Below, in pieces: positions 1 to 64,000 of a stretch of DNA of 64,000 nucleotides; within the stretch, counting starts at the first letter, position 1; each line of letters begins with the position of its first letter. The translations under genes were made by a program, and so were the position numbers. The notes under the pieces were generated by a model, which did no database searches, was not told the DNA's origin, and worked only from the letters and a program-made list of their open reading frames with translations. Source of the DNA: a virus; the IMG/VR virus record IMGVR_UViG_3300042807_000094. One strand, given 5' to 3'.

Positions 1-53
1 TTGTCGGATTCGTAAAGTACGATCTTTCTACTAGTCTTGCCCATCTTACTCAT
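1..53 (-). CDS. Partial CDS (N-terminus [17 protein letters not shown], runs off window start)
   Basis: ATG at 53 overlaps the stop of the upstream IMPDH-like gene (ATGA coupling); frame open to the window edge. Confidence 0.5.
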   Translation of the reverse strand, partial: MSKMGKTSRKIVLYESD

Positions 54-1093
54 GCTAGGTTCCTAACGTGTGTAGAACTCTCAGCTTGACCGGCTACAGT
101 CTGAACAATAAACTTTGATTTTGTTTGTAGTTCGACAATGTTACGCGCTCCAGTATAAGAGAACCCGCTTCGAATACCAACCTTCAACTCTTCTAGCACA
201 TCGGCAACCGGTCCCTTCGAACGAACTCGCGAAGAAACCCCCTCGATTGAGGCAACTCGGCCTCTCCAATCTGTTTGTGCTTCCTTGCTAGCCATACCAC
301 GATACACCTTATAAGATACTCCATTATCCAAGAATGGTTCTCCCGGTGCTTCGTTAGTACCAGCCAACAAAGAACCAACCATAACTGCATCAGCACCAGC
401 GGCCAAGGCTTTTACAATATCGCCAGAGTTACGGATACCACCATCAGCGATAATAGCGGCAGGGGTTTGTGATTGTTGATGGTTTACGATATCAAAAACA
501 GATTGCAGCGTTGGAACCCCGTGTCCAGTTTGAATCCGAGTTGAGCAAATAGAACCGCCACCAACACCGACGCGGATAGAATCCGCACCCCAATCTGAAA
601 GATCGGTAAAGGCTTGTGCTGTTGCAACATTACCAGCCATAATGTGAATGTATTCTGGTAGTCCATCAGCTAGCCTCTTGATCATCCGTTCAACAGCGAA
701 GTGATGCCCATGTGCTACGTCTACACAGATTACCGAAACTCCAGCTTGTACCAAAGCTTTGGCGCGGGCATAATCCTCGTCTGAAGTACCGACAGCAGCA
801 CCAATCGTAGGAATGTCAACCTTTACCTTAGCCTTAGTGCGGCTAACCATAGCTACTTGCTCATTGACTGTGTTGTACCGATGGAAGATAGGCAAAGCGC
901 CGTTCTCAATCAATGCTATTGCCATTTCTGGTCCTACAACTGTATCCATTGGAGCAGAGATAATCGGTGACTTGACCAGTACATTATGAAGCTTTGTTCG
1001 AATATCGATTGAAGAGCGTGACTCAATATCGCTATACTGAGGTACGAGCAGAACGTCATCAAACGTCAGTGTCTGTCGTAGATTCTTGAACAT
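50..1093 (-). CDS. IMP dehydrogenase / GMP reductase family protein, short form without CBS domains
   Basis: [24 protein letters not shown], catalytic loop [29 protein letters not shown]. Confidence 0.9.
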
Positions 1094-1394
1094 CTAGATT
1101 ATCTCCTGTTTCGCTTTGTGAAAGGTACTTCTCTTCTAAGTACTGTTTATATTCTCGGACAACGCTTTGACCCTTCTCCCAGCATTCAGGGCAATATAGG
1201 CGAACATTGCCCTTGTCTTGGACAACGAACCATGTATTTGCCATTTCTTTACTCTTCTTATCGTATAGTGCTTCACATACTAAGCACATATCCGGTAGTT
1301 TGCCAAACATCATGATTTGTTCACCCATTCTCTTTTCAGCCGGGGACATGTTCTTTTCTGCCTTCTCTAAGGCTCGTCTTTGTTCTCTATTCAT
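1059..1394 (-). CDS. Hypothetical protein with two CxxC motifs (possible Zn finger)
   Basis: CLVC and CPEC; overlaps neighbours in operon-like fashion. Confidence 0.6.
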   Translation of the reverse strand: MNREQRRALEKAEKNMSPAEKRMGEQIMMFGKLPDMCLVCEALYDKKSKEMANTWFVVQDKGNVRLYCPECWEKGQSVVREYKQYLEEKYLSQSETGDNLDVQESTTDTDV

Positions 1395-1651
1395 TGTGGC
1401 TCCTGTATAAAGCTAATGTCAAGATCGGGATGTTTTAGTTTCGCCCATCCAAGTAGTTGCTGGAAGTATTCTCTGTCTAAGCAGTAATCTGTTCTACAAC
1501 CCTTGATAGAGTATGCTGGCATTATCTTCCTCTTCTGAGGTTTTATACTCAAAAAATCGACCCAATAAAAATCCTGAGAGTTTTGATAGTGGTCTGTTAT
1601 AACTGCCCAATAGTTATCTGCTGAAACTAAATCCCCGATCTTATACATCAT
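1391..1651 (-). CDS. Hypothetical protein
   Basis: 4-nt overlaps with both neighbours. Confidence 0.55.
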   Translation of the reverse strand: MMYKIGDLVSADNYWAVITDHYQNSQDFYWVDFLSIKPQKRKIMPAYSIKGCRTDYCLDREYFQQLLGWAKLKHPDLDISFIQEPQ

Positions 1652-2106
1652 CGTCCCGTGCTGCCGAGCGCGCCGTCACCACGATTCGAAATAACAATGC
1701 TGCTCCGAGAATAAAGCTCGTCGTCAAGAGCCTGAACGAGTCTAGTGTTGACGACAGGAATGAATACGCCTTGTGCAATCTTGTCTCCCGGTTCGATAAC
1801 TTGTGCCTGACTACCGATGTTATGAAGGTTAACAAACACTTCTCCATCGTATCCAGCGTCTACCACGCAAGCACCTACAATCAACTGTCGTTTTGCTGCA
1901 ACAGATGAACGATTCATGATCTGCAACATAAGACCATGTGAAACGCCAAACTTCAATCCAGTACCCAAGATTCGGCTCTCTCCCGGCTGAATGGTTACAG
2001 CTTGGAAGTCAATCGGATTGAATGGAAGATCGATTCCAGCGTCCGATGGATTAGCACGGGTAGGATGCCGACGTACATGCGGCAGGGCGTAATACTCCAA
2101 CATCAC
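1648..2106 (-). CDS. dut: Trimeric dUTPase
   Basis: DAGIDL, NRSS, VVDAGYDGEV, KIAQG, RGDGALGSTG motifs. Confidence 0.95.
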   Translation of the reverse strand: MMLEYYALPHVRRHPTRANPSDAGIDLPFNPIDFQAVTIQPGESRILGTGLKFGVSHGLMLQIMNRSSVAAKRQLIVGACVVDAGYDGEVFVNLHNIGSQAQVIEPGDKIAQGVFIPVVNTRLVQALDDELYSRSSIVISNRGDGALGSTGR

Positions 2107-2372
2107 CGGGCACCCCGAAGAGTTTGGTATGCCTCCGCAAGTGCATCAAGGCTTTCGTTCTTCTTTAGCATTCGATAAGCACGGGTAATGGTCGAAATGT
2201 CATCCTTCGACAAAAAGCCATTCTTTACGAAGTCAGAGCGCAGTTCACGCTTAGACTCCTTGTAAGGCTCCATAGCATCTTCGATAGCCTTTAGGGTACG
2301 AATGTACTCAATAAGCTTCTCGCTCTTGCTGGAAAGGTCGTTGTCAGCCTCTTGGTCAATATCTTCAAACAT
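2103..2372 (-). CDS. Small helical dsDNA-binding protein, GapR/DUF2312 / T4 DsbA-like
   Basis: LIEYIRTLKAIEDAMEPYKESKRELRSDFVKNGF..DISTITRAYRM resembles the GapR/DsbA pattern; start placed at MFEDID behind AAGGAG. Confidence 0.5.
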   Translation of the reverse strand: MFEDIDQEADNDLSSKSEKLIEYIRTLKAIEDAMEPYKESKRELRSDFVKNGFLSKDDISTITRAYRMLKKNESLDALAEAYQTLRGAR

Positions 2373-2418
2373 GGAATCTCCTTTTGTATTGTTAGTATAA
2401 CTTGTTAGTGTTCGATGG

Positions 2419-3384
2419 TCAAGCAGCATTTGTCTGCGATTCGTAAAGTCTGATAGCTCGCATCAAAGCTAGCTCTTTCATTTTAGCCTCAATCATGCAG
2501 TCGTATCGAACGCCATGATTGTTAGGCAAAAGATTGATGTAGTCCGAATGAGCTTGTGGCTTGATCTTTGGATTCTTCTGCTCAATCGAACGACTCTCAG
2601 AGTAATGGACGACAGGCTTGATGTTACCCCAAGTACTAGCTGCCATTTGCAACGCTTCTGCTTCGGGCACTCCGCCGTCGTGTAGACTGTGGTGATGGTA
2701 ATCGAAAACGATTGGAATGTTGATCTTACTACTGATCATTTGGTTGAGATCACTGGTAGAGAACAAGGAAGGCTTATCATCATTTTCGACGGTCAAACGG
2801 GTCTTTACCGCGTCTGAGAGGAGTTCGAAGTTACGACAGAATGATTCAGCAGCCTTAGCCTTGTCGCCATAGGACGCTCCAACATGAATGTTGATCTTTG
2901 ACCACGGGGTACGGGGCATAAGAAGCTTGTCCTGAACCCAGCCATGAATCTCCAAATCCCGAACGGTTTGTCGAATAACGCGCTCGTCAGACGAAGCCAG
3001 CTTATTGAAAGGACCGGGATGAGAGGTCAAACGGATGTTACTAGCGTTTGCGTATTGACCAGCCTTGGTCATCCACGAAACAATCTCGTCATGATCGGGA
3101 AGTTGCTCAAACTGATACTCCGAAGCCCAAGGGAAAATGTCTGAGGACAAGCGGTAAAAGTAAATGAAGTTCTGCTTGTTCCAAACAAGGATCTTGTACA
3201 GATCTTTGACGTTTTGCAGAGCTAGCTCAGAAGCGTACCTTAGACCACGACGTTCGAATGTAGACTTGATCATTGTCCGATTTGTTGTAATCGGTTCTGT
3301 CTTCTTTGGCTTCGCACCGTACAAAACTGGTTGCGAAAGCTGCATGTTGATACATGCATACCCATAGTTGGTTTCCTTGATCAC
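2419..3384 (-). CDS. uvsE: UV damage endonuclease (UVDE)
   Basis: GYACIN, FYRLSSDIFPWAS, HPGPF, LTVENDDK, FDYHHH, HYSES, AHSDYI, MIEAKMKE; GTG start behind GGAGG. Confidence 0.92.
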   Translation of the reverse strand: MIKETNYGYACINMQLSQPVLYGAKPKKTEPITTNRTMIKSTFERRGLRYASELALQNVKDLYKILVWNKQNFIYFYRLSSDIFPWASEYQFEQLPDHDEIVSWMTKAGQYANASNIRLTSHPGPFNKLASSDERVIRQTVRDLEIHGWVQDKLLMPRTPWSKINIHVGASYGDKAKAAESFCRNFELLSDAVKTRLTVENDDKPSLFSTSDLNQMISSKINIPIVFDYHHHSLHDGGVPEAEALQMAASTWGNIKPVVHYSESRSIEQKNPKIKPQAHSDYINLLPNNHGVRYDCMIEAKMKELALMRAIRLYESQTNAA

Positions 3385-3403
3385 TCGTCCTCCTTACCTT
3401 ACT

Positions 3404-3432
3404 ATTATAGCGCGGTAGAGAGAGAATGGCAA
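3404..3432 (-). promoter_or_regulatory. Sigma70-like promoter TTGCCA-N17-TATAAT upstream of uvsE
   Basis: Near-consensus hexamers with 17-nt spacer in an intergenic gap. Confidence 0.75.
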
Positions 3433-3444
3433 GTCAACAGATCG

Positions 3445-3858
3445 TCAAGCGTCTGGATTCTTCTTATGCCACTTAAACGAAGCTTCGTTATCGGTTACTG
3501 GACCACCAGCGGCCCAAGTAGTACAAGTCCTACGAGAATGGCACTTGAAATGGTGCATCCAGCAATAACCGAACTCTCCCGGTCCTTTGATCTGTTCGTC
3601 TACAACAGTCATGCATTTCTTCATTCTTGGAGAGGTATCAAAAGCAACACAGTTTCCACAAAGTGACTTCTTCGCTTCTTCTGGAGTTGCATCCCATTTA
3701 TCTGCGATCTTCTGCCAGAACTCTTCGTTTGGTTCGTTAGGATTCAGCGGACCATAGTGGTATTCTTCGATTGTAGCATCGCGATTATCTGTATTTAGTT
3801 TTAGGTCTTGTGTAGCTTTCGGGCAGGGAAACAGACTACCCATAGTGATTTTGATCAT
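3445..3858 (-). CDS. Cys/His-rich hypothetical protein
   Basis: CGNC, YCWMHHFKC, TCTTW; start at MIKITM behind GAGG; preceded by ACTACTTA motif. Confidence 0.7.
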   Translation of the reverse strand: MIKITMGSLFPCPKATQDLKLNTDNRDATIEEYHYGPLNPNEPNEEFWQKIADKWDATPEEAKKSLCGNCVAFDTSPRMKKCMTVVDEQIKGPGEFGYCWMHHFKCHSRRTCTTWAAGGPVTDNEASFKWHKKNPDA

Positions 3859-3872
3859 TTTATACCTCTCTA

Positions 3873-3880
3873 TAAGTAGT
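3873..3880 (-). promoter_or_regulatory. Putative late promoter motif ACTACTTA
   Basis: Copy of recurrent motif, 14 nt upstream of ATG. Confidence 0.55.
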
Positions 3881-3906
3881 CTGTTTGACATAGTAAAGTA
3901 AATAGG

Positions 3907-6900
3907 CTATGAAGCGAGACACTTCCAGTATTTATCGATACGTCCGCGAGTCGAGAAACCCCATTCATCATTGTAATCTGGCTTGACTAGATAAGGCTTG
4001 TTTACTTCTAGACGATCACCCATGTCCATGCTAATGCCCCAGCAACGGATTGTCAAGATAGCAGAGTTAGAATCTACAACTTCTACTTGGAAATACTCCT
4101 TACCATTGGCTGTACGCTTAGCGATAACCTTGCGAGGAATACACCAAGTTAGCTGCAATGCTGGCTCAAACTCAGAAATCGGTGGAATCATCTTCTCTTC
4201 TAGCATTTCTAGTGTCTTATTGGACACAACCTTAGAGATTGGGAACTCACCGGTTAGTTCAGTAAGGAACTGAATCTCTTCTTCCGGTGTGAAGTCTCCT
4301 TCCGGTGCATAAAGAGCGATGTTCTCTTCCAAGTTCTTTGGCTTCCTTGGGCGATCAACCGCAATCGAAGACCAAAAATGCTTCTTACCCGTAAATCGAC
4401 TATCAACTAGCGTGTTCATGGCACCAGAACGTACCAGAACATCCAAAGTCTTTTTATTTAGCTTCGAATAACGCATGTTTTCGTTGAAAAGAAACTCTTC
4501 GACTGTCCTAAAAGGTCGTCCCTTAAAGATTTCATCGATTGCCGACTCTCCAAGACCCTTGATAGAAGTCAAAGGCTGGATAAGACTAGAACTATCATCA
4601 GAAATCTCCCAATAAACACCGGATGTATTGATGTTTAGTGGTTCAATACCATACCCAAAAGACTTAGCAATCGAAATAGCCTTCTCCTTCTTAGTTTCTG
4701 GCTCTTTGTCGAGGAATGCAGCAAGCCATTCAGCCTCAAAGTAAGTCAAAAGCCAAGCACATTGGTAAGAAATGATTGAGTAGCAGACAGCGTGAGACTT
4801 GTTGAAGCCATAACCAGAGAAGAACTTGAACTTTTCCCACAGGTCATTAGCAGCCTTGCTTGTCATACCCTTCTCGACACAACCCTCGATGAAGCGGTCA
4901 TAAAGAGACTGAAGAACCTTATCAGTCTTACCAGTACCCTTCTTGGTTAGAACCTTACGGAGACTGTTGCCTTCGTCAAGAGTGATGTTCTTACCAAGCT
5001 TGTGGGCCAGCAATGCAATCTGCTCTTGGAAGATTAGGAATCCATACGTTTCTTGGGTAATGTTCTTGTATTCAGCATTTGGATAATCGATTAGAAGTGG
5101 TGCTTCCTTGGCATCGATGTAATCCTTATCAACTCCTGCCGACAATGGACCGGGACGGTAGATAGAAGTAATGGCAGAAAGATCGATGATGTTCTCCGGC
5201 CTTGCTTGCTTACAAAGCTTTTGAACTCCGTTCTCTGTAAACTGGAATACACCAGCCCACTTGCCATTCTGGAATACATTCTTGTATACCTTCTTATCGT
5301 TCAAGTCCAAAACGTCAGGATGCAGCCTCTCATCATAGTACTTACGAATGTCAGCGTATGTTGGGTTCTTGACTCCATGATGCCTCTTCAAGATGTGACG
5401 GATTGCACCCTCAATCATTCGAAGAGTTGAAAGACCAAGAATGTCGAACTTGATGAATCCCAAAGGTTCAAGGTGGCGAACGTTTTGTCCTTCCGACCAA
5501 GGGGTTTGGCGAACGTTCTTAGAGGAGATAAGAGGCATGTACTTATCCAAATCCTCTGCGACAACAACGCCGCCAGCATGACGAGAACAAGAACGAACTT
5601 GACCATACAAAGCATCGATGTGATTTGCAACATCAGGGTACTTTGACAAGAATGCTTGCAATGTTGGCGAATACTCCTTCACTTCTTCGAAAGTAGGAGT
5701 GTAAACACCAGCCTTCATACCAAGCTTCTGCTTTGCAATCGGAGTTGCTTCTGCCATCATTCGACCAGTGACCTTGTTGACCTCTGTGAACGGAATGTTG
5801 TAAAGCTTGGAAATGTCCTTGATAAGAGACTTTAGTTGAAGTGTGTTCCAGTTTGAGATTGGAACGACCGTATTGTCTCCCCACTTTCCAATCAAGACAT
5901 CCTTGATAACCATTGGGTCAGCAACGTCAAAGTCAATGTCGGGATAATCTGTTGCGTCTGCACGGAGAAAGCGTGAGAATAGCAAATCATATTTGATTGG
6001 ATCAACTTGCGTGATTTCCAAAGCGTAAGCGACCAGCGAACCAGCAGCAGAACCGCGACCGGGACCAGTAAGCATGTGTTCGTTAGAAATAGCAGCAATC
6101 TGATTCATTGTGAGGAAGTACTTGGAGAATCCACGATCTGCGATAACAGACAACTCATAACGGAGCCTTTCAACGTATTCCGCATTGGTATGAAGATTCT
6201 TCTTGCGAAGTCCTTCCATAGAGAACTTTTCCAAGGCAGTATCAGCAGTCTCGCCAGCAGGAACAACGAAGTCAGGAAGTCGAACAGTTGTATCCGGTTC
6301 GAACCTTTCGATGCGGTTCATTGCAATGTTGTGAGTTTCTGTGATAGAGTTCAGAACAAGATCATCATCGTATTCTACACCACATAGCTCAGAATACTTC
6401 TTGTAAGAAGCCCACATTTGGTCGCCATTCTTTGGGTATAGCTCATAGCCAATCTCATCGACATTTGCAGGTAGTTCGCTCTCATTTGCCCAATCAGGAC
6501 GACCCGTTCCAAGCCAGCCAAGACGCTTGTAAAGCTCACGATCCTTCCAAGCAGTTGGGTTAGGATAGTGCGAATCAGCCGTAGAAACAAGCTTGATTCC
6601 GAACTCTTGTTGGATTTGGATTACATACTGATTCAGAAGATGCTGCTCGGGAATGTTGTTCCATTGCAGTTCACCATACCACCGATCTCCAAAAATGGAA
6701 ACCATGTTTCGGGTGACTTCTCGCATAGCCTCTAGAACAGCCTCAGAGCCTTTCTCGCGATTCTCCCAAAAGCACCCAGCGTAGACCCCACCCAAGCACG
6801 CAGACGACGCAATAAGCCCCTCAGAGTGTTCACGGAGCATGTCATAATCGACGCGAGGATAGCGGTAGTAGTTCTCTTCGCGGTAGGAATCAGAAACCAG

Positions 6901-7356
6901 TTTGAACAGATTGTTCAGACCTGTTTGGTTTTGAGCGAGCAATACCAAGTGCCGACGACGAGAAAGAATGCTGTTCGAAGCTTTCTTCGTTTCTGCTTCG
7001 TTTTCGATTGTCGTGCCGGAAGTTTCATCTTCTGCAACCTTGGAAGCTTCCTTCTTATCTTCCATAGTCTTATCGTATTCCTTGCGCCATTCCTTGATAG
7101 AAGGCACAAAGTAGGCTTCACAGCCAAAGATTGGCTTGAAGTCCTTGCCACTCTCATTCATCTTTCGGGCGTGCAGAACTTGCCACGAAAATCCGTTCAT
7201 ATTTCCGTGGTCCGTTAAAGCCAACGCATTCATGCCGTTGGAATAAGCAAAGTCCATGTGGTCTTGTGGATATCCAAGACCATCGAAGATGGAGCCTGCT
7301 ACGCTGTGGGCATGAAGCCCAACAAACGGAATGCTACTTTCAACGCGATCAGACAT
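3907..7356 (-). CDS. dnaE: DNA polymerase III alpha subunit (family C)
   Basis: PHP domain LHAHS / DHGNMNG, GRGSAAGSLVAY, PDIDFD, HAGGVV, KFDILGL, YRPGP, GYGFNKSHA. Confidence 0.97.
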   Translation of the reverse strand: MSDRVESSIPFVGLHAHSVAGSIFDGLGYPQDHMDFAYSNGMNALALTDHGNMNGFSWQVLHARKMNESGKDFKPIFGCEAYFVPSIKEWRKEYDKTMEDKKEASKVAEDETSGTTIENEAETKKASNSILSRRRHLVLLAQNQTGLNNLFKLVSDSYREENYYRYPRVDYDMLREHSEGLIASSACLGGVYAGCFWENREKGSEAVLEAMREVTRNMVSIFGDRWYGELQWNNIPEQHLLNQYVIQIQQEFGIKLVSTADSHYPNPTAWKDRELYKRLGWLGTGRPDWANESELPANVDEIGYELYPKNGDQMWASYKKYSELCGVEYDDDLVLNSITETHNIAMNRIERFEPDTTVRLPDFVVPAGETADTALEKFSMEGLRKKNLHTNAEYVERLRYELSVIADRGFSKYFLTMNQIAAISNEHMLTGPGRGSAAGSLVAYALEITQVDPIKYDLLFSRFLRADATDYPDIDFDVADPMVIKDVLIGKWGDNTVVPISNWNTLQLKSLIKDISKLYNIPFTEVNKVTGRMMAEATPIAKQKLGMKAGVYTPTFEEVKEYSPTLQAFLSKYPDVANHIDALYGQVRSCSRHAGGVVVAEDLDKYMPLISSKNVRQTPWSEGQNVRHLEPLGFIKFDILGLSTLRMIEGAIRHILKRHHGVKNPTYADIRKYYDERLHPDVLDLNDKKVYKNVFQNGKWAGVFQFTENGVQKLCKQARPENIIDLSAITSIYRPGPLSAGVDKDYIDAKEAPLLIDYPNAEYKNITQETYGFLIFQEQIALLAHKLGKNITLDEGNSLRKVLTKKGTGKTDKVLQSLYDRFIEGCVEKGMTSKAANDLWEKFKFFSGYGFNKSHAVCYSIISYQCAWLLTYFEAEWLAAFLDKEPETKKEKAISIAKSFGYGIEPLNINTSGVYWEISDDSSSLIQPLTSIKGLGESAIDEIFKGRPFRTVEEFLFNENMRYSKLNKKTLDVLVRSGAMNTLVDSRFTGKKHFWSSIAVDRPRKPKNLEENIALYAPEGDFTPEEEIQFLTELTGEFPISKVVSNKTLEMLEEKMIPPISEFEPALQLTWCIPRKVIAKRTANGKEYFQVEVVDSNSAILTIRCWGISMDMGDRLEVNKPYLVKPDYNDEWGFSTRGRIDKYWKCLAS

Positions 7357-7717
7357 TCACACCTCCTTCGGTATCGGGAATGACTTCATCAATGTAGCGA
7401 CAAACCTTCTTATACTCTTCTGTGTTCGGAAAATAGAACTCGCGAGCATAATACTTGTACGCTGACTTCTCAATCTTAGTATAAACACCAAGCCCTGTCA
7501 AGTGGCTGACCATTCCTTTACACCATTCGTGAACAACCTTGCGAGTTGTGCTGGTAAGCTTGATCGGGCATTTACCGGCAGGAATAATGAGAGTGTACTT
7601 TACAGCACCCTTCTCGACCTTGACGGGCTTTTCGGTATTTTCCGTCTTTGGCTTTCTTGTGCGACGCTTCGGGGTTTCATCCGTCGTCGTCTGTTGAGTC
7701 TTCTTCGTCCGTGGCAT
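7349..7717 (-). CDS. Hypothetical protein with basic N-terminal tail
   Basis: ORF overlapping both neighbours. Confidence 0.55.
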   Translation of the reverse strand: MPRTKKTQQTTTDETPKRRTRKPKTENTEKPVKVEKGAVKYTLIIPAGKCPIKLTSTTRKVVHEWCKGMVSHLTGLGVYTKIEKSAYKYYAREFYFPNTEEYKKVCRYIDEVIPDTEGGVNV

Positions 7718-8582
7718 CTTGTAAATCCTCCGCTATTGGGTTCCATTCGTGGTACGAAATAAAAATCTTACCGGGAAACTTGATTTGTTGTGAGACTGAA
7801 TCACCGAGGTAAATCTTATACCATTCCCATGAATCAATCTGACGGAACCAGTCCAACTCTAAAGTGTTTTCTGGTTCCAGTTCATTTCCGCTGTACAATA
7901 TATCCAAGTCCACCTCATCTGTAAAGACTGATTTACAATCCTCTAACAGTTGTCCAGAAATCATGGAGTTCTCGAAAAATCTAAAGTTTTCTAAGAAAGA
8001 TTCCAAGTCCGATTGACCAAAGCTAAAAGGTAGGTGGTAGTTGTCCTTTACTGATTTGCCTCCAGAAGTAAAGAACAAGTTTGGTTTTGTTGCATTTGAC
8101 AGGATTTGTCTGTGTTTCCTAACTGCTTGATGGGGGTAGATACCGAAAGGGAAACTAACAAAGAACCTATTCGGTTTGGTCCAGCTACTAATCTGACCGC
8201 AAATCTTACTAGCAGTCATTGCTCCTTGGATAATCGACCAAGGAAGGCAGTTTTCCTTATGCTTGTCTTCTACTTTGATTGGAACATAGTAGATCGGTAT
8301 AAGCTTACGCCATTGATCTGGTTGGCGAGAAAGCTTTTTGGCTCCAATCGAAGTTGGATCGTAGGTGAAATCACCCATTCGACGGCGTATCAATGGAGTT
8401 GCGCTTTGTTCACACACAACCCAGATTGTTTCACAACCGGCCCATGCTGCTTGATGGACGGCATACTCAACAGCGAAATAGTTAGGGGCTACCGGGATGA
8501 GAGCATCTGACCACGGTAGATTGTATCCTGTTGGTCTAGAAGCTACTGGAACTATCCCTGCCAGATGAAAAGAGTTCGACAT
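7677..8582 (-). CDS. Divergent sugar-phosphate nucleotidyltransferase-like protein
   Basis: N-terminus HLAGIVPVA...LPWSDALIPV...AVEYAVHQAAWAGCETIWVV follows the NTP_transferase pattern but lacks GxGTR. Confidence 0.5.
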   Translation of the reverse strand: MSNSFHLAGIVPVASRPTGYNLPWSDALIPVAPNYFAVEYAVHQAAWAGCETIWVVCEQSATPLIRRRMGDFTYDPTSIGAKKLSRQPDQWRKLIPIYYVPIKVEDKHKENCLPWSIIQGAMTASKICGQISSWTKPNRFFVSFPFGIYPHQAVRKHRQILSNATKPNLFFTSGGKSVKDNYHLPFSFGQSDLESFLENFRFFENSMISGQLLEDCKSVFTDEVDLDILYSGNELEPENTLELDWFRQIDSWEWYKIYLGDSVSQQIKFPGKIFISYHEWNPIAEDLQDATDEEDSTDDDG

Positions 8583-9384
8583 AGTACTTCTTCGGTTTGA
8601 TTGATAGTTCTTGATAAGTATCAAGTATTTGCTGTGGTTTCTCTAGTTTGTAAACCACGTTTGTTCCTGATGATTCTGCTAGCTCGTACTGATAATAGAT
8701 GTCTCTACCAGCATGTTCAAGCACGATTGTCTTAGTGATGATTTCTTCTTTCAGAAGTCTTCTAAGCTTGATTCTACTGATTGTTTCAGTATAATCATCA
8801 GAGAGAATCTGGTCCTGCGTTAGATAGGATCTTACAACACAATCCTTTCTATCTTGATAAGATGATCTTTTTGATTTATAGAACCAGACTTCATTTATAA
8901 ATGGATCATCATAGGAAAGATACGTTTTATCGTGTTTTGATCCATGACGAACGTTGAACCAATCTATAACTGTATGTTTAGTATCAGATAGATTCGGAGT
9001 ATTTGTGATGCCAGATACTTGTTCTGCATCAAATACGATTAGATTGCTAAACTGAGTTTTGACCATTCTAGAAAACTCAGTTGTTAGCTTAAGTAAGTTA
9101 TCGTCTTCGACTCGGATCGAACGAATCAAATCAGAGCCGAAGACTTTACCTTGAAGAGATTGATAGAACATAAGCTTTTCCCACAAGAAAATCTGTGGTA
9201 TCTTGACTTTGTTCTGGAATCCAAAATGCTCTGGATTTCTGATTACCACATCATCAAAGATGAACGGTGGTTTTGGTTGTGTAAACAGTATTGGTAAGTT
9301 GTTGTAATAGGAATACAACAAACTGGAGAGACACCCGCCTATAACCAGTTTCTCATGATTATAAAGATGCCTCTCTAATCTCAT
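8536..9384 (-). CDS. Hypothetical protein, possible degenerate Rossmann/FAD-binding start
   Basis: KLVIGGCLSSL at N-terminus; AT-rich ORF of 282 aa. Confidence 0.45.
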   Translation of the reverse strand: MRLERHLYNHEKLVIGGCLSSLLYSYYNNLPILFTQPKPPFIFDDVVIRNPEHFGFQNKVKIPQIFLWEKLMFYQSLQGKVFGSDLIRSIRVEDDNLLKLTTEFSRMVKTQFSNLIVFDAEQVSGITNTPNLSDTKHTVIDWFNVRHGSKHDKTYLSYDDPFINEVWFYKSKRSSYQDRKDCVVRSYLTQDQILSDDYTETISRIKLRRLLKEEIITKTIVLEHAGRDIYYQYELAESSGTNVVYKLEKPQQILDTYQELSIKPKKYYVELFSSGRDSSSSF

Positions 9385-9536
9385 CCTTTTCCTTGTCCGC
9401 GATAACGCTTACGGTATCCCTTCGGAACTGTACCGTTAGAACCTAGTCTCTTGAACTTGGAATGCTTTCCATTTCCAATAGTGGTCTTTTTCTTCGTTGG
9501 TTGGTAATCTTTACCATTACGTCGTCCTGCTGTCAC
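9381..9536 (-). CDS. Small highly basic protein (51 aa) ending RKRYRGQGKG, absent from ORF track
   Basis: GTG start overlaps glutaredoxin TGA and its TGA overlaps next ATG; fills the gap exactly. Confidence 0.7.
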   Translation of the reverse strand: MTAGRRNGKDYQPTKKKTTIGNGKHSKFKRLGSNGTVPKGYRKRYRGQGKG

Positions 9537-9787
9537 TCTTCAACTCCTAATGTTTTTTTGAGTGTTCCCTCTGCTCTCAGTCTATCAAGATCTGAGAAGC
9601 CTCCAATAAATCTATCATCTACCCAAACTTGTGGTACTGTATTACAGTTAGACAAAGTTCTTAGTGTAGCCCGAGTAGTTTCATCATTTGTAACGTCAAC
9701 CGAAAGGAAAGTGAATCCTTCTGACACTAGTAACTCAACTGCCTTTTTGCACCAAGGGCAGTAACTTGCTGTGTATACTCTAATCAT
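9533..9787 (-). CDS. Glutaredoxin
   Basis: CPWC active site, TVPQV, IGGF motifs. Confidence 0.92.
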   Translation of the reverse strand: MIRVYTASYCPWCKKAVELLVSEGFTFLSVDVTNDETTRATLRTLSNCNTVPQVWVDDRFIGGFSDLDRLRAEGTLKKTLGVEE

Positions 9788-9790
9788 TTA

Positions 9791-9973
9791 TCACCAATCA
9801 TTGTATGTGTCTTCCATTCTTACTTTATCAGCTTCTAGTTGGGCTTCTTTGAGCGTCTTAGTTACAAGATCCAACATAGTTCTGTCTTTATACGAAGTCG
9901 TACTCCACATTAGATACGAATGAAACTCTTGGAGTTGTTCGTATGACATTTGGATTGTGTATCTCTTATCCAT
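9791..9973 (-). CDS. Hypothetical protein
   Basis: Short ORF directly downstream of a sigma70-like promoter. Confidence 0.55.
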   Translation of the reverse strand: MDKRYTIQMSYEQLQEFHSYLMWSTTSYKDRTMLDLVTKTLKEAQLEADKVRMEDTYNDW

Positions 9974-9984
9974 CTATACATCCT

Positions 9985-10013
9985 TTTATAACACAAAATA
10001 CAGCGACTATCAA
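9985..10013 (-). promoter_or_regulatory. Sigma70-like promoter TTGATA-N17-TATAAA
   Basis: Intergenic, 17-nt spacer. Confidence 0.6.
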
Positions 10014-10060
10014 TGAAATAATCATAAATCTGTAATAATGTTTGTCGTCGTTAGTCATTT

Positions 10061-10273
10061 TTATTCCCAAGTTATCTTGATTAACCCAGTAAGGCATTCG
10101 GGGCAAGAGACTTTATCTGTGTAATCGCCACAATCTACTTGCCAGCGTTCTACCGAATGTCCGTGTCCGCACTCGCTACACTGTGACCAACCTGTTCTAC
10201 CTAGGTCAAAAGCACCGCAATCGCATCTATGCCAATCTTGGTGCCAAGAACAAGTTGGCGAATGTTCGTTCAT
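10061..10273 (-). CDS. Small Cys-rich (Zn-ribbon-like) hypothetical protein
   Basis: CSW..HRCDC, CSEC, CPEC; overlaps thyX stop. Confidence 0.55.
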   Translation of the reverse strand: MNEHSPTCSWHQDWHRCDCGAFDLGRTGWSQCSECGHGHSVERWQVDCGDYTDKVSCPECLTGLIKITWE

Positions 10274-10989
10274 TCCCGGTTCTTCCTAAACGCCCCAACC
10301 GCTTCGGGCCAAAGGTCAGTTGCGATTTCCAAGCACGCTTCGGCAACCTTTTGGATTTCCCACTGTGCGCCTTCGTGAGTTCGCAGATCAATAAACTTTA
10401 GCAAGTTAGACAGATTGACCGTTCCGTAGTATTCTGTGTAAAGATTCTGTGGAAGAACGCCTCTTGCTTGTTCGCGACAAACGCCTGCTTCCATAAGATC
10501 GTTGTAGAACTTGACTGCTTTTTGGTTCCAGTCTTTCATTACTGCTGACGCATCACCTTGGAAACCAGCGTTGTTGTAAGGAACTGGAACCATAGGATTG
10601 ATTAGGTCTTCTACATTTGATGCTTGTCTGTTTGACTTGTGTTGTGTTCTGAACTCTTGTGGTTCGTAGAATGCAAGATTCTCGTCAGTATAGCGTCGTG
10701 AAATCTCGTTGTAAGACCAAGTGCGATGTCGGTGATGTTGCGAGCGCACAAAAAGAGGAACGACAAACCTGAAAGTAATAACGTTATGCTCAAAAGTAGA
10801 GGTGTGCTTATGATCAACAAGATAGCGAATAAGCTTTTTGTCTCTTTCGTCCAGTTCATCTTTTGTCTTTCCAAATGAAACGCGGGCAGAGTTTACGATT
10901 GTAAGATCGGTGCCCATGTGGTCTATGTATTCTACTTTTCCAATACCGTCGCCGTATAGCTCGATACTTTTATCATACACCGTATTCAT
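10270..10989 (-). CDS. thyX: Flavin-dependent thymidylate synthase
   Basis: SARVSF, HTSTFEH, RHRTWSYNEISRRY signature, AQWEI. Confidence 0.96.
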   Translation of the reverse strand: MNTVYDKSIELYGDGIGKVEYIDHMGTDLTIVNSARVSFGKTKDELDERDKKLIRYLVDHKHTSTFEHNVITFRFVVPLFVRSQHHRHRTWSYNEISRRYTDENLAFYEPQEFRTQHKSNRQASNVEDLINPMVPVPYNNAGFQGDASAVMKDWNQKAVKFYNDLMEAGVCREQARGVLPQNLYTEYYGTVNLSNLLKFIDLRTHEGAQWEIQKVAEACLEIATDLWPEAVGAFRKNRE

Positions 10990-11398
10990 TGATAATCCTT
11001 AGTCCTTCTACAATAGCTTCTATTCTGTTTTCTTTTACCGGATAAGTATTGACTTTCTTATACCGAAATGGAACGATAAGCTCAAAGGCTTCCGGCCATT
11101 CTACCATGTTATCTACAAATCCGAAAAGTGGGTGAATAAAGAAACCCGACTCTGCTAGTATATCATGTTCCAGTATTCCAAGTGTAGCGGGATCTGTCAA
11201 GACCGGGTAAAGATCTGTTCGACCTTCTAGCCGTCTAGCTGTCTCTTCATCAGAAATCCTGTGAACGTATCCGGTTGTTCCCGGACCATAAGAAGGACTG
11301 ATGTATAGCATTCCCGACTTCCAAGTGAAAGACTCAAGAGGAACTATTTCCCTTCCTAATGCTTCTACTAAATCTAGATCAACTTCATACTTCATCAT
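10973..11398 (-). CDS. Hypothetical protein
   Basis: ORF in overlapping gene run. Confidence 0.55.
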   Translation of the reverse strand: MMKYEVDLDLVEALGREIVPLESFTWKSGMLYISPSYGPGTTGYVHRISDEETARRLEGRTDLYPVLTDPATLGILEHDILAESGFFIHPLFGFVDNMVEWPEAFELIVPFRYKKVNTYPVKENRIEAIVEGLRIINEYGV

Positions 11399-11816
11399 CG
11401 CTCCCTGCGTATCTTGATGGTCGTTTCATTCTTTCTAAATCTTTTTCGTGGCATGAGGTACAAAGATTTCGAATCCAACCTGTAGTCCGAACTGTGGCTG
11501 GTACGCCGCAATCTTCACACGTTTTATAACTCATCATAGATGCCAGCGAGATAGCACCTTGTATTTCTTTGTTGCCACCAATGATGTATGCGCGAAGACC
11601 GCCGAACTTCTCTTTCACTTGTTCGAACTGTACAGGAGGTGCTTTGTTGTATTTGATCTGGTGGTCAATGTATTCGCATAGTGTATCAATCAGATCATAC
11701 CAGCCGTCGCCTGTCTCAATGCCCCAGCACATGCAAGTCTGGTTCATCGGAAGTGAGCGACGAGCAAATAAATCAGGATACTTCTCAAAGAGTTGTTGTT
11801 GTAGTTCTTCTCTCAT
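11385..11816 (-). CDS. Conserved phage hypothetical protein (QVKEKFGGLR, CEDCG)
   Basis: GDGWYDLI, QVKEKFGGLRAY, CEDC/CTSC motifs. Confidence 0.65.
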   Translation of the reverse strand: MREELQQQLFEKYPDLFARRSLPMNQTCMCWGIETGDGWYDLIDTLCEYIDHQIKYNKAPPVQFEQVKEKFGGLRAYIIGGNKEIQGAISLASMMSYKTCEDCGVPATVRTTGWIRNLCTSCHEKDLERMKRPSRYAGSDDEV

Positions 11817-12036
11817 CTTTTTGTTCCTCTAGATGTTCGATGTATCGTGTAAGATACCAGTGTGCTTTCTTTAGATCTTCTAACACTCTGTCATGCTTCT
11901 TGCCAGCCCTTGAAATGTATTTGACAACATTCCCAAGATGGAATCCAAGCTTCCAAGCTTCTATGACTTTGATAGCCTCATATAAGTTATCTGCTCCACC
12001 GTAATGCGAAGGATGATTTACAATGTCAGCCATCAT
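11785..12036 (-). CDS. DUF3310-like protein
   Basis: VNHPSHY, GNVVKYISRAGKK, EDLKKAHWYL. Confidence 0.85.
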   Translation of the reverse strand: MMADIVNHPSHYGGADNLYEAIKVIEAWKLGFHLGNVVKYISRAGKKHDRVLEDLKKAHWYLTRYIEHLEEQKDERRTTTTTL

Positions 12037-12332
12037 TCAACCCACGAAGCAATAACTTGGTTCTCAGGGATAAAATGGTATTCATCCCCGCGAATCTCGA
12101 CAGTCTCCATTAGATGGGTTGGGAATACAACCTTTGCTCCAACTTCGATAGTTGTAGTGCAATCAACAGCAAGGCTTCGCACTTGCGCGATTGTATGTTC
12201 TCTAAGAACTTCCTTAGAACTCTTAAAGTCTTCAGGCAGAAGAATCAAGGGAGTCTGCTCTTCCAAACCGGGAAGTGCATTCTCGACAGTCACAAAGATT
12301 CTCTTATTATGCGGCTCAATCGTAGTCATCAA
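12033..12332 (-). CDS. GroES-like co-chaperonin
   Basis: IEPHNKRIFV, mobile-loop-like TPLILLP, VGAKVVF, EYHFIPENQVIA. Confidence 0.7.
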   Translation of the reverse strand: MMTTIEPHNKRIFVTVENALPGLEEQTPLILLPEDFKSSKEVLREHTIAQVRSLAVDCTTTIEVGAKVVFPTHLMETVEIRGDEYHFIPENQVIASWVE

Positions 12333-12583
12333 TACTCCATAAACTTGTTTGATTCGATTGCTCTTTCATGTAATCGGTACTTGTCCGTAGGCATAAACTC
12401 ATCATGCAAACGCTTACAACGCTTACAGATAAATCGAACGCATACGTTATTACCACGCATTGCTTGGATGTGACTCGTTGCCACCCAAGTATGCTTTTGT
12501 TTGCCCGTTGCAGATGCAGGGCAATCTTCTATTTGTTTGTCATTATCAAGAAGATAGTTGAGCTTCATTTCGCCCTCCAACAT
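12329..12583 (-). CDS. Hypothetical protein with C/H ligands
   Basis: CP...HTW...CKRC; follows sigma70-like promoter. Confidence 0.55.
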   Translation of the reverse strand: MLEGEMKLNYLLDNDKQIEDCPASATGKQKHTWVATSHIQAMRGNNVCVRFICKRCKRLHDEFMPTDKYRLHERAIESNKFMEY

Positions 12584-12587
12584 TTAC

Positions 12588-12616
12588 ATTATAACCGTTG
12601 GGGGTAAGCGCGTCAA
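12588..12616 (-). promoter_or_regulatory. Sigma70-like promoter TTGACG-N17-TATAAT
   Basis: Near-perfect consensus in intergenic gap. Confidence 0.85.
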
Positions 12617-12635
12617 CTATCTTCGATAAAAAATC

Positions 12636-13175
12636 TTAGACTTTGGCTCTTTGCTGAATAAGATAGATGAAAGTCTCAATATCGTTAGCATGAGCGGCGA
12701 GCATGTCATTCACGCCAAGAGGAAGTTCGCCAGCTTCTTCTAGCTGATCGAAAACACCGGTCATTAGCTGGTGATGGTCTTTGAGCATTTGTAGACCAGT
12801 TTGTACAATAACTTCTGCATTCGCGTTAGCAGGGCTTTCGTATGATTGGATTACTTCCATAGCCTTCTTAGTGTTGCAAGAAGGGCAACCCATCATTTCA
12901 TCGCCGCTATTACCAATAGCCTTCTCAACGGCTTCGTCATACTGTCCTTCTAAGGCACCGTAAATCTCGCCAAATAGATTTGGATGATCGCCAGAAAAGC
13001 CAACACCCTTTGCTACATTGTGCGCGCCGTGGAACCAAAGTTGATTACCACGAATAGAACCAATGTATTGGCCCATTAGATCCCTGAATAGTGAAGAAGC
13101 TTGTGGTTGTTTAGAGAGAACTACTGCTACTTCTTCTAGGATAATCTTCTTTAGTTGGGCTTTTGTAAGCTTCAT
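12636..13175 (-). CDS. Dps/ferritin-like protein with N-terminal MKLTKAQLKKIILEE leader
   Basis: WFHGAHNVAKGVGFSGDHPNLFGEIY...YDEAVEK matches Dps ferroxidase ligand spacing. Confidence 0.75.
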   Translation of the reverse strand: MKLTKAQLKKIILEEVAVVLSKQPQASSLFRDLMGQYIGSIRGNQLWFHGAHNVAKGVGFSGDHPNLFGEIYGALEGQYDEAVEKAIGNSGDEMMGCPSCNTKKAMEVIQSYESPANANAEVIVQTGLQMLKDHHQLMTGVFDQLEEAGELPLGVNDMLAAHANDIETFIYLIQQRAKV

Positions 13176-13193
13176 GGTTGTTGTTCCTAAAAC

Positions 13194-13622
13194 TTATTTA
13201 TATTTCTTTAAGTCGTTTTCTGCTTTTTTTAGGGCTTCCTCTGCTTGACGAATCCTTTCGTTTTGTTCTTCTCTGGTATTGGGTATTTCACGACTTCCTT
13301 TCAGACCAAAAGCTACTTTTGTACCTGGAGATTTTTTGAGTTCTTCTATATCTTTTTTGAGTTCGGTTATTTTATTTTCCAGCTTTTCGGCTTTTACCTT
13401 ATCTGTATCTGTAGTTTCAACACCCATGGAATCGGCTATTTCTGCTCTTTTTTCCGCAGTACTTGTTGCGCTCATCATACCACCAGTTAATAGCGTGGCG
13501 GCTAATGCTATAGAGCCTAAGACTTTTTCAAACACACCCTCATTAAGTTCTTGCTTATTGAATAGTTCTTTCTCTATCTCTTCTTTGATAATCTGACGAA
13601 GTTGAGTAGTTGTGATTTTCAT
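13194..13622 (-). CDS. Hypothetical protein with MKITTTQLRQIIKEE leader, hydrophobic segment and coiled coil
   Basis: Leader motif; preceded by ACTATTTA; AT-rich. Confidence 0.65.
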   Translation of the reverse strand: MKITTTQLRQIIKEEIEKELFNKQELNEGVFEKVLGSIALAATLLTGGMMSATSTAEKRAEIADSMGVETTDTDKVKAEKLENKITELKKDIEELKKSPGTKVAFGLKGSREIPNTREEQNERIRQAEEALKKAENDLKKYK

Positions 13623-13639
13623 TTATTTCCCCTTAACAC

Positions 13640-13679
13640 AAATAAATAGTCCTTCCTGCCCAAAATAGACAGGAAGGAC
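13640..13679 (-). terminator. Intrinsic terminator after nrdJ C-part, overlapping an ACTATTTA motif (13643-13650)
   Basis: 10-bp stem GTCCTTCCTG/CAGGAAGGAC followed by TATTTATTT. Confidence 0.7.
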
Positions 13680-13685
13680 ACATTA

Positions 13686-14732
13686 TTACTTCAGATCGCA
13701 GGCACCACCGGCACAAGCGGCCTGATCTGTAAGATTAGTGTTGTCATCTACTTCATGAACATAGTTGAGGTCGATTGACTTTAGAGCCTCAAATAGTTTG
13801 TTATAGGTTTCATCATCACAATCTTCGTAAGGTGCTTGCTTGTAGGTGTGTTCAAACGCTGGAAGAACCGAAAGACCATTGTAGAATGCTCTGTTTTGCC
13901 ACATCCACTCGCCAACTGTATCCCATTCATCATTCTTGATTGAGACAGTAGCAGAGACATTATGGGTGTTTTGTCCCTTGCGGTGTCCTGACTTAATCCA
14001 AGTTTGACTTACCTTCTTCACTCTCTCCAAAAGGTCAATAGCAGACTCTGTACGAACGATTGAACCTTCTGGTGCCTTTTGTGGTACCGAAATAACAGCG
14101 GTGTCGTGTGGGCGGAAGTATTCGTCCTCGATTAGTTCTGGGTGGTTCTCTACGAGGTAGGTGTAGATTGCTTCATTCTTGCCGACACGGATACGACGAA
14201 TGTAAGTATCGTTGTGCCAAGCGTGAATGCCCGAAGAAGTTCCAAGAACAAGTGAAGTTGTACCTGAAGGCTTGACGCAAGTTGTTCTTGCTGCTGGATT
14301 GATTCCCAAAAGAGCCGCAGCGCGGGCATTTTCTTCTTTTACAACTTGTGCTGCTCTTACCATATCAAGATCAAGAACCTTTCCAGAAGCAATACCAGTC
14401 ATTCCAACACCGATTAGAGCGTCCTTCTCGGTTGTTCTCTGCCAAACTGGACGGAGATAGTGGAAGTCTGTGTAAGATGCTTGTAGAGTGCCAATAAACG
14501 CTGCTGCGCGGACTCTTGCTTCGTAGTCTTCCTGACTTTCCACATCGCTTACGTTCACTTCTGTTAGGTTACAGAACTGGTAAGGGCGAAGAGCAATTTC
14601 GCAGTTGTGAACCAACAACTCATTAGCAAAAAAGTTATGGTTCTTTTTTACTTGAATGTCATAAACGTCTCTATTCTTTTCAATAGTTATACGCTTGATC
14701 TTGGTTCTTGTAATATTCGTAGTCGTTTCCAT
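13686..14732 (-). CDS. nrdJ: Class II ribonucleotide reductase C-terminal fragment fused to C-intein
   Basis: 43-aa IntC ending LVHN then CEIALRPYQFCNLTEVN, CVKPSGTTS, C-terminal ACAGGAC. Confidence 0.93.
   Translation of the reverse strand: METTTNITRTKIKRITIEKNRDVYDIQVKKNHNFFANELLVHNCEIALRPYQFCNLTEVNVSDVESQEDYEARVRAAAFIGTLQASYTDFHYLRPVWQRTTEKDALIGVGMTGIASGKVLDLDMVRAAQVVKEENARAAALLGINPAARTTCVKPSGTTSLVLGTSSGIHAWHNDTYIRRIRVGKNEAIYTYLVENHPELIEDEYFRPHDTAVISVPQKAPEGSIVRTESAIDLLERVKKVSQTWIKSGHRKGQNTHNVSATVSIKNDEWDTVGEWMWQNRAFYNGLSVLPAFEHTYKQAPYEDCDDETYNKLFEALKSIDLNYVHEVDDNTNLTDQAACAGGACDLK
14604..14732 (-). mobile_element. Split intein C-half (IntC, 43 aa)
   Basis: VYDIQV..NHNFFANELLVHN blocks F/G, +1 residue Cys. 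Confidence 0.93.
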
Positions 14733-15511
14733 TCTAATATCTCCTTATTATAGGTGGTGGTTATATATGGTCCTATATCTCTTATTAGGACTATTTCTAT
14801 ATCCAGTCTTTTTGATAGTTCTTCTGTTTTTACTATCCCTCTATCCCAAAACCCTTTGATTTCAACTATTTTCATCAAAGTTCCTTCTTCGTAGATAAAA
14901 AAGTCTGGTCTATACGTTGTTTTCTCAAGTTGGAAAGTTTGCTGTTCTACATCCCATTCTATCGCATGAGAGTCAAGCCACTTGGCATATATATATTCAT
15001 ATGTGCTACGAAGCCAAACAAACTTATTTCTTGTTCTGTTGAAGTAGTATCCCTGAATGCCTCGCGAGGTCTTATTAGTCTTTCTATGAAAGGTCTTAAA
15101 CCAACCTGCTCTATTGTTATACAACGACTTCAGGTTTTCACTTCTTATTTCTTTTGTTTTGTTATATACTATATTTTTGCCTTTATTTATCTCTATACCA
15201 AGTATTGAAAAAAGAGTTCTTACTCTCGTTGGTGTCAAGTCTATCTTTTTGCCTATTGTTTTCAAACCATACCCTTCACTATAAAGAGAAGATATAAAAC
15301 TTTTAGCAAAACAATATTCGCTTGGATATATCCTACTAATATTGTTGATAATAAAACTTCTTTTGTTGCTTGCGCGGGCGGTATTGCCAAGTTCAGCGAC
15401 TCTATTAGAAGCGTATATTTTGTACTCTTCTGCGAAGTCTTCTGGTATAAGTACGACTTTTCCTTTTTCGTGGTTGAGATATATTGTTCTTATCGCTTCT
15501 TCTATTTTCAT
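14687..15511 (-). CDS. Free-standing PD-(D/E)XK-type putative homing endonuclease inserted in nrdJ
   Basis: STYEYIYAKWLD...WDVEQQTF...YRPDFFIY...IVEIKGFW; HTH-like segment LKTIGKKIDLTPTRVRTLF; AT-rich; start placed at MKIEE behind GGAG. Confidence 0.78.
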   Translation of the reverse strand: MKIEEAIRTIYLNHEKGKVVLIPEDFAEEYKIYASNRVAELGNTARASNKRSFIINNISRIYPSEYCFAKSFISSLYSEGYGLKTIGKKIDLTPTRVRTLFSILGIEINKGKNIVYNKTKEIRSENLKSLYNNRAGWFKTFHRKTNKTSRGIQGYYFNRTRNKFVWLRSTYEYIYAKWLDSHAIEWDVEQQTFQLEKTTYRPDFFIYEEGTLMKIVEIKGFWDRGIVKTEELSKRLDIEIVLIRDIGPYITTTYNKEILEWKRLRILQEPRSSV

Positions 15512-15512
15512 G

Positions 15513-15562
15513 TTTGCGGGCTCCAACCCCTACATTATAAATAGTTTATTGGAGCCCGCAAA
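15513..15562 (-). promoter_or_regulatory. RBS-sequestering hairpin with ACTATTTA motif (15538-15545) in its loop
   Basis: Perfect 14-bp inverted repeat 15513-15526 / 15549-15562; the arm next to the ATG contains GGAG. Confidence 0.8.
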
Positions 15563-15567
15563 GATAC

Positions 15568-16809
15568 TCATTCAATAGAAAGTAGTATATCTTCTTCTGT
15601 CAAGTGTGCTGCTTCAACATATCCCCTATTCTCTGTGAATACTCTATGGTCGGGAGTTAGAATGAGGACTTGGCCGCTTTCTGTTTCGATCCTGATAACA
15701 TCAGCGTCTTCTCTCGTCATGGCTGCTTCTTCTACTGGTTGTAGTTCAAGACTACAAGTTGCTTCATCGTAAGAAAGCACGCTGATCGATTCGCCACTCT
15801 CAACCCTTTCAACCAACTCACGCATAGTCATTTGACCAACGTTTGTTGTAATGAGGGTGTCTCCGTCAACGCAACAAGGGTTTGTTCCCCAATCTTTATC
15901 GTTATTTAGGTAAATACCGGGTTCTCCTGAACCACTTTCACGAATGCGGGTCCAAAGATCCATAAAGTATTCTTTCTCAACCTTGTGGCGAAGAAGAACG
16001 GCAGAGTTGTTAGCACGACCGCGTTGTGGGTTTGTTTCCCACCAGTTTCCTGCCTTACAAGCAATCATTTCGTCGTCGTCAGCAGAGAATAGCGAAATCA
16101 AAGCAGCGCGGCGAATACCACCAGCAAGCACGGCATCTGCGATGTGACACATAATGTCGTGGCATTCAATAGGAGTTAGCTTATCGCCGTCCTTCTTTGT
16201 GTTCAGCATTCCGTCAATCTTCACCAAACACTCAACGAGAGGTTGTGGTCCCGGTGCTTTACCGCCTGATGTAACCAAACGGGCACCCTTGGGGCGAATG
16301 TCCGAGAAGTCAAAGCGAATACGACTTGTTCCCCTGAAGTAAGATTGTAGAAGCACGCGAACAGCATCGGCCCAACCTTCAATCGAATCTCCAACAAGGA
16401 ATCGCTTTTCGCGACCGGATGGAATCCGAATCTCTGGTAGTTTCTCAACGTGATGCTTCTGAACCGAGAAGCCTACGCCGGTTCCGCCAAGAAGCAAGAA
16501 CATTGCTTCCGAGAAAGAACGTAGATCATCAATAGGCATAAATGCACAGTTGAAGATTCGGTTTGGGGCAATCTCGATTGGCTTGCCACCAAACTGCATT
16601 GAACGCATCGAAGGCAATACTTGACGACTGAAAACATACTTGTATGCTTCCCTTATCTCTGATTCAAGATGTGGGTACTTCTTGATGTGCATTTCAAGAT
16701 TGCGTTCCGTGATTTCCTCATAAGATTCACGGCGGTATTCTTCTGGTAGATACCTTGCGTATTTCATATGGACTGTAATGTCCGACAAAATCCTAGTTGC
16801 TAGATTCAT
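15568..16809 (-). CDS. nrdJ: Class II (B12-dependent, monomeric RTPR-like) ribonucleotide reductase N-terminal fragment fused to N-intein
   Basis: VLPSMRSMQFGG, RIFNCAF, GGTGVGFS, TSGGKAPGP, VLAGGIRRAALISL, GEPG, GTNPC then CVDGDT intein start. Confidence 0.93.
   Translation of the reverse strand: MNLATRILSDITVHMKYARYLPEEYRRESYEEITERNLEMHIKKYPHLESEIREAYKYVFSRQVLPSMRSMQFGGKPIEIAPNRIFNCAFMPIDDLRSFSEAMFLLLGGTGVGFSVQKHHVEKLPEIRIPSGREKRFLVGDSIEGWADAVRVLLQSYFRGTSRIRFDFSDIRPKGARLVTSGGKAPGPQPLVECLVKIDGMLNTKKDGDKLTPIECHDIMCHIADAVLAGGIRRAALISLFSADDDEMIACKAGNWWETNPQRGRANNSAVLLRHKVEKEYFMDLWTRIRESGSGEPGIYLNNDKDWGTNPCCVDGDTLITTNVGQMTMRELVERVESGESISVLSYDEATCSLELQPVEEAAMTREDADVIRIETESGQVLILTPDHRVFTENRGYVEAAHLTEEDILLSIE
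15571..15873 (-). mobile_element. Split intein N-half (IntN, 101 aa)
   Basis: Block A CVDGDTLI, block B LTPDHRVFT, ENRGYVEA, ends at a stop codon. Confidence 0.93.
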
Positions 16810-18214
16810 TTTCTGTATTCTCCGTTATGTTTGCTCTAATAGATTGTCTAAACTTCTTGTACTTGTCTTTGAGGCGTTGAGCTTGATCTTTAGCTGTCAA
16901 GTTTGTTGTTTGACCCAGCGACAAGGGATCTTGATTTGTATTTGGTACCTTCATCTTGATACTCACATTCCTAGTACTCATGTCAATAGGGAATACGATA
17001 CCATCCGGTCCAAACCGATTCTTAGCAACAAAGATCCTGCCTGTATTGTTCTGCTTGTCTTCAATCGTTCTTGATACTGTAAAGATGAAATCAGCAACAA
17101 AGCATTTCGAAAAAGCTTCTGAGATTGATTCCATTGTGATTACTTCGGCATTCAAGCCAGACCGATTGGTCTGTGAAGCAGTCCAAATAGGGCATTGGAA
17201 CTGTTGTGCTAGTCCTCTTAGTCCCTCGTAGATTGATTCTAACTCGTTCCTCTTTTCCTTGTCTCTAGTGACCGGCTTTAGCAAGTCGCCATAGTCAACC
17301 ACCACCATGTCCACTTTTGTTCCCTTTGCACGCAACCTTTCAAGGTGTGATTGCAAAGTATTTACGCTAGCCGTTTTGGTGGGGTATTCTTTGATAATTA
17401 GTGCGCCGGGGACTTGCTCGACCGATTCACGAATGATTTCTTTGTGGTTCATCAACTCGCTTAGTGGAAGCTCGGTAATACAGCTATCGTACCTTTGCGC
17501 GATAACGGTGTCTGATAGCTCTAGGGTGTAGTGAACTACTGTCTTGCCTTGCTTGACCGCTTGCGCTCCCAAATGCACCAACACCATTGATTTACCGGCA
17601 CCCGTAGGGGCGATTACAACTCCTAGCTCTCCGTTACCAATACCGCCGCCCGTGATTTGGTCAATCTCGTTCCAAGTAGTTGGGATTGGATCTCGGGCCT
17701 TTAGTTCGAACCGACGTTCGAAATCCTTTAGGTAATCATAGCCAAAGTCATTCGAAGAACCAAGCTTTACAGCATCTGTGATCAACTTGGTGATTTCATC
17801 GAACGAAGCTGTGTTGATTAGCTTTGCCGACTTGATCATGACTTCTTTTAGCTTTTGCTTACGGCAAAAGTCTAGAGAAGTATCCTTGATAAAGCCGGAC
17901 TCTTCTACTTCTTCTCTAGCGAAAACCCGAGCGACGAAATCAACGACTTGTCGCTTTGTTGCATCATTCTCGTCATTCAGACCTGATTTGATGATTGTAA
18001 CCATAGTCTTGCGACTAGGATGAATCTTGTAGTTCTTTCGATGTTCGACAATCTTCTCGACAAACACACGAAGATACTTGAGTTCCAAGAAGTTTGGGTC
18101 AAATACTTCCAGTAGTTGATCTGCGAAAGGTCGATCATCGAGGATTAGACTACATAGGTCTTCTTGGAAAGACTTGCCGTACTGTGCAAAGTTGACCGGC
18201 TTCTGTTCCAACAT
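16793..18214 (-). CDS. Replicative DnaB-like (T4 gp41-like) helicase
   Basis: Walker A APTGAGKS, VVVDYGDLL, WTASQTNR, AKNRFG. Confidence 0.93.
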   Translation of the reverse strand: MLEQKPVNFAQYGKSFQEDLCSLILDDRPFADQLLEVFDPNFLELKYLRVFVEKIVEHRKNYKIHPSRKTMVTIIKSGLNDENDATKRQVVDFVARVFAREEVEESGFIKDTSLDFCRKQKLKEVMIKSAKLINTASFDEITKLITDAVKLGSSNDFGYDYLKDFERRFELKARDPIPTTWNEIDQITGGGIGNGELGVVIAPTGAGKSMVLVHLGAQAVKQGKTVVHYTLELSDTVIAQRYDSCITELPLSELMNHKEIIRESVEQVPGALIIKEYPTKTASVNTLQSHLERLRAKGTKVDMVVVDYGDLLKPVTRDKEKRNELESIYEGLRGLAQQFQCPIWTASQTNRSGLNAEVITMESISEAFSKCFVADFIFTVSRTIEDKQNNTGRIFVAKNRFGPDGIVFPIDMSTRNVSIKMKVPNTNQDPLSLGQTTNLTAKDQAQRLKDKYKKFRQSIRANITENTENESSN

Positions 18215-18241
18215 TAGTGTACCTCTTTATTTTCGAGTATA

Positions 18242-18270
18242 ATCATAACCCTTTCACGCTTGCCCGTCAA
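18242..18270 (-). promoter_or_regulatory. Sigma70-like promoter TTGACG-N17-TATGAT upstream of helicase/nrdJ
   Basis: Near-consensus, 17-nt spacer. Confidence 0.7.
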
Positions 18271-19249
18271 GCGTTTTGCTATTGCTTGACACAATGCGTC
18301 GAAGGCTAACAGTGATGTCCGACCAATCAAATGCTGCGAAGCCGTTCTTTAGAGAAAGAGACTTTAGATTAGTGATGTTCAGATCAAACCCAAAGTTATC
18401 CAAAGCGTAGTTGATTTTCTCACGACCTTGGACCGAGATAGAAGGAGGAGAAAGATTCATCATCTTGTAGTTGTCTTGGACAATGCTGAAGTTCCTAGCA
18501 ATGGTATCGTATGCACTAGACTGCTTTAGATTTTCATTGCAGTATTCCAACACCTCGCGAAGATAGAAGCCCTTGGTTTCCTTCAAGAAAGGAAAACGCT
18601 TGGCAATCGTCGCAAGACCAACGCCACCAACACCGGGAAGATTATCAGACTTGTCACCAGCAATGGCACGGGCGATTGCAAAGTTCTCAGGAGCAATACC
18701 ATACTCTTCGATAACATTCTTGCTAGTGTGAATCTGCTTTTGGATTGGACGATATAGGATAGTCTCTTCGTCTAGAAGTTGCAAGAAGTCCTTATCAGAA
18801 GAAACAATAATCCTCTGCCACCCATCATACTTAGAGTGTGAGCAAACATAGGAAATCAAATCATCTGCTTCCACATTATCCAGCATAAGCTGAATGATGG
18901 GCATCTCGTTGATAACTTCCAAAAGAAGAGAGTGCTGCCAGACTTGGTTCTCTTTCTTGCTTTGCTCGCTCATACCTTCCACTTCGTAGTTGGTACGAAT
19001 AGGCTTACGACCAGCCTTGTATTCCTTAATGATCTCACGACGCTTCTGAGAGCCGCCGGGACCATCCCAGCAAATAACCACTTGGGTAGGCTTCATTTCC
19101 CTCATTAGCTTGTTTAGAGAGCCAAGGAAGCCTACAACACCGCCAATAGGATTACCATTGGTGGAAATAGCGGGATTGACAATGTATCCACGAAGATACA
19201 TGTTCAGCCCGTCAATAATCATAACTCGCTTATTATTGTCAGTCGCCAT
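18254..19249 (-). CDS. 5'-3' exonuclease / flap endonuclease (T4 RNase H, PolI N-domain family)
   Basis: IIDGLNM, WDG, EYKAGR, VEADDLI, SSDKDFLQL, GDKSDNLPGVGGVG; start behind GGAGG. Confidence 0.92.
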   Translation of the reverse strand: MATDNNKRVMIIDGLNMYLRGYIVNPAISTNGNPIGGVVGFLGSLNKLMREMKPTQVVICWDGPGGSQKRREIIKEYKAGRKPIRTNYEVEGMSEQSKKENQVWQHSLLLEVINEMPIIQLMLDNVEADDLISYVCSHSKYDGWQRIIVSSDKDFLQLLDEETILYRPIQKQIHTSKNVIEEYGIAPENFAIARAIAGDKSDNLPGVGGVGLATIAKRFPFLKETKGFYLREVLEYCNENLKQSSAYDTIARNFSIVQDNYKMMNLSPPSISVQGREKINYALDNFGFDLNITNLKSLSLKNGFAAFDWSDITVSLRRIVSSNSKTLDGQA

Positions 19250-19712
19250 TGTTTGCCTCCTTCTTCGGCTTAGGCTGTCTCGTTTGGTAAAACAAATCTT
19301 CATCGGTCAAACCATTGCTGAGCTTGATGCTGGCAACATGCTCATCGTCAACGGTGTAAACCACCTTCTTGATCCCAACATGCTCCATGACTCGGAGACA
19401 CATTGGACACGGCTTCGAAAGCCGAAACTCATTCCTCTTTCCGACGCGGGCAACGTACATAACAGCCCCATCGGTAACATCGCGAGCAATGCCAAGAACA
19501 GCACCGACTTCGGCGTGTTGCGTAGCATGACCGCAGTTATGATTGCGAAAACGATTCGCCCACCAAACAGATCGCAAATCATTGCAAGACGTATTGATGA
19601 TAGAACCGCCCTTAACAAGAACGGCTCCGTGGCGATAATCCGGGGAATCTGAGCAAGTCGCAATCTTCTTGGCCAGTTCCAAATACCTGCGCTGTCGCTT
19701 CGTCAAACTCAT
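19239..19712 (-). CDS. Cytidine/deoxycytidylate deaminase family protein
   Basis: HGAVLVKGG, HAE, SKPCPMC zinc motifs. Confidence 0.85.
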   Translation of the reverse strand: MSLTKRQRRYLELAKKIATCSDSPDYRHGAVLVKGGSIINTSCNDLRSVWWANRFRNHNCGHATQHAEVGAVLGIARDVTDGAVMYVARVGKRNEFRLSKPCPMCLRVMEHVGIKKVVYTVDDEHVASIKLSNGLTDEDLFYQTRQPKPKKEANNGD

Positions 19713-19715
19713 GAA

Positions 19716-19760
19716 CCCCTCATACGTTTATAATATATCGTATGAGGGGCCGAGCGTCCA
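19716..19760 (-). promoter_or_regulatory. 11-bp inverted repeat over the deaminase RBS, overlapping candidate promoter TGGACG-N17-TATATT
   Basis: CCCCTCATACG 19716-19726 / CGTATGAGGGG 19739-19749. Confidence 0.55.
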
Positions 19761-19782
19761 GCAGAACTTTGTCAAGCGAATG

Positions 19783-20913
19783 TCAGTCTAGCTCGTCGTC
19801 CACTGAGTCTACGTCAAAGTAATCTTCTGCATTACCTTCGCGAGTCTCAAACTTCACAATGATCTCTTCATCCATCAACTGCAAAACTCTTTCCCTGAAT
19901 CTATCAGACTCTAGCTTCTCTTTCCAGTTAGCTGCTTGGAACTTCTCTTTGGTTCCATCTTCATAGACCAGCGAGAACCAAGCTCCTGCCTGTTCAAGAT
20001 GTTTAGAAGACTTAACTGCATTGAACCAGCTTTCTTCGTCTTGGACCTTTGCGAGTCCTCCTGCCCAAATAATCTTGAATGTACACTCACGATTGAGAGA
20101 GCCGAAACGTGACTTCTTGATCTTAGCCTTGACTTCCGAACCGATTGGATAACCACGTTCATCAAGAATGTAGCTGTCCTTTGCCTTACGACCAGTTAGC
20201 CAAATACGCAGCGAGTATGCATACGCTGGTGCCTTGCCACCGGGAGTAAAATAAGGCTCTGTCAGAAGCTCTGCCCTATTAGAAGTAATATTAGTCTTAA
20301 GCTGATTAAGGATCAACAGTGTAGACTTGGTATTAGCGATAGGGATTGTTAGCTTAGAAAAAGCTCTTGACAAGATTCTTGGCTTCATAGCCATTGAGGA
20401 CATTGGATCAAACGAACCTTCTACGTCTGCTGCTGCTGGCGTATTAGCTAGTGAGTCCCAAATAAAGAACATAGAACCGTTATTAGCGGTCAGTAGTTCT
20501 TCGATTGTCTCCAGAACCAGTTCTGTTGTTGTTGCTTGGATGTATAGAAGCTTATTTAGATCACAACCTGTTGCTTCTAGAAACTCTGGATCTACTGCTG
20601 ATTCTGAATCAAAGTAGACTACATCCATTCCTTTTGCCATTGCGTTTGCTGCGATTTGTGCAGCCATGTATGATTTACCGGTACCTTCTAGACCGGCGAT
20701 TTCTGTAATCTTTCCTACGGGGATACCAGCAAGCTTACCACGGCAAATAATAGAATCCAACCAGCGTGCGCCAGTTGGAACCCAATCAGTTACCTCAGTT
20801 GGATTTTCCTTCGTTAGATCATGAGCAATCTCTTGTCCATACTTCTTATTGACAAGGTTTCTCATTTCTGCGATGGATAGCTTGCCCGGTTTACTTTCAG
20901 TCTTACGGGCCAT
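19783..20913 (-). CDS. recA: RecA/UvsX-like recombinase
   Basis: GIPVGKITEIAGLEGTGKS, YFDSESAVD, WDSLA, NQLK, TPGGKA. Confidence 0.93.
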   Translation of the reverse strand: MARKTESKPGKLSIAEMRNLVNKKYGQEIAHDLTKENPTEVTDWVPTGARWLDSIICRGKLAGIPVGKITEIAGLEGTGKSYMAAQIAANAMAKGMDVVYFDSESAVDPEFLEATGCDLNKLLYIQATTTELVLETIEELLTANNGSMFFIWDSLANTPAAADVEGSFDPMSSMAMKPRILSRAFSKLTIPIANTKSTLLILNQLKTNITSNRAELLTEPYFTPGGKAPAYAYSLRIWLTGRKAKDSYILDERGYPIGSEVKAKIKKSRFGSLNRECTFKIIWAGGLAKVQDEESWFNAVKSSKHLEQAGAWFSLVYEDGTKEKFQAANWKEKLESDRFRERVLQLMDEEIIVKFETREGNAEDYFDVDSVDDELD

Positions 20914-20924
20914 TACAACTCCAT

Positions 20925-21137
20925 TTAGTTTATTGTAAATGCGTGTGATCTAGCGTGATTCTTACCAACAACATAGATTGTATTTGTTTCTTCTTTGACT
21001 TGGACTAAACCAATCTTAGGTTCAGAACCATAAGCATTCACAAATGGTATAGCAGCCCAAGCTACTATTAAAACAAATACAGCCCAAAGGGTGTAGTTAA
21101 CATCAAACTGATACAAACGCTCGTCTTCTTCTTTCAT
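20925..21137 (-). CDS. Small membrane protein
   Basis: One hydrophobic helix TLWAVFVLIVAWAAIPFV; GGAG RBS. Confidence 0.55.
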   Translation of the reverse strand: MKEEDERLYQFDVNYTLWAVFVLIVAWAAIPFVNAYGSEPKIGLVQVKEETNTIYVVGKNHARSHAFTIN

Positions 21138-21151
21138 ACCCGTACTCCGAA

Positions 21152-21189
21152 ACCGGAGAGCCGTAGCTCTCCGGTCGAGTATAAGTAGT
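21152..21189 (-). promoter_or_regulatory. ACTACTTA motif (21182-21189) followed by 10-bp C(UACG)G hairpin (21152-21175)
   Basis: ACCGGAGAGC-TACG-GCTCTCCGGT directly after ssb stop. Confidence 0.55.
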
Positions 21190-21194
21190 TTTTA

Positions 21195-21983
21195 TCACTT
21201 ACTAGCGGCACTAATCTCACGGAAAACTGAGTTCAAAAGATCATCGTCCGAGCTTGTATTAGCGTTGTACTTCTGAACTTCTGGGCCTGCACCATTTTGG
21301 TCGCTTAGGAACTCATCAAGAAGATTAGTGATTTGTTGCGCGGTCAAACGCTCAAACAACGAATCAAATGACGGCATTGACTCTAGGAGTTCGGCGCAAC
21401 GAGTTGAACCACCGATTGCCTTAGAGCAAAGCACAGAGGTCTTACGACGAGGAGCAACGTCAGTCTCAGCGAACATACGACCGGTCTTGGTGGAGTACGA
21501 GATTGTCAAATCGGTACCCTCTTCGGTATCGGTGATATCACCATAGTCTGGATTCAACACAAGGCTCAACAGCTTCTTGTAAACAGTACCGCCATAACCC
21601 CAAACACGGATACCCTTGTCTTCTTCACCACGGACCAAAACTGGTGAGAAGTAACGCTCCTTCACGAATAGCGACTTAGCGAGCTTCTTATCTTCATCGT
21701 CGTTGTTAGCGACACCATCACGCCAAGTCTGTGAAGCAAACTCACAGATTGGGCATTGCTCACCAAAGTTCTTCTTCAGACACAATACAGTCTTACGCTT
21801 ACCACCAACCTCTAGGTAGTGGAAGTGGAAATCACGGAACGGATCTCCGTCTGATGGGCACACAATGCGAATGTCTTGCTCGCCCTCTACTGGCTTCCAA
21901 AAAGTCGAAACCTTACTGGACGTATCGCCCTTACTCTCGGTTGCAGAAAGCTTAGCCTTCATCTTGCTGATATCAATAGCCAT
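21195..21983 (-). CDS. Single-stranded DNA-binding protein, T4 gp32-like
   Basis: FWKP, HFHYL, CPICE, RYFSPVLVRG, WGYG, DYGDITD; acidic C-tail. Confidence 0.85.
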   Translation of the reverse strand: MAIDISKMKAKLSATESKGDTSSKVSTFWKPVEGEQDIRIVCPSDGDPFRDFHFHYLEVGGKRKTVLCLKKNFGEQCPICEFASQTWRDGVANNDDEDKKLAKSLFVKERYFSPVLVRGEEDKGIRVWGYGGTVYKKLLSLVLNPDYGDITDTEEGTDLTISYSTKTGRMFAETDVAPRRKTSVLCSKAIGGSTRCAELLESMPSFDSLFERLTAQQITNLLDEFLSDQNGAGPEVQKYNANTSSDDDLLNSVFREISAASK

Positions 21984-22044
21984 TTTGTTTTTTCCTTTAT
22001 GTTAGTTGTGGGTTTTACCCTAAAGTCAATAGGAAGATTTATTC

Positions 22045-22878
22045 CTATCGCTGCTCTTGCACGAATGAAGTATGTTCCAAGACATACACTAAATCTCTAT
22101 CATACTTTGTAGGATAGAAACTGAATGAAACGGTTTTGGTTTCCGTTGTGTTAGATTTTACTTCTTCTTTAGCACGCTTCAGTAAGTCGTTCGATTTTGA
22201 CAACCGTGCCTCACTGATAGCATAAATGTAACTCTCTTCTCTTACGTTGGCAAGGCCGTAGAACATCTTTTTTACATCGTCTTCAAGACTCTTGATTCCG
22301 ATAGTAGAAATACGATTTGTTTCTGTCGGTTGATCCAAGCTGCCCATAATAGGCGAGTTGTTACGATACACATTGATCATGTGCAAGGTATTAGCAATCA
22401 AAACATTGATTTGATCCCAATACCCAATAATAGGTAGTTCGCCAGCGATTTCTTCAACCTTCTGATTGTTGATCAGATAGATCCGCTCAAACTTACCGGA
22501 TCGTGTGAAATGCTGTAATACATTTGTTACGACCTTCTGATTCAAAGCTTTCTTATGGCTTAACGTAACTGGATCAGCTTCAACGCTGACAATCGTGATA
22601 TTGCGATCCTTGATTCCCTCTAAGATTCGGAGTGACAAAGCGGAGACAAGAGAACCACCGCTCACAATCATTATAACATCATCACTGGTCAAACAGCCAT
22701 ACAATAATGTCAAATCGATGTTAGTTGATTCATAGGCTTCGGGATCGTTATGCTTCTTGATTCGAATGGTCCTTTCTACTTGTTGATCGTGGTCTACACA
22801 AACAACATTGTATTGTGGGTATTTTTCGAACTGTGCCGCGATTCTCGATCCGACACCTCCCAAGCCGATAACATTCAT
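22045..22878 (-). CDS. Divergent tubulin/FtsZ (PhuZ/TubZ-like) family protein
   Basis: VIGLGGVGSRIA, VVCVD, degenerate signature SGGSLVS, IYLINN, YWDQINVLIA. Confidence 0.65.
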   Translation of the reverse strand: MNVIGLGGVGSRIAAQFEKYPQYNVVCVDHDQQVERTIRIKKHNDPEAYESTNIDLTLLYGCLTSDDVIMIVSGGSLVSALSLRILEGIKDRNITIVSVEADPVTLSHKKALNQKVVTNVLQHFTRSGKFERIYLINNQKVEEIAGELPIIGYWDQINVLIANTLHMINVYRNNSPIMGSLDQPTETNRISTIGIKSLEDDVKKMFYGLANVREESYIYAISEARLSKSNDLLKRAKEEVKSNTTETKTVSFSFYPTKYDRDLVYVLEHTSFVQEQR

Positions 22879-24083
22879 AGGTCAATCACCTTTAGATTCT
22901 CAAAATCTTTTCCTGCTTTCATTGTGGCAACAAATCCATCCTTACGAACAATCTCCAAGATTTGGAAGATTAGTTTCCGTTCAGACCAGTCAAAGTCAAT
23001 AACAATCGAATCATGAATCGAGAAAGCCAAATAAGATTTCTTGCCTTTCAGGAGATCATAAATCTCAACAAGCTTTCGACCAACGTAATCAGCCGTCGTG
23101 CTTTGAACCAAATACGGAATGGCATGGTCTCTATCGCATTCGATAGTTCTGCCAAACGGGTTCTGAACTGCCTTACCATCCCAATGCTCCCTAAGTAAGT
23201 AATCACGACTATAGACTTTTTCCAAACGATCATCACGCTTTTCGAAATCGTATAACCAGCCAAACATCATCTTCTTTGCCAGATCTCTATCAGTATCTTT
23301 CCCGAATACATTCTGAATGTTCCAGTCATGGATATCGATTGGTGGTTGCTCTTTACCTTGGATAAAGAACAAAGACCTCAGATCTGCTGCATTGTAATCA
23401 ATCTCCAAGAACATGTCATTGTTAGGCTTGATAAATCTACGCAGATCTTTGTCGAAACGAAGAATAGGAAACGAATCCTTGGTTGTTGTCAACCTTCCTG
23501 TCTTTACCGAGAATGGGTCATAAACAATCTTTCTTGGATAAGAACGCATTCTTTCTATAAAATCTCGTACCTTCTTCTTATGCTTTTCGCTGTTCATCGC
23601 AGCCGAATCAATACAGAGCCGACGAGTTGAAATATCGTGTAGAACTTCTTGAAGTCTAACAAGGTAATCATGATTGCTTGGTTTCTCAACATTCTGAAAT
23701 ACCCAATCACAGATCTTTGTTTTTACCTTGGCATAATCTTCCAAGAAACCTTTGCTAACCAAATCATAAAAACAGTTTTCGTTTAGATTGATCTTTGCCA
23801 AAAGAAACGAACGATAAAGAGCCTTCAGCTTAGAACTAGCTTTCTCATACTCTTCCTTGTATTCTTCAGGACAAACTTCATCAAGTTCTTTACCACCAAC
23901 GTAAATCTTGGCGAAGTCAATACCCGAAGGCAAATAGGGTGCCCAAGCCCATGTACGATTCAGAGAAGAGAAATCTACTTGTGCCATTCCAGAAAGCTGG
24001 TTATTCGCAAATACCGCAGCGCATTCGTTCTTCGAATCAAACGTCTGGAAAATCATTCGGCCCTCGTACAATGAATGTATCAC
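22875..24083 (-). CDS. Compact family A DNA polymerase-like protein without exonuclease domains
   Basis: KTGRLT, motif A DYNAADLR, motif B RDLAKKMMFGWLY, NPFGR, VQSTTADY, motif C IHDSIV. Confidence 0.78.
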   Translation of the reverse strand: MIHSLYEGRMIFQTFDSKNECAAVFANNQLSGMAQVDFSSLNRTWAWAPYLPSGIDFAKIYVGGKELDEVCPEEYKEEYEKASSKLKALYRSFLLAKINLNENCFYDLVSKGFLEDYAKVKTKICDWVFQNVEKPSNHDYLVRLQEVLHDISTRRLCIDSAAMNSEKHKKKVRDFIERMRSYPRKIVYDPFSVKTGRLTTTKDSFPILRFDKDLRRFIKPNNDMFLEIDYNAADLRSLFFIQGKEQPPIDIHDWNIQNVFGKDTDRDLAKKMMFGWLYDFEKRDDRLEKVYSRDYLLREHWDGKAVQNPFGRTIECDRDHAIPYLVQSTTADYVGRKLVEIYDLLKGKKSYLAFSIHDSIVIDFDWSERKLIFQILEIVRKDGFVATMKAGKDFENLKVIDL

Positions 24084-24102
24084 CGTACCGCAGGGCCGTC
24101 AA
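24074..24102 (-). promoter_or_regulatory. Sigma70-like promoter TTGACG-N17-TACATT
   Basis: 17-nt spacer, at the boundary between structural and replication modules. Confidence 0.6.
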
Positions 24103-24114
24103 GTCAAATAGGTG

Positions 24115-24987
24115 TCAAGAGTTCGACAACTGGATTGCGCGGGCGAGGACTCGACCATGATCCATGCCGAAACAATCGATCTTCCTATCGGTTATGTGGA
24201 AGTGGTTTACGAACCCCTTGAAATCGCTCCAATCGATGGTTCTGTCGAATCTGTCTGGTAACTGTAGCGGAATGCCATGTGCGCGGTGAACCGCCTCCCA
24301 AAGTGAAGCTAAAGCCTCATACTGAGCATCATAAAAGTCTAAGTGGCTGTCGATCATACCACCGTGTCCCTTTACTGCTTTGGTAAGCGGTCTTGGACCG
24401 AAGCCATTTCTGATATACCAATCTTGATGCTTTGTGTAGAAAGCATTCGATACTTCGACCCCAATAGAAACCTCGTTGGCTGGTGAGGCGTGCCAAGCAA
24501 TATTCGCTGTATCAAGATACTGATAGATTGTACCGTCATTGTCGATAGAGAAGTGAACCGACAACCCGCGATCCTTCAAAACATTATAGCAACTAGCTGC
24601 TGACAAGCAAACATCCCAATGTGTTACAAATAATGAAGGAGTTCTAGTTGTCTTCTTGACGAAGCCCTTAGTCAAGACAAATCCACCTTTGTCCTTCCAA
24701 GTTATTGCTTTGCCAGATTTGAGAGGTACTTCCTTTCCATTGCAGATAATGCTGCTGCCACTCCAAGTCGGGATGCTTGGTTTCACATCATCGGCATCAT
24801 CCTTTTCTAGAATAATCCTACGATATGTATTAGGCCCCAACATACCATCAGCAGACAGGTTATACTTACGCTGGAATGTTTTGACGGCCTCAACGAAAGT
24901 TTCATCGATTTTTGACAAACCCAATATTGAAGCGTTCCAGCCGATTCTCTTCGATTCGTCCAAGTTATATTGTAGTGCTTTTGACAT
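24115..24987 (-). CDS. Endolysin: peptidoglycan-binding domain plus N-acetylmuramoyl-L-alanine amidase (Amidase_2)
   Basis: VKTFQRKYNLSADGMLGPNT; FVTHWD, SVHFSIDNDGTIYQ, AWHA, SIGVEV. Confidence 0.85.
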   Translation of the reverse strand: MSKALQYNLDESKRIGWNASILGLSKIDETFVEAVKTFQRKYNLSADGMLGPNTYRRIILEKDDADDVKPSIPTWSGSSIICNGKEVPLKSGKAITWKDKGGFVLTKGFVKKTTRTPSLFVTHWDVCLSAASCYNVLKDRGLSVHFSIDNDGTIYQYLDTANIAWHASPANEVSIGVEVSNAFYTKHQDWYIRNGFGPRPLTKAVKGHGGMIDSHLDFYDAQYEALASLWEAVHRAHGIPLQLPDRFDRTIDWSDFKGFVNHFHITDRKIDCFGMDHGRVLARAIQLSNS

Positions 24988-24998
24988 TTATTTGCTCC

Positions 24999-26381
24999 TC
25001 AGTAATCATAACGTGTTAGTCTAATAAGTGCAAGTGCTTCTTCATTAGAAAAACTCTCAATGTTTGTAAATCCTTTTTTATCAAGTCGGATAACTTCTAT
25101 AGCCAATCTCAACTTCTGATTAATATATTTCAGAGCTTCTTCGATACCATACTTGTCATAAATAAACTTAGATGTTATTTCAAATCTATTCAACGACTTC
25201 TCAGTGAATCCTAATCTCATTTCATTATTTTTAGTTCTGATATATAGAGATAATAATAAATGATCATTTAGTAGTTGTTGTATTAGTTGTGATTGGCTGG
25301 CATATCTATAAACTCTTTTAGTATGTAAAGAACCATCATAATATGTAGCAACATTTTCAAACCTAAATGTGTTTAAGAAAGTATTGTATGCTAAATCAAA
25401 AAGATTTCTCATAGTACTAAAATCAGCCAAATAAGCTGGCTCATAATAGAAATCCACTACCTCATCAGCAGTCTTAAGTTCAAGACCATTGAGATACGAA
25501 ATGCCACACGAACAAATGTTGTCTCTCATTCGCGAAGAGTTAAGATTAGCAATCAACTTGAAAGGGTATTCTTTCGCTATAACAAATCCAAAAGAAAGTG
25601 CTGTGTCTCTATAATAGCTAAAGTTGGGATCAAGTATAATACTCTTGACCTTATCTTTATCGGAATCATAAGCAACATTAGCAATATCCAAACAAAGACC
25701 GTTATAGTTGATATCGAACTTATCGGTTAGAACCATTGACGAATAGTTTACAAATCCCTTTCGAGAATATAGTAGAATATAGTTTGCGAAGTAGTTTAGG
25801 AAATGTTCAGGAGTTATTACCTTTTTTCTATTTGTGCTATCTTGTCTAGAATAACTAATAAACTGCTTTATGATTGAATCAAGATTCGATTCTAAAGCAC
25901 GACTACCATCGTCCATTGATTTCTTCACATCTAAGTTTGAAAGCAAAAAGCCGTTTGCTATTCCTTTGCCTTCGAACATGCCGCGTGAATATGCTTTTCT
26001 CATATTGATGAAGGAGTTAACAACAAAGTCTAATGCTGTAAAACCGCCATTGTTCTCCAAATAAAACGAAAGATATTGTTTCTTTGGTCTTAATGGTATT
26101 ACATCCTTGTCAACTGTCCCATATAGAGGAAGTCTTGTATCGTTAAAAATACTAAAAACACCTTCTAACTGAATCTCGTCCTGATCGTGTGTGATCACGG
26201 TCGTAGGATTCGTCGTTGTTACTGGACTTGGGCCTGTTGTAGCATAAGCATCTGCATTATACTTTTGTTTTGCTTGAAAAGCATCTTTAGCTCCAAGAGA
26301 GTTATTGCCCTTGAAAGTTCTAGCTAATAGTTCTTTATTGGCCGAATCAGAAGAATCGTTTGAAAAAATATCATACTGCAT
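24999..26381 (-). CDS. Hypothetical protein (baseplate region)
   Basis: 460-aa AT-rich ORF in structural gene run. Confidence 0.6.
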   Translation of the reverse strand: MQYDIFSNDSSDSANKELLARTFKGNNSLGAKDAFQAKQKYNADAYATTGPSPVTTTNPTTVITHDQDEIQLEGVFSIFNDTRLPLYGTVDKDVIPLRPKKQYLSFYLENNGGFTALDFVVNSFINMRKAYSRGMFEGKGIANGFLLSNLDVKKSMDDGSRALESNLDSIIKQFISYSRQDSTNRKKVITPEHFLNYFANYILLYSRKGFVNYSSMVLTDKFDINYNGLCLDIANVAYDSDKDKVKSIILDPNFSYYRDTALSFGFVIAKEYPFKLIANLNSSRMRDNICSCGISYLNGLELKTADEVVDFYYEPAYLADFSTMRNLFDLAYNTFLNTFRFENVATYYDGSLHTKRVYRYASQSQLIQQLLNDHLLLSLYIRTKNNEMRLGFTEKSLNRFEITSKFIYDKYGIEEALKYINQKLRLAIEVIRLDKKGFTNIESFSNEEALALIRLTRYDY

Positions 26382-26395
26382 CTAGAACCTCCTTG

Positions 26396-28831
26396 TCAGT
26401 CAGTTATTCCTATGCCTTTTCCTCTGGCATACAGTTCTTTGTTTGGAGTTGAGCTTGGAGCGCCAGTAGCTTGATGAATACCAGAAATGTTTGTAATATA
26501 TTTGCCCGACTCCACAGACCACGTTATCTTGTTGACGAAATAATATCCACCAAGACCCATAATGTTTGCATAAGAACGATCTTGATTTGGAAGCCCCAAA
26601 CCAGAACCCATTCCAGTTGGTATCAAATAGAAATATGTACCAGCTAAAAATAAAGTATTACCATATGTTTCCATATCTACATTGTACAAAGATGCTAGTT
26701 GCAGGACCGGATCGAATGATTTCCCCTGTGCTGCTATCCTTTCTTCTCTCTTGTATGGTAATGGTGTTTTCTTAAAAGATACTTTCTTAACGATACCTCT
26801 ATCTCTACCCATATAAATATGAGCAATACCTCTTGATCTATCAGATTCATATTGACCCCTCAGAACGGAAGGATCATATGTGTCTTGGTATATCATCAAG
26901 TAGAAGAAGTAGTTATTTGGATTAGAGCCAATAGAGTTAGATTTCAAGAACTTACTTGCCCCAATCGAATCAACCTTAACTGTATCCCCAGAAGGTGTAA
27001 GTAAATCTACCTTTGGAGTATTAGAATAAACAGCAAGATTGATATACTTTAAGTTAACATTCTGCTTCAATGATCTATTGGCAATATATGAGCGATCTAG
27101 GAATACGTCCTTTACTAGATCATTTAACATATCTCTAATAAAATCATCGATGGTATAGTCTAGATTCCTAGTGGTCACAATCTTGTTATAGAAGAAGATC
27201 GTAAACTTTCGTAGAGATATAGGAACGTGTGCAAGATTTAATCTTATTGGATCACCTGTACAATAATCTATAACTTCAATATCACTTAGAATAAGTTTGA
27301 CTCTTTTTGAGAACTCGCCACCGAACTTCCTTATGAGAGTGTCGGCGTCAGAAGTCTTAGGGTTGAAAGCTCTAAGCATCAGAACCTCTAACAAATCACC
27401 AAGGTAAAACCATGATAAGTTAAAGTACTCGCGACCTTCAGCATCCTTCACGATAGGATTAGCTTTGAACTCTTCAATCGTAAGAGTTTCGTTCGGAGCC
27501 TGAATAGGTGTGAAACAAGGATAACTTATCTCACCGTCTATGACTTCTTCTACCGCCCAAGGAAGAGAACAAAAGTCAATCGGTGTGATAGACTCTATTG
27601 TTTGACCGGTCGCAGGATCTGATTGTCCATAAGCTGCCGGATCTGCTCCTGTAGTAGTGCTATTACTGGTTGCGTTGTCAAGCCTACCACCAAAGTACGC
27701 AAACTGATCAACAGCGGCTCTAGAAAGAACTGTTTGATAGACTTTACTACGTCTAGTACCAGACCCCGGTGGTTCCATTAGTTCTTTGATAATCGATTCC
27801 ATTGCATCTTTAGAAAGAGTAGTTTGCAAAAGTTGCAGATTTCCTCTTAGTCTTTCTATCTGTGCTTTACCCGCTTCACCTTTCTCAGCCTCGGCAGCAA
27901 TCTGTTTTGATATTGCATCAAGAGCATCTTTCTGCTCTCCAGTTAATATGATACCAGATCTAACGTCGCGACCAATAACGTCAAAAGCACCGATGTAGTT
28001 AATGCTCAAAGTTAAAGTACCATCTTCGTTTATGTTAATATCGTGATCAACCAAGTAAAGGAAGAATGAAATCTTAGATCTTTGAATAGCTGAGATAGTG
28101 GCAGCATCAGTTTTCTTATCAAATGCAGAGTTGGCAGTTATTTGCCCGATTGACCATCCAACTTCTGCTCTGATCCTGAACAGATATGGATCAGATATGA
28201 TAGAAGGCCGACCATTTGATTTGGCTGTTGCATCCGGTGCGCTAACTGATTTAACATCTCCAGATATCGCGGGTGGATGCACAATAAGATCTAAGAAACT
28301 GTATTTACCACGAGACTTTACAAACTGATCAAATGATTGAAAGTATAGAACCATTCTAGCGGTAAACTGCTTATCAGCAGTATAGAAAGTTGTACCTTGT
28401 GATTCAATCTCAAAAGACTGTATGCCATAGCCGCCGCGGCCTATATCGTCTAATACTTGGCTAGTATCAAGATAAGCAGGAAATATAAACTCTACTTCTT
28501 CTTGTACGTCTTGATTTGGTGCATACTTTTGTTTGAATATTCTTATCTGTGGTACAAGTTCAGATGTTTGTGCAGGAGTAAGATTCAATAAAGCTTCTTT
28601 TCTGAAGTAGTCAGCGTTCAAAAGCCTATTAAGCAGCGCAACATTTGGTCCTTTGAGAAGATCTAACTTTTCATAAGCTGTTTCTTCTTCGTGCCTTTTG
28701 TTATGCAACTCAGCTAACTTACGAAGATTATGAATCAAAAACGCCTGCTCATCAAATGTAGCAAGCTTGAGTGTTTCTCTAGTTGGCGTTACCGGACTAG
28801 TTGGATATGGATCTAGCAATGGATCAGTCAT
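26396..28831 (-). CDS. Putative baseplate hub protein (gp27/late control D-like)
   Basis: C-terminal VDMETYGNTLF..GTYFYL...GGYYFVNKITWSV...YITNISG; follows LysM and tube-like genes. Confidence 0.55.
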   Translation of the reverse strand: MTDPLLDPYPTSPVTPTRETLKLATFDEQAFLIHNLRKLAELHNKRHEEETAYEKLDLLKGPNVALLNRLLNADYFRKEALLNLTPAQTSELVPQIRIFKQKYAPNQDVQEEVEFIFPAYLDTSQVLDDIGRGGYGIQSFEIESQGTTFYTADKQFTARMVLYFQSFDQFVKSRGKYSFLDLIVHPPAISGDVKSVSAPDATAKSNGRPSIISDPYLFRIRAEVGWSIGQITANSAFDKKTDAATISAIQRSKISFFLYLVDHDININEDGTLTLSINYIGAFDVIGRDVRSGIILTGEQKDALDAISKQIAAEAEKGEAGKAQIERLRGNLQLLQTTLSKDAMESIIKELMEPPGSGTRRSKVYQTVLSRAAVDQFAYFGGRLDNATSNSTTTGADPAAYGQSDPATGQTIESITPIDFCSLPWAVEEVIDGEISYPCFTPIQAPNETLTIEEFKANPIVKDAEGREYFNLSWFYLGDLLEVLMLRAFNPKTSDADTLIRKFGGEFSKRVKLILSDIEVIDYCTGDPIRLNLAHVPISLRKFTIFFYNKIVTTRNLDYTIDDFIRDMLNDLVKDVFLDRSYIANRSLKQNVNLKYINLAVYSNTPKVDLLTPSGDTVKVDSIGASKFLKSNSIGSNPNNYFFYLMIYQDTYDPSVLRGQYESDRSRGIAHIYMGRDRGIVKKVSFKKTPLPYKREERIAAQGKSFDPVLQLASLYNVDMETYGNTLFLAGTYFYLIPTGMGSGLGLPNQDRSYANIMGLGGYYFVNKITWSVESGKYITNISGIHQATGAPSSTPNKELYARGKGIGITD

Positions 28832-29172
28832 TATCTTGCCCTGTTGTACGCCGCTAGGACTCTTTCAAATGGAGTAGGGATTATCACAACATCACCCAAC
28901 AGGAAATGACTCTCAGTAGGCTTCTGGTTGTACCAAGCAATAAGCCACCAGTAGCTTGGATCACCATAATACTTTTCGGATAGCTTCCACAATCTATCAC
29001 CTTGTGTCCAAACATGCTGAACTCTTGTGAGAGTCAAGCCGTCTTCGAACCCAACAGGTGGTATAGTTGGAGTTAGGTATTGATCTATGTATTTAAGATC
29101 TTTTGATTGCAGGATATCAGAATATGTTATTTCCTGATTTCTTGCTACTGTTCTACCGTCGTAACGTGACAT
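28831..29172 (-). CDS. LysM-domain baseplate protein (tail X-like)
   Basis: HVWTQGDRLWKLSEKYYGDPSYWWLIAWYN. Confidence 0.8.
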   Translation of the reverse strand: MSRYDGRTVARNQEITYSDILQSKDLKYIDQYLTPTIPPVGFEDGLTLTRVQHVWTQGDRLWKLSEKYYGDPSYWWLIAWYNQKPTESHFLLGDVVIIPTPFERVLAAYNRAR

Positions 29173-29189
29173 ATCTTGCTCCTACTATA

Positions 29190-30107
29190 TTATTTAGTTG
29201 CTGATCTAAGAACTTGTTGTTCGTCAAGCTGCTCATCCTCAGAGGATACCTCTCTTGAATCGTCAGCTTCATTGGTACTATTTTTAAGTTTTTCTAGTTC
29301 TGCGGCTTTAGCTCTTGTTTTATCAGTATCGATTACAAATCCGTCTTTAAGATATATTGTTGCTCCAGACGCTTTCAATCTTTCGAACTCCTCATTTGAC
29401 ATAGCATTTGTATTGTTATTCTCCAAGCCGCTAGCTGTATTTCGGTCTTCAGAACCATTTGAGATGGTCGAGGTTGCTGTGTCATTAATAGTGTTGATTG
29501 TGGAGCCTGTATTTCCGGTTTTATCTTCTGCGTAGGGATTAACAGGACTACCCTCAACAGGAAACTTCGTTGGACTTTCTTCGTGGATAACATCGAAGGA
29601 AATAGATAGATTTAGAACTTTAGGATAGAGTACTTGGAATGGATCGAAGAAACCAGCGTCTATTACAGGTGAGACAGAAACGGTAGATATTCTTCCCAAA
29701 AGATTACCGCTTCCGATCCCGTCTGGCCCTTTACCTATCAGATTTGCAAACTTGATTCTAATGAGTGGACTATCATCTATAATGTTAGCCCTACCATCTA
29801 CTAGCTGATATGCTGGATATAGAAATCTTGTTAGGTTCCTAACGGAAGCTAAGTTAAACTCTCCCTCTGTTTCGTCGGCACTAGGAATATCAATCGAAAA
29901 GCTTATTGTTCTAGTTGTCTGTTGAAACATGTAGATAGGATCAGTTCTACCATAAATCTTATCAGGACTCCAGTTGGAACTATATGAATCATCAAATGAA
30001 GTAAGAAACGCAGCAAAACTTACTTGTTTTCCGGTTGGGACATGTGTAAAAGTGATACTGTATCCTTTCTCGCTAGAGTAGGTCTTTATTGGAGCATCGA
30101 TGTACAT
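29190..30107 (-). CDS. Tail tube initiator / baseplate tube-like protein, paralog 2
   Basis: SFAAFLTSFDDSYSSNW...GRTDPIYMFQQTTRTISF. Confidence 0.65.
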   Translation of the reverse strand: MYIDAPIKTYSSEKGYSITFTHVPTGKQVSFAAFLTSFDDSYSSNWSPDKIYGRTDPIYMFQQTTRTISFSIDIPSADETEGEFNLASVRNLTRFLYPAYQLVDGRANIIDDSPLIRIKFANLIGKGPDGIGSGNLLGRISTVSVSPVIDAGFFDPFQVLYPKVLNLSISFDVIHEESPTKFPVEGSPVNPYAEDKTGNTGSTINTINDTATSTISNGSEDRNTASGLENNNTNAMSNEEFERLKASGATIYLKDGFVIDTDKTRAKAAELEKLKNSTNEADDSREVSSEDEQLDEQQVLRSATK

Positions 30108-31132
30108 TAGTAACCTCCAGAGCCTTGTGGGTTTTTACCACTTAAAATGTCCTGAACACTATAGCTATCTCCCGGCTGTCTTGCGTTTGGAGGAATCTCT
30201 TCTTCATCAAGGAAGCTTAGATCGGGACTTTGTTCCTCTTCATCTACAATCCTAGTAGACGCTGAAGTTCCTGCTGGTACCGATTCTGTATCGAGAGGAC
30301 GACCAATAATCTGTGTTGGTTCGTCAAATGTTACTTCAGTTACAGGTGTTGGGCTTGGAGCGGTAGCAACATTTGGAATAGATGCCTCTAGAGGAACCTC
30401 TGGTTTACTGACAGTCGTATTTGCAACAGCAAGTCCAGAAGTAGCAGAACCGTTCTTAGAACCAGCCGGAACCGTAGAAGTTGTTGTTGGCTGAACGGCA
30501 GTAGCGGTTTGTTTTGCGGTATCGGCAGGAGATACTTTCTTTTCTTCTTCTTTAATGACTTTCTGCACAACTTGGTCCCATTCACCGGGATTTCTTTCGT
30601 GAATAACATCAAAAGTTAGATTTAATGTCAACACTTTAGGATACAACATTTGGCCGGGGTCAAAATACCCAGCGTCATTATTGGGAGTAACGCCAGCACC
30701 ATTAAGCTTTCCCAACAATCCTCTAGGACCAAGACCATCTATATTTGTACCAATGAGATTGGCAAACTTGATCCTCACCAATGGAGCCTTGGAAATCGTT
30801 GTTGCGTTATAGTTGTTTTGATAAGTTGGATATAAGAACTTAGTAAGTTCTCTAACATTGCTTAGATTTTGTTTTGCTTCATTCTCGTCTGCGCTTGGAA
30901 CGTCAACAGTTAACGATATTGTTCTGCTGGTTTGCTGGAATGTGTAGATAGGATCCATCCGTCCAAACACAGATGTTGTATTCCAATCTGAACTAAACTT
31001 ATCTTCGAAAGCAGTCAAGAATGCTGGAAATGATACCGTCTTATCAGTTGGCACATGACTGATGTGGATGACATAATCTTTTTGCTTAACATACGCGACC
31101 AATGGGCCGCTATCGTAGCTACCTTTTGTCAT
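30107..31132 (-). CDS. Tail tube initiator / baseplate tube-like protein, paralog 1
   Basis: SFPAFLTAFEDKFSSDW...GRMDPIYTFQQTSRTISL; directly after tape measure. Confidence 0.65.
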   Translation of the reverse strand: MTKGSYDSGPLVAYVKQKDYVIHISHVPTDKTVSFPAFLTAFEDKFSSDWNTTSVFGRMDPIYTFQQTSRTISLTVDVPSADENEAKQNLSNVRELTKFLYPTYQNNYNATTISKAPLVRIKFANLIGTNIDGLGPRGLLGKLNGAGVTPNNDAGYFDPGQMLYPKVLTLNLTFDVIHERNPGEWDQVVQKVIKEEEKKVSPADTAKQTATAVQPTTTSTVPAGSKNGSATSGLAVANTTVSKPEVPLEASIPNVATAPSPTPVTEVTFDEPTQIIGRPLDTESVPAGTSASTRIVDEEEQSPDLSFLDEEEIPPNARQPGDSYSVQDILSGKNPQGSGGY

Positions 31133-31143
31133 AAATCACTCCA

Positions 31144-33405
31144 TCACTTGAAAGGATTTAGATTGTCAACGATGACTTGCTTAACGAAAGCTGTCAACTC
31201 TCTACCACCGAGTTCGACCTTCAATGTGATGTTTGGAGAACTGCCTGCGCCAGTACCCATAGCTTGCTTCAGAGCAAGCGTAAGAGGCTCTACCAAGTGA
31301 GTTGCGCCGTTCTCTAGTGGAATGATAGCTTCACGACCAGCCTCGCCAATAGTGGCATTTGTGACCGGTTTTGTTACGATACCACCAGCGGCCATTGCGG
31401 GACCGGCTTGAGATTGTTGGTAATCTTTGTAAGTAGCTCCACCAGCGGACATGGCTCTATCGTAATCCCTTTTAGCGAGATAAGCATCGATTCCGATTCC
31501 ACCACCAAGTGCAGCGGCGGCTATTGGCGCTCCGACGCCAGTTACTGCAAGACCTTCTATAAGACTAAGAACACCCGATACTCCTTCTAAACCTGCACCA
31601 AAAACATCGCCTTCCGAAGCTCTGCTGAGTGCCATACCACCCGCCACTAAAGCACCAGTTACTGGGATCCTCTTACCAGCAAGTTTACCGGCACCTTTAG
31701 CAGCTTCTTTGACCGCAACCTCAGTCCCTGCTTCTGCTACTTCGGCACCAGCTTTCTGAATAGCAGAAATGCTTTTAGCTGTTTGTGCTGTTTTAAGAGC
31801 AGCTTTTGTTCCATCGGCAGTAACATTCCTTAAGTTTGCTCCTTGATCATTAGCTACTTTTAGTGCCTCACTCATAACATTGGCTGCTTTTTCCATAGAG
31901 CTAGCTGCTAATGCCATTTGTTTTGCTATAGCTGCTTGTCGCTCTTCAATGGTCATCGATGCGTCAGCATCATCTTCTAAAGATTTAGTTGTTTCTTTAG
32001 AACCTTCTAAGACAGCATTGATTGAATCTGCTGTATCCAACATGCCGGAATCGAGTTGTCCAAAAATAGTTCTTAACTTCTCAACATCACCATTGATTCC
32101 CGGTATCGAAGTAGCGAAAGCTTGCAACTCTCTTCTGGTCATGCTGTTAACCGATTTACCAGAAGCATCGAAAGCTTCTTTGATTTTCATGATTGCTTCG
32201 GCAGGATCTTCTGTGTTGATCATATCAACAGTGTTCAAGAATGGACCACCCAACAAAGCGTTCAACTTGCCAACCGATTCGGCTGCACCTTCAAACTGAT
32301 CGAAGCCTAATGCTATTTGTTGTAGATCTTCGATAGACGCACCGGTCTTTCTAGCAACCGTTTCCATCCTACGGAAGATCTTTTCATAGTTGCTGCCAAA
32401 CTGAGCTAGGTAACTTCTAACTTTAGAGAAATCGTTCATAACTGATTTGGTACTTTTACCAATAGCAGTTGCAAACTTTCGCATTTCTACCATGTTCTCT
32501 TGAGCGCCTTCGGTAGAATCACCGAATGCCTTAGTCATGGATTGAATAGTTTCAGCATATTCTTCATTTGATACGCCGAGTTTTGCCAACAAAGCTGAAT
32601 CGCGAACTAAACTATCTCGCTGTTGAGCGGACATATCGACAAAATCAGAAACTCCAACATTGAGAGATTCTACTGCTAATGCTGTTTCTTCATAGCCTAT
32701 ATTGAATTTTCTCAGCGATTCTTCAGAGGCTAGAGCTGTTTTAGCTAATGTATTACCAAACTGGCCATAGTCTTTTCTAAACTGACTATTCACAGTATTG
32801 ACAGTTACCATCAACTTATAAGATTCTTGACCCATTGTTGATAGCAATGATGTAGCTATCTTTATAGGATTGAGTGAGGATTTTATACCAGAGGTAAATC
32901 CTTTCATAGAAATCTTGCCCTTTGCAAGACTACCTACAAAATCCTCTAACTTATTATCTGTAACGCCGATTGCGTTACCAAATGTAGAACCGATCTGACT
33001 TCCAAGTTCGAACGAGTTCGACAAAGAGTCAGCAGCTTCACTTGCTTCTCTTAGCTTTTTTCTATGCTCGGCAAGGAGTTCGTTTATCTCTTCTAAAGTT
33101 CTACCAGTGTCAACACCTGCTTTGTTGAGATCCCTTTCGGTCTTGAGGCGTTGCATCTCAAGTTCTATTAACTTGGTTTCTGCGGCGCCGCGTTCAGCAA
33201 TGTTCAGATTATTCTTTTTTAGTTCTTCGTTGTAATCTTCTAAAGCTTCTCTTTGCTGTTCGAACTGTTCTGCCAAAGAACCAGCTTGTTCACCACGTTT
33301 GGTAGCTTCCTGTATTTGAGCAAGATTCTCGGCAATACTTTTCCCGAGAGCGCCTATATCTATGCTCCCAACTGTTCCACTGGTGCTGCCTGTTCGTTTA
33401 GCCAT
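31144..33405 (-). CDS. Tape measure protein
   Basis: 753 aa, Ala/Gly-rich helical, position after tail chaperones and before baseplate genes. Confidence 0.75.
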   Translation of the reverse strand: MAKRTGSTSGTVGSIDIGALGKSIAENLAQIQEATKRGEQAGSLAEQFEQQREALEDYNEELKKNNLNIAERGAAETKLIELEMQRLKTERDLNKAGVDTGRTLEEINELLAEHRKKLREASEAADSLSNSFELGSQIGSTFGNAIGVTDNKLEDFVGSLAKGKISMKGFTSGIKSSLNPIKIATSLLSTMGQESYKLMVTVNTVNSQFRKDYGQFGNTLAKTALASEESLRKFNIGYEETALAVESLNVGVSDFVDMSAQQRDSLVRDSALLAKLGVSNEEYAETIQSMTKAFGDSTEGAQENMVEMRKFATAIGKSTKSVMNDFSKVRSYLAQFGSNYEKIFRRMETVARKTGASIEDLQQIALGFDQFEGAAESVGKLNALLGGPFLNTVDMINTEDPAEAIMKIKEAFDASGKSVNSMTRRELQAFATSIPGINGDVEKLRTIFGQLDSGMLDTADSINAVLEGSKETTKSLEDDADASMTIEERQAAIAKQMALAASSMEKAANVMSEALKVANDQGANLRNVTADGTKAALKTAQTAKSISAIQKAGAEVAEAGTEVAVKEAAKGAGKLAGKRIPVTGALVAGGMALSRASEGDVFGAGLEGVSGVLSLIEGLAVTGVGAPIAAAALGGGIGIDAYLAKRDYDRAMSAGGATYKDYQQSQAGPAMAAGGIVTKPVTNATIGEAGREAIIPLENGATHLVEPLTLALKQAMGTGAGSSPNITLKVELGGRELTAFVKQVIVDNLNPFK

Positions 33406-33422
33406 TTATGGTTGTTCCTAAA

Positions 33423-33761
33423 TCAGTTTTTGAATGGCCACGGAAGACCAGTACGAGATTCAAATCGATTGATTGCAGATTGCAATACATTTTTTGTCTT
33501 ATATGTAACTGGATTATCTAATCCATAGCGATGTGCATCAGCCATATAACGACGTTCCAAACCCATAGCAGAGATCAAAGCTGCAAGCTCGTCACGGGAT
33601 CCTGCAAGTCTGAATGGGAGTTCCAACCCCCTACCACCATATGTTGCTTTCATCAAAGCACTTGTCCACCAACTCATTGCATCGGACAGAGCTTCATTCA
33701 GTTCGGTTTTGAACATCTTCTTGACTTTCTCAAGATCAATCACATTTTCTTGATCGGACAT
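33423..33761 (-). CDS. Hypothetical protein
   Basis: GAGG RBS; preceded by ACTATTTA at 33776-33783. Confidence 0.7.
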   Translation of the reverse strand: MSDQENVIDLEKVKKMFKTELNEALSDAMSWWTSALMKATYGGRGLELPFRLAGSRDELAALISAMGLERRYMADAHRYGLDNPVTYKTKNVLQSAINRFESRTGLPWPFKN

Positions 33762-33775
33762 GGTTCACCTCTATG

Positions 33776-33814
33776 TAAATAGTTGAAAGCAAAAAAGACC
33801 GCCCGAAGGCGGTC
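33776..33814 (-). terminator. Intrinsic terminator GACCGCC-TTCG-GGCGGTC-T6 (33791-33814) followed by ACTATTTA motif
   Basis: UUCG tetraloop stem with U-tract. Confidence 0.85.
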
Positions 33815-33821
33815 ATTAAGT

Positions 33822-34020
33822 TCATCTACTTGTCTTTGTTCTTGTTTTCTTTGTCGCTTCTGCTTCTTTGTGAAACTGTTTGGACAACCTATCCAAGAAC
33901 CAACGTCGAATATTTATCGGAAGATTATAGGATTCAAAAACTGAGAATCCTCCATGATATTTAAGCTGGAAGATTTCCTCGTAAACCCCTTGGATGTACT
34001 TAGGCGTCAGGCCAAAAAAA
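33822..34020 (-). CDS. Tail assembly chaperone extension, probably reached by frameshift
   Basis: FFGLTPKYIQGVYEEIFQLKYHGGFS...LPINIRRWFL; no Met after the overlap with the upstream gene. Confidence 0.55.
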
Positions 34021-34833
34021 CTTGACACCAATCGGTACCTCCACGACCGATTTACTATCACAACTATCACAAGACAAATCGAACCTTAGATCTGTACTAG
34101 GAGTCACTTGCCTGATTGCCTTTCTCAAGTAACGTGAGTCGAACGCTGGCATATTAACAACAAATGCATTTACTACTGCAATATCGCTGTTGCCATCGAT
34201 GGTCAAGACTAGATTCTTTAGCTGATCTGTTACTTGCGAGCCAACTTGAGCGTTCTTATCCTGAACATTGGCGTTCTTCTCATCGTAGCCTGTTACAAGC
34301 CTAAACTCGATTAACTTACCGCTCTTTGGAAGTCGGACCAAACAAGAACCACGTTCGGAAATCTTAATATCTTCTCCGAGAACTGGATCATCGAAACTAA
34401 ACGTTCCAAGATCATGAACGATATCATGCTTCTTATCACATACTGGACAAACAACAGTTGCTTCATAATCGCTGCCATATGCAGTTGCGCGAGCAGCAAT
34501 AAAGATAGCATTACGGTCACAAACCAGAAGCGATGAAGGATCTATATTACGATCAATAATCAAGCTTTGGATTAAACGATCAAGGACAATGCCTTTCTTA
34601 ATGAGAGCTTCCGAGGTAAGAATGTCTTCCTCTTTAGCTGTCATATGTTTGATTTCGATAGAGTCTTTGCGATGCAACGGGTGGCTTGGTGGATAGAATA
34701 AGCCACGGGATGGTAAATCAACAAACTCTGTGGGAACTGAAATACTAATATGTGTTTGTGGAAACTCGCTCACTGGTTCAACGCTAAAAGCAGGCTGTTG
34801 AGCGCCCAGCCTGCTTTGATTATTTCTAGACAA
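34000..34833 (-). CDS. Tail assembly chaperone / baseplate hub assembly protein (T4 gp26-like)
   Basis: VDLPSRGLFYP, MTAKEEDIL, AYGSDY, CPVC and CDSC, ends KFFWPDA; located between tube and tape measure. Confidence 0.7.
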   Translation of the reverse strand: MSRNNQSRLGAQQPAFSVEPVSEFPQTHISISVPTEFVDLPSRGLFYPPSHPLHRKDSIEIKHMTAKEEDILTSEALIKKGIVLDRLIQSLIIDRNIDPSSLLVCDRNAIFIAARATAYGSDYEATVVCPVCDKKHDIVHDLGTFSFDDPVLGEDIKISERGSCLVRLPKSGKLIEFRLVTGYDEKNANVQDKNAQVGSQVTDQLKNLVLTIDGNSDIAVVNAFVVNMPAFDSRYLRKAIRQVTPSTDLRFDLSCDSCDSKSVVEVPIGVKFFWPDA

Positions 34834-34854
34834 AAAAACCTCTCAAGTATTAGA

Positions 34855-35469
34855 TTATCTACCGCTTAGATCGAAGAAGCTGTTTCTAACTGATTGGAAG
34901 TTACTTGTAACGTTTGTAGGTTGACCGGAGATATCTACGGTAGAACCGTTAGGAACGAAACATGTAGCCCAATCGTACTTCAATGTTAGAGTAACGTTAG
35001 AAAGCTCTTCGTTGTCGTAGGAGAGTTCACCAATATCAACATCAGTAATGAAGGCGTTCTTCAAGGTCCACTCTTCTAGAATGTCTTGGTCGCCTTCAGA
35101 GCCGATTTGCTTGATAACAACACCCTTCAAGGCACCAACAGCACGGGCCTTTGACATGGTGGAGAGATCATTGACATCCTTTGGAGGATGGTAGCCAGCA
35201 TTCTGGATAATGGCCATAGTATTGGCAACTGCATCTGGCTCAACTGGATCGACTAGAGTAACTGTGATATCTTGCCATTCAACCTTACCGGGGTAATGGA
35301 ATGTATGGTTCAAGAACACATGTGATGTTGAAGTAACACTGAACTTTGGTTTGGTTGCTGACTTAGCGTACCAAGTAGCAGCACCGGGATAAGCCAATAG
35401 TTGAACTGTAAATCTATAGTTCCTCTTTGGATCTCTAAGGGTAGCGTCTGTCCAGAAAGCATTTGCCAT
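34855..35469 (-). CDS. Tail tube protein (gp19-like)
   Basis: PKRNYRF, YPGKVEWQDITVTLVD, EEWTLKNAF, ELSYD; follows sheath. Confidence 0.85.
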   Translation of the reverse strand: MANAFWTDATLRDPKRNYRFTVQLLAYPGAATWYAKSATKPKFSVTSTSHVFLNHTFHYPGKVEWQDITVTLVDPVEPDAVANTMAIIQNAGYHPPKDVNDLSTMSKARAVGALKGVVIKQIGSEGDQDILEEWTLKNAFITDVDIGELSYDNEELSNVTLTLKYDWATCFVPNGSTVDISGQPTNVTSNFQSVRNSFFDLSGR

Positions 35470-35492
35470 TATATGATTCTCCTATTCTATAG

Positions 35493-35500
35493 TAAGTAGT
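35493..35500 (-). promoter_or_regulatory. Putative late promoter motif ACTACTTA
   Basis: 23 nt upstream of tube ATG. Confidence 0.6.
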
Positions 35501-35513
35501 ATCAACTTATTTT

Positions 35514-38414
35514 TCAGTCTTCGAAAGAAGCTCCGGTTCTGGAGATTACGAAGTCAACTGCGATGAACTCGATAGCTCTTGCTGGCTTTAGGAGGATCTT
35601 AGCGTATAGTACGTTGCGATCTACTAGGTCAGGAGTTGTAGTGGTTTCATCGAGGATAAGTCGGTATTCGGTCAAACCTAGTCTTGCTTGTACAGAAGAT
35701 AGGAATGGCTCAACAGCAGCCTTGAAGCGGTTCCAAGTGACTGTAACGTTTTGATCAAACAGAACGCTGGTAGCAAATCTTGAAACTTGCTTCTTGATGT
35801 AGATCAAGAGTCTGCGAACGTTGATACGGTCTAGGGCAGAAGGTGTAACTTGTAGTGTCTTCTGACCGAAGATAACGATACCTTCAGATGGGAACGAAGC
35901 GATTGGATTGATGTTGTTGGTGTACAAATCGTCGCGTTGCTTGGAGGTTAGCTTCTCAGCAACGTTGACGACAGGCAAGCCACCAGCACCGGCAGATAGG
36001 CCACCGCGGTTGAAACCGGCTGGTGCGAACCATACTTCGCTGACGCGCTCAGAAGAAGCCATTGTACCAAGGGCGACAACTGAAGGTGGAACCCAAACGA
36101 GTGAACCGTTGATGCTATCGCGGATTTGGACCCAAGGGTAGTAAGCGCAAGCGTAAGAGGTGTTTAGTCTGCGGCTGCGGAGGTTTGAGATTGCAGTTGT
36201 GGTAGATCCCAAACGATCCTTGAATGATTGGGTAGACTCGGTTGTTGTTCTGTAACCATCGTCAATATCAAGGATTGTGAAAGCATCACCACGGTTTTCA
36301 CAGGCTGCGATTAGCTTGTTGGTGAGTGAGGTCTGACGAATACCGGGAGCAACAATCAAGTTTGTCTCTAGTTGGTTTGGATCACCAGCAAGATCGATTG
36401 CAACTTCAACTGTATTGACAAGAGCGTTTGACTCACGGACACCAGACAAACGGTTATGTTGGAAAGGTTCTGCTTCTTGGATGTTCAAACCGTCTGAACC
36501 ACCTTGGAAGAGGGTTGTGAAGCGGCTGAAACCAGCGTTTAGAATAGCGGTGTATCCGCCGCTTGTAGCTGTTCTAGAGGTACCAGCAGCGCGTGAACCA
36601 CTCTCGTAGTAAGCCTTGTAGGAGTTAGAAGGAAGGATCACATCGTCCAAAGAGAAGATCCATTGGTATTCAAATGGAGCGGCTGAATCTAGACCTTCTA
36701 GACCAACATTCTGCGAATCAACGGTACCGTACAAACGTAGAGTATCGGGAATACTTGCATCAAAGCGATTTGAGTCAGCAGAGATTGTTGTTCTTGCGCC
36801 AAAGTAAGCCTTGGTGTAATCGGTAATAGAACCATCTGAGGCTGACACTCTCTGTGAGGTTCCAGGGAATAGGATAGATGCTGTAAATGTGCTAGACGCC
36901 GATAGGATACGGGTCGTAGTATCAGCACTCGCCCAAGTACCATAGCTAATGAAAGAAACTACATTGGTAGAGCCGCTATGAAGATTAGTAACTCTCTTTG
37001 GACGTAGAGGGCCATATACACCAAACGGTACAGCAGCGGGGCTGATTAGGGCGGATTCAACTGCTGGATTCATTTCAACACGGATGAAACGTGATTGGTT
37101 ATTGTATTGACCGTATTCTTTATTTACTCTTTGTTGGTAATCGAAACGGCTTACCTTGTCACCAATACGGACACCAATGTAATCTGGTGAAGAAGGATTG
37201 AGATTTAGATTATCAAATCTTTCTAGAACGATTGGTGAAGAATCGTTGTCACGGATACTACGGATAACAACACTAAACTTACCATGTTCTTCTACATCAG
37301 AGTTTGGAGAAATCTGGATATTCTCGATAGAAACTTTAATGTTCTTTTGGGTCCATTCACCAGCGTCTAGACCGTGGAAACGGAATAGCTTGGTCATGGT
37401 TGTGTATGCATAAGAAGCAGTATCGGTGCTGAGATCTTGTGAGAAGAACCAACCTGTCTTACCATCAATGATGTTAGAGTTAGCGCGGAGAGCGTTGCTA
37501 TCGCTGATTCTCATATCGCCGTAAGAGTAACCGCTCGTTAACGAACCAGTGGCAACAGGAGCCAACCAAGCTAGAACATTTGAGTAAGTTCCGGTTAGTT
37601 GAGTTGCAACTTGAGTTTCATAGGATTCACCAAGCCAGTAGACATCTTCATTCTTTGTGAGTGTATTCGATGGAATAATACCATCGTTTGTGAGAACTGG
37701 ATTTGTGTTTAGAACGTTTCTAATAAACTGTGAGCTATCTCTATCGAAGTTGAACTTAAGTTTAACTTGGTTTGTCAAGGAAGAAGTGTCACCGTTGTAA
37801 ACAACCAGTGTCATATCGGTAGCAGCAGTTGAACCAGCAAATCTGGTTACCTCGTTGGTTGAGATGTCGGGTTTGGCATCGTTATCAACGGTACCAGATA
37901 GGAATACACTACCTTTTGTTAGGTATAGTACAGCAGCTAGAGTACCTGTTAAGTGTTGACCGCTTGACTGTGAAGCAGCAACGAATAGACCGAGGGCACC
38001 ACCATTGCTAGCATAAGTCTTTGCAGTTGGGGTTCCACTAGAGTATTTGTAGGTTGTCCAACCAGCGTATCCACCGGCATCGGCGGCATCTGGGTGTGGA
38101 ACGCCTAATAGACGGATGTAGTTGACAGGACCAACATTTGCATTCAAGTAAGCTTGGGCACCATAGACACCATAAGTAGGACCAGCAAAATCAGATGTTC
38201 TGTATTCTGAGTTTACGCCACCAGCGGTTGGCGAACCGAAGAGATCAACGAAATCAGAAAAAGAATCAACCTTAACGGGAGCCATTGCACGACCCTTGGA
38301 AGCGCGACCGATTACGGTTGGACCAACAGCACCGGGAAGCTGTGGAATCTGGGAGTTATCAATCTCATTTAGAAAGATACCCGGTGAGACAAACTTGAAA
38401 CTATTAGCTGGCAT
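35514..38414 (-). CDS. Tail sheath protein (gp18-like)
   Basis: FVSPGIFLNEID, WFAPAGFNRG, LYTNNINPI, GQKTLQ, ALDRINVRRL, PARAIEFI. Confidence 0.95.
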   Translation of the reverse strand: MPANSFKFVSPGIFLNEIDNSQIPQLPGAVGPTVIGRASKGRAMAPVKVDSFSDFVDLFGSPTAGGVNSEYRTSDFAGPTYGVYGAQAYLNANVGPVNYIRLLGVPHPDAADAGGYAGWTTYKYSSGTPTAKTYASNGGALGLFVAASQSSGQHLTGTLAAVLYLTKGSVFLSGTVDNDAKPDISTNEVTRFAGSTAATDMTLVVYNGDTSSLTNQVKLKFNFDRDSSQFIRNVLNTNPVLTNDGIIPSNTLTKNEDVYWLGESYETQVATQLTGTYSNVLAWLAPVATGSLTSGYSYGDMRISDSNALRANSNIIDGKTGWFFSQDLSTDTASYAYTTMTKLFRFHGLDAGEWTQKNIKVSIENIQISPNSDVEEHGKFSVVIRSIRDNDSSPIVLERFDNLNLNPSSPDYIGVRIGDKVSRFDYQQRVNKEYGQYNNQSRFIRVEMNPAVESALISPAAVPFGVYGPLRPKRVTNLHSGSTNVVSFISYGTWASADTTTRILSASSTFTASILFPGTSQRVSASDGSITDYTKAYFGARTTISADSNRFDASIPDTLRLYGTVDSQNVGLEGLDSAAPFEYQWIFSLDDVILPSNSYKAYYESGSRAAGTSRTATSGGYTAILNAGFSRFTTLFQGGSDGLNIQEAEPFQHNRLSGVRESNALVNTVEVAIDLAGDPNQLETNLIVAPGIRQTSLTNKLIAACENRGDAFTILDIDDGYRTTTESTQSFKDRLGSTTTAISNLRSRRLNTSYACAYYPWVQIRDSINGSLVWVPPSVVALGTMASSERVSEVWFAPAGFNRGGLSAGAGGLPVVNVAEKLTSKQRDDLYTNNINPIASFPSEGIVIFGQKTLQVTPSALDRINVRRLLIYIKKQVSRFATSVLFDQNVTVTWNRFKAAVEPFLSSVQARLGLTEYRLILDETTTTPDLVDRNVLYAKILLKPARAIEFIAVDFVISRTGASFED

Positions 38415-38443
38415 AGATTTCTCCTCTATAGAAACTTCATAAA

Positions 38444-38451
38444 TAAATAGT
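38444..38451 (-). promoter_or_regulatory. Putative late promoter motif ACTATTTA
   Basis: 29 nt upstream of sheath ATG. Confidence 0.6.
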
Positions 38452-38469
38452 TAGTTTTTAACCCAAACG

Positions 38470-39402
38470 TCAGCGACGGTAGAAAGAACTCTTGGTATAG
38501 TTGGGCTTTTCATCTAATACTATTTGTTCTTTACCGAACTTGAACTGAACTGCGTTTTCTCTAACTGCTATCTTCGGCCTCTCAGCATTAGAGGATTCTC
38601 CTAATAGATAACCTAATACTTTTATATCTATAGATGTTTTATAGATACGCTCTTCGTCTTGAAATGAAGCAACGTTGAAATCTTGCGAGAAATCACCCTG
38701 TATGAACCCCTCAAACTTATGGCCCTCATGCTTCATAAAGAAAGAGTTGATCTGTCCGGTCCTGACAAAGAATGGTGTGACAAGTTCGTTGATCTGTTGC
38801 TGATACTCAGTTCTGATTGTTATCTTATACATTGCCTCAACATATGTTGGTATTGGCATAGAGAGGGTTTCATAGACCACTTTCTTGCCAACGCCGGGAT
38901 AGTTATCCTGACCGGGACCAATACCAGAGGTCAAAGTAGCTTGAGTTCTGCGCTTATCTGCATTGACAAAGTTGCCTGTCTTGTCTTGGTTAATGCGTCT
39001 AGCAACTTCGATAGCACCGCCTTTGGCGTCATTTACGTTTCCTAGGTGTGCCCATGCAACACCCTTAAATGATGCATCTTTCCTCAGTGATGATCTCTCA
39101 AGCGTCATCATGGGAAAAATCAGTACATCATTACCATCTCTAAGATTTCTGTTATTCTTTATCTGGAATGCTCTTTCACCAGCAACCCAAATAACAGGAA
39201 CTTTTGCAAACCCCTTATTGGTATTTGCATGAAGATTCAAAGCCTCATCCAGATACCTAAACATTGCTGTATCGATTGTCTCGATAGTTGAAGGCATCAA
39301 AGATGTCTCTCTCAGAATGCGATCAGCATTCTCGATACCGGTATAATCGTACTTGTCCGTTGATGGAGGTTCTGGTGGAGATTGTGGTTTTTTAGGTGGC
39401 AT
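38470..39402 (-). CDS. Tail completion / terminator-like protein (gp15-like)
   Basis: IETIDTAM, VPVIW..GER, FPMMTLER, PIPTYV...YKITI; position between neck and sheath. Confidence 0.55.
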   Translation of the reverse strand: MPPKKPQSPPEPPSTDKYDYTGIENADRILRETSLMPSTIETIDTAMFRYLDEALNLHANTNKGFAKVPVIWVAGERAFQIKNNRNLRDGNDVLIFPMMTLERSSLRKDASFKGVAWAHLGNVNDAKGGAIEVARRINQDKTGNFVNADKRRTQATLTSGIGPGQDNYPGVGKKVVYETLSMPIPTYVEAMYKITIRTEYQQQINELVTPFFVRTGQINSFFMKHEGHKFEGFIQGDFSQDFNVASFQDEERIYKTSIDIKVLGYLLGESSNAERPKIAVRENAVQFKFGKEQIVLDEKPNYTKSSFYRR

Positions 39403-39883
39403 CGAATAGACCTCTTCTGGATACCTTGCACTTGGCTGCTACTTCCAAGGATTCGCCTACTTGACCGAAAAGCTGCTTAGGTTCTTCTAACGTCATTATT
39501 TCATAATAAAGACCGTCATATTTTACGAAATCGCCTTCGCGGACAAATATATTTTGGTCTTCTTGGAGTCTACGCTGATGGAAGTGTACAACAATCTCGG
39601 CAGCTTTATCTAGACCAAAACCTTCTGTCTGGACTGTTCCATATGTTGACCACTCTACCAGAGCATAAACCCTAACAGGTGGTAAGAAGTTCTTTACGAT
39701 TGCTTCTCCGTACAAAGGATGATAGTTAGTGGTTCTGATATCAATGGCATAATAAAAAACCTCCTGTCCAATGACTCTTTCCAAAAGTTCGTCATTGACT
39801 TGTTTAACAAGATCTTTTTCCTTACGACCAAGGAATAAAGGAGGTGGTGCGTATTCTGGTTCAACCCATTTGTTCTGAGCCAT
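39392..39883 (-). CDS. Neck / head-closure protein (gp14-like)
   Basis: GQEVFYY, LYGEA..KNF..PVRVYALVE, REGDFV; synteny. Confidence 0.6.
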   Translation of the reverse strand: MAQNKWVEPEYAPPPLFLGRKEKDLVKQVNDELLERVIGQEVFYYAIDIRTTNYHPLYGEAIVKNFLPPVRVYALVEWSTYGTVQTEGFGLDKAAEIVVHFHQRRLQEDQNIFVREGDFVKYDGLYYEIMTLEEPKQLFGQVGESLEVAAKCKVSRRGLFDAT

Positions 39884-39886
39884 TTA

Positions 39887-41218
39887 TCACCCTTGGTAAA
39901 TGAGAAGTGGTATCTTCTCTTGTACTTTTGTAACACTATCCATGAGAGTTGCATTCGTTTCTGCTAGCTTCGTATAAGTTAGCTCGTCAAGTGTTGTCTT
40001 GAGTTCTTCCTTCAACTTCTCCTGTTCTTCTCTAGCCGAAGAGATAAGTTCAGAACCATTCAACTGAACCGAATCGCCGGGAATAGGAATAGCACCAAAC
40101 TTAGATCTAATAAGTCCAAGTGTCTCTTTTACCAAAGCTAAAGCATAACGACGAATCCATTGCTTACCAATAGCGTTAATACTGGAATACGGAATATTAT
40201 CGAATGGCAAAGTATTCATGTTAGAAATGCCTTGTTCTGATCCTTTCTGAGAGCCACTAACCGGCATCCAAGGATCAGTTCCATCGTCAAAGCTAAACTC
40301 AAACCACATGTAGTTAATAATACCTGTTTCCGGCGATGGAAAGACCCGAAGTTTATTATTGAATATCTCATAGGAATAGTGAGATAGTCTGGTATAAATG
40401 TGATCTTCGTAAGCCATAGCTTGTAGTTTGTTCTGCCATGCTGGGATGATTTCAAATGTTGTATCGTCTGCAAACTGACCATAGTAGTTTAAGTTGCCTA
40501 CTACGTTAAGACCACCGTAATAACCATAGAAGCGCCATACAGCAGCAGGAGACTTATAGTAAACACGACGGATGGTGATACGATTGCTAGAAGCACTAGC
40601 ATAAGAAGAAGAATAAGCAACAGGTGTTCCGGTTGCTGGTTCTATGTTGTTTGCAACATTGTTTGCAATAATCTGCTGTAAGTCATAATCTTGGACGCTG
40701 CTTGTTAGCAAGAACGAAGCCTTATAATGCGGAGTTGTGCCGCCAACACCAGCTTCATTGGCCAAGCCAATAGCAACTTGACGAGCATATCCAACTTCAA
40801 ATCGTGGATATCTTAAGTTTATGCCAGCAGCAGCAAGATCTGATTCTTTTAGTTGTCCATCTTCATCGAAAGATCCAGTGGTTTTACCAAGCAAACTTGG
40901 AAGTGCATTCTTCGATTGGTGAAGATTCATAATGTAAGAATATTCTAATACTGCTTCTTCATAAGCCGCATAGACGTTGCCGGGAGTGATTTCTAGATCG
41001 AGAACATCACCACCGAGTTTCTTATAAACGAAAGAAACTTGATCAGAAGCACCTGAAATAAAGTTGACATCATATCGCGGAGAGGATGGATCAGCATAAA
41101 TGCCAAATGGATATAGAGTAATGTTTCCTGCGCCATTACCAGTGGTTGCAGTAGAACCGGTCGAAGTGAGAATAGAAACATTAGTTCTGCTTGGCGGTGA
41201 ATATGAAGGATATGCCAT
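39887..41218 (-). CDS. Neck / head-tail adaptor protein (gp13-like)
   Basis: KKLGGDVLDLEI, WIRRYALALVKETLGLIRSKF..IPIPG...LNG; follows major capsid. Confidence 0.7.
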   Translation of the reverse strand: MAYPSYSPPSRTNVSILTSTGSTATTGNGAGNITLYPFGIYADPSSPRYDVNFISGASDQVSFVYKKLGGDVLDLEITPGNVYAAYEEAVLEYSYIMNLHQSKNALPSLLGKTTGSFDEDGQLKESDLAAAGINLRYPRFEVGYARQVAIGLANEAGVGGTTPHYKASFLLTSSVQDYDLQQIIANNVANNIEPATGTPVAYSSSYASASSNRITIRRVYYKSPAAVWRFYGYYGGLNVVGNLNYYGQFADDTTFEIIPAWQNKLQAMAYEDHIYTRLSHYSYEIFNNKLRVFPSPETGIINYMWFEFSFDDGTDPWMPVSGSQKGSEQGISNMNTLPFDNIPYSSINAIGKQWIRRYALALVKETLGLIRSKFGAIPIPGDSVQLNGSELISSAREEQEKLKEELKTTLDELTYTKLAETNATLMDSVTKVQEKIPLLIYQG

Positions 41219-41237
41219 TTGTGAACCTCCGCTTCAG

Positions 41238-41288
41238 TAAGTAGTTTAAGGGCAAAGAAAAAGGCCCCGATCCCGAAGGACCGAGGCC
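41238..41288 (-). terminator. Intrinsic terminator after major capsid gene (41254-41288) followed by ACTACTTA motif (41238-41245)
   Basis: GGCCTCGGTCC-TTCG-GGATCGGGGCC-TTTTTCTTT. Confidence 0.85.
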
Positions 41289-41316
41289 AGAGATTAGCTA
41301 TAAGCTAAAAGCTCTA

Positions 41317-43062
41317 TCAGGCTCCACCTTCACCGAGAAGACCACGGACGACAACTAGACCGTACATGTCTGGACGAACCATCTTCTTGGCGTAGCGGGT
41401 CATGACACCCTTGCGAGGTACGAAGTCCTCAGTACCAAAGATGGTAGGAGTGACTTGTAGTGGGACGTAAGGAGCGTAGACGTAGCCGGACTCTAGGAAG
41501 CTACCACCACGACGACCGACCAAAAGGAGGTTGCGTGGGAAGTATGGATCAACGTGAACGTCGAACTTCTTGGAGATTGAACCGACCTTGACTGCGCCGA
41601 TTGAACCACGCTCATCGTCAGCGGTGACGGAGGCACGGAAGCCAGCGGTGAACTCTAGGATGTTGGCAACTTCTGGCGATGTTACGACGAAGTTAGCGCC
41701 ACCACGAAGGGTCTTGCGATGGATTTGAGCCGAAACGTCATTGATTGTTTCGATGAGGGTTTCGTACCACATTGATACGTTACCAGTGAACTCTGGGGCG
41801 GCTGTATTGGCACCAACTTCAACACCAGTGAGGCGGTTGACGAAGAGGCCGGGTGAGCGTGACCAGTAGTATGTACCAGCAGTTGCACCACGGATCAAGT
41901 CCTCAAGGATTTCGCGGTCGATTTCGAGAGCGATTTGCTCAGAGAGGATTGAGGTGAGTTCAACTTCAGCATCGAGGTTGTGGTAAGCGTTGAGATCTTG
42001 TCCCAACTCTGGGGTCCACTTGGCCTTGAGCTTCTTGGTAACGGCTGTGACGGCAACAGAATCAACTTTGATGTCGATTTCTGGAATGTCAGGATTACCT
42101 TCTAGGCCCCAACCGGGAGCAGTAGTTGTACCAACGACTGAACCGAGTGTTGCACCAGCGGTGAAGTTATCCTTAACGGCTGTCTTGAATGAAGTAGCAG
42201 CAGCCAAAGCGGTAGCGATGGTGGAAGCAGCTTCAGTACCAGAAGCAACGGCGGTAAGAAGGATCTTTGTAGGATCGTTTGGATCGATACGGGTCAAACG
42301 ACGAACGAACAAGCCATTTCCTAGAGCAGAAGCTGGTGTTAGAGCGATGAAGTTTGCAACACCACCAACATCAGCGACGGCGCTCAAAGAAGCGGTTGCA
42401 ACAGCGAACTTAGAACCACTGACTAGATCTGCATCATATGCTAGCAAGCTAACAGTATTGTATGCACCACCGACTGCGGCTCCACCAAGGCCGGTGTCAA
42501 CGACTGCTACGCCACCATTGGTGACAGAACCAGAGGCAACGAGGCCGGGAGCTAGGGTAACAGAGGCAGTTGCTGAAGAATAGCCATTGTTAAGAGCGTA
42601 GGGACCAGCTTCTGCTAGTGTACCTGTGAGGATAACACCACCAGTGATTTGGCTGGCTACGCGGCCACCACCGTACAATGAAGCCGAGGCGGCATATCCA
42701 AGACGGGTACCTGTTTCATTCGAAACGGTAAAGTCGAGGAAGAAAATGAGACCTGATGGAAGGCTCATTGGTTGTACTGAAACGAGATCATTGGCCAATA
42801 GGCCAGCGAAAACGCGGCGAACTAGTGGGAACGCAACAGCGGCAAAGCCCTGTACGTCACCAGCAGCCATTGATGTAGACTCCTTGAGGAGTTGCTTAGC
42901 TTGATTTTCTAGAAGACGAGCCATACCAGCACGGGTATGCTCACCGCCGAGTCCTTCAAGAAGACCTGTCTTCTCCCACTTTGAGAGCAGAGCAGCACCT
43001 TCTTTCTGGAGGTCGCGGTTAACGACGCCTTCAGTCAATCTTTCAATAAGATTACGAGACAT
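41317..43062 (-). CDS. Major capsid protein, T4 gp23-like
   Basis: FPLVRRVF, VSVQPMSLPSGLIFF, KLKAKWTPELGQDL, AEVELTSILSEQIALEIDREI, YAPYVPL, GVMTRYA. Confidence 0.97.
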   Translation of the reverse strand: MSRNLIERLTEGVVNRDLQKEGAALLSKWEKTGLLEGLGGEHTRAGMARLLENQAKQLLKESTSMAAGDVQGFAAVAFPLVRRVFAGLLANDLVSVQPMSLPSGLIFFLDFTVSNETGTRLGYAASASLYGGGRVASQITGGVILTGTLAEAGPYALNNGYSSATASVTLAPGLVASGSVTNGGVAVVDTGLGGAAVGGAYNTVSLLAYDADLVSGSKFAVATASLSAVADVGGVANFIALTPASALGNGLFVRRLTRIDPNDPTKILLTAVASGTEAASTIATALAAATSFKTAVKDNFTAGATLGSVVGTTTAPGWGLEGNPDIPEIDIKVDSVAVTAVTKKLKAKWTPELGQDLNAYHNLDAEVELTSILSEQIALEIDREILEDLIRGATAGTYYWSRSPGLFVNRLTGVEVGANTAAPEFTGNVSMWYETLIETINDVSAQIHRKTLRGGANFVVTSPEVANILEFTAGFRASVTADDERGSIGAVKVGSISKKFDVHVDPYFPRNLLLVGRRGGSFLESGYVYAPYVPLQVTPTIFGTEDFVPRKGVMTRYAKKMVRPDMYGLVVVRGLLGEGGA

Positions 43063-43094
43063 ATTTATCACCCCCTTTATTTTTAGGATTTGCT

Positions 43095-44219
43095 TTACTT
43101 AATGCCAGCTAGCTTCTTCCAATAATCGAGTTGACCGGGATCAACCCCCTCATTTAGATTACGCTTGCCGGGAATGGTGTGAGAAGGTCTATTGATAGCT
43201 TCGTGAAGGGACTCAAGTTTCCTGCCGGTAGACGTTGCTCCAGCAGCCGCTGCACTTTGAAGGGTTTCAAAAATAACCTTCGCTTCTGTAATGGTTTGTG
43301 CCTTACGAATAGATTCGACAACCTTTTGTTTTTGTCGCTCATTCAACGAGCCATTCATAAGAACTTCATTTTGGTACAGAAGTTTTGCATTGCTAAGGTT
43401 TACTTCTTCAAGCTTAACCTTCAATGCGGAAACTGTTTCGTTAAGAATGGTATTCTGGGATTCCAATGATTCATTGACCCCAGCTAGTTTCTTCATACCA
43501 TCTTGTAAGTCTTTTAGTTCTTGCTGGCGCTTGGTATCAGCCAAGCGAGCAAGATTGACTTTCTCTTGTTCTTGTCGATCTTTTTCTGGACGACCGGCCC
43601 AACCGCCAGCGTGTTGTCCATCCATAATATCGACAACTAGTTCTTCGATTAAGGAATGAAGAGTACTTTCATCTAGTTCTTGCTCTTCCTCTTCTTCCTG
43701 CTCTTCTTCTTCATCTTCTTCTTCGTTTAAGAAGCGAGCTACCTCTTCCATCAAACCTGACATTTGAGGAGCAGCAGCCTTGGTAACGGAACCAAGATCG
43801 ATTTCAATGCTTTCTGGTTCTTCTTCTTGTGTTTCATGAGAAGCGAGCTTATCATCACCAAGTACTTCGAATGGATCTTTTAGATCTTCTGGAGGAATAT
43901 CTTGATCTTCATAAGCTGAAAGCATTGTACGAAGATCATCCATCGAAACGGTGATAACATCTTCATCGCTACCTGCATCTGGCTCGTTAGCTGTATCCAG
44001 CGTAGCAGCATCGGGAATCTCTTGTGGAATAGCCTCGGGGACAGGAGCAGCGGCCATTGGGTCAACTACGGGCATTTCATCTTGCTCGCTTAGGAATGAA
44101 TCAATGGCTTCTTTTAGTTCGCTGGCGTGCTTCTCAATAACTTGATTTTCTGCAAATCTAAGAGCGGCCTCGCGAAGCTCTTTTGCGTCGATAATGGCTT
44201 GTTCCAAAAGTGATGACAT
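43095..44219 (-). CDS. Prohead core scaffold protein (gp22-like)
   Basis: Acidic coiled coil, NAKLLYQN, ends WKKLAGI; directly before MCP. Confidence 0.7.
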   Translation of the reverse strand: MSSLLEQAIIDAKELREAALRFAENQVIEKHASELKEAIDSFLSEQDEMPVVDPMAAAPVPEAIPQEIPDAATLDTANEPDAGSDEDVITVSMDDLRTMLSAYEDQDIPPEDLKDPFEVLGDDKLASHETQEEEPESIEIDLGSVTKAAAPQMSGLMEEVARFLNEEEDEEEEQEEEEEQELDESTLHSLIEELVVDIMDGQHAGGWAGRPEKDRQEQEKVNLARLADTKRQQELKDLQDGMKKLAGVNESLESQNTILNETVSALKVKLEEVNLSNAKLLYQNEVLMNGSLNERQKQKVVESIRKAQTITEAKVIFETLQSAAAAGATSTGRKLESLHEAINRPSHTIPGKRNLNEGVDPGQLDYWKKLAGIK

Positions 44220-44254
44220 TTAGATACTCCGTTACTAAATAATGAAACTCAAAA

Positions 44255-44262
44255 TAAATAGT
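44255..44262 (-). promoter_or_regulatory. Putative late promoter motif ACTATTTA
   Basis: 35 nt upstream of scaffold ATG. Confidence 0.6.
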
Positions 44263-44283
44263 CTTTAGTTATCCCAAAAACCA

Positions 44284-44508
44284 TCACTTCCGATTCTGAC
44301 GAAGTTTCTTGAGAACCTTTTCTCTACGACGCTCTTTCCTCTTACGCTTATCGGAAGGCTTTTCGTATTCTAGAGAACGGCGATACTCTTCGATGATTCC
44401 GCTTCTCTTCACTTTCTTCATGAACTTTTTGATTGCTGTTGTGATTGATTGACCTTCGCGCACTTCAACAGTAACATGTGCGGGTCGTGAACTATTATAA
44501 CGCTTCAT
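44284..44508 (-). CDS. rpsU: Phage-encoded 30S ribosomal protein bS21
   Basis: VEVREGQSITTAIKKFMKKVKRSGIIEEYRRSLEYEKPSDKRKRK. Confidence 0.9.
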   Translation of the reverse strand: MKRYNSSRPAHVTVEVREGQSITTAIKKFMKKVKRSGIIEEYRRSLEYEKPSDKRKRKERRREKVLKKLRQNRK

Positions 44509-44523
44509 AAATCCTTCTTATTA

Positions 44524-44943
44524 TTATACGTTTGCCGAACCAGACCAGTTTGTGCCTGACGGCGAGTTAGCGGTATTGTTGATTCTTGCTGTTGGAATAT
44601 TAGTAAGACCAGCAATAACATCAACGCTATTTGAACCAGAAATCCAGATTTCTGTTACTTTTACCTCAAAAACACTGGAGTAAGGAACTAGAGCAGTTCC
44701 AGCACCGCCGATTGTTAAGTTCGGAACACTAAAGTATTTGGTTCCTTCAACACCTTGTTGCGAAAACCCGACCTTTAATAGACCGTCACCAACGTTAGCT
44801 ACCTGCACCCATCTTGTTACATAAGGGAATGTAACTTTCGTTGCATTTGTAGCATCGACCCCACCACTAACAAATGGTATACCGGAGACTTGGAAAGAGC
44901 CTACATTGTTAAGGCCAGCACTATAGATGAAAGCTTCAGACAT
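44524..44943 (-). CDS. Hypothetical, probably virion-associated beta-rich protein
   Basis: Head module; ACTACTTA at 44964-44971 lies 20 nt upstream. Confidence 0.65.
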   Translation of the reverse strand: MSEAFIYSAGLNNVGSFQVSGIPFVSGGVDATNATKVTFPYVTRWVQVANVGDGLLKVGFSQQGVEGTKYFSVPNLTIGGAGTALVPYSSVFEVKVTEIWISGSNSVDVIAGLTNIPTARINNTANSPSGTNWSGSANV

Positions 44944-44958
44944 TTATTTATTCCTTAC

Positions 44959-45396
44959 TTATTTAAGTAGTTGCTTCCAAGCGTTACCGCCCATCGCAAC
45001 AATACTAGAAATGTCTATACCGGGATCATTCGGAGCCATGTCGGCTAATGGAGATCCTAATGCGCCCTTTGTAGGCTCAGATGGCAAGTCATTGTGACTA
45101 ACACCCTCAAAGATATCCACACCTCTGAAAGAATCCTTTCCAATAGCATCCAATAACTCTTTCTTTTGTCTCTTGAGTTCTTGGAGCTTTTGTTCCTCTG
45201 ATGGGCCTCTAACCATTGCTGGGATCGCAGCGGTTGGTTTCCTAGCCTCTGTTACGAGATTGCCACTTATACCCTTAGCAACCTCGGATACAACAGTAGA
45301 AAGAAGTCCTTCTTTTATAAGCACTTCTTGAACCGATTCCTTGACCAGTTCTTTTACTATTGGTTTTAATAGCTTCTTTAGTTCTGCCGGATTCAC
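44959..45396 (-). CDS. Hypothetical head-module protein with leader-like N-terminus
   Basis: MNPAELKKLLKPIVKELVKE. Confidence 0.65.
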   Translation of the reverse strand: MNPAELKKLLKPIVKELVKESVQEVLIKEGLLSTVVSEVAKGISGNLVTEARKPTAAIPAMVRGPSEEQKLQELKRQKKELLDAIGKDSFRGVDIFEGVSHNDLPSEPTKGALGSPLADMAPNDPGIDISSIVAMGGNAWKQLLK

Positions 45397-45397
45397 A

Positions 45398-46006
45398 TCA
45401 ACCTCTCTTGCCTAGCAGATCGTCCAAAATGGAGTCGATAGTAACTAGTTTATTTGTATTTCTTTTACCTTCGTACACAACGTTGTCCATGAAGGCTTTT
45501 GGTGTAGAAGGTTCTGATACAATGTCAAAACAGATAAGCTGGAAATCGTCTTCTACGATTGTCTGACCGCCACGATTAGATACAGAACCTAAACCGCGTG
45601 AAGAAATACCAATCTTAACTCCATCGTTGACCAAAGCTCTAAGAGTTTGACCAGATGGGGTAGAAAGAACCTTTACTTTACCCATAAGTGTCTTACCATC
45701 CCACCACATGTCGGTAACCATGTGTGAAGAGTTTCGAAGATTGACAACCGAATCATCTGGGTGGTCTAACTCTCCAACTGCACGGCGATCACGGACAACC
45801 TCCATGTATTTCTCTACTTCTCTCATGAGAACAGGGAATGGATACACGCGACCATTTCCGTTTAGTCTTTCTGCTTCGTGGCATTTGCCAACAAGATAAA
45901 GAGCTTTACCATCTGCCATTTGTCTCTTCTCAGACTCAGTTAGAACGTCGAGACACATTCCATCGGGACAAAGTTCGTAGAACTCTTTTAGTATTTGTTT
46001 AGTCAT
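45398..46006 (-). CDS. Prohead core protease (T4 gp21-like)
   Basis: NGRVYP, GELDHP, SHMV, TPSGQ, GISSRGLGS, DIVSEPS. Confidence 0.93.
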   Translation of the reverse strand: MTKQILKEFYELCPDGMCLDVLTESEKRQMADGKALYLVGKCHEAERLNGNGRVYPFPVLMREVEKYMEVVRDRRAVGELDHPDDSVVNLRNSSHMVTDMWWDGKTLMGKVKVLSTPSGQTLRALVNDGVKIGISSRGLGSVSNRGGQTIVEDDFQLICFDIVSEPSTPKAFMDNVVYEGKRNTNKLVTIDSILDDLLGKRG

Positions 46007-46030
46007 TTTATACCTTTATGGTTATCAAGA

Positions 46031-46086
46031 TAAATAGTTGTCTATTTGCCAAAAAAGAAAGCCACCCTGTTTAGCAGAGTGGCTTT
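46031..46086 (-). terminator. Intrinsic terminator (46051-46086) followed by ACTATTTA motif (46031-46038)
   Basis: AAAGCCAC/GTGGCTTT stem then TCTTTTTT. Confidence 0.75.
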
Positions 46087-46113
46087 ATCGAATACGGGCG
46101 CAACCCGCGTGAG

Positions 46114-46173
46114 TTAGCTGCCGTTACAGCAGCGACGAACTGGCTGAAGCATCCACTTAGCAGTCATGCACAT
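46114..46173 (-). CDS. Candidate 19-aa peptide MCMTAKWMLQPVRRCCNGS
   Basis: ATG 3 nt after upstream stop, purine-rich GGGGTGAG upstream, fills gap before terminator. Confidence 0.35.
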   Translation of the reverse strand: MCMTAKWMLQPVRRCCNGS

Positions 46174-46176
46174 AAC

Positions 46177-46761
46177 TCACCCCCTTCTTTTGGATTCTTG
46201 CGTAATACGACGAACGATTGATTCTGCGATTTGCTCTTCTAGGTTAGAGAGTGGGCCTTTCTCTCTAGCGAACTTTGAAGTACTGCGTGCTTCCTTCTTA
46301 GCTGCTCTTGCGGTTCTAGCTAGTTCGGCTAGTTCGGTAGCAAACTCGGCTAGCATAGCGGCGAACTGTTCATTACCTTTGGCGCGACCTGCGTAGCCAG
46401 TTAGCTCGCTGGTGGTAGCTTTGGCCATTTTAACTGTTTTGGCTATATCTGCTTTGAGTGAACCCATAGCAGCGGCGTCGAGTACTTCACCACCTGCTTT
46501 GCCTACCTTCTCAGCAGCAGCGCCAAGACCTTTACCAACAGTTTCGAGTCCACGCTCGCCTGCGGCGATACCTCTTTCTAATGCGCCATATGCTTTCTCG
46601 CCTGCTGCGCCTGCGGCGCGGCCAACGGCACCGGCTGCTTTGCGACCAACGCTAGCTAAGCCTCTTGCGGCACCACCAAGGGCACCGAAAAGACCTTCTT
46701 CGATAGCAGCTTGTACTTCTTCGGCAACGATTGCCTTTAGTTGAGCTTCAGTGAGTTTCAT
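46177..46761 (-). CDS. Ala/Gly-rich protein with MKLTEAQLKAIVAEE leader (candidate internal head protein)
   Basis: Leader motif; located in head module. Confidence 0.7.
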   Translation of the reverse strand: MKLTEAQLKAIVAEEVQAAIEEGLFGALGGAARGLASVGRKAAGAVGRAAGAAGEKAYGALERGIAAGERGLETVGKGLGAAAEKVGKAGGEVLDAAAMGSLKADIAKTVKMAKATTSELTGYAGRAKGNEQFAAMLAEFATELAELARTARAAKKEARSTSKFAREKGPLSNLEEQIAESIVRRITQESKRRG

Positions 46762-47093
46762 TATTTATCCCCTTTAATATCAATAGATTTATGAGTAAAC
46801 CGTAAACCTTCGTCGTTTACTAACATACTAAGTAGGTATGAAGTTCCCGCTGAAGTCCAGCCACAAATCAAAAAGTTTGTAACTGACTGGTCAAAACTAA
46901 ATAGTTCGGTATACGGAGAAAGTAAAAATAAAAACCATCCCGCATGGAATCCGAAACACAGTGGACAATGAAATAGCTTACCAAATCCACCTAACCATTC
47001 TTTCGATGGTCTTAACTTATTAAAAATAGAAGCATAAACAACGAGGTAAGTAAGTCCATAAGAGCAGAGAATAAACCAAGCAAGTTGTAGCAT
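46761..47093 (-). CDS. Membrane protein with CxxC (DUF1360-like)
   Basis: Hydrophobic helices, KLFHCPLCFGFHAGW; start placed at MLQLAW. Confidence 0.55.
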   Translation of the reverse strand: MLQLAWFILCSYGLTYLVVYASIFNKLRPSKEWLGGFGKLFHCPLCFGFHAGWFLFLLSPYTELFSFDQSVTNFLICGWTSAGTSYLLSMLVNDEGLRFTHKSIDIKGDK

Positions 47094-47103
47094 TTTTATT
47101 CCA

Positions 47104-47649
47104 TCAATAAGTAAAGGATTGCCAGTAATAGGCATTACCATAAGTAAACGGTGAGCCGCCAACAGTACCCTTCTTCGAAGCTTGTGGGACTTCACCAAGT
47201 CGTGTTGAATCCTCGTCGGTCGGATCAGTAAACTTATCAACCATCATTTCGTCATAATCTTCAACAAACTCAAAGTATGGTTTCTCTTCTTCGATGAAGC
47301 GATGAATGTTCAAAATCAAAAGCTTAATAACATCAAACTTGTCTGATGGGAAATATTTGGCTTCGATTGAATCGTAAACGTTTCCGCCTTGAATAGACTC
47401 TGGGCTTACAAGACCTCTCTTCGAAAGATAATGAAATAATCTATTCTGTGCGCCATAAACATAGTCGCTCATGACATCTTTTGCGTAAGCGACTATCTTA
47501 GAAGCTTTTGGTTGAATAACGATATAGATATCGGCATGATCGAATATCATAACATCGTCATTCAAAGACTTTGCTAGTTTAAGATTGACGATCTCTTTTG
47601 GTTCGATCTTTTGCGGCTGAGCCGATCCGATTCTAATCGTTATTGCCAT
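47104..47649 (-). CDS. Hypothetical protein
   Basis: ORF in portal-protease gene run. Confidence 0.65.
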   Translation of the reverse strand: MAITIRIGSAQPQKIEPKEIVNLKLAKSLNDDVMIFDHADIYIVIQPKASKIVAYAKDVMSDYVYGAQNRLFHYLSKRGLVSPESIQGGNVYDSIEAKYFPSDKFDVIKLLILNIHRFIEEEKPYFEFVEDYDEMMVDKFTDPTDEDSTRLGEVPQASKKGTVGGSPFTYGNAYYWQSFTY

Positions 47650-48457
47650 TGTCAGTAATCTCCTGCGCTAAAGCCTGAAGTTTTAGAACTTTCTCAAGTA
47701 TTTGCTCGTTGATGGGTGTTTTCCTGAACGATTCGATTAGCTCTAGAACTGATTTTAGTCTTTCGGTGACATTTGGATCACCACCTCTATAACTAGTTAT
47801 GGCTTCCTTTATTACTTGGATTTCTTCGTTCAAACGCATCTGGAACTGAAGTCCTCCGTCGCTGATCGACATAACATAGCTTTCAATCAACTTGCGTTGA
47901 GATTCATTAAGTGTTTGGTTGTACTTGTTGTTGAAGTTCTGGACAACAGTACGATAAACCAAGTTATCGATAGGCTGCATTTCAGCTTTCTTCTGTTGTA
48001 CCGGACGTTCCATAAGTGTTCCAACAAGCTTTCTTTCAAGGATGACTTTTTGCTTTACATTGGACTCATCGCCAAAAATCTGAGAGATTGTGGCTAAGGT
48101 CTTGTAGTTTGGAACGAATGTATCAAACGCATCTTGACCAACGTTTTTATTGATCCAGTTAATAAGCTTTGTTTGTTCATTAAAGAGTTCCTTTAAATCA
48201 AGCTTTTGATAAGCATTGTAGCTTTCTTGGATCAAGCGCATTGCTGTAAAGCTATCGACGCTGTTTGTCTCATATAGGTTCTTGTAAAGTGATAACTCAT
48301 TAGCCAATGGTTTGCCTGCTCTAAAGAAGGCCGAAAAGACTTCTTTGATTTGGGTTATCATTGACTTGTTCTGCTGTAATGAAGCAATAGCAAGTTGCTT
48401 TACAAGTAACTCATAAAGAAAAGCGGTGTTTCTTTTCTTATTGTGGCGCAATCTCAT
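47633..48457 (-). CDS. Hypothetical helical protein
   Basis: HNKKRNTAFLYELL; overlaps portal stop. Confidence 0.7.
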   Translation of the reverse strand: MRLRHNKKRNTAFLYELLVKQLAIASLQQNKSMITQIKEVFSAFFRAGKPLANELSLYKNLYETNSVDSFTAMRLIQESYNAYQKLDLKELFNEQTKLINWINKNVGQDAFDTFVPNYKTLATISQIFGDESNVKQKVILERKLVGTLMERPVQQKKAEMQPIDNLVYRTVVQNFNNKYNQTLNESQRKLIESYVMSISDGGLQFQMRLNEEIQVIKEAITSYRGGDPNVTERLKSVLELIESFRKTPINEQILEKVLKLQALAQEITDNGNND

Positions 48458-50472
48458 TTCTTTTTCTCCAATGATTCTAATAGACGATTGACTTCTTTTT
48501 GGGTTCGGAAGATCTCAGCTTCTTCTTCAAGATAAGTAGTTGCCGAGCTTTCGTAGATTTTACCAGAGACTAAACCAGACAGTTCTTTACTGCCGGGAGT
48601 CCTAGTTCTTGCTGTACCTCCCAAAGCTGCCTCTGGGAATGCTACTGATGTAAGATTCTTCTTTCTTGCGACAGAACCTTTATTTCTACCCCCCGGTTTC
48701 TGGCCGTAGTAGTAAGTTTTTCCACTTGGTCCACGACGGAGGTATTCTTTACGCCCGTGGAGGCCGACTCTATAGGCCCCTTCTTCGTCTTCCTGTAATG
48801 GGGCTTCCCCGCCGGGGGCACCACCGGGAGCAGCGAGAAGAGGTTCTTCGGCACCAGCTTCTTCAGGTGCGGGGGCTTCTGCGGCAGCTTCAGGAGCGGC
48901 CTCTTCAGCACCAGCTTCAGCTTCTGCTCCCAAATCTCCAAGACCACCACCGGCCTCTCCACCAAGCTCGCCTCCAAGACCAGCACCGAGGCCACCGCCA
49001 ATACCAGCAGCTTCTTCTTGCATCTTCTCAGCGACAGCGTTAATCTGTGCGTCGAACTTACGGTCATAGAAGATCTCGCGTTGATTGCGAAGGAACTCTT
49101 CTTCTGACATATTGAATAGCTTCTCAGCAATCCAACGGCGTGAGAAGTAGCCTTCGGTTGCTTTGCTAGCAACGTCAAACTTGCTTGACCAGTGTTCTAG
49201 CTCTTGCATTTCTGCGATCTTGGATGGATTATTTAGGCTAAGAGAGAAGTTGAGTAGATCATCCCCTCTATAGCCAATAGTATAAAGATGGATAATACCA
49301 ATCTTTTCTAGTTCTGATACGACAATCCTTTGTAGTCTTTGGATTGTTCTAGCAAAGCGAATGTCTTTTTGAGCTAGAGTAGTCTTATCTTCTTCTGCTC
49401 CTTCTGCTCTTGAGATGTAAGAAGCTGGAATCTTAAGGGCAGAGAACAACTTGTCGCGAAGATATTTAACGTCATCAATGTCACCTGTAAATGTACCACC
49501 AGCCAAAGAAGTGATTTCTGTTGCTGAGCCACCACGAACAGGGATGTAGTAATCCTCTTCTACCGAAAGTGGATTGTAACGAAGATCGACGCGGCCTGTT
49601 GTATCGTCCAAGATAGTGTTACGCTTCATTGAGGTAATGACCTTCTGAACGTATTGTTCTACTTCGTTTGGAGGAATACCACCAACGTCAATCTTAAATA
49701 CACGACGCTCTGGAGCGCGAACGATGCGGTAAGCCATCATAGCATCTTCAAGAAGTGTTAGTTGACGCCAAATACGACGAGCAGCTTCTAGAACTGATGT
49801 ACCATAAGGAGCATACTTATCATTTCCAAGAATACGGAAATGTGCAACCTGCCAGTTTTCAAACGTCATACCAGCAGAGTTCCACTGGAACTGAACGTAG
49901 TTTGGATTTGTTTTGTCTTCGCCTTCTAGTCTTTCCACTTCTTGTGGAGGCAAACCGATTGCGCTTGTAATACCTTGTGCATCGTCAATATCAAGGTAAA
50001 GGAAGAAATCACCATACTTGCACATTGTACGACACCAACCAAAAAGATTGAAGTTAGCGTTTAGCACATTGTGATAAAGAGTATGAAGTACACCTTTGAT
50101 TTCTTCATTACGGCATTTAATATTCAACATTGGTTGCAGAGCAGAGTGCGTTGTCATTTCATCTGCGTAGATATCGAGTGCAGATGCAATCTCAGGCGTG
50201 TATTCCATTTGGTCAAAATCGACATAACGCTCTGAGCGGTTATGGTTGATCATAATGGCATTCTGCATATTTGAGAATGCGTATAGTTGTGAACGCTTAA
50301 ACTGCTGTCCCGAAGCTGATCGGAACTGCGATGCGTACTTGTCCATCAAGGAACGACGCAATCTTCTAGTCGATTGTGTACGATAGTTTACGAGAGGACC
50401 AGAGAATAATCTTGTTAATCTCTGGAACAGTTCAGATCCCGGATCTCTTGGGTTTTTATCTTGCTTTGCCAT
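48454..50472 (-). CDS. Portal protein (T4 gp20-like)
   Basis: MEYTPEIASALDIYADE, LEDAMMAYRIVRAPERRVFKIDVG, EEDYYIP, LFSALKIP, DIRFARTIQRLQ. Confidence 0.95.
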   Translation of the reverse strand: MAKQDKNPRDPGSELFQRLTRLFSGPLVNYRTQSTRRLRRSLMDKYASQFRSASGQQFKRSQLYAFSNMQNAIMINHNRSERYVDFDQMEYTPEIASALDIYADEMTTHSALQPMLNIKCRNEEIKGVLHTLYHNVLNANFNLFGWCRTMCKYGDFFLYLDIDDAQGITSAIGLPPQEVERLEGEDKTNPNYVQFQWNSAGMTFENWQVAHFRILGNDKYAPYGTSVLEAARRIWRQLTLLEDAMMAYRIVRAPERRVFKIDVGGIPPNEVEQYVQKVITSMKRNTILDDTTGRVDLRYNPLSVEEDYYIPVRGGSATEITSLAGGTFTGDIDDVKYLRDKLFSALKIPASYISRAEGAEEDKTTLAQKDIRFARTIQRLQRIVVSELEKIGIIHLYTIGYRGDDLLNFSLSLNNPSKIAEMQELEHWSSKFDVASKATEGYFSRRWIAEKLFNMSEEEFLRNQREIFYDRKFDAQINAVAEKMQEEAAGIGGGLGAGLGGELGGEAGGGLGDLGAEAEAGAEEAAPEAAAEAPAPEEAGAEEPLLAAPGGAPGGEAPLQEDEEGAYRVGLHGRKEYLRRGPSGKTYYYGQKPGGRNKGSVARKKNLTSVAFPEAALGGTARTRTPGSKELSGLVSGKIYESSATTYLEEEAEIFRTQKEVNRLLESLEKKK

Positions 50473-50475
50473 TTT

Positions 50476-52062
50476 CTATCCCTTTAGTAACCAACTGAAG
50501 CTTCTCTGTTCCAACGCTCTGTCCCAAGTGCTTTGCTTAAATCCACTTACATTATGTCCCTTCATACCGGGGATGGATGTAACAAAGACGCTATTTGCGG
50601 AATACATAGAATCTACGATTGCTTTTTTATACTCTATTTCTCTTTGATTTACTGTTAGTGCTGTATCCTTGACCCAGCAGCTAATCGCTAGTGACATAAC
50701 TAGATCGTCGTGATATGATCTCATCGCTTGGGCACGATTATCATTCCAGATGAATGTTTTAAACTCAGCAGCCAATCTAGAGGAATACGTCTTGATAGAT
50801 TTGTTTCTAATGAACTCTTCTAGCTTGGCTACAATCAAAGGTCTTGTCTTAGACGAGGTAGTAAATCCTGCTATTACTCTATCGGAATCAAACGTTTCGC
50901 TGGAGTCAACGAAATCATGTGTTCCTTTAGCAGAGTAGTATATGTTAGGATAACCCATTTCCTTTAGCTTTTCAAGTACAGAAATGCCTAAAGAGTTATT
51001 TTCTACAACTAATAAACAGTTGCCGAACTCTCTACCCGTATTGTACAGGAGATAAGCAAAATCTCCGAGAGTTGGCTTTCCTTGGTACTCACCAATAACT
51101 TCCATAGTTTCTAGTTTTGTTAAGTGGAATACTGAGTTGTCGGCGCCGTCGCCGCGAGCAACGTCTGCCACCAGCAAATAAGTGGCAGTAGAATCGTACT
51201 GTTCCCACATCCATAGGTTTCTGTCAAAGCCTGTACGGTATACTGGCTCACGGATTTCAGAATCAATCCTAGCTAGTTGTTCGGATGAAATGACAGTTTC
51301 GCCCGAAGAGTTGAATGAACATTCTAACTCCTGAGCAATCTGTCTAGCAGACATGTTTCTTGTTTCTTTTTCGAACCAAGCCTGATCTCTGTCTGGATGT
51401 ACATTCCAAGGTAGATTGATTGGATGGAAATCATTCTTTCCTATCTCGGCTTCGGAATAGGTTTTGTGAAACCAGTTTCCAACACCATTGGGGCTTGACA
51501 AGGCGATACAACGACCACCAGTTGACAAGGTAGGGTATAGACCGGTCCATAGCTCATCTAGACCTTCAACGAATGCAGCCTCGTCAATAACAAGCAATGA
51601 CAAAGCTTCTGAACGACCGGCATCGCCAGACGTAGAAGAAGCCTTTACTTGAGAACCATTCGTGAGTTCAAATGAGCTTCTGTTGTCAGCTTTAATATCA
51701 GAAATCCTCAACCACTTGGGAAGATTCTGCATGATGTTCTTTACTTTCTTGACCAAGTTAGCAGCAACAGTAAACTTGGTAGCAACTACTAGAACGTTTT
51801 TATCTCTATGAAATAACAAAAGCCAAGCAATGTAGGCTGCGGTAACCGTCGAGAAACCTAACTGTCTGGCTTTTAATACAATGTTAAATCGATAATCAGT
51901 AAAGTCTTGAATAGCCTCTTTTTGGAAATCGTAGAGGTTAAACGGAATAAGACCCTTTTGGGGATGGGAGATCTTACAATAGCTGTTTATGAAATAGACT
52001 GCATCTTTACCGGACTTGACTATTTCTTTTAATGTTTCCTGCTTTGTAAGAGTTGCGCTCAT
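50476..52062 (-). CDS. Terminase large subunit (T4 gp17-like)
   Basis: LKARQLGFST, LLVIDEAAF, SSPNG, ADVARGDG, HDDLVMS. Confidence 0.95.
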   Translation of the reverse strand: MSATLTKQETLKEIVKSGKDAVYFINSYCKISHPQKGLIPFNLYDFQKEAIQDFTDYRFNIVLKARQLGFSTVTAAYIAWLLLFHRDKNVLVVATKFTVAANLVKKVKNIMQNLPKWLRISDIKADNRSSFELTNGSQVKASSTSGDAGRSEALSLLVIDEAAFVEGLDELWTGLYPTLSTGGRCIALSSPNGVGNWFHKTYSEAEIGKNDFHPINLPWNVHPDRDQAWFEKETRNMSARQIAQELECSFNSSGETVISSEQLARIDSEIREPVYRTGFDRNLWMWEQYDSTATYLLVADVARGDGADNSVFHLTKLETMEVIGEYQGKPTLGDFAYLLYNTGREFGNCLLVVENNSLGISVLEKLKEMGYPNIYYSAKGTHDFVDSSETFDSDRVIAGFTTSSKTRPLIVAKLEEFIRNKSIKTYSSRLAAEFKTFIWNDNRAQAMRSYHDDLVMSLAISCWVKDTALTVNQREIEYKKAIVDSMYSANSVFVTSIPGMKGHNVSGFKQSTWDRALEQRSFSWLLKG

Positions 52063-52601
52063 GAGTCTCGTCTTGTATCATTCTTCGGACGAGTCCCTAA
52101 GCCTCCTTGTTCTAAGAAGGAGCGGAACTTTGCATCGACTGAATCTTTGCTCTCGCCCTTTACTGGATCGGTGCCTTGTGCCCCACCGATCTTGTAGGCC
52201 CTATGTGCTGTAACCCAATAGCGAATACGGGAAGTGTTTTCGGCACGAACCTTGACTTCATCGACTGGAGTTAGAGAAAGAGAACCTTTGGCCTTTGAGT
52301 AGCCACTATATTCTTTCTTAATAAAGTTAGCAACATCTTGGATTCTTTGTTCGACCTCAGACTCTAGGTTACCCTTATAGATATCCTCTAATAGAATCTC
52401 AGAGTGATATTTGATGATTAGTTGATCACCATTGAACTGCACGCCAAACCCATCCATTACTCTCTTATCGAGCAAGGGATTTCCTTCCTCGCGCTTTAGC
52501 CCAATCTTGACGGGTTCGCCCTTTCTATTTCTGGCCCCATCGTAACCTTGCTCAGCGACGATTTGTGATATTGTCTGTACTACTTCAAGTATTGTTGCCA
52601 T
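52059..52601 (-). CDS. Hypothetical protein
   Basis: ORF coupled to terminase start. Confidence 0.65.
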   Translation of the reverse strand: MATILEVVQTISQIVAEQGYDGARNRKGEPVKIGLKREEGNPLLDKRVMDGFGVQFNGDQLIIKYHSEILLEDIYKGNLESEVEQRIQDVANFIKKEYSGYSKAKGSLSLTPVDEVKVRAENTSRIRYWVTAHRAYKIGGAQGTDPVKGESKDSVDAKFRSFLEQGGLGTRPKNDTRRDS

Positions 52602-52992
52602 TTTTATTGGGCCTCCACCCAGATTTCCATCTTTCTTCTCTATCTTCTACCCACTGTACATAGCAAGTATAACAACAATCGTACTTCTTAATACAGAAGT
52701 CGTCTTTGGCGTTATTCTCTGCTTTACTACAGATTGGGCAAGGGATAAAAGAACTTTCTCTAGTAAGTAGTTTTTCGGTTATAAAAAACCCGTCAGCAAA
52801 GACTTTTCGCTCTTTGTCCCAAGTATACTGGTCTTTCTCTTTGAGAAGCTTTAGCTGTTCTAGATAAACTTCCTCTTTCTCGTCGTTCCAATAGGCTCGA
52901 AGGTTATCTACGGCCTCTTGACCGTACTTCTTTCCTATTGCTTGTTCGTAACGAGCTATCTCATTCCAATCTAGCTTTGGTTGATTACTCAT
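52585..52992 (-). CDS. Hypothetical protein with Cys cluster
   Basis: CPIC, CCYTCYVQWVE. Confidence 0.65.
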   Translation of the reverse strand: MSNQPKLDWNEIARYEQAIGKKYGQEAVDNLRAYWNDEKEEVYLEQLKLLKEKDQYTWDKERKVFADGFFITEKLLTRESSFIPCPICSKAENNAKDDFCIKKYDCCYTCYVQWVEDREERWKSGWRPNKNGNNT

Positions 52993-53444
52993 TGTTGTTT
53001 ATTCACAGCCATGTTAATACCGATAGCTGTACCACCACCAACGATGATACCGCCTAAGACGCCAGCTACAATCAAGGCTGGAATATCGGTGCGTTCTATC
53101 TTGGATAGCTTCTTATTTAGGACATCAATCTGTTCTTGCTTAGAGGTTAGCTGTACAAGCAGCTTATCTCGTTCTGCATCAGCAGAGATCTTATCGAGTT
53201 CTGCTCTCTTATCACACTCTGTCTTTAACAAGGCAGTCTGTCTTTCTAACTCTAGGTCGTATTGTTGTTCCCTGTTTTCCTTTTCAGAGATAAGGATAGC
53301 AGTCGCTAAGTCATCAAAGCATGTTGCTTGAAATGGAACTCTTCCATCTTTTGGTACGAGGACAAACTTCCCCTTTTGTTCTTCGCCATGTGCATTGGCG
53401 GATAGTAGTAATAGTATTAAGACAAAGACAATCTTATTCCACAT
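52989..53444 (-). CDS. Secreted/membrane coiled-coil protein, spanin-like
   Basis: Signal-peptide-like N-terminus, coiled coil, C-terminal hydrophobic helix. Confidence 0.4.
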   Translation of the reverse strand: MWNKIVFVLILLLLSANAHGEEQKGKFVLVPKDGRVPFQATCFDDLATAILISEKENREQQYDLELERQTALLKTECDKRAELDKISADAERDKLLVQLTSKQEQIDVLNKKLSKIERTDIPALIVAGVLGGIIVGGGTAIGINMAVNKQQ

Positions 53445-53871
53445 GTTCAAATCCAAATGTGTTTGTAATCATAGAAGCTACTTCTTCTGGCTTGTCGGTT
53501 CTTTTCTTGACTATCTCCTTTACTCTCTTATCCTTCTTTTTGGAAAGATCTTTGAGTTTCTTCTGATAGTCTTTTTCAATCTTTGTTATTTGAGCTTGAT
53601 ATTTGACAATAGCTTCTTCTCGCTTCTTGATTTCTTCTTTATGAACTTCTTGAAGCTTATCAATCTCTTCACCCTGTATCTTGATTAGCTCTTGATACAT
53701 TTCATTATTATAACTTCTTTGGTTCTTAATGGCAATAGAAAATCCTATAATCAATCCGATTATAAGAAGTTCACGCCAATATCTGATTATCAAGCCTAGA
53801 AAGTACTTGAAATCAAACTTCTTCAGAAGTTGAACGACCGCCGCGTAGCTTGACGATAGAATCGATAACAC
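53434..53871 (-). CDS. i-spanin-like protein (N-terminal TM plus coiled coil)
   Basis: ELLIIGLIIGFSIAI then Lys/Glu-rich coiled coil; follows holin-like gene. Confidence 0.45.
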   Translation of the reverse strand: MLSILSSSYAAVVQLLKKFDFKYFLGLIIRYWRELLIIGLIIGFSIAIKNQRSYNNEMYQELIKIQGEEIDKLQEVHKEEIKKREEAIVKYQAQITKIEKDYQKKLKDLSKKKDKRVKEIVKKRTDKPEEVASMITNTFGFEHVE

Positions 53872-54022
53872 TTTGTGTCCCTATGTAAAGGCCGCTGATT
53901 AGAACCCAATCAGAGCTAGAAAGAAAGCCGATACCGGCTAAGACGGTTGCGGTGGTCCAAACCAATAGCTTTCTAGATACTAGCTTGTTCAGACCCCAAT
54001 CAATAAATGCTTTTTGTACCAT
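53813..54022 (-). CDS. Putative holin
   Basis: SRKLLV, two short TM segments, YIGTQ; ACTATTTA at 54039-54046 upstream. Confidence 0.5.
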   Translation of the reverse strand: MVQKAFIDWGLNKLVSRKLLVWTTATVLAGIGFLSSSDWVLISGLYIGTQSVIDSIVKLRGGRSTSEEV

Positions 54023-54045
54023 ATTCACACCTCTAATATAAATAG

Positions 54046-57000
54046 TCATTGATTTACGAAAGCAAAACCGTCTTTATTGCCGATTTCTATAGTCATATCG
54101 ACCACATCTTTCAAACTGTCCAAGTGGGAGATGACTAGAATAGTTTTGAACTGAGTCTTTAGAAGATCCAATAGTTGTGTGAATGTTTGCAAGTGGTTCT
54201 CGTCCAATGCGGTACCCGGCTCATCGAGAATCATGATGTCCGACTTTGGAAGATTAGAAACTTGCAATAAAGCCAATCGGATAGCCATAGCAGCCATAGT
54301 CTTTTCGGCACCGGAAGCCATAGAAAGAGGACGAGGATCCTGATCAATGTGCTTGATCATGATATCTAGCTTATCACCCTCTTCTTCGAAGAACACATTG
54401 AACTCAGTCAAGTTAGAAAGAATCTTGGTTATTTCTTCGTTGATGATTGGAAGCTGCTTCTTAATAATATCATATGCGATACCGTTCGAATGCATACACC
54501 GCATGAACAGTTCATAAGCACTAAACTCTGTCCTGAGTGCGTGAAGTTCATCTTTCTGATTTGTGAGCATTTCTAGCTTCTGTTCGGCGGATCCAATCTT
54601 GCGGTGTACAAGAGTCAAACGATCAGTACAATCATTTAGAGACTTCTTAGCATCTTTATGAGCAATCTTAAGGCGATTGAGGGTGACCAATAGACCTTGA
54701 GCATTCTTGATTTGCTCCTTTGTTTGTTCATAAAGAAGCTCTTTCTCTCGCAATGATTCCAGATCATCATTAACTTTTCGCAGTTCAAACTGACCACGTT
54801 CAACATGGAAATCTAGATTCTTGATCTCACCAAGAAGCTGTTCCTTCTTAGCCACAATCGAAGTGTACTTTTCCAAATCGGCTTGAATAGAATCTGGCTT
54901 TGCCTCTGCGATCTTTTCTTGTAGAGAGGTAGCTTGTTCGGACTTCATTTGCATAGATTCAGATGCTTCAGTCGCATCACGAATAAACTTGCACTTTGGG
55001 AACTGTGTACCGCAGGGAATCCCATCTAATAGAGAAGTCTTGCTAGAAGCTAGCTTGATTTCCCTTTCGATTGTAGTTAGCTGTTCTTGAAGAGCTTTGA
55101 CGTTTTCTCTGCGAACAATCAGTCCTTGGTAATCATAAGACTGTAAGAATGTATGAATCTTTTCCAATAGTGCAAGATTATCAGTGATCTTAGTCTGATT
55201 CTCTGCAATCTGTCCTTCTGTCGTAAGGGCTAGTAGCGAATACTTAGAAATAAGGTTGCGTAGCTCAGCACCGTCGATGACTTCGGTGGAAGAAGCCTTG
55301 ATTTGCTCTTCAACCGCCTTTATCTCAGCTTCTATCTCCAGAACTCTTTGTTCTAAGATCCGGCACTTCTCTAGGGAGGATTGTAGTTCCTCCTCACTTT
55401 CAGTGAGTTCGGAATGCGCTACTGCAATCTCAGAATCAAAGTTTCTCCCCTCTAGACGACGTAAGGCACCCTTAAGATCAGAGCTATCGTCTTTTGCCAA
55501 CCTAAACTTCTTTTCGAAGATTTCTAGATCCAAGAACTTTGCAATGATTTCCTTTCTCTTGGTGCTTCCTTCCCTCACAAATGCCAGACCATCTAGCTGA
55601 CTAGACATAGAAGTGTTTAGGAAGTCATCGATTGTTCCGAAAACACGACGAATATTATGGTCTGTTTCAACACGCGAAACTCCATTCATAGATTCCTTGG
55701 TATCAGAAATGGTGCATTCCTTTACGAAGTCAAGTTCTACTTTAGCTTCCTCAACAACTTCGGTTTTTGTCTTCTTCTTGTACTTTGTAAGACTTCTTTC
55801 AATCGAGAAGATATCAGTATTAACTGCAATCTTGACCAAGCAGGAAGCTGAAAGCTTCTGCTGGTTAATCACATTAATGTTCTTTCTTTCGTTTTTGGAA
55901 GTTGTGTTGAAGATAGTGAATAGTAAGGAATCGATAATGCTTGACTTACCTGAAAAGTTCTTACCGAAAATACCGACAATACCAGACAGGCTTTCAAAAT
56001 CAATCCGATTCTTCTCACCATAGTTGAACAGATTATCCCACTCAAGAGACTTGATCTGCCAGTTGATGTTACGACCAACTTCTTCCGTCTCTTCGACAAT
56101 AGCCGAATACTTCTTGTTCAGTTCTAGAACCTTTTGGATAACTTCTTCGGTACACTCGTAATCCTTTAAATATTCACGAATGAACTTCTCCAAGATTGCA
56201 GGATCGCGAAGATTCTCTTTAGGAACATTTGTAATAGCTGTAGAACCCAAGCCTCGTTTGTTATCCGCACGGGACAGAAAGGTAACAGATTCTGGACTAA
56301 ACTTATGCTTTGCTAACTCCACAGCACGGCTCATCTGCTGTACGGTGAGATTGTAGTCAGAAGCTAATCTTACTCTAGCACCATTCGGAACATCGGTGTT
56401 CTTTGGCAACTGGCCGGTAGAAGTAAGGTTGATTGTGACAAATGGCTTTGGATTTGTAACTTGAACGTGGTTACAATCGAAGTCGTCTTTGCTATGGATA
56501 TCCCAAAGCAGGTAGCCCTTATCATTTGTCTCGCCAAAGTTCTGCTGAATAGTGGAACCGGGGTAGCGAACACGGCCCGCTGTATCCACTATTTGATTGG
56601 TCTTGTGGATATCACCAAGAAAAGCGAAATCGTGATCACTAAAAATATCGATACCATGATCCCCTCCTTGCATCGTCCAACCAATATCGGTCTGGACTCC
56701 ACCAATAGCACCGTGATAGAGGGCAATGTTGATCTTAGATGGATCACTTGGTTTTACCCACTTATCTTCATCAAATACCGAAAGAACATTCAGCGTAACT
56801 AGTTCATTCAGTTGTACTTCGCCCGAGTTCTTCAGAAGATGAAGATTAAAATGCCCCAATGCCTGAGCGATGGGAGTAATCGCATCTTGACGGTTTGAGT
56901 TTTTTAGATTACCATCGTGGTTTCCGAGGATCACATACGTTGGTGCAATGTCGGCTAGATTAGAGAGGAAATCACTAGCCAACTCAAAAAACTCTGGTGA

Positions 57001-57162
57001 TAGCTGCGTCTTGGTATGCGCGATATCACCGCAATGTACAATAAAGTCTACTTTCTGTTCTTTTAGCTTTGAGTATAGGTCTTGAAATGCAGCCTTATAC
57101 TCAAAATGATACTTATAGTTTCGGATATGGGTATCCGAAATGTGGGCAATACGAACGCTCAC
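54046..57162 (-). CDS. Fused SbcD-SbcC (Mre11-Rad50; T4 gp47-gp46) nuclease/ATPase
   Basis: ISDTHI, CGDIAH, GNHD, LGDIH then GKNFSGKS, coiled coil, SGAEK, ILDEPGTALD, ISH in one 1038-aa frame; GTG start. Confidence 0.9.
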   Translation of the reverse strand: MSVRIAHISDTHIRNYKYHFEYKAAFQDLYSKLKEQKVDFIVHCGDIAHTKTQLSPEFFELASDFLSNLADIAPTYVILGNHDGNLKNSNRQDAITPIAQALGHFNLHLLKNSGEVQLNELVTLNVLSVFDEDKWVKPSDPSKINIALYHGAIGGVQTDIGWTMQGGDHGIDIFSDHDFAFLGDIHKTNQIVDTAGRVRYPGSTIQQNFGETNDKGYLLWDIHSKDDFDCNHVQVTNPKPFVTINLTSTGQLPKNTDVPNGARVRLASDYNLTVQQMSRAVELAKHKFSPESVTFLSRADNKRGLGSTAITNVPKENLRDPAILEKFIREYLKDYECTEEVIQKVLELNKKYSAIVEETEEVGRNINWQIKSLEWDNLFNYGEKNRIDFESLSGIVGIFGKNFSGKSSIIDSLLFTIFNTTSKNERKNINVINQQKLSASCLVKIAVNTDIFSIERSLTKYKKKTKTEVVEEAKVELDFVKECTISDTKESMNGVSRVETDHNIRRVFGTIDDFLNTSMSSQLDGLAFVREGSTKRKEIIAKFLDLEIFEKKFRLAKDDSSDLKGALRRLEGRNFDSEIAVAHSELTESEEELQSSLEKCRILEQRVLEIEAEIKAVEEQIKASSTEVIDGAELRNLISKYSLLALTTEGQIAENQTKITDNLALLEKIHTFLQSYDYQGLIVRRENVKALQEQLTTIEREIKLASSKTSLLDGIPCGTQFPKCKFIRDATEASESMQMKSEQATSLQEKIAEAKPDSIQADLEKYTSIVAKKEQLLGEIKNLDFHVERGQFELRKVNDDLESLREKELLYEQTKEQIKNAQGLLVTLNRLKIAHKDAKKSLNDCTDRLTLVHRKIGSAEQKLEMLTNQKDELHALRTEFSAYELFMRCMHSNGIAYDIIKKQLPIINEEITKILSNLTEFNVFFEEEGDKLDIMIKHIDQDPRPLSMASGAEKTMAAMAIRLALLQVSNLPKSDIMILDEPGTALDENHLQTFTQLLDLLKTQFKTILVISHLDSLKDVVDMTIEIGNKDGFAFVNQ

Positions 57163-57184
57163 ACGAACTCCAACTTACGATTTT

Positions 57185-57213
57185 ATTATAACGCGCAGTA
57201 GTCAGACGGTCAA
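57185..57213 (-). promoter_or_regulatory. Sigma70-like promoter TTGACC-N17-TATAAT
   Basis: Near-perfect consensus upstream of sbcDC. Confidence 0.85.
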
Positions 57214-57225
57214 GTCAAAAAGATG

Positions 57226-57765
57226 TCACTTAGCGCGACGAGCCTTACTAGCTTCTATGGCACCGATCTGGGCTAAGGCTTTCTTTTTGCTTGGATGAGA
57301 CCCAAGCTTTTTCTTTCCTTCCGAATCGTATACGTTCCACTTATCGTCTTCGTGTTTTAGCATTTCGTCCAACTCGATTTCGATAGCCCCAGCGTGGCCA
57401 CCGGCATCACGTTTAGCTAACTCAATACGGTCAGATAGATAATGTTTGACTGTACTGAGATAGTCCGAAGCTTTTGCAATCTTAGACTGAATCCAAGCAG
57501 GGAGTTGGTCAGTATTCTTCAGCATATCGGTAAGGTCGCAAGCATACCTAGAAGCTTTGAGAAGTTCCAAACGAGCCATTTCTCCTTCATAATCTGGATC
57601 TCCAAGCATGTCGGGTGGAGGCAGTTCTTCACCGTGGTAGTTCACAAGCTCGACACTTTCCGGTTCTTGTGAGACTTCCATACCCATTTCATCCATGACT
57701 TCTTGCAAAGTAGGACCAAGCTCTTCTAGCATTAGTTTTTTGAGCTTTTCATTTGATAACTTCAT
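57226..57765 (-). CDS. Hypothetical protein with MKLSNEKLKKLMLEE leader
   Basis: Leader motif; LPAWIQSKIAKASDYL helical domain; basic C-terminal KWNVY...LGSHPSKKKALAQ module; ACTATTTA at 57809-57816. Confidence 0.7.
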   Translation of the reverse strand: MKLSNEKLKKLMLEELGPTLQEVMDEMGMEVSQEPESVELVNYHGEELPPPDMLGDPDYEGEMARLELLKASRYACDLTDMLKNTDQLPAWIQSKIAKASDYLSTVKHYLSDRIELAKRDAGGHAGAIEIELDEMLKHEDDKWNVYDSEGKKKLGSHPSKKKALAQIGAIEASKARRAK

Positions 57766-57784
57766 CTTTTCTCCTATAGCTTAG

Positions 57785-58711
57785 TTAGAAACTAAACATT
57801 TTCGTAAGTAAATAGTTTGACTGATCGATAAGTGAGGCTTCTTTCTTTCTCTTTTGGAACTCTTGTTTTGTCATTTCACCAACATCGTTGTAACCATCAA
57901 CATCGACCACATACACAGGATTATCATAAGCAAGCAACATTTCAAGAATGTCCATTTCTTTCTTCTTAGCATCCCCATCCAGCGCAAGATAAACCGTCGC
58001 ATTACGCTTGATTATCTCTTGGAATAGACGAGAGTTCTCAGTCAGTGTAGACCCAAGAAGTGGAACTGCGTTATCGGCCTTGATTGCATCGAATACGCCC
58101 TCAACCAGAGTTATGGGGCGATCCCAATCTAAGTAAAGCTCGTTAAAGATAACGTTCTTTGATGCTTGCGGATTCTTATACTTTGGAAAAGCATTCGTAA
58201 ATGTACGAGAAATGAAGTAGTTGACCCATCCATCGTTGTTGAACGAAGGTACGATAATACGGTCGTAATAGGGTCCAGAAGGGCACCATCCGATCTTCCA
58301 CTTCAGTATGTCTTCTCTCGTCAGGCCGCGCTCATAGAGGTATTTGAGAGGCTTCTCGGATCCGTCTATAAGGGTTCTGTTGGCAAGAGATTCGAACTCT
58401 TCAGGCAGGTTGATCAATGTCTCCAGTTGAGGCTTCTTGTCTTGGAAAAGCTCTTCGAACTTAGAAATGTCAACATCGTCTTCATGATAAGACCACTGTT
58501 GCTTGGCGTCAAACGACCCAAACAACTTGACCAATCTACCGATGCTTTTGCCCGTTGTATTACAAATCCAGCATTTATAAACGTTCTTATCAAAGTTTAC
58601 GCTTAGCTTATGCTTATGGTGCTTGCAAAATGGGCACTTATACAGATACTCTTCGCTCGACCGTCGTGGGAGTCCAAGAACGTCTGTCAGGATTTGTTGT
58701 TTTGTTCGCAT
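57785..58711 (-). CDS. DNA primase (DnaG-like: Zn finger plus TOPRIM)
   Basis: CPFC...KCWIC, RIIVP, KYKNP, LVEGVFDAI, LALDGDA. Confidence 0.9.
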   Translation of the reverse strand: MRTKQQILTDVLGLPRRSSEEYLYKCPFCKHHKHKLSVNFDKNVYKCWICNTTGKSIGRLVKLFGSFDAKQQWSYHEDDVDISKFEELFQDKKPQLETLINLPEEFESLANRTLIDGSEKPLKYLYERGLTREDILKWKIGWCPSGPYYDRIIVPSFNNDGWVNYFISRTFTNAFPKYKNPQASKNVIFNELYLDWDRPITLVEGVFDAIKADNAVPLLGSTLTENSRLFQEIIKRNATVYLALDGDAKKKEMDILEMLLAYDNPVYVVDVDGYNDVGEMTKQEFQKRKKEASLIDQSNYLLTKMFSF

Positions 58712-59220
58712 AAGAAACCTGCTTTAGCAATGATGATTGAGTCCGCTTTGTCATACGACAGAGGAGCGATAGAACCCGTTCTCGTTAAAGATAACACGAA
58801 CGATGGTTCATTGTCAATCAGGTGCTTCAGCACGACTTCTTTAGCTTTGACGCCCTTTTCTATTTTGATGCCGCACATCTTTCTGGCTGATGTGGCAGCA
58901 ATGTATTCAGGTTTGTGGCCAAAAACTTCAAAACAAATCCAACTTACCGTACCGTTGAATGAGGATAGGGTTGACAAAGTTTTTGCAGATGAGAAGCCGG
59001 TGCTGAATGATTGCAACGATTTCTCAATATAAACCTTTTTGATTTTGTATTTCTTTGATAACTCAATGATCTGCTTCTTTACATGCGATGCTTTATCAAA
59101 GATACAATCAAACTTCTTTTTGTTGCGAAAATCCCAAGCATCATTGGCTATGATTTTACCAGAATCGTCTATGATTGTAAAGCCTGTGATACTTGTCGAG
59201 ATGTCTAATCCGAGGATCAT
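58687..59220 (-). CDS. RuvC-like Holliday junction resolvase
   Basis: MILGLDISTSITG, VYIEK, DKADS. Confidence 0.75.
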   Translation of the reverse strand: MILGLDISTSITGFTIIDDSGKIIANDAWDFRNKKKFDCIFDKASHVKKQIIELSKKYKIKKVYIEKSLQSFSTGFSSAKTLSTLSSFNGTVSWICFEVFGHKPEYIAATSARKMCGIKIEKGVKAKEVVLKHLIDNEPSFVLSLTRTGSIAPLSYDKADSIIIAKAGFLCEQNNKS

Positions 59221-60383
59221 TAGAAGTCCATTTTTAGTTTGAAAGTATAATCTCTATCTAATGTCTTTCTAACCGGTTTTGCTAACTTTGCAATACCAAT
59301 AATGTTTTGATTTTCATCGTAGATTGCAATCTTCGTGATAAATACTTGCTTTTCAAAGCTAGCAGTTTGTGTCAAATACGAAGCAGAAACAGTATTTTTA
59401 ATATCAAGGTTATGCTCTATAAACCTATAATCTGAAACAGAAGCGGATCTATTCTGTCTTTGGGTGTATTGCAGATACGTTGGGTTATTACTGAAATCTA
59501 GCTCGCCAACAGGTGCGGCACAAAGCATAGTCACCGTTGGAACAAAGTTGGTCGCTTCGAAAGTAATATTATAACTAGATGATAGCTCTGCATTCAAAGA
59601 AGAACTGTCGTTTAGACCAGTTCCAAAATAAATCCACTTAGGTTGATCTGCTACACCCGGTGAATCAGGATAATCGTAGGTTTGGCTAGTGATATCCCAA
59701 GCACCGGTAAGAATCATAAATCCTTCATCATATAAGACAACACCAGCAACAGAGCCGGAACCGACAGAACCTGAAGGACCAACTTGCACCAGTTCTCCAT
59801 TTCCTCTAACATCTTGCAGTTCTCCTATTAATGTACCAGTTACATAGTATTGAAGGCTGATAGTGTTTTTTCTGATCTTAGAACCATAGAAAATGTTTGG
59901 AATATTGATAAGATTCAAAGCCATAGTAGCTTTATCGCCAACACTTGAACTGAATCTATAAAAAGGTGATTTTACTCTGTAGTAGTTGAGTGTATTTTTG
60001 AGAGCAGTTACCCTTGAACGGCTGCTGTTAGCCGCGAAGAACTCTCTACTAAGTGAAGAAGTTAACGGATAAGTGCCTGTTATAACTTGGCCTAATCCAT
60101 ATGCTGTAGCAAACTGAGAATCGCTAGTTTCTCTAAAAGCTACAGCCTCGCCGGTCTTTACTGTAAATGGATATATCAAACCAGTAGTAGCATTTCTATC
60201 TACGTTTTCCTCAAATAATGAAAGGGTTCCAGTAGGCCCGACTACGCTAGTAGTGAACGAACCTGACTGCAACCCTTTTTTATTGTAGTATACTTTGGTG
60301 TTGTGAACGAAAAACTCTTGTTTTACTTGAGCTTCGATCTGATTTGTGAAAATATCAGTTTCTTTGAACTTGTAAAGATACAC
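59220..60383 (-). CDS. Virion structural protein (baseplate/tail), paralog 2
   Basis: C-terminal FITKIAIYDENQNIIGIAKLAKPVRK...FKLKMDF. Confidence 0.6.
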   Translation of the reverse strand: MYLYKFKETDIFTNQIEAQVKQEFFVHNTKVYYNKKGLQSGSFTTSVVGPTGTLSLFEENVDRNATTGLIYPFTVKTGEAVAFRETSDSQFATAYGLGQVITGTYPLTSSLSREFFAANSSRSRVTALKNTLNYYRVKSPFYRFSSSVGDKATMALNLINIPNIFYGSKIRKNTISLQYYVTGTLIGELQDVRGNGELVQVGPSGSVGSGSVAGVVLYDEGFMILTGAWDITSQTYDYPDSPGVADQPKWIYFGTGLNDSSSLNAELSSSYNITFEATNFVPTVTMLCAAPVGELDFSNNPTYLQYTQRQNRSASVSDYRFIEHNLDIKNTVSASYLTQTASFEKQVFITKIAIYDENQNIIGIAKLAKPVRKTLDRDYTFKLKMDF

Positions 60384-60399
60384 AACACCCTCTCCCGTA

Positions 60400-61509
60400 T
60401 TAGTAGTCTAGTCGGACTCTTAGGGTGAGTTCGTTGTTTGGATCCTTGCGAAGTGGCTCAGAGAGTTTGGCAACTGCCAAAAGTTCACGGTCAGCAGAGT
60501 ACATACCGACTGAAGTAATGTAAGCAACTGGTGGATCTGTCCTGCGTGTCTTTACACGGATCTGACTAGAACTTAGATAGGTTGGATTTGCGCTGTAGTT
60601 GAACTCGTTATGATTTACACGGCAGAAGTAAACGGTAGAGTTTAGTTCTGTTGTATTATTGAACGATATATTATAGATACGATTACGCAAGAATGCAGAA
60701 CCAGAATCGATTGTCTGCGCTGTAAGGATAGTTGTCAACGATGCGCCTGAACCGGAGACTACGCCACTTGGGACTACAGAACTTGTAAGTAACCCACCTT
60801 CTCCATTGGTGTAAAACAGATATGCTGCATTAAGTACAACTATACCAGCTTGGTAGTATACCAACCCAACTGGCTGAGCATTAGCACCACCAGCTTGCTG
60901 CGATGCTGTTGCAAACACTTGGGTTGCACCAGAACTAGATGCGTAAAGAATGCCATACTCACCGGCTGGTGAGTTAACGCGGTAGTTGGATGCAGCACCA
61001 GAGTCAGTAACAATCAATCGTTTTGTAAAATCGGATGGGGTATTAAAGGTACCGGATACGCCAAGCTCAAGCGAGAAAGTACCTTTTTTGATTTCGTCCT
61101 TAACCAAAAGACGAGAAAAACTCATGACGAAACCACCGTCGATTTTGCTGCCAGTTGTTAAGGTTCCATCTTCATCAAATCTTCTAACAGAACCGGTTTC
61201 GTCAAAACCAACCAATACTTGCGCCATCTGATTATAGATTGCTGCTTTTTTTGCTTGTTGGTTTGTTACGGAAGAGTAAAGACCAGACTGCGTTCCGATA
61301 ACGACTGTGGTATCAAAAATATGGTTTGCAGACGATGATAGGTAAGGATAATCATAGACTGAGGTAAACATACCGTGTGAGTATGATTTTACGTTATTGC
61401 CGTTATAAGTTCCAGATATGATAGAGCCAGTAATAGGAATCGACTCATTCAAGAGTGTTCTTGTATTGGTGATATCATTAGAAGTAAATGATTTATAAAC
61501 ACTAGCCAT
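60400..61509 (-). CDS. Virion structural protein (baseplate/tail), paralog 1
   Basis: C-terminal YITSVGMYSADRELLAVAKLSEPLRK...LRVRLDY. Confidence 0.6.
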   Translation of the reverse strand: MASVYKSFTSNDITNTRTLLNESIPITGSIISGTYNGNNVKSYSHGMFTSVYDYPYLSSSANHIFDTTVVIGTQSGLYSSVTNQQAKKAAIYNQMAQVLVGFDETGSVRRFDEDGTLTTGSKIDGGFVMSFSRLLVKDEIKKGTFSLELGVSGTFNTPSDFTKRLIVTDSGAASNYRVNSPAGEYGILYASSSGATQVFATASQQAGGANAQPVGLVYYQAGIVVLNAAYLFYTNGEGGLLTSSVVPSGVVSGSGASLTTILTAQTIDSGSAFLRNRIYNISFNNTTELNSTVYFCRVNHNEFNYSANPTYLSSSQIRVKTRRTDPPVAYITSVGMYSADRELLAVAKLSEPLRKDPNNELTLRVRLDY

Positions 61510-61524
61510 TTTGTTATTCCTTTA

Positions 61525-62436
61525 TCAAGCCTTGATGTATCTGATTGGGATTTCGATCTTGTAACCAGTTGTTACACCCTCGATCTCAATGAAACTATCA
61601 ATGTATTTCAAGTTCGATACGCCGTTTACTGTTAAGCCTGTGCCACCGAGTTCTGTAAACAAAGCTGTTGAACTTCTTAGGTTTTCGCTGGCGGCAACCT
61701 TGAACTGCAAGATTGTACCTCTTGAGCCTGCGATAACTTGGTTTGTAGATGTTGTGGTTGTGTCGCTGTTGACGGTAACGAATGTGTTATTTGCTGTGAG
61801 CGAGAAGAAATAGGTTGCAATACCGTCATCATCAACTGAGCTAGCTCTAGCGCGACCTTGACCACCATTGCCAGAAGGAGAATAAATAGAACCAAGATCA
61901 TTATGGATTCTGATCGCATATTGTGTTTCTCTTAAAGCAGGTTGTAGTTCGATTGTAGGAGGTTGAGCAGAGTTATCGATACCTTGGTCGATCCTGATAA
62001 AGTTTTCACCGATGCTAGGATTAAAACCATTAAGGATACCAGTAGTGTTTTGTAATGATGCATTGGTTGAAGTTGTGTTATCAACTGTCACGACAAAGAC
62101 ATCGCTACTGTGTTTTGCAGCACCTTTAATCAACTGATTCAACTTTATAACAGGGAGATAGAACAAATCGAACCTGTTGATTGACATAAGCTTAGACTTT
62201 AAGAAAGACGAGTTGTTTGTAAACGATTCAAGGATTGGAGTCTGTTTAATAGCCAAATCGTAGTAAGCTGAGCCGCTTGGATGATTAGCGTTATACAAAC
62301 TATAATCTATTTCATCATCGCCCAAAGCGAATGCCGTGATCTGAAAACTACCGTCTCCTCTTGCTAGTCTCATACGACCAACATCGGTTAATACTGCGTC
62401 TAGAATAATATCGCCTGAGTTATCTAAGAATGCCAT
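61525..62436 (-). CDS. Probable virion structural protein
   Basis: MAFLDNSGDIILDAVLTDVGR...FALGDDEIDY; ACTATTTA at 62455-62462 upstream. Confidence 0.6.
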   Translation of the reverse strand: MAFLDNSGDIILDAVLTDVGRMRLARGDGSFQITAFALGDDEIDYSLYNANHPSGSAYYDLAIKQTPILESFTNNSSFLKSKLMSINRFDLFYLPVIKLNQLIKGAAKHSSDVFVVTVDNTTSTNASLQNTTGILNGFNPSIGENFIRIDQGIDNSAQPPTIELQPALRETQYAIRIHNDLGSIYSPSGNGGQGRARASSVDDDGIATYFFSLTANNTFVTVNSDTTTTSTNQVIAGSRGTILQFKVAASENLRSSTALFTELGGTGLTVNGVSNLKYIDSFIEIEGVTTGYKIEIPIRYIKA

Positions 62437-62491
62437 TTTATCTCCTCTGCATTATAAATAGTGTCGTATAAGAATAAAGTCTTTTTCTTCT

Positions 62492-64000
62492 TTATGTCGT
62501 GCTGCCTTGACCAGAAGGATTGTTGTTCATTCCCTTTGGTCCACAGAGATTTGTTGGATCTACTATTCTGACAGTTGGGTTGATATTTATATCCAACATT
62601 CTTCCTGTATCCAAAGAAGTAAACCTTATCTTAAATCTCTTATCCCAAATAGAGTTCTCAGCAGCACTAGAAAGTTTCAAGTTTCGAACAGCATCAGCAG
62701 CAGAAGTATATCCGAGTTCTTCGACCATTTCTGTTGAAATACTGAGAATATCAGTTTGCGATCTAGCAGGAGTTAGAAGCATTAATCTTCTCATTTCCGC
62801 TTTATCAGTAAGTACTTTCGGCTTCAAGAAATCTACTGTTCTAATGACGGGGAAGATTGCTCCACCGTTATTTATCATCTCAACTTCAAATACCTTTGAT
62901 GGATTTGAGATGTTGTCGTTGATATCGATAGTTCTAAAAATGTAATAGTATTTCTTGTTTGGCATAAATGAATGTTCTTGCGAGATTGCATTCGAATAGG
63001 CTTTAATATCTACATCTCTGAATACTGATCTGTTTCTAAACCTATCAAAACCATCGCGATAGTTTTGGAAAGTGTACATCTCTGCGAGAGCAAAATCTTT
63101 ATACGTTGTTGGATGGAAGTCAATCCTGAAGGCTTCGTAATATTGAACATCAGGATCTCCTTCGAAATCGAACAATGCATCTGTTGAAATACCTCTAGAA
63201 CTTGCAAGCCTTGAAAGATAGTCCTCGTCTTCCATAGTGATCGGAACAAACTTGGTAGTATACTTACCGGCTGTAGTGTTCAAGTTTATTAAAAGGGTAT
63301 TATCAACATCTTTATAAGGAATGAACTGTACGTCTGGAGGGGTAGGAAGTTCTGCTACTGCTCTGCCAGAAGCATAGAAGTAAGGGACTTCATAGATCAT
63401 TGGCTTTGTAACAACATTAGCCAAGAACGAAATGCTACACCTATCTGGTCTTTCCTCTTTACATTCACATGTAATGTTAATCTTTGAGTCTGGTGATGAT
63501 AGTGGATATTTATTCGGATCGCAGCTTACATTCTTTGATTCGAACTGTATCACGCTGCTAAAAAGCACAGAGTTAGCACTATAATCTGGTGTTATAGCAA
63601 ATGAGTTGTTTTGTGTGGAAACACTAGCCAATCTGCCCAGCTTGTTACTAAGCCTATTCATCAGTCTGCTATAAACTGACGCGATTCTTGGGAACTGCCC
63701 ATTGGAGTTAAGTAGCGATAGTAGTACTGCAAAATCGCCACCATCAAATCCCATTATTTTGGTTCTATCTTGAGGATTTCTTTCTTTAGCTTGATCAAAG
63801 AAATCATCGATTACTGCTTTGACCTCACCAGAGTTTGGATCTACAGATATTTGATTATTGTTGTATAGGATGTTTAATGTATCTTCGAATATTCTTTCGA
63901 TCTCATTAAGCTCTCTAACTGTTAGATTCTCAATCTCGTAGTTGGTACCAGAGATATTATTTATTAAGTTCTCTACTTTTTCGGTTAGTTCATCAGCAGC
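62492..64000 (-). CDS. Partial hypothetical protein (frame open to the window end; N-terminus outside window)
   Basis: No stop in frame between 63754 and 64000. Confidence 0.65.
   Translation of the reverse strand, partial: AADELTEKVENLINNISGTNYEIENLTVRELNEIERIFEDTLNILYNNNQISVDPNSGEVKAVIDDFFDQAKERNPQDRTKIMGFDGGDFAVLLSLLNSNGQFPRIASVYSRLMNRLSNKLGRLASVSTQNNSFAITPDYSANSVLFSSVIQFESKNVSCDPNKYPLSSPDSKINITCECKEERPDRCSISFLANVVTKPMIYEVPYFYASGRAVAELPTPPDVQFIPYKDVDNTLLINLNTTAGKYTTKFVPITMEDEDYLSRLASSRGISTDALFDFEGDPDVQYYEAFRIDFHPTTYKDFALAEMYTFQNYRDGFDRFRNRSVFRDVDIKAYSNAISQEHSFMPNKKYYYIFRTIDINDNISNPSKVFEVEMINNGGAIFPVIRTVDFLKPKVLTDKAEMRRLMLLTPARSQTDILSISTEMVEELGYTSAADAVRNLKLSSAAENSIWDKRFKIRFTSLDTGRMLDININPTVRIVDPTNLCGPKGMNNNPSGQGSTT

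Follow-up and report, generated by a model that had tools for sequence, protein, structure and literature searches.

Introduction

A switch in which a hairpin occludes the ribosome-binding site (RBS) of a phage endonuclease gene, so that the protein is made from a late transcript, has been established experimentally for I-TevI of T4 and mobE of Aeh1, and has been described for I-TevII, I-TevIII and segB (PMC2988022). In the accounts of the Aeh1 system given in two papers (PMC2988022, PMC2677866), mobE is co-transcribed with both halves of nrdA, has its RBS in a hairpin and is expressed late only. Dassa et al. (2009, NAR 37:2560, PMC2677866) examined the endonuclease ORFs of fractured genes, NrdJ included, and reported that in 15 of 16 loci a hairpin precedes the initiation codon; ten of these carried the late-promoter box TATAAATA, and a role in timing was proposed.

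Both the design of the switch and its occurrence in fractured genes are already published (PMC2677866). The locus described here belongs with these systems, and what sets it apart is a loop box that, on the coding strand, is not that of T4, and a nuclease that by sequence matches neither the Vsr-like nor the GIY-YIG enzymes. In an earlier note on this DNA, made from the sequence alone, I-TevI and mobE had been named as precedents, and both are described there accurately (PMC2988022).

The fractured nrdJ gene and its nuclease

The window, i.e. the whole 64 000 nt stretch of viral DNA that was analysed, comes from a distant relative of T4, whose portal protein is 44–46% identical to those of Microcystis phage Mel-JY01 and of Flavobacterium 'immuto' phages. 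About 96% of the window codes on the minus strand, on which all of the features given below lie unless stated otherwise.

The class II ribonucleotide reductase gene nrdJ is split by the halves of an intein, which were recognized by Pfam in both ORFs. The first ORF, nrdJ-N (15568..16809, stop codon TGA at 15570–15568), encodes the N-terminal extein of 312 aa, with a Pfam RNR-II insertion domain, followed by IntN (Intein_splicing), whose first codon, for Cys, is at 15873–15871; the junction was located by comparison with the intact allele described below. The second, nrdJ-C (13686..14732, with its ATG at 14732), encodes IntC (a Pfam intein half) and the C-terminal extein. It is preceded by a strong Shine-Dalgarno sequence, AGGAG (14745–14741), which is located 8 nt before the ATG and inside the free-standing endonuclease gene (14687..15511) that separates the two halves. 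The endonuclease gene and the nrdJ-C ORF overlap by 46 nt. Because nrdJ-C has an AGGAG of its own, its translation is expected to be independent of that of the nuclease.

In another virus record (G001), whose flanks are 97–99% identical to those of the window, nrdJ is intact, encodes 617 aa and reads NPC|CEIAL. The 1270 nt from 14604 to 15873 (IntN, hairpin, nuclease gene and IntC), which are absent from this allele, are therefore best regarded as a mobile cassette that was recently gained or lost, hairpin included. The cassette-free joint (14600 to 15872) was also found in a contig of run X15, a freshwater RNA library, where it belongs to the allele of a relative. Parts of the stretch are contained in 20 runs, six of which are RNA libraries, all of them as contigs; among the contigs of four RNA runs over positions 2501–22500, none covers 15174–15840, and the RNA-library contigs found are those of relatives that lack the cassette.

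The genes nrdJ-N, nuclease and nrdJ-C are tightly packed on one strand, and a terminator-like hairpin (13649..13679), directly followed by the next CTATTTA box, ends the nrdJ transcription unit. Between nrdJ-N and nrdJ-C a simple scan revealed no terminator-like site, and matches to sigma-70-like promoters were no commoner across the scanned nrdJ region than in shuffled sequences. Since neither a terminator nor a promoter above chance level separates the two halves, read-through RNA should carry both arms of the hairpin; on this reading of the gene order, any RNA that expresses both halves of the reductase must cross the hairpin and the nuclease gene.

The nuclease is a protein of 274 aa, assigned from weak matches to a PHROG endonuclease family and to DUF790. 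Its core is PD-(D/E)xK-like (E...PDFF...EIKG) and is conserved in an alignment of eight lineages (A1). Seventeen relatives were found in viral contigs and 151 in metagenome contigs, while a tblastn search of cultured-phage records gave no match. Pfam showed no Vsr or GIY-YIG match at E ≤ 0.01, and a sequence search with a profile of the eight lineages against proteins of solved structure, I-Bth0305I included, gave none at E ≤ 1. As judged by sequence, the nuclease is outside the Vsr-like (EDxHD) and GIY-YIG types.

The hairpin upstream of the nuclease gene

Five nucleotides after the stop codon of nrdJ-N begins the 5' arm of the hairpin, TTTGCGGGCTCCAA (15549..15562), which is defined by the repeat, by folding and by covariation in relatives. 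It is followed by a loop of 22 nt (15527..15548) and by the 3' arm TTGGAGCCCGCAAA (15513..15526), the exact complement of the 5' arm, for which repeat, folding and pairing over the start region agree. The 3' arm contains the Shine-Dalgarno sequence GGAG (15524–15521), 9 nt upstream of the start codon; a single C at 15512 separates the arm from the nuclease ATG (15511–15509). The loop carries the box ACTATTTA (15545–15538), with the promoter-like core CTATTTA at 15544–15538, and an ATG-TAG start-stop relic. In the window copy, the 5' arm ends 4 nt upstream of the box. The earlier note had read this region as a perfect 14-bp inverted repeat with GGAG in its downstream arm, the motif in its loop and the ATG directly behind, which is correct as written.

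In the inverted-repeat scan, the perfect 14-bp stem extends to 17 nt at 94% complementarity, and it is the sole long, near-perfect, non-overlapping inverted repeat of such size in the whole window. The RNA folding that the note had proposed as a check bears out the structure: a 121-nt segment folds at −36.3 kcal/mol, as compared with −17.7 ± 3.1 for 200 dinucleotide shuffles (z −6.1), none of which was as good. Among the 71 gene starts of the window, that of the nuclease has the highest pairing probability over positions −15 to +3 (0.84; median 0.51) and the second lowest start-region energy (−30.5; median −11.7). If transcription started within the loop, the RNA would retain only a residual 4-bp stem of about −5.5 kcal/mol, according to the predicted fold.

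A search of Rfam with the hairpin returned no family at E ≤ 1. A second hairpin of the masking type, with CTACTTA in its 5' arm, is present elsewhere in the window (3829–3886), before a gene that does not encode a nuclease.

The hairpin in related cassettes

The closest distinct relatives of the nuclease (L029, 81% identical; L030 to L033, 66–69%; L008 and L034, 63%) are all encoded in fractured nrdJ genes, and all seven retain the hairpin around an invariant CTATTTATA, with arms that differ. In these relatives the 5' arm is wholly upstream of CTATTTATA and ends 0–4 nt before it.

Alignment of the seven relatives with MAFFT and RNAalifold misaligned the arms and recovered 8 pairs; an alignment to a covariance model was used instead, the model being built on four relatives and recovering the remaining ones. 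Reverse-strand or weak rows (L049, L096) were excluded from the counts. In the seven distinct sense-strand rows, standard pairs make up 98% of the cells, and changes on both sides are seen in 7 of the 15 pairs; these figures lean high, given the fitting of the alignment to the structure and the relatedness of the rows. The paired fraction was equalled in none of 2000 column shuffles, and slid partners gave 21–59%. The replacement of the arms is also evident by eye, e.g. in CUCCAA:UUGGAG as compared with CAC:GUG.

It should be noted that the hairpin of the window folds on either strand, because its repeat is perfect. Each of the seven sequences has two to four G-U pairs and folds more stably in the sense than in the antisense orientation, which speaks for an RNA structure of the mRNA strand rather than for a DNA palindrome. 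That the RNA structure is functional is, in our view, close to certain.

The position of the nuclease start relative to the hairpin varies. In the window and in L029 the 3' arm precedes the start codon; the ATG of L030, L033 and L034 is in the loop, 4–5 nt after the box, with the 3' arm falling in codons 5–12, while L031 and L032 have start codons at both positions. The ATG-TAG relic in the loop of the window sits where L030, L033 and L034 start. The GGAG itself is not conserved, being replaced by GGAA in close relatives, and several relatives have their only ATG in the loop, with no Shine-Dalgarno sequence. Strict occlusion of an RBS is therefore not uniform in the family.

Over the wider family, 54 usable distinct upstream regions showed a median fold z-score of −2.75, with 59% at z ≤ −2, as compared with a median of 0.01 and 10% for 194 ordinary gene starts (mononucleotide shuffles in both sets). 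The presence of a helix of at least 10 bp over the start region had also been considered as a statistic, and was dropped in favour of the z-scores because 53% of ordinary genes pass it. A late-type box was found inside the hairpin in 25 regions, namely CTAYTTA in 9 and NATAAATA in 17, with both in one.

One of the more remote members, L044, represents a separate nuclease lineage (37% identical), which is also inserted in nrdJ, with an extein 59% identical to that of the window. It branches outside the clade of the window with strong support, and its own hairpin, of 17 bp, encloses CTACTTA in the loop. Nucleases of other phages that are distantly related to that of the window have TATAAATA in equivalent hairpins, pointing towards the nuclease gene; the conserved arm motifs of these relatives, AATCCTTG and CAAGGATT, are absent from the window copy. 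Two or more separate lineages of the nuclease thus have CTAYTTA as their hairpin box, and others have TATAAATA.

The CTAYTTA motif

On its coding strand the loop reads CTATTTA, and the late box of T4, TATAAATA, is present on the opposite strand only. The sequence ACTATTTA occurs ten times in the window, as compared with 2.8 expected copies, always on the minus, i.e. coding, strand, and no shuffled sequence reached ten; in G001 and in a further contig of that phage its copies are likewise on one strand (14:0 and 8:0, respectively). In an unbiased count of 7-mers in the 56 nt upstream of genes, CTATTTA was the most enriched, with 9 of 12 copies in such positions in the window (p 9e-10) and 12 of 24 in G001 (p 3e-10); CTACTTA was likewise enriched. 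This agrees with the statement of the earlier note that the loop motif recurs before structural genes.

The intergenic CTAYTTA sites lie 12–44 nt before start codons and 5' of the Shine-Dalgarno sequence, often right after a T-run hairpin. The genes that follow them include those for the prohead protease, an adaptor-like protein, the tail sheath and the tail tube, and the operon of the major head protein. At orthologous sites of the window and G001, T and C alternate at position 4 of the core box (CTA-Y-TTA). By these features CTAYTTA behaves as a short, single-box promoter of structural genes; the qualifier 'late' would follow from the class of these genes. In the literature searched, nothing relevant on CTATTTA in the role of a late promoter of phages was found.

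A comparison is offered by G003, a phage of the TATAAATA type that hosts one of the distant nuclease relatives. There TATAAATA is biased 16:1 towards the coding strand, ACTATTTA is nearly absent, and a clear homologue of gp55 is encoded. In G001 the gp55-like match is borderline (E 0.0015 against the PHROG library, and no match in Pfam); the ORF concerned, of 246 aa at 99364–99747, is a candidate sigma factor with a homologue in the phage of the window. As far as could be tested, i.e. in two lineages, the hairpin box appears to follow the resident phage. The suggestion that the loop motif is a late promoter working on the minus strand thereby gains comparative support, from the invariant box and from the genome-wide enrichment, although its activity and its timing are predictions.

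Proposed regulation and alternative explanations

We propose that the hairpin masks the nuclease gene of this mobile split-intein cassette from translation. RNA started upstream, with the replication genes, would run through the cassette to express nrdJ-C. Such read-through RNA would have both arms, so that a stem of about −30 kcal/mol would keep GGAG and the region before the AUG paired and the nuclease would remain unmade, while nrdJ-C, having its own AGGAG, would still be translated. The box in the loop, CTATTTA, would be the promoter box used by this lineage for its structural genes, of late type. An RNA starting a few bases past the box would have no 5' arm, only the weak 4-bp stem, and would be translatable. 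With the mask and the loop promoter together, the nuclease would be made only while that class of promoter is active.

The hairpin, conserved and covarying in relatives, and the position of the motif, both in the loop and along the genome, can be read directly from the DNA. Repression of nuclease translation by the hairpin is a likely consequence, and the loop box is presumed to be an active promoter, with late timing. To the full model, a hairpin mask combined with a promoter in the loop as a timing switch, we assign a probability of roughly 0.7. The timing switch that the earlier note had imagined, delaying the nuclease while nrdJ is read through, holds in its sequence-level elements, and the comparison with relatives supports a function of this kind.

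Four other explanations, all less favoured, were considered; none accounts at once for an invariant box, changing arms and boxes matched to the lineage. It is conceivable, if rather unlikely, that the hairpin is only a constitutive translational attenuator, the nuclease being always kept low by a leak through breathing of the stem or through terminating ribosomes, and CTATTTA being unused at this site. Many T4 endonuclease genes are indeed promoter-less cassettes (PMC2988022), and the loop box is a presumed promoter. As 5 nt separate the nrdJ-N stop codon from the stem, a ribosome terminating there could melt the pairs at the base of the stem; from the size of its footprint, however, it should reach only the first three or four. 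Moreover, CTATTTATA is invariant in the seven relatives though 7 of 15 arm pairs have changed, and the loop of the independent L044 has CTACTTA, while those of distant relatives have TATAAATA.

A role of the hairpin in RNA processing, stability or termination, as an RNase III-type site or a protector of the nrdJ-N 3' end with only secondary effects on the nuclease, appears quite improbable. A stem of 14–15 bp is short for RNase III. The sequence after the stem, CAUGAAAAUAG, has no U-tract, so that the hairpin does not qualify as a canonical terminator, nor does it appear among those of the terminator scan; besides, nrdJ-C, which is downstream, needs to be co-expressed with nrdJ-N. The location directly after the nrdJ-N stop codon would suit such an element, but in the relatives the hairpin tracks the start of the nuclease and not the stop of IntN: in L034 it is about 120 nt from that stop and encloses the ATG. 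This explanation can appeal to the suggestion by Dassa et al. that an invading element provides transcription stop signals to the upstream gene (PMC2677866), and to RNase E processing near Aeh1 mobE, as reported in PMC2988022.

The inverted repeat could also act as DNA, as a cruciform or as an operator, bound by a dimeric repressor or by the nuclease in repression of its own gene. A perfect palindrome that flanks a promoter-like box invites this reading, as does the autorepression of I-TevI at its late promoter (PMC2988022). We nevertheless consider it very improbable, given that the G-U pairs of the relatives work on the sense strand only, with the better sense fold in seven of seven, and that the arms lack sequence conservation in close relatives, with proteins 63–81% identical. 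In addition, the operator of I-TevI resembles its homing site, and no such likeness is found here: between the 60-nt empty homing site and the 90-nt upstream region the best ungapped match is 12/20, which 245 of 300 shuffles equalled.

Finally, a functional TATAAATA box on the plus strand (15536–15543), driving an antisense RNA over the 5' arm and the end of nrdJ-N, is hardly credible: TATAAATAG is present on that strand in the window and in all seven close relatives because CTATTTATA is invariant, but CTAYTTA is confined genome-wide to the coding strand (14:0 in G001), CTACTTA included, whose complement is no T4 box, at least 4 of the 11 plus-strand copies of TATAAATA in G001 merely overlap ACTATTTA sites followed by TA, and the box of the TATAAATA-type relatives faces the nuclease gene.

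Beyond the masked, loop-promoted nuclease gene that we favour, a broader scheme is put forward as tentative, with somewhat less than an even chance of being right. CTAYTTA would define a distinct class of late promoters in freshwater, distant relatives of T4, read by a very divergent gp55-like sigma factor; the cassettes would refit their hairpin box to the lineage that they invade; and relatives in which the AUG adjoins the box and no Shine-Dalgarno sequence is present would use leaderless late mRNAs, as their only AUG, 4–5 nt past the box, would require. If the refitting of the box is true, hairpin loops could reveal the late-promoter motif of uncultured phages.

Comparison with known systems

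The general picture of the regulation of homing endonucleases is unchanged by these results. They suggest that hiding of the RBS in the T4 style may travel with split-intein/endonuclease cassettes into lineages in which the late box of T4 is not in use, and that leader hairpins of endonuclease genes may serve as pointers to the late-promoter motifs of uncultured phages. In turn, a hairpin box that matches the resident phage would be independent comparative support for CTAYTTA as a real promoter in uncultured freshwater phages. For users of NrdJ-type split inteins, a natural locus is now documented beside an intact, cassette-free allele.

The closest similarity is with the fractured genes of Dassa et al. 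(PMC2677866), which include a freshwater-lake NrdJ. There, too, an intein site is the point at which the host gene is split, and the free-standing endonuclease gene that separates IntN from IntC overlaps the start of the latter with its 3' end, by 6–69 bp in those loci and by 46 nt here. The differences are in the box, since the loop of the window reads CTATTTA on the coding strand and not TATAAATA, and in the enzyme, which has a PD-(D/E)xK-like motif and no match by sequence to Vsr, GIY-YIG or solved structures.

In I-TevI and segB of T4, a gene placed in an early nucleotide-metabolism unit has a stable hairpin over its RBS on early or middle read-through RNA, and a late promoter is located so that its transcripts lose the upstream arm (PMC2988022); the present locus has a corresponding gene arrangement and a corresponding predicted hairpin, and its loop box would be the corresponding promoter. 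The T4 enzymes, in contrast, are of the GIY-YIG or HNH type, reside in group I introns or at intergenic sites, and use TATAAATA with mapped starts.

In mobE of Aeh1 (Gibb and Edgell, 2007, 2009), as described in PMC2988022 and PMC2677866, a free-standing endonuclease likewise fractures a ribonucleotide reductase gene, nrdA. According to the same papers, however, that system involves an HNH enzyme, a class I reductase and no intein, and the NrdA chains assemble without splicing.

A similar logic is also found in ordinary phage genes, namely in the T4 late genes that are masked on early transcripts (soc, e, 39, 25 and 26; PMC2988022). These differ from the present case in the genes concerned and in the promoter box, and resemble it in the way in which a hairpin on early RNA would keep a late gene silent.

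Promoter-like boxes, hairpins and start codons

In the loop of the hairpin that precedes the nuclease gene, an ATG is followed at once by TAG (15535-15530, minus strand). Several relatives have their sole start codon, which lacks a Shine-Dalgarno (SD) sequence, 4-5 nt past the box, and the ATG in the window's loop lies at about the same place. This correspondence suggests that the nuclease genes of those relatives have leaderless late mRNAs, and that the start of the nuclease has been relocated in the window copy.

A gene of the window other than that of the nuclease is also preceded by a hairpin of this design (3829-3886, minus strand). Its 5' arm (3886-3867) includes both CTACTTA and the SD sequence, while an ATG (3858) stands in the loop and the coding sequence takes in the 3' arm (3848-3829). 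The arms are 85% complementary across 20 nt, the RNA fold of 3810-3920 has an energy of -25.2 kcal/mol (z -2.3), and the hairpin is kept in G001, the near relative with an intact nrdJ. The ORF list puts the start of the gene at 3891, but translation seems more likely to begin at the ATG at 3858, which has GAGAGG as its SD.

A different arrangement is found at 21137-21195 (minus strand), where the CTACTTA at 21188 is followed, 7 nt further on, by a G+C-rich 9-bp hairpin with a tetraloop, CCGGAGAGC-TACG-GCTCTCCGG, and then by TTTCGG. The element is identical in G001, and could be a 5' stabilizer or represent a very short transcript.

As for the factor that might read the CTAYTTA box, a 246-aa ORF of G001 (99364-99747; L109 1312-2049, minus strand) gave a borderline match to phrog_234, the family of the T4 late sigma factor gp55, with an E-value of 2.7e-5 per genome and of 0.0015 for the library as a whole, but no match in Pfam. 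This ORF is a candidate for a divergent late sigma factor that recognizes the box.

Gene content in near relatives

Downstream of the CTATTTA box at 13649, the window encodes a 142-aa ORF (13194-13622) that is missing from G001, in which the box stands immediately upstream of a 179-aa Dps-like gene, and also from a contig of an RNA library, in which 13175 is joined to 13628. The ORF has the look of a recently inserted or duplicated gene, one that shares the leader MK(L/I)T..QL.

The cassette-free allele of nrdJ was found in a 971-nt contig from X15, a freshwater RNA-seq library, and may represent RNA or carried-over DNA. The contig joins window positions 14600 and 15872, and differs from the window at 45 positions on one side of this joint and at 9 on the other. 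Judged from this sequence, cassette-bearing and cassette-free phages of the window's lineage thus co-occur in freshwater data sets.

The nuclease family

The nuclease (14687-15511) has 151 metagenomic relatives, and the motifs WLRS(T/S)YEYIYAKWLD, Y(R/K)PDFFI and (I/L)VE(I/V)K are conserved in the family alignment. It matched no cultured-phage record and, by sequence, no solved structure, and its Pfam matches were only weak (E about 0.002-0.007). The family may be one of homing endonucleases apart from the Vsr-like and GIY-YIG types of fractured genes.

In distant relatives, the sequence of the hairpin arms is conserved in addition to their pairing. Arms of the form AATCC(T/C)TG ... CA(A/G)GGATT, immediately 5' of the ATG, are common to relatives including L041, L043, L060, L091-L093, L096, L097, L100, L103-L105 and others, and in another subgroup codons 2-5 (NNPW) pair with the 5' arm CAAGGATTAT. 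These arm motifs are probably the equivalents of the two complementary conserved motifs described by Dassa et al. (2009).
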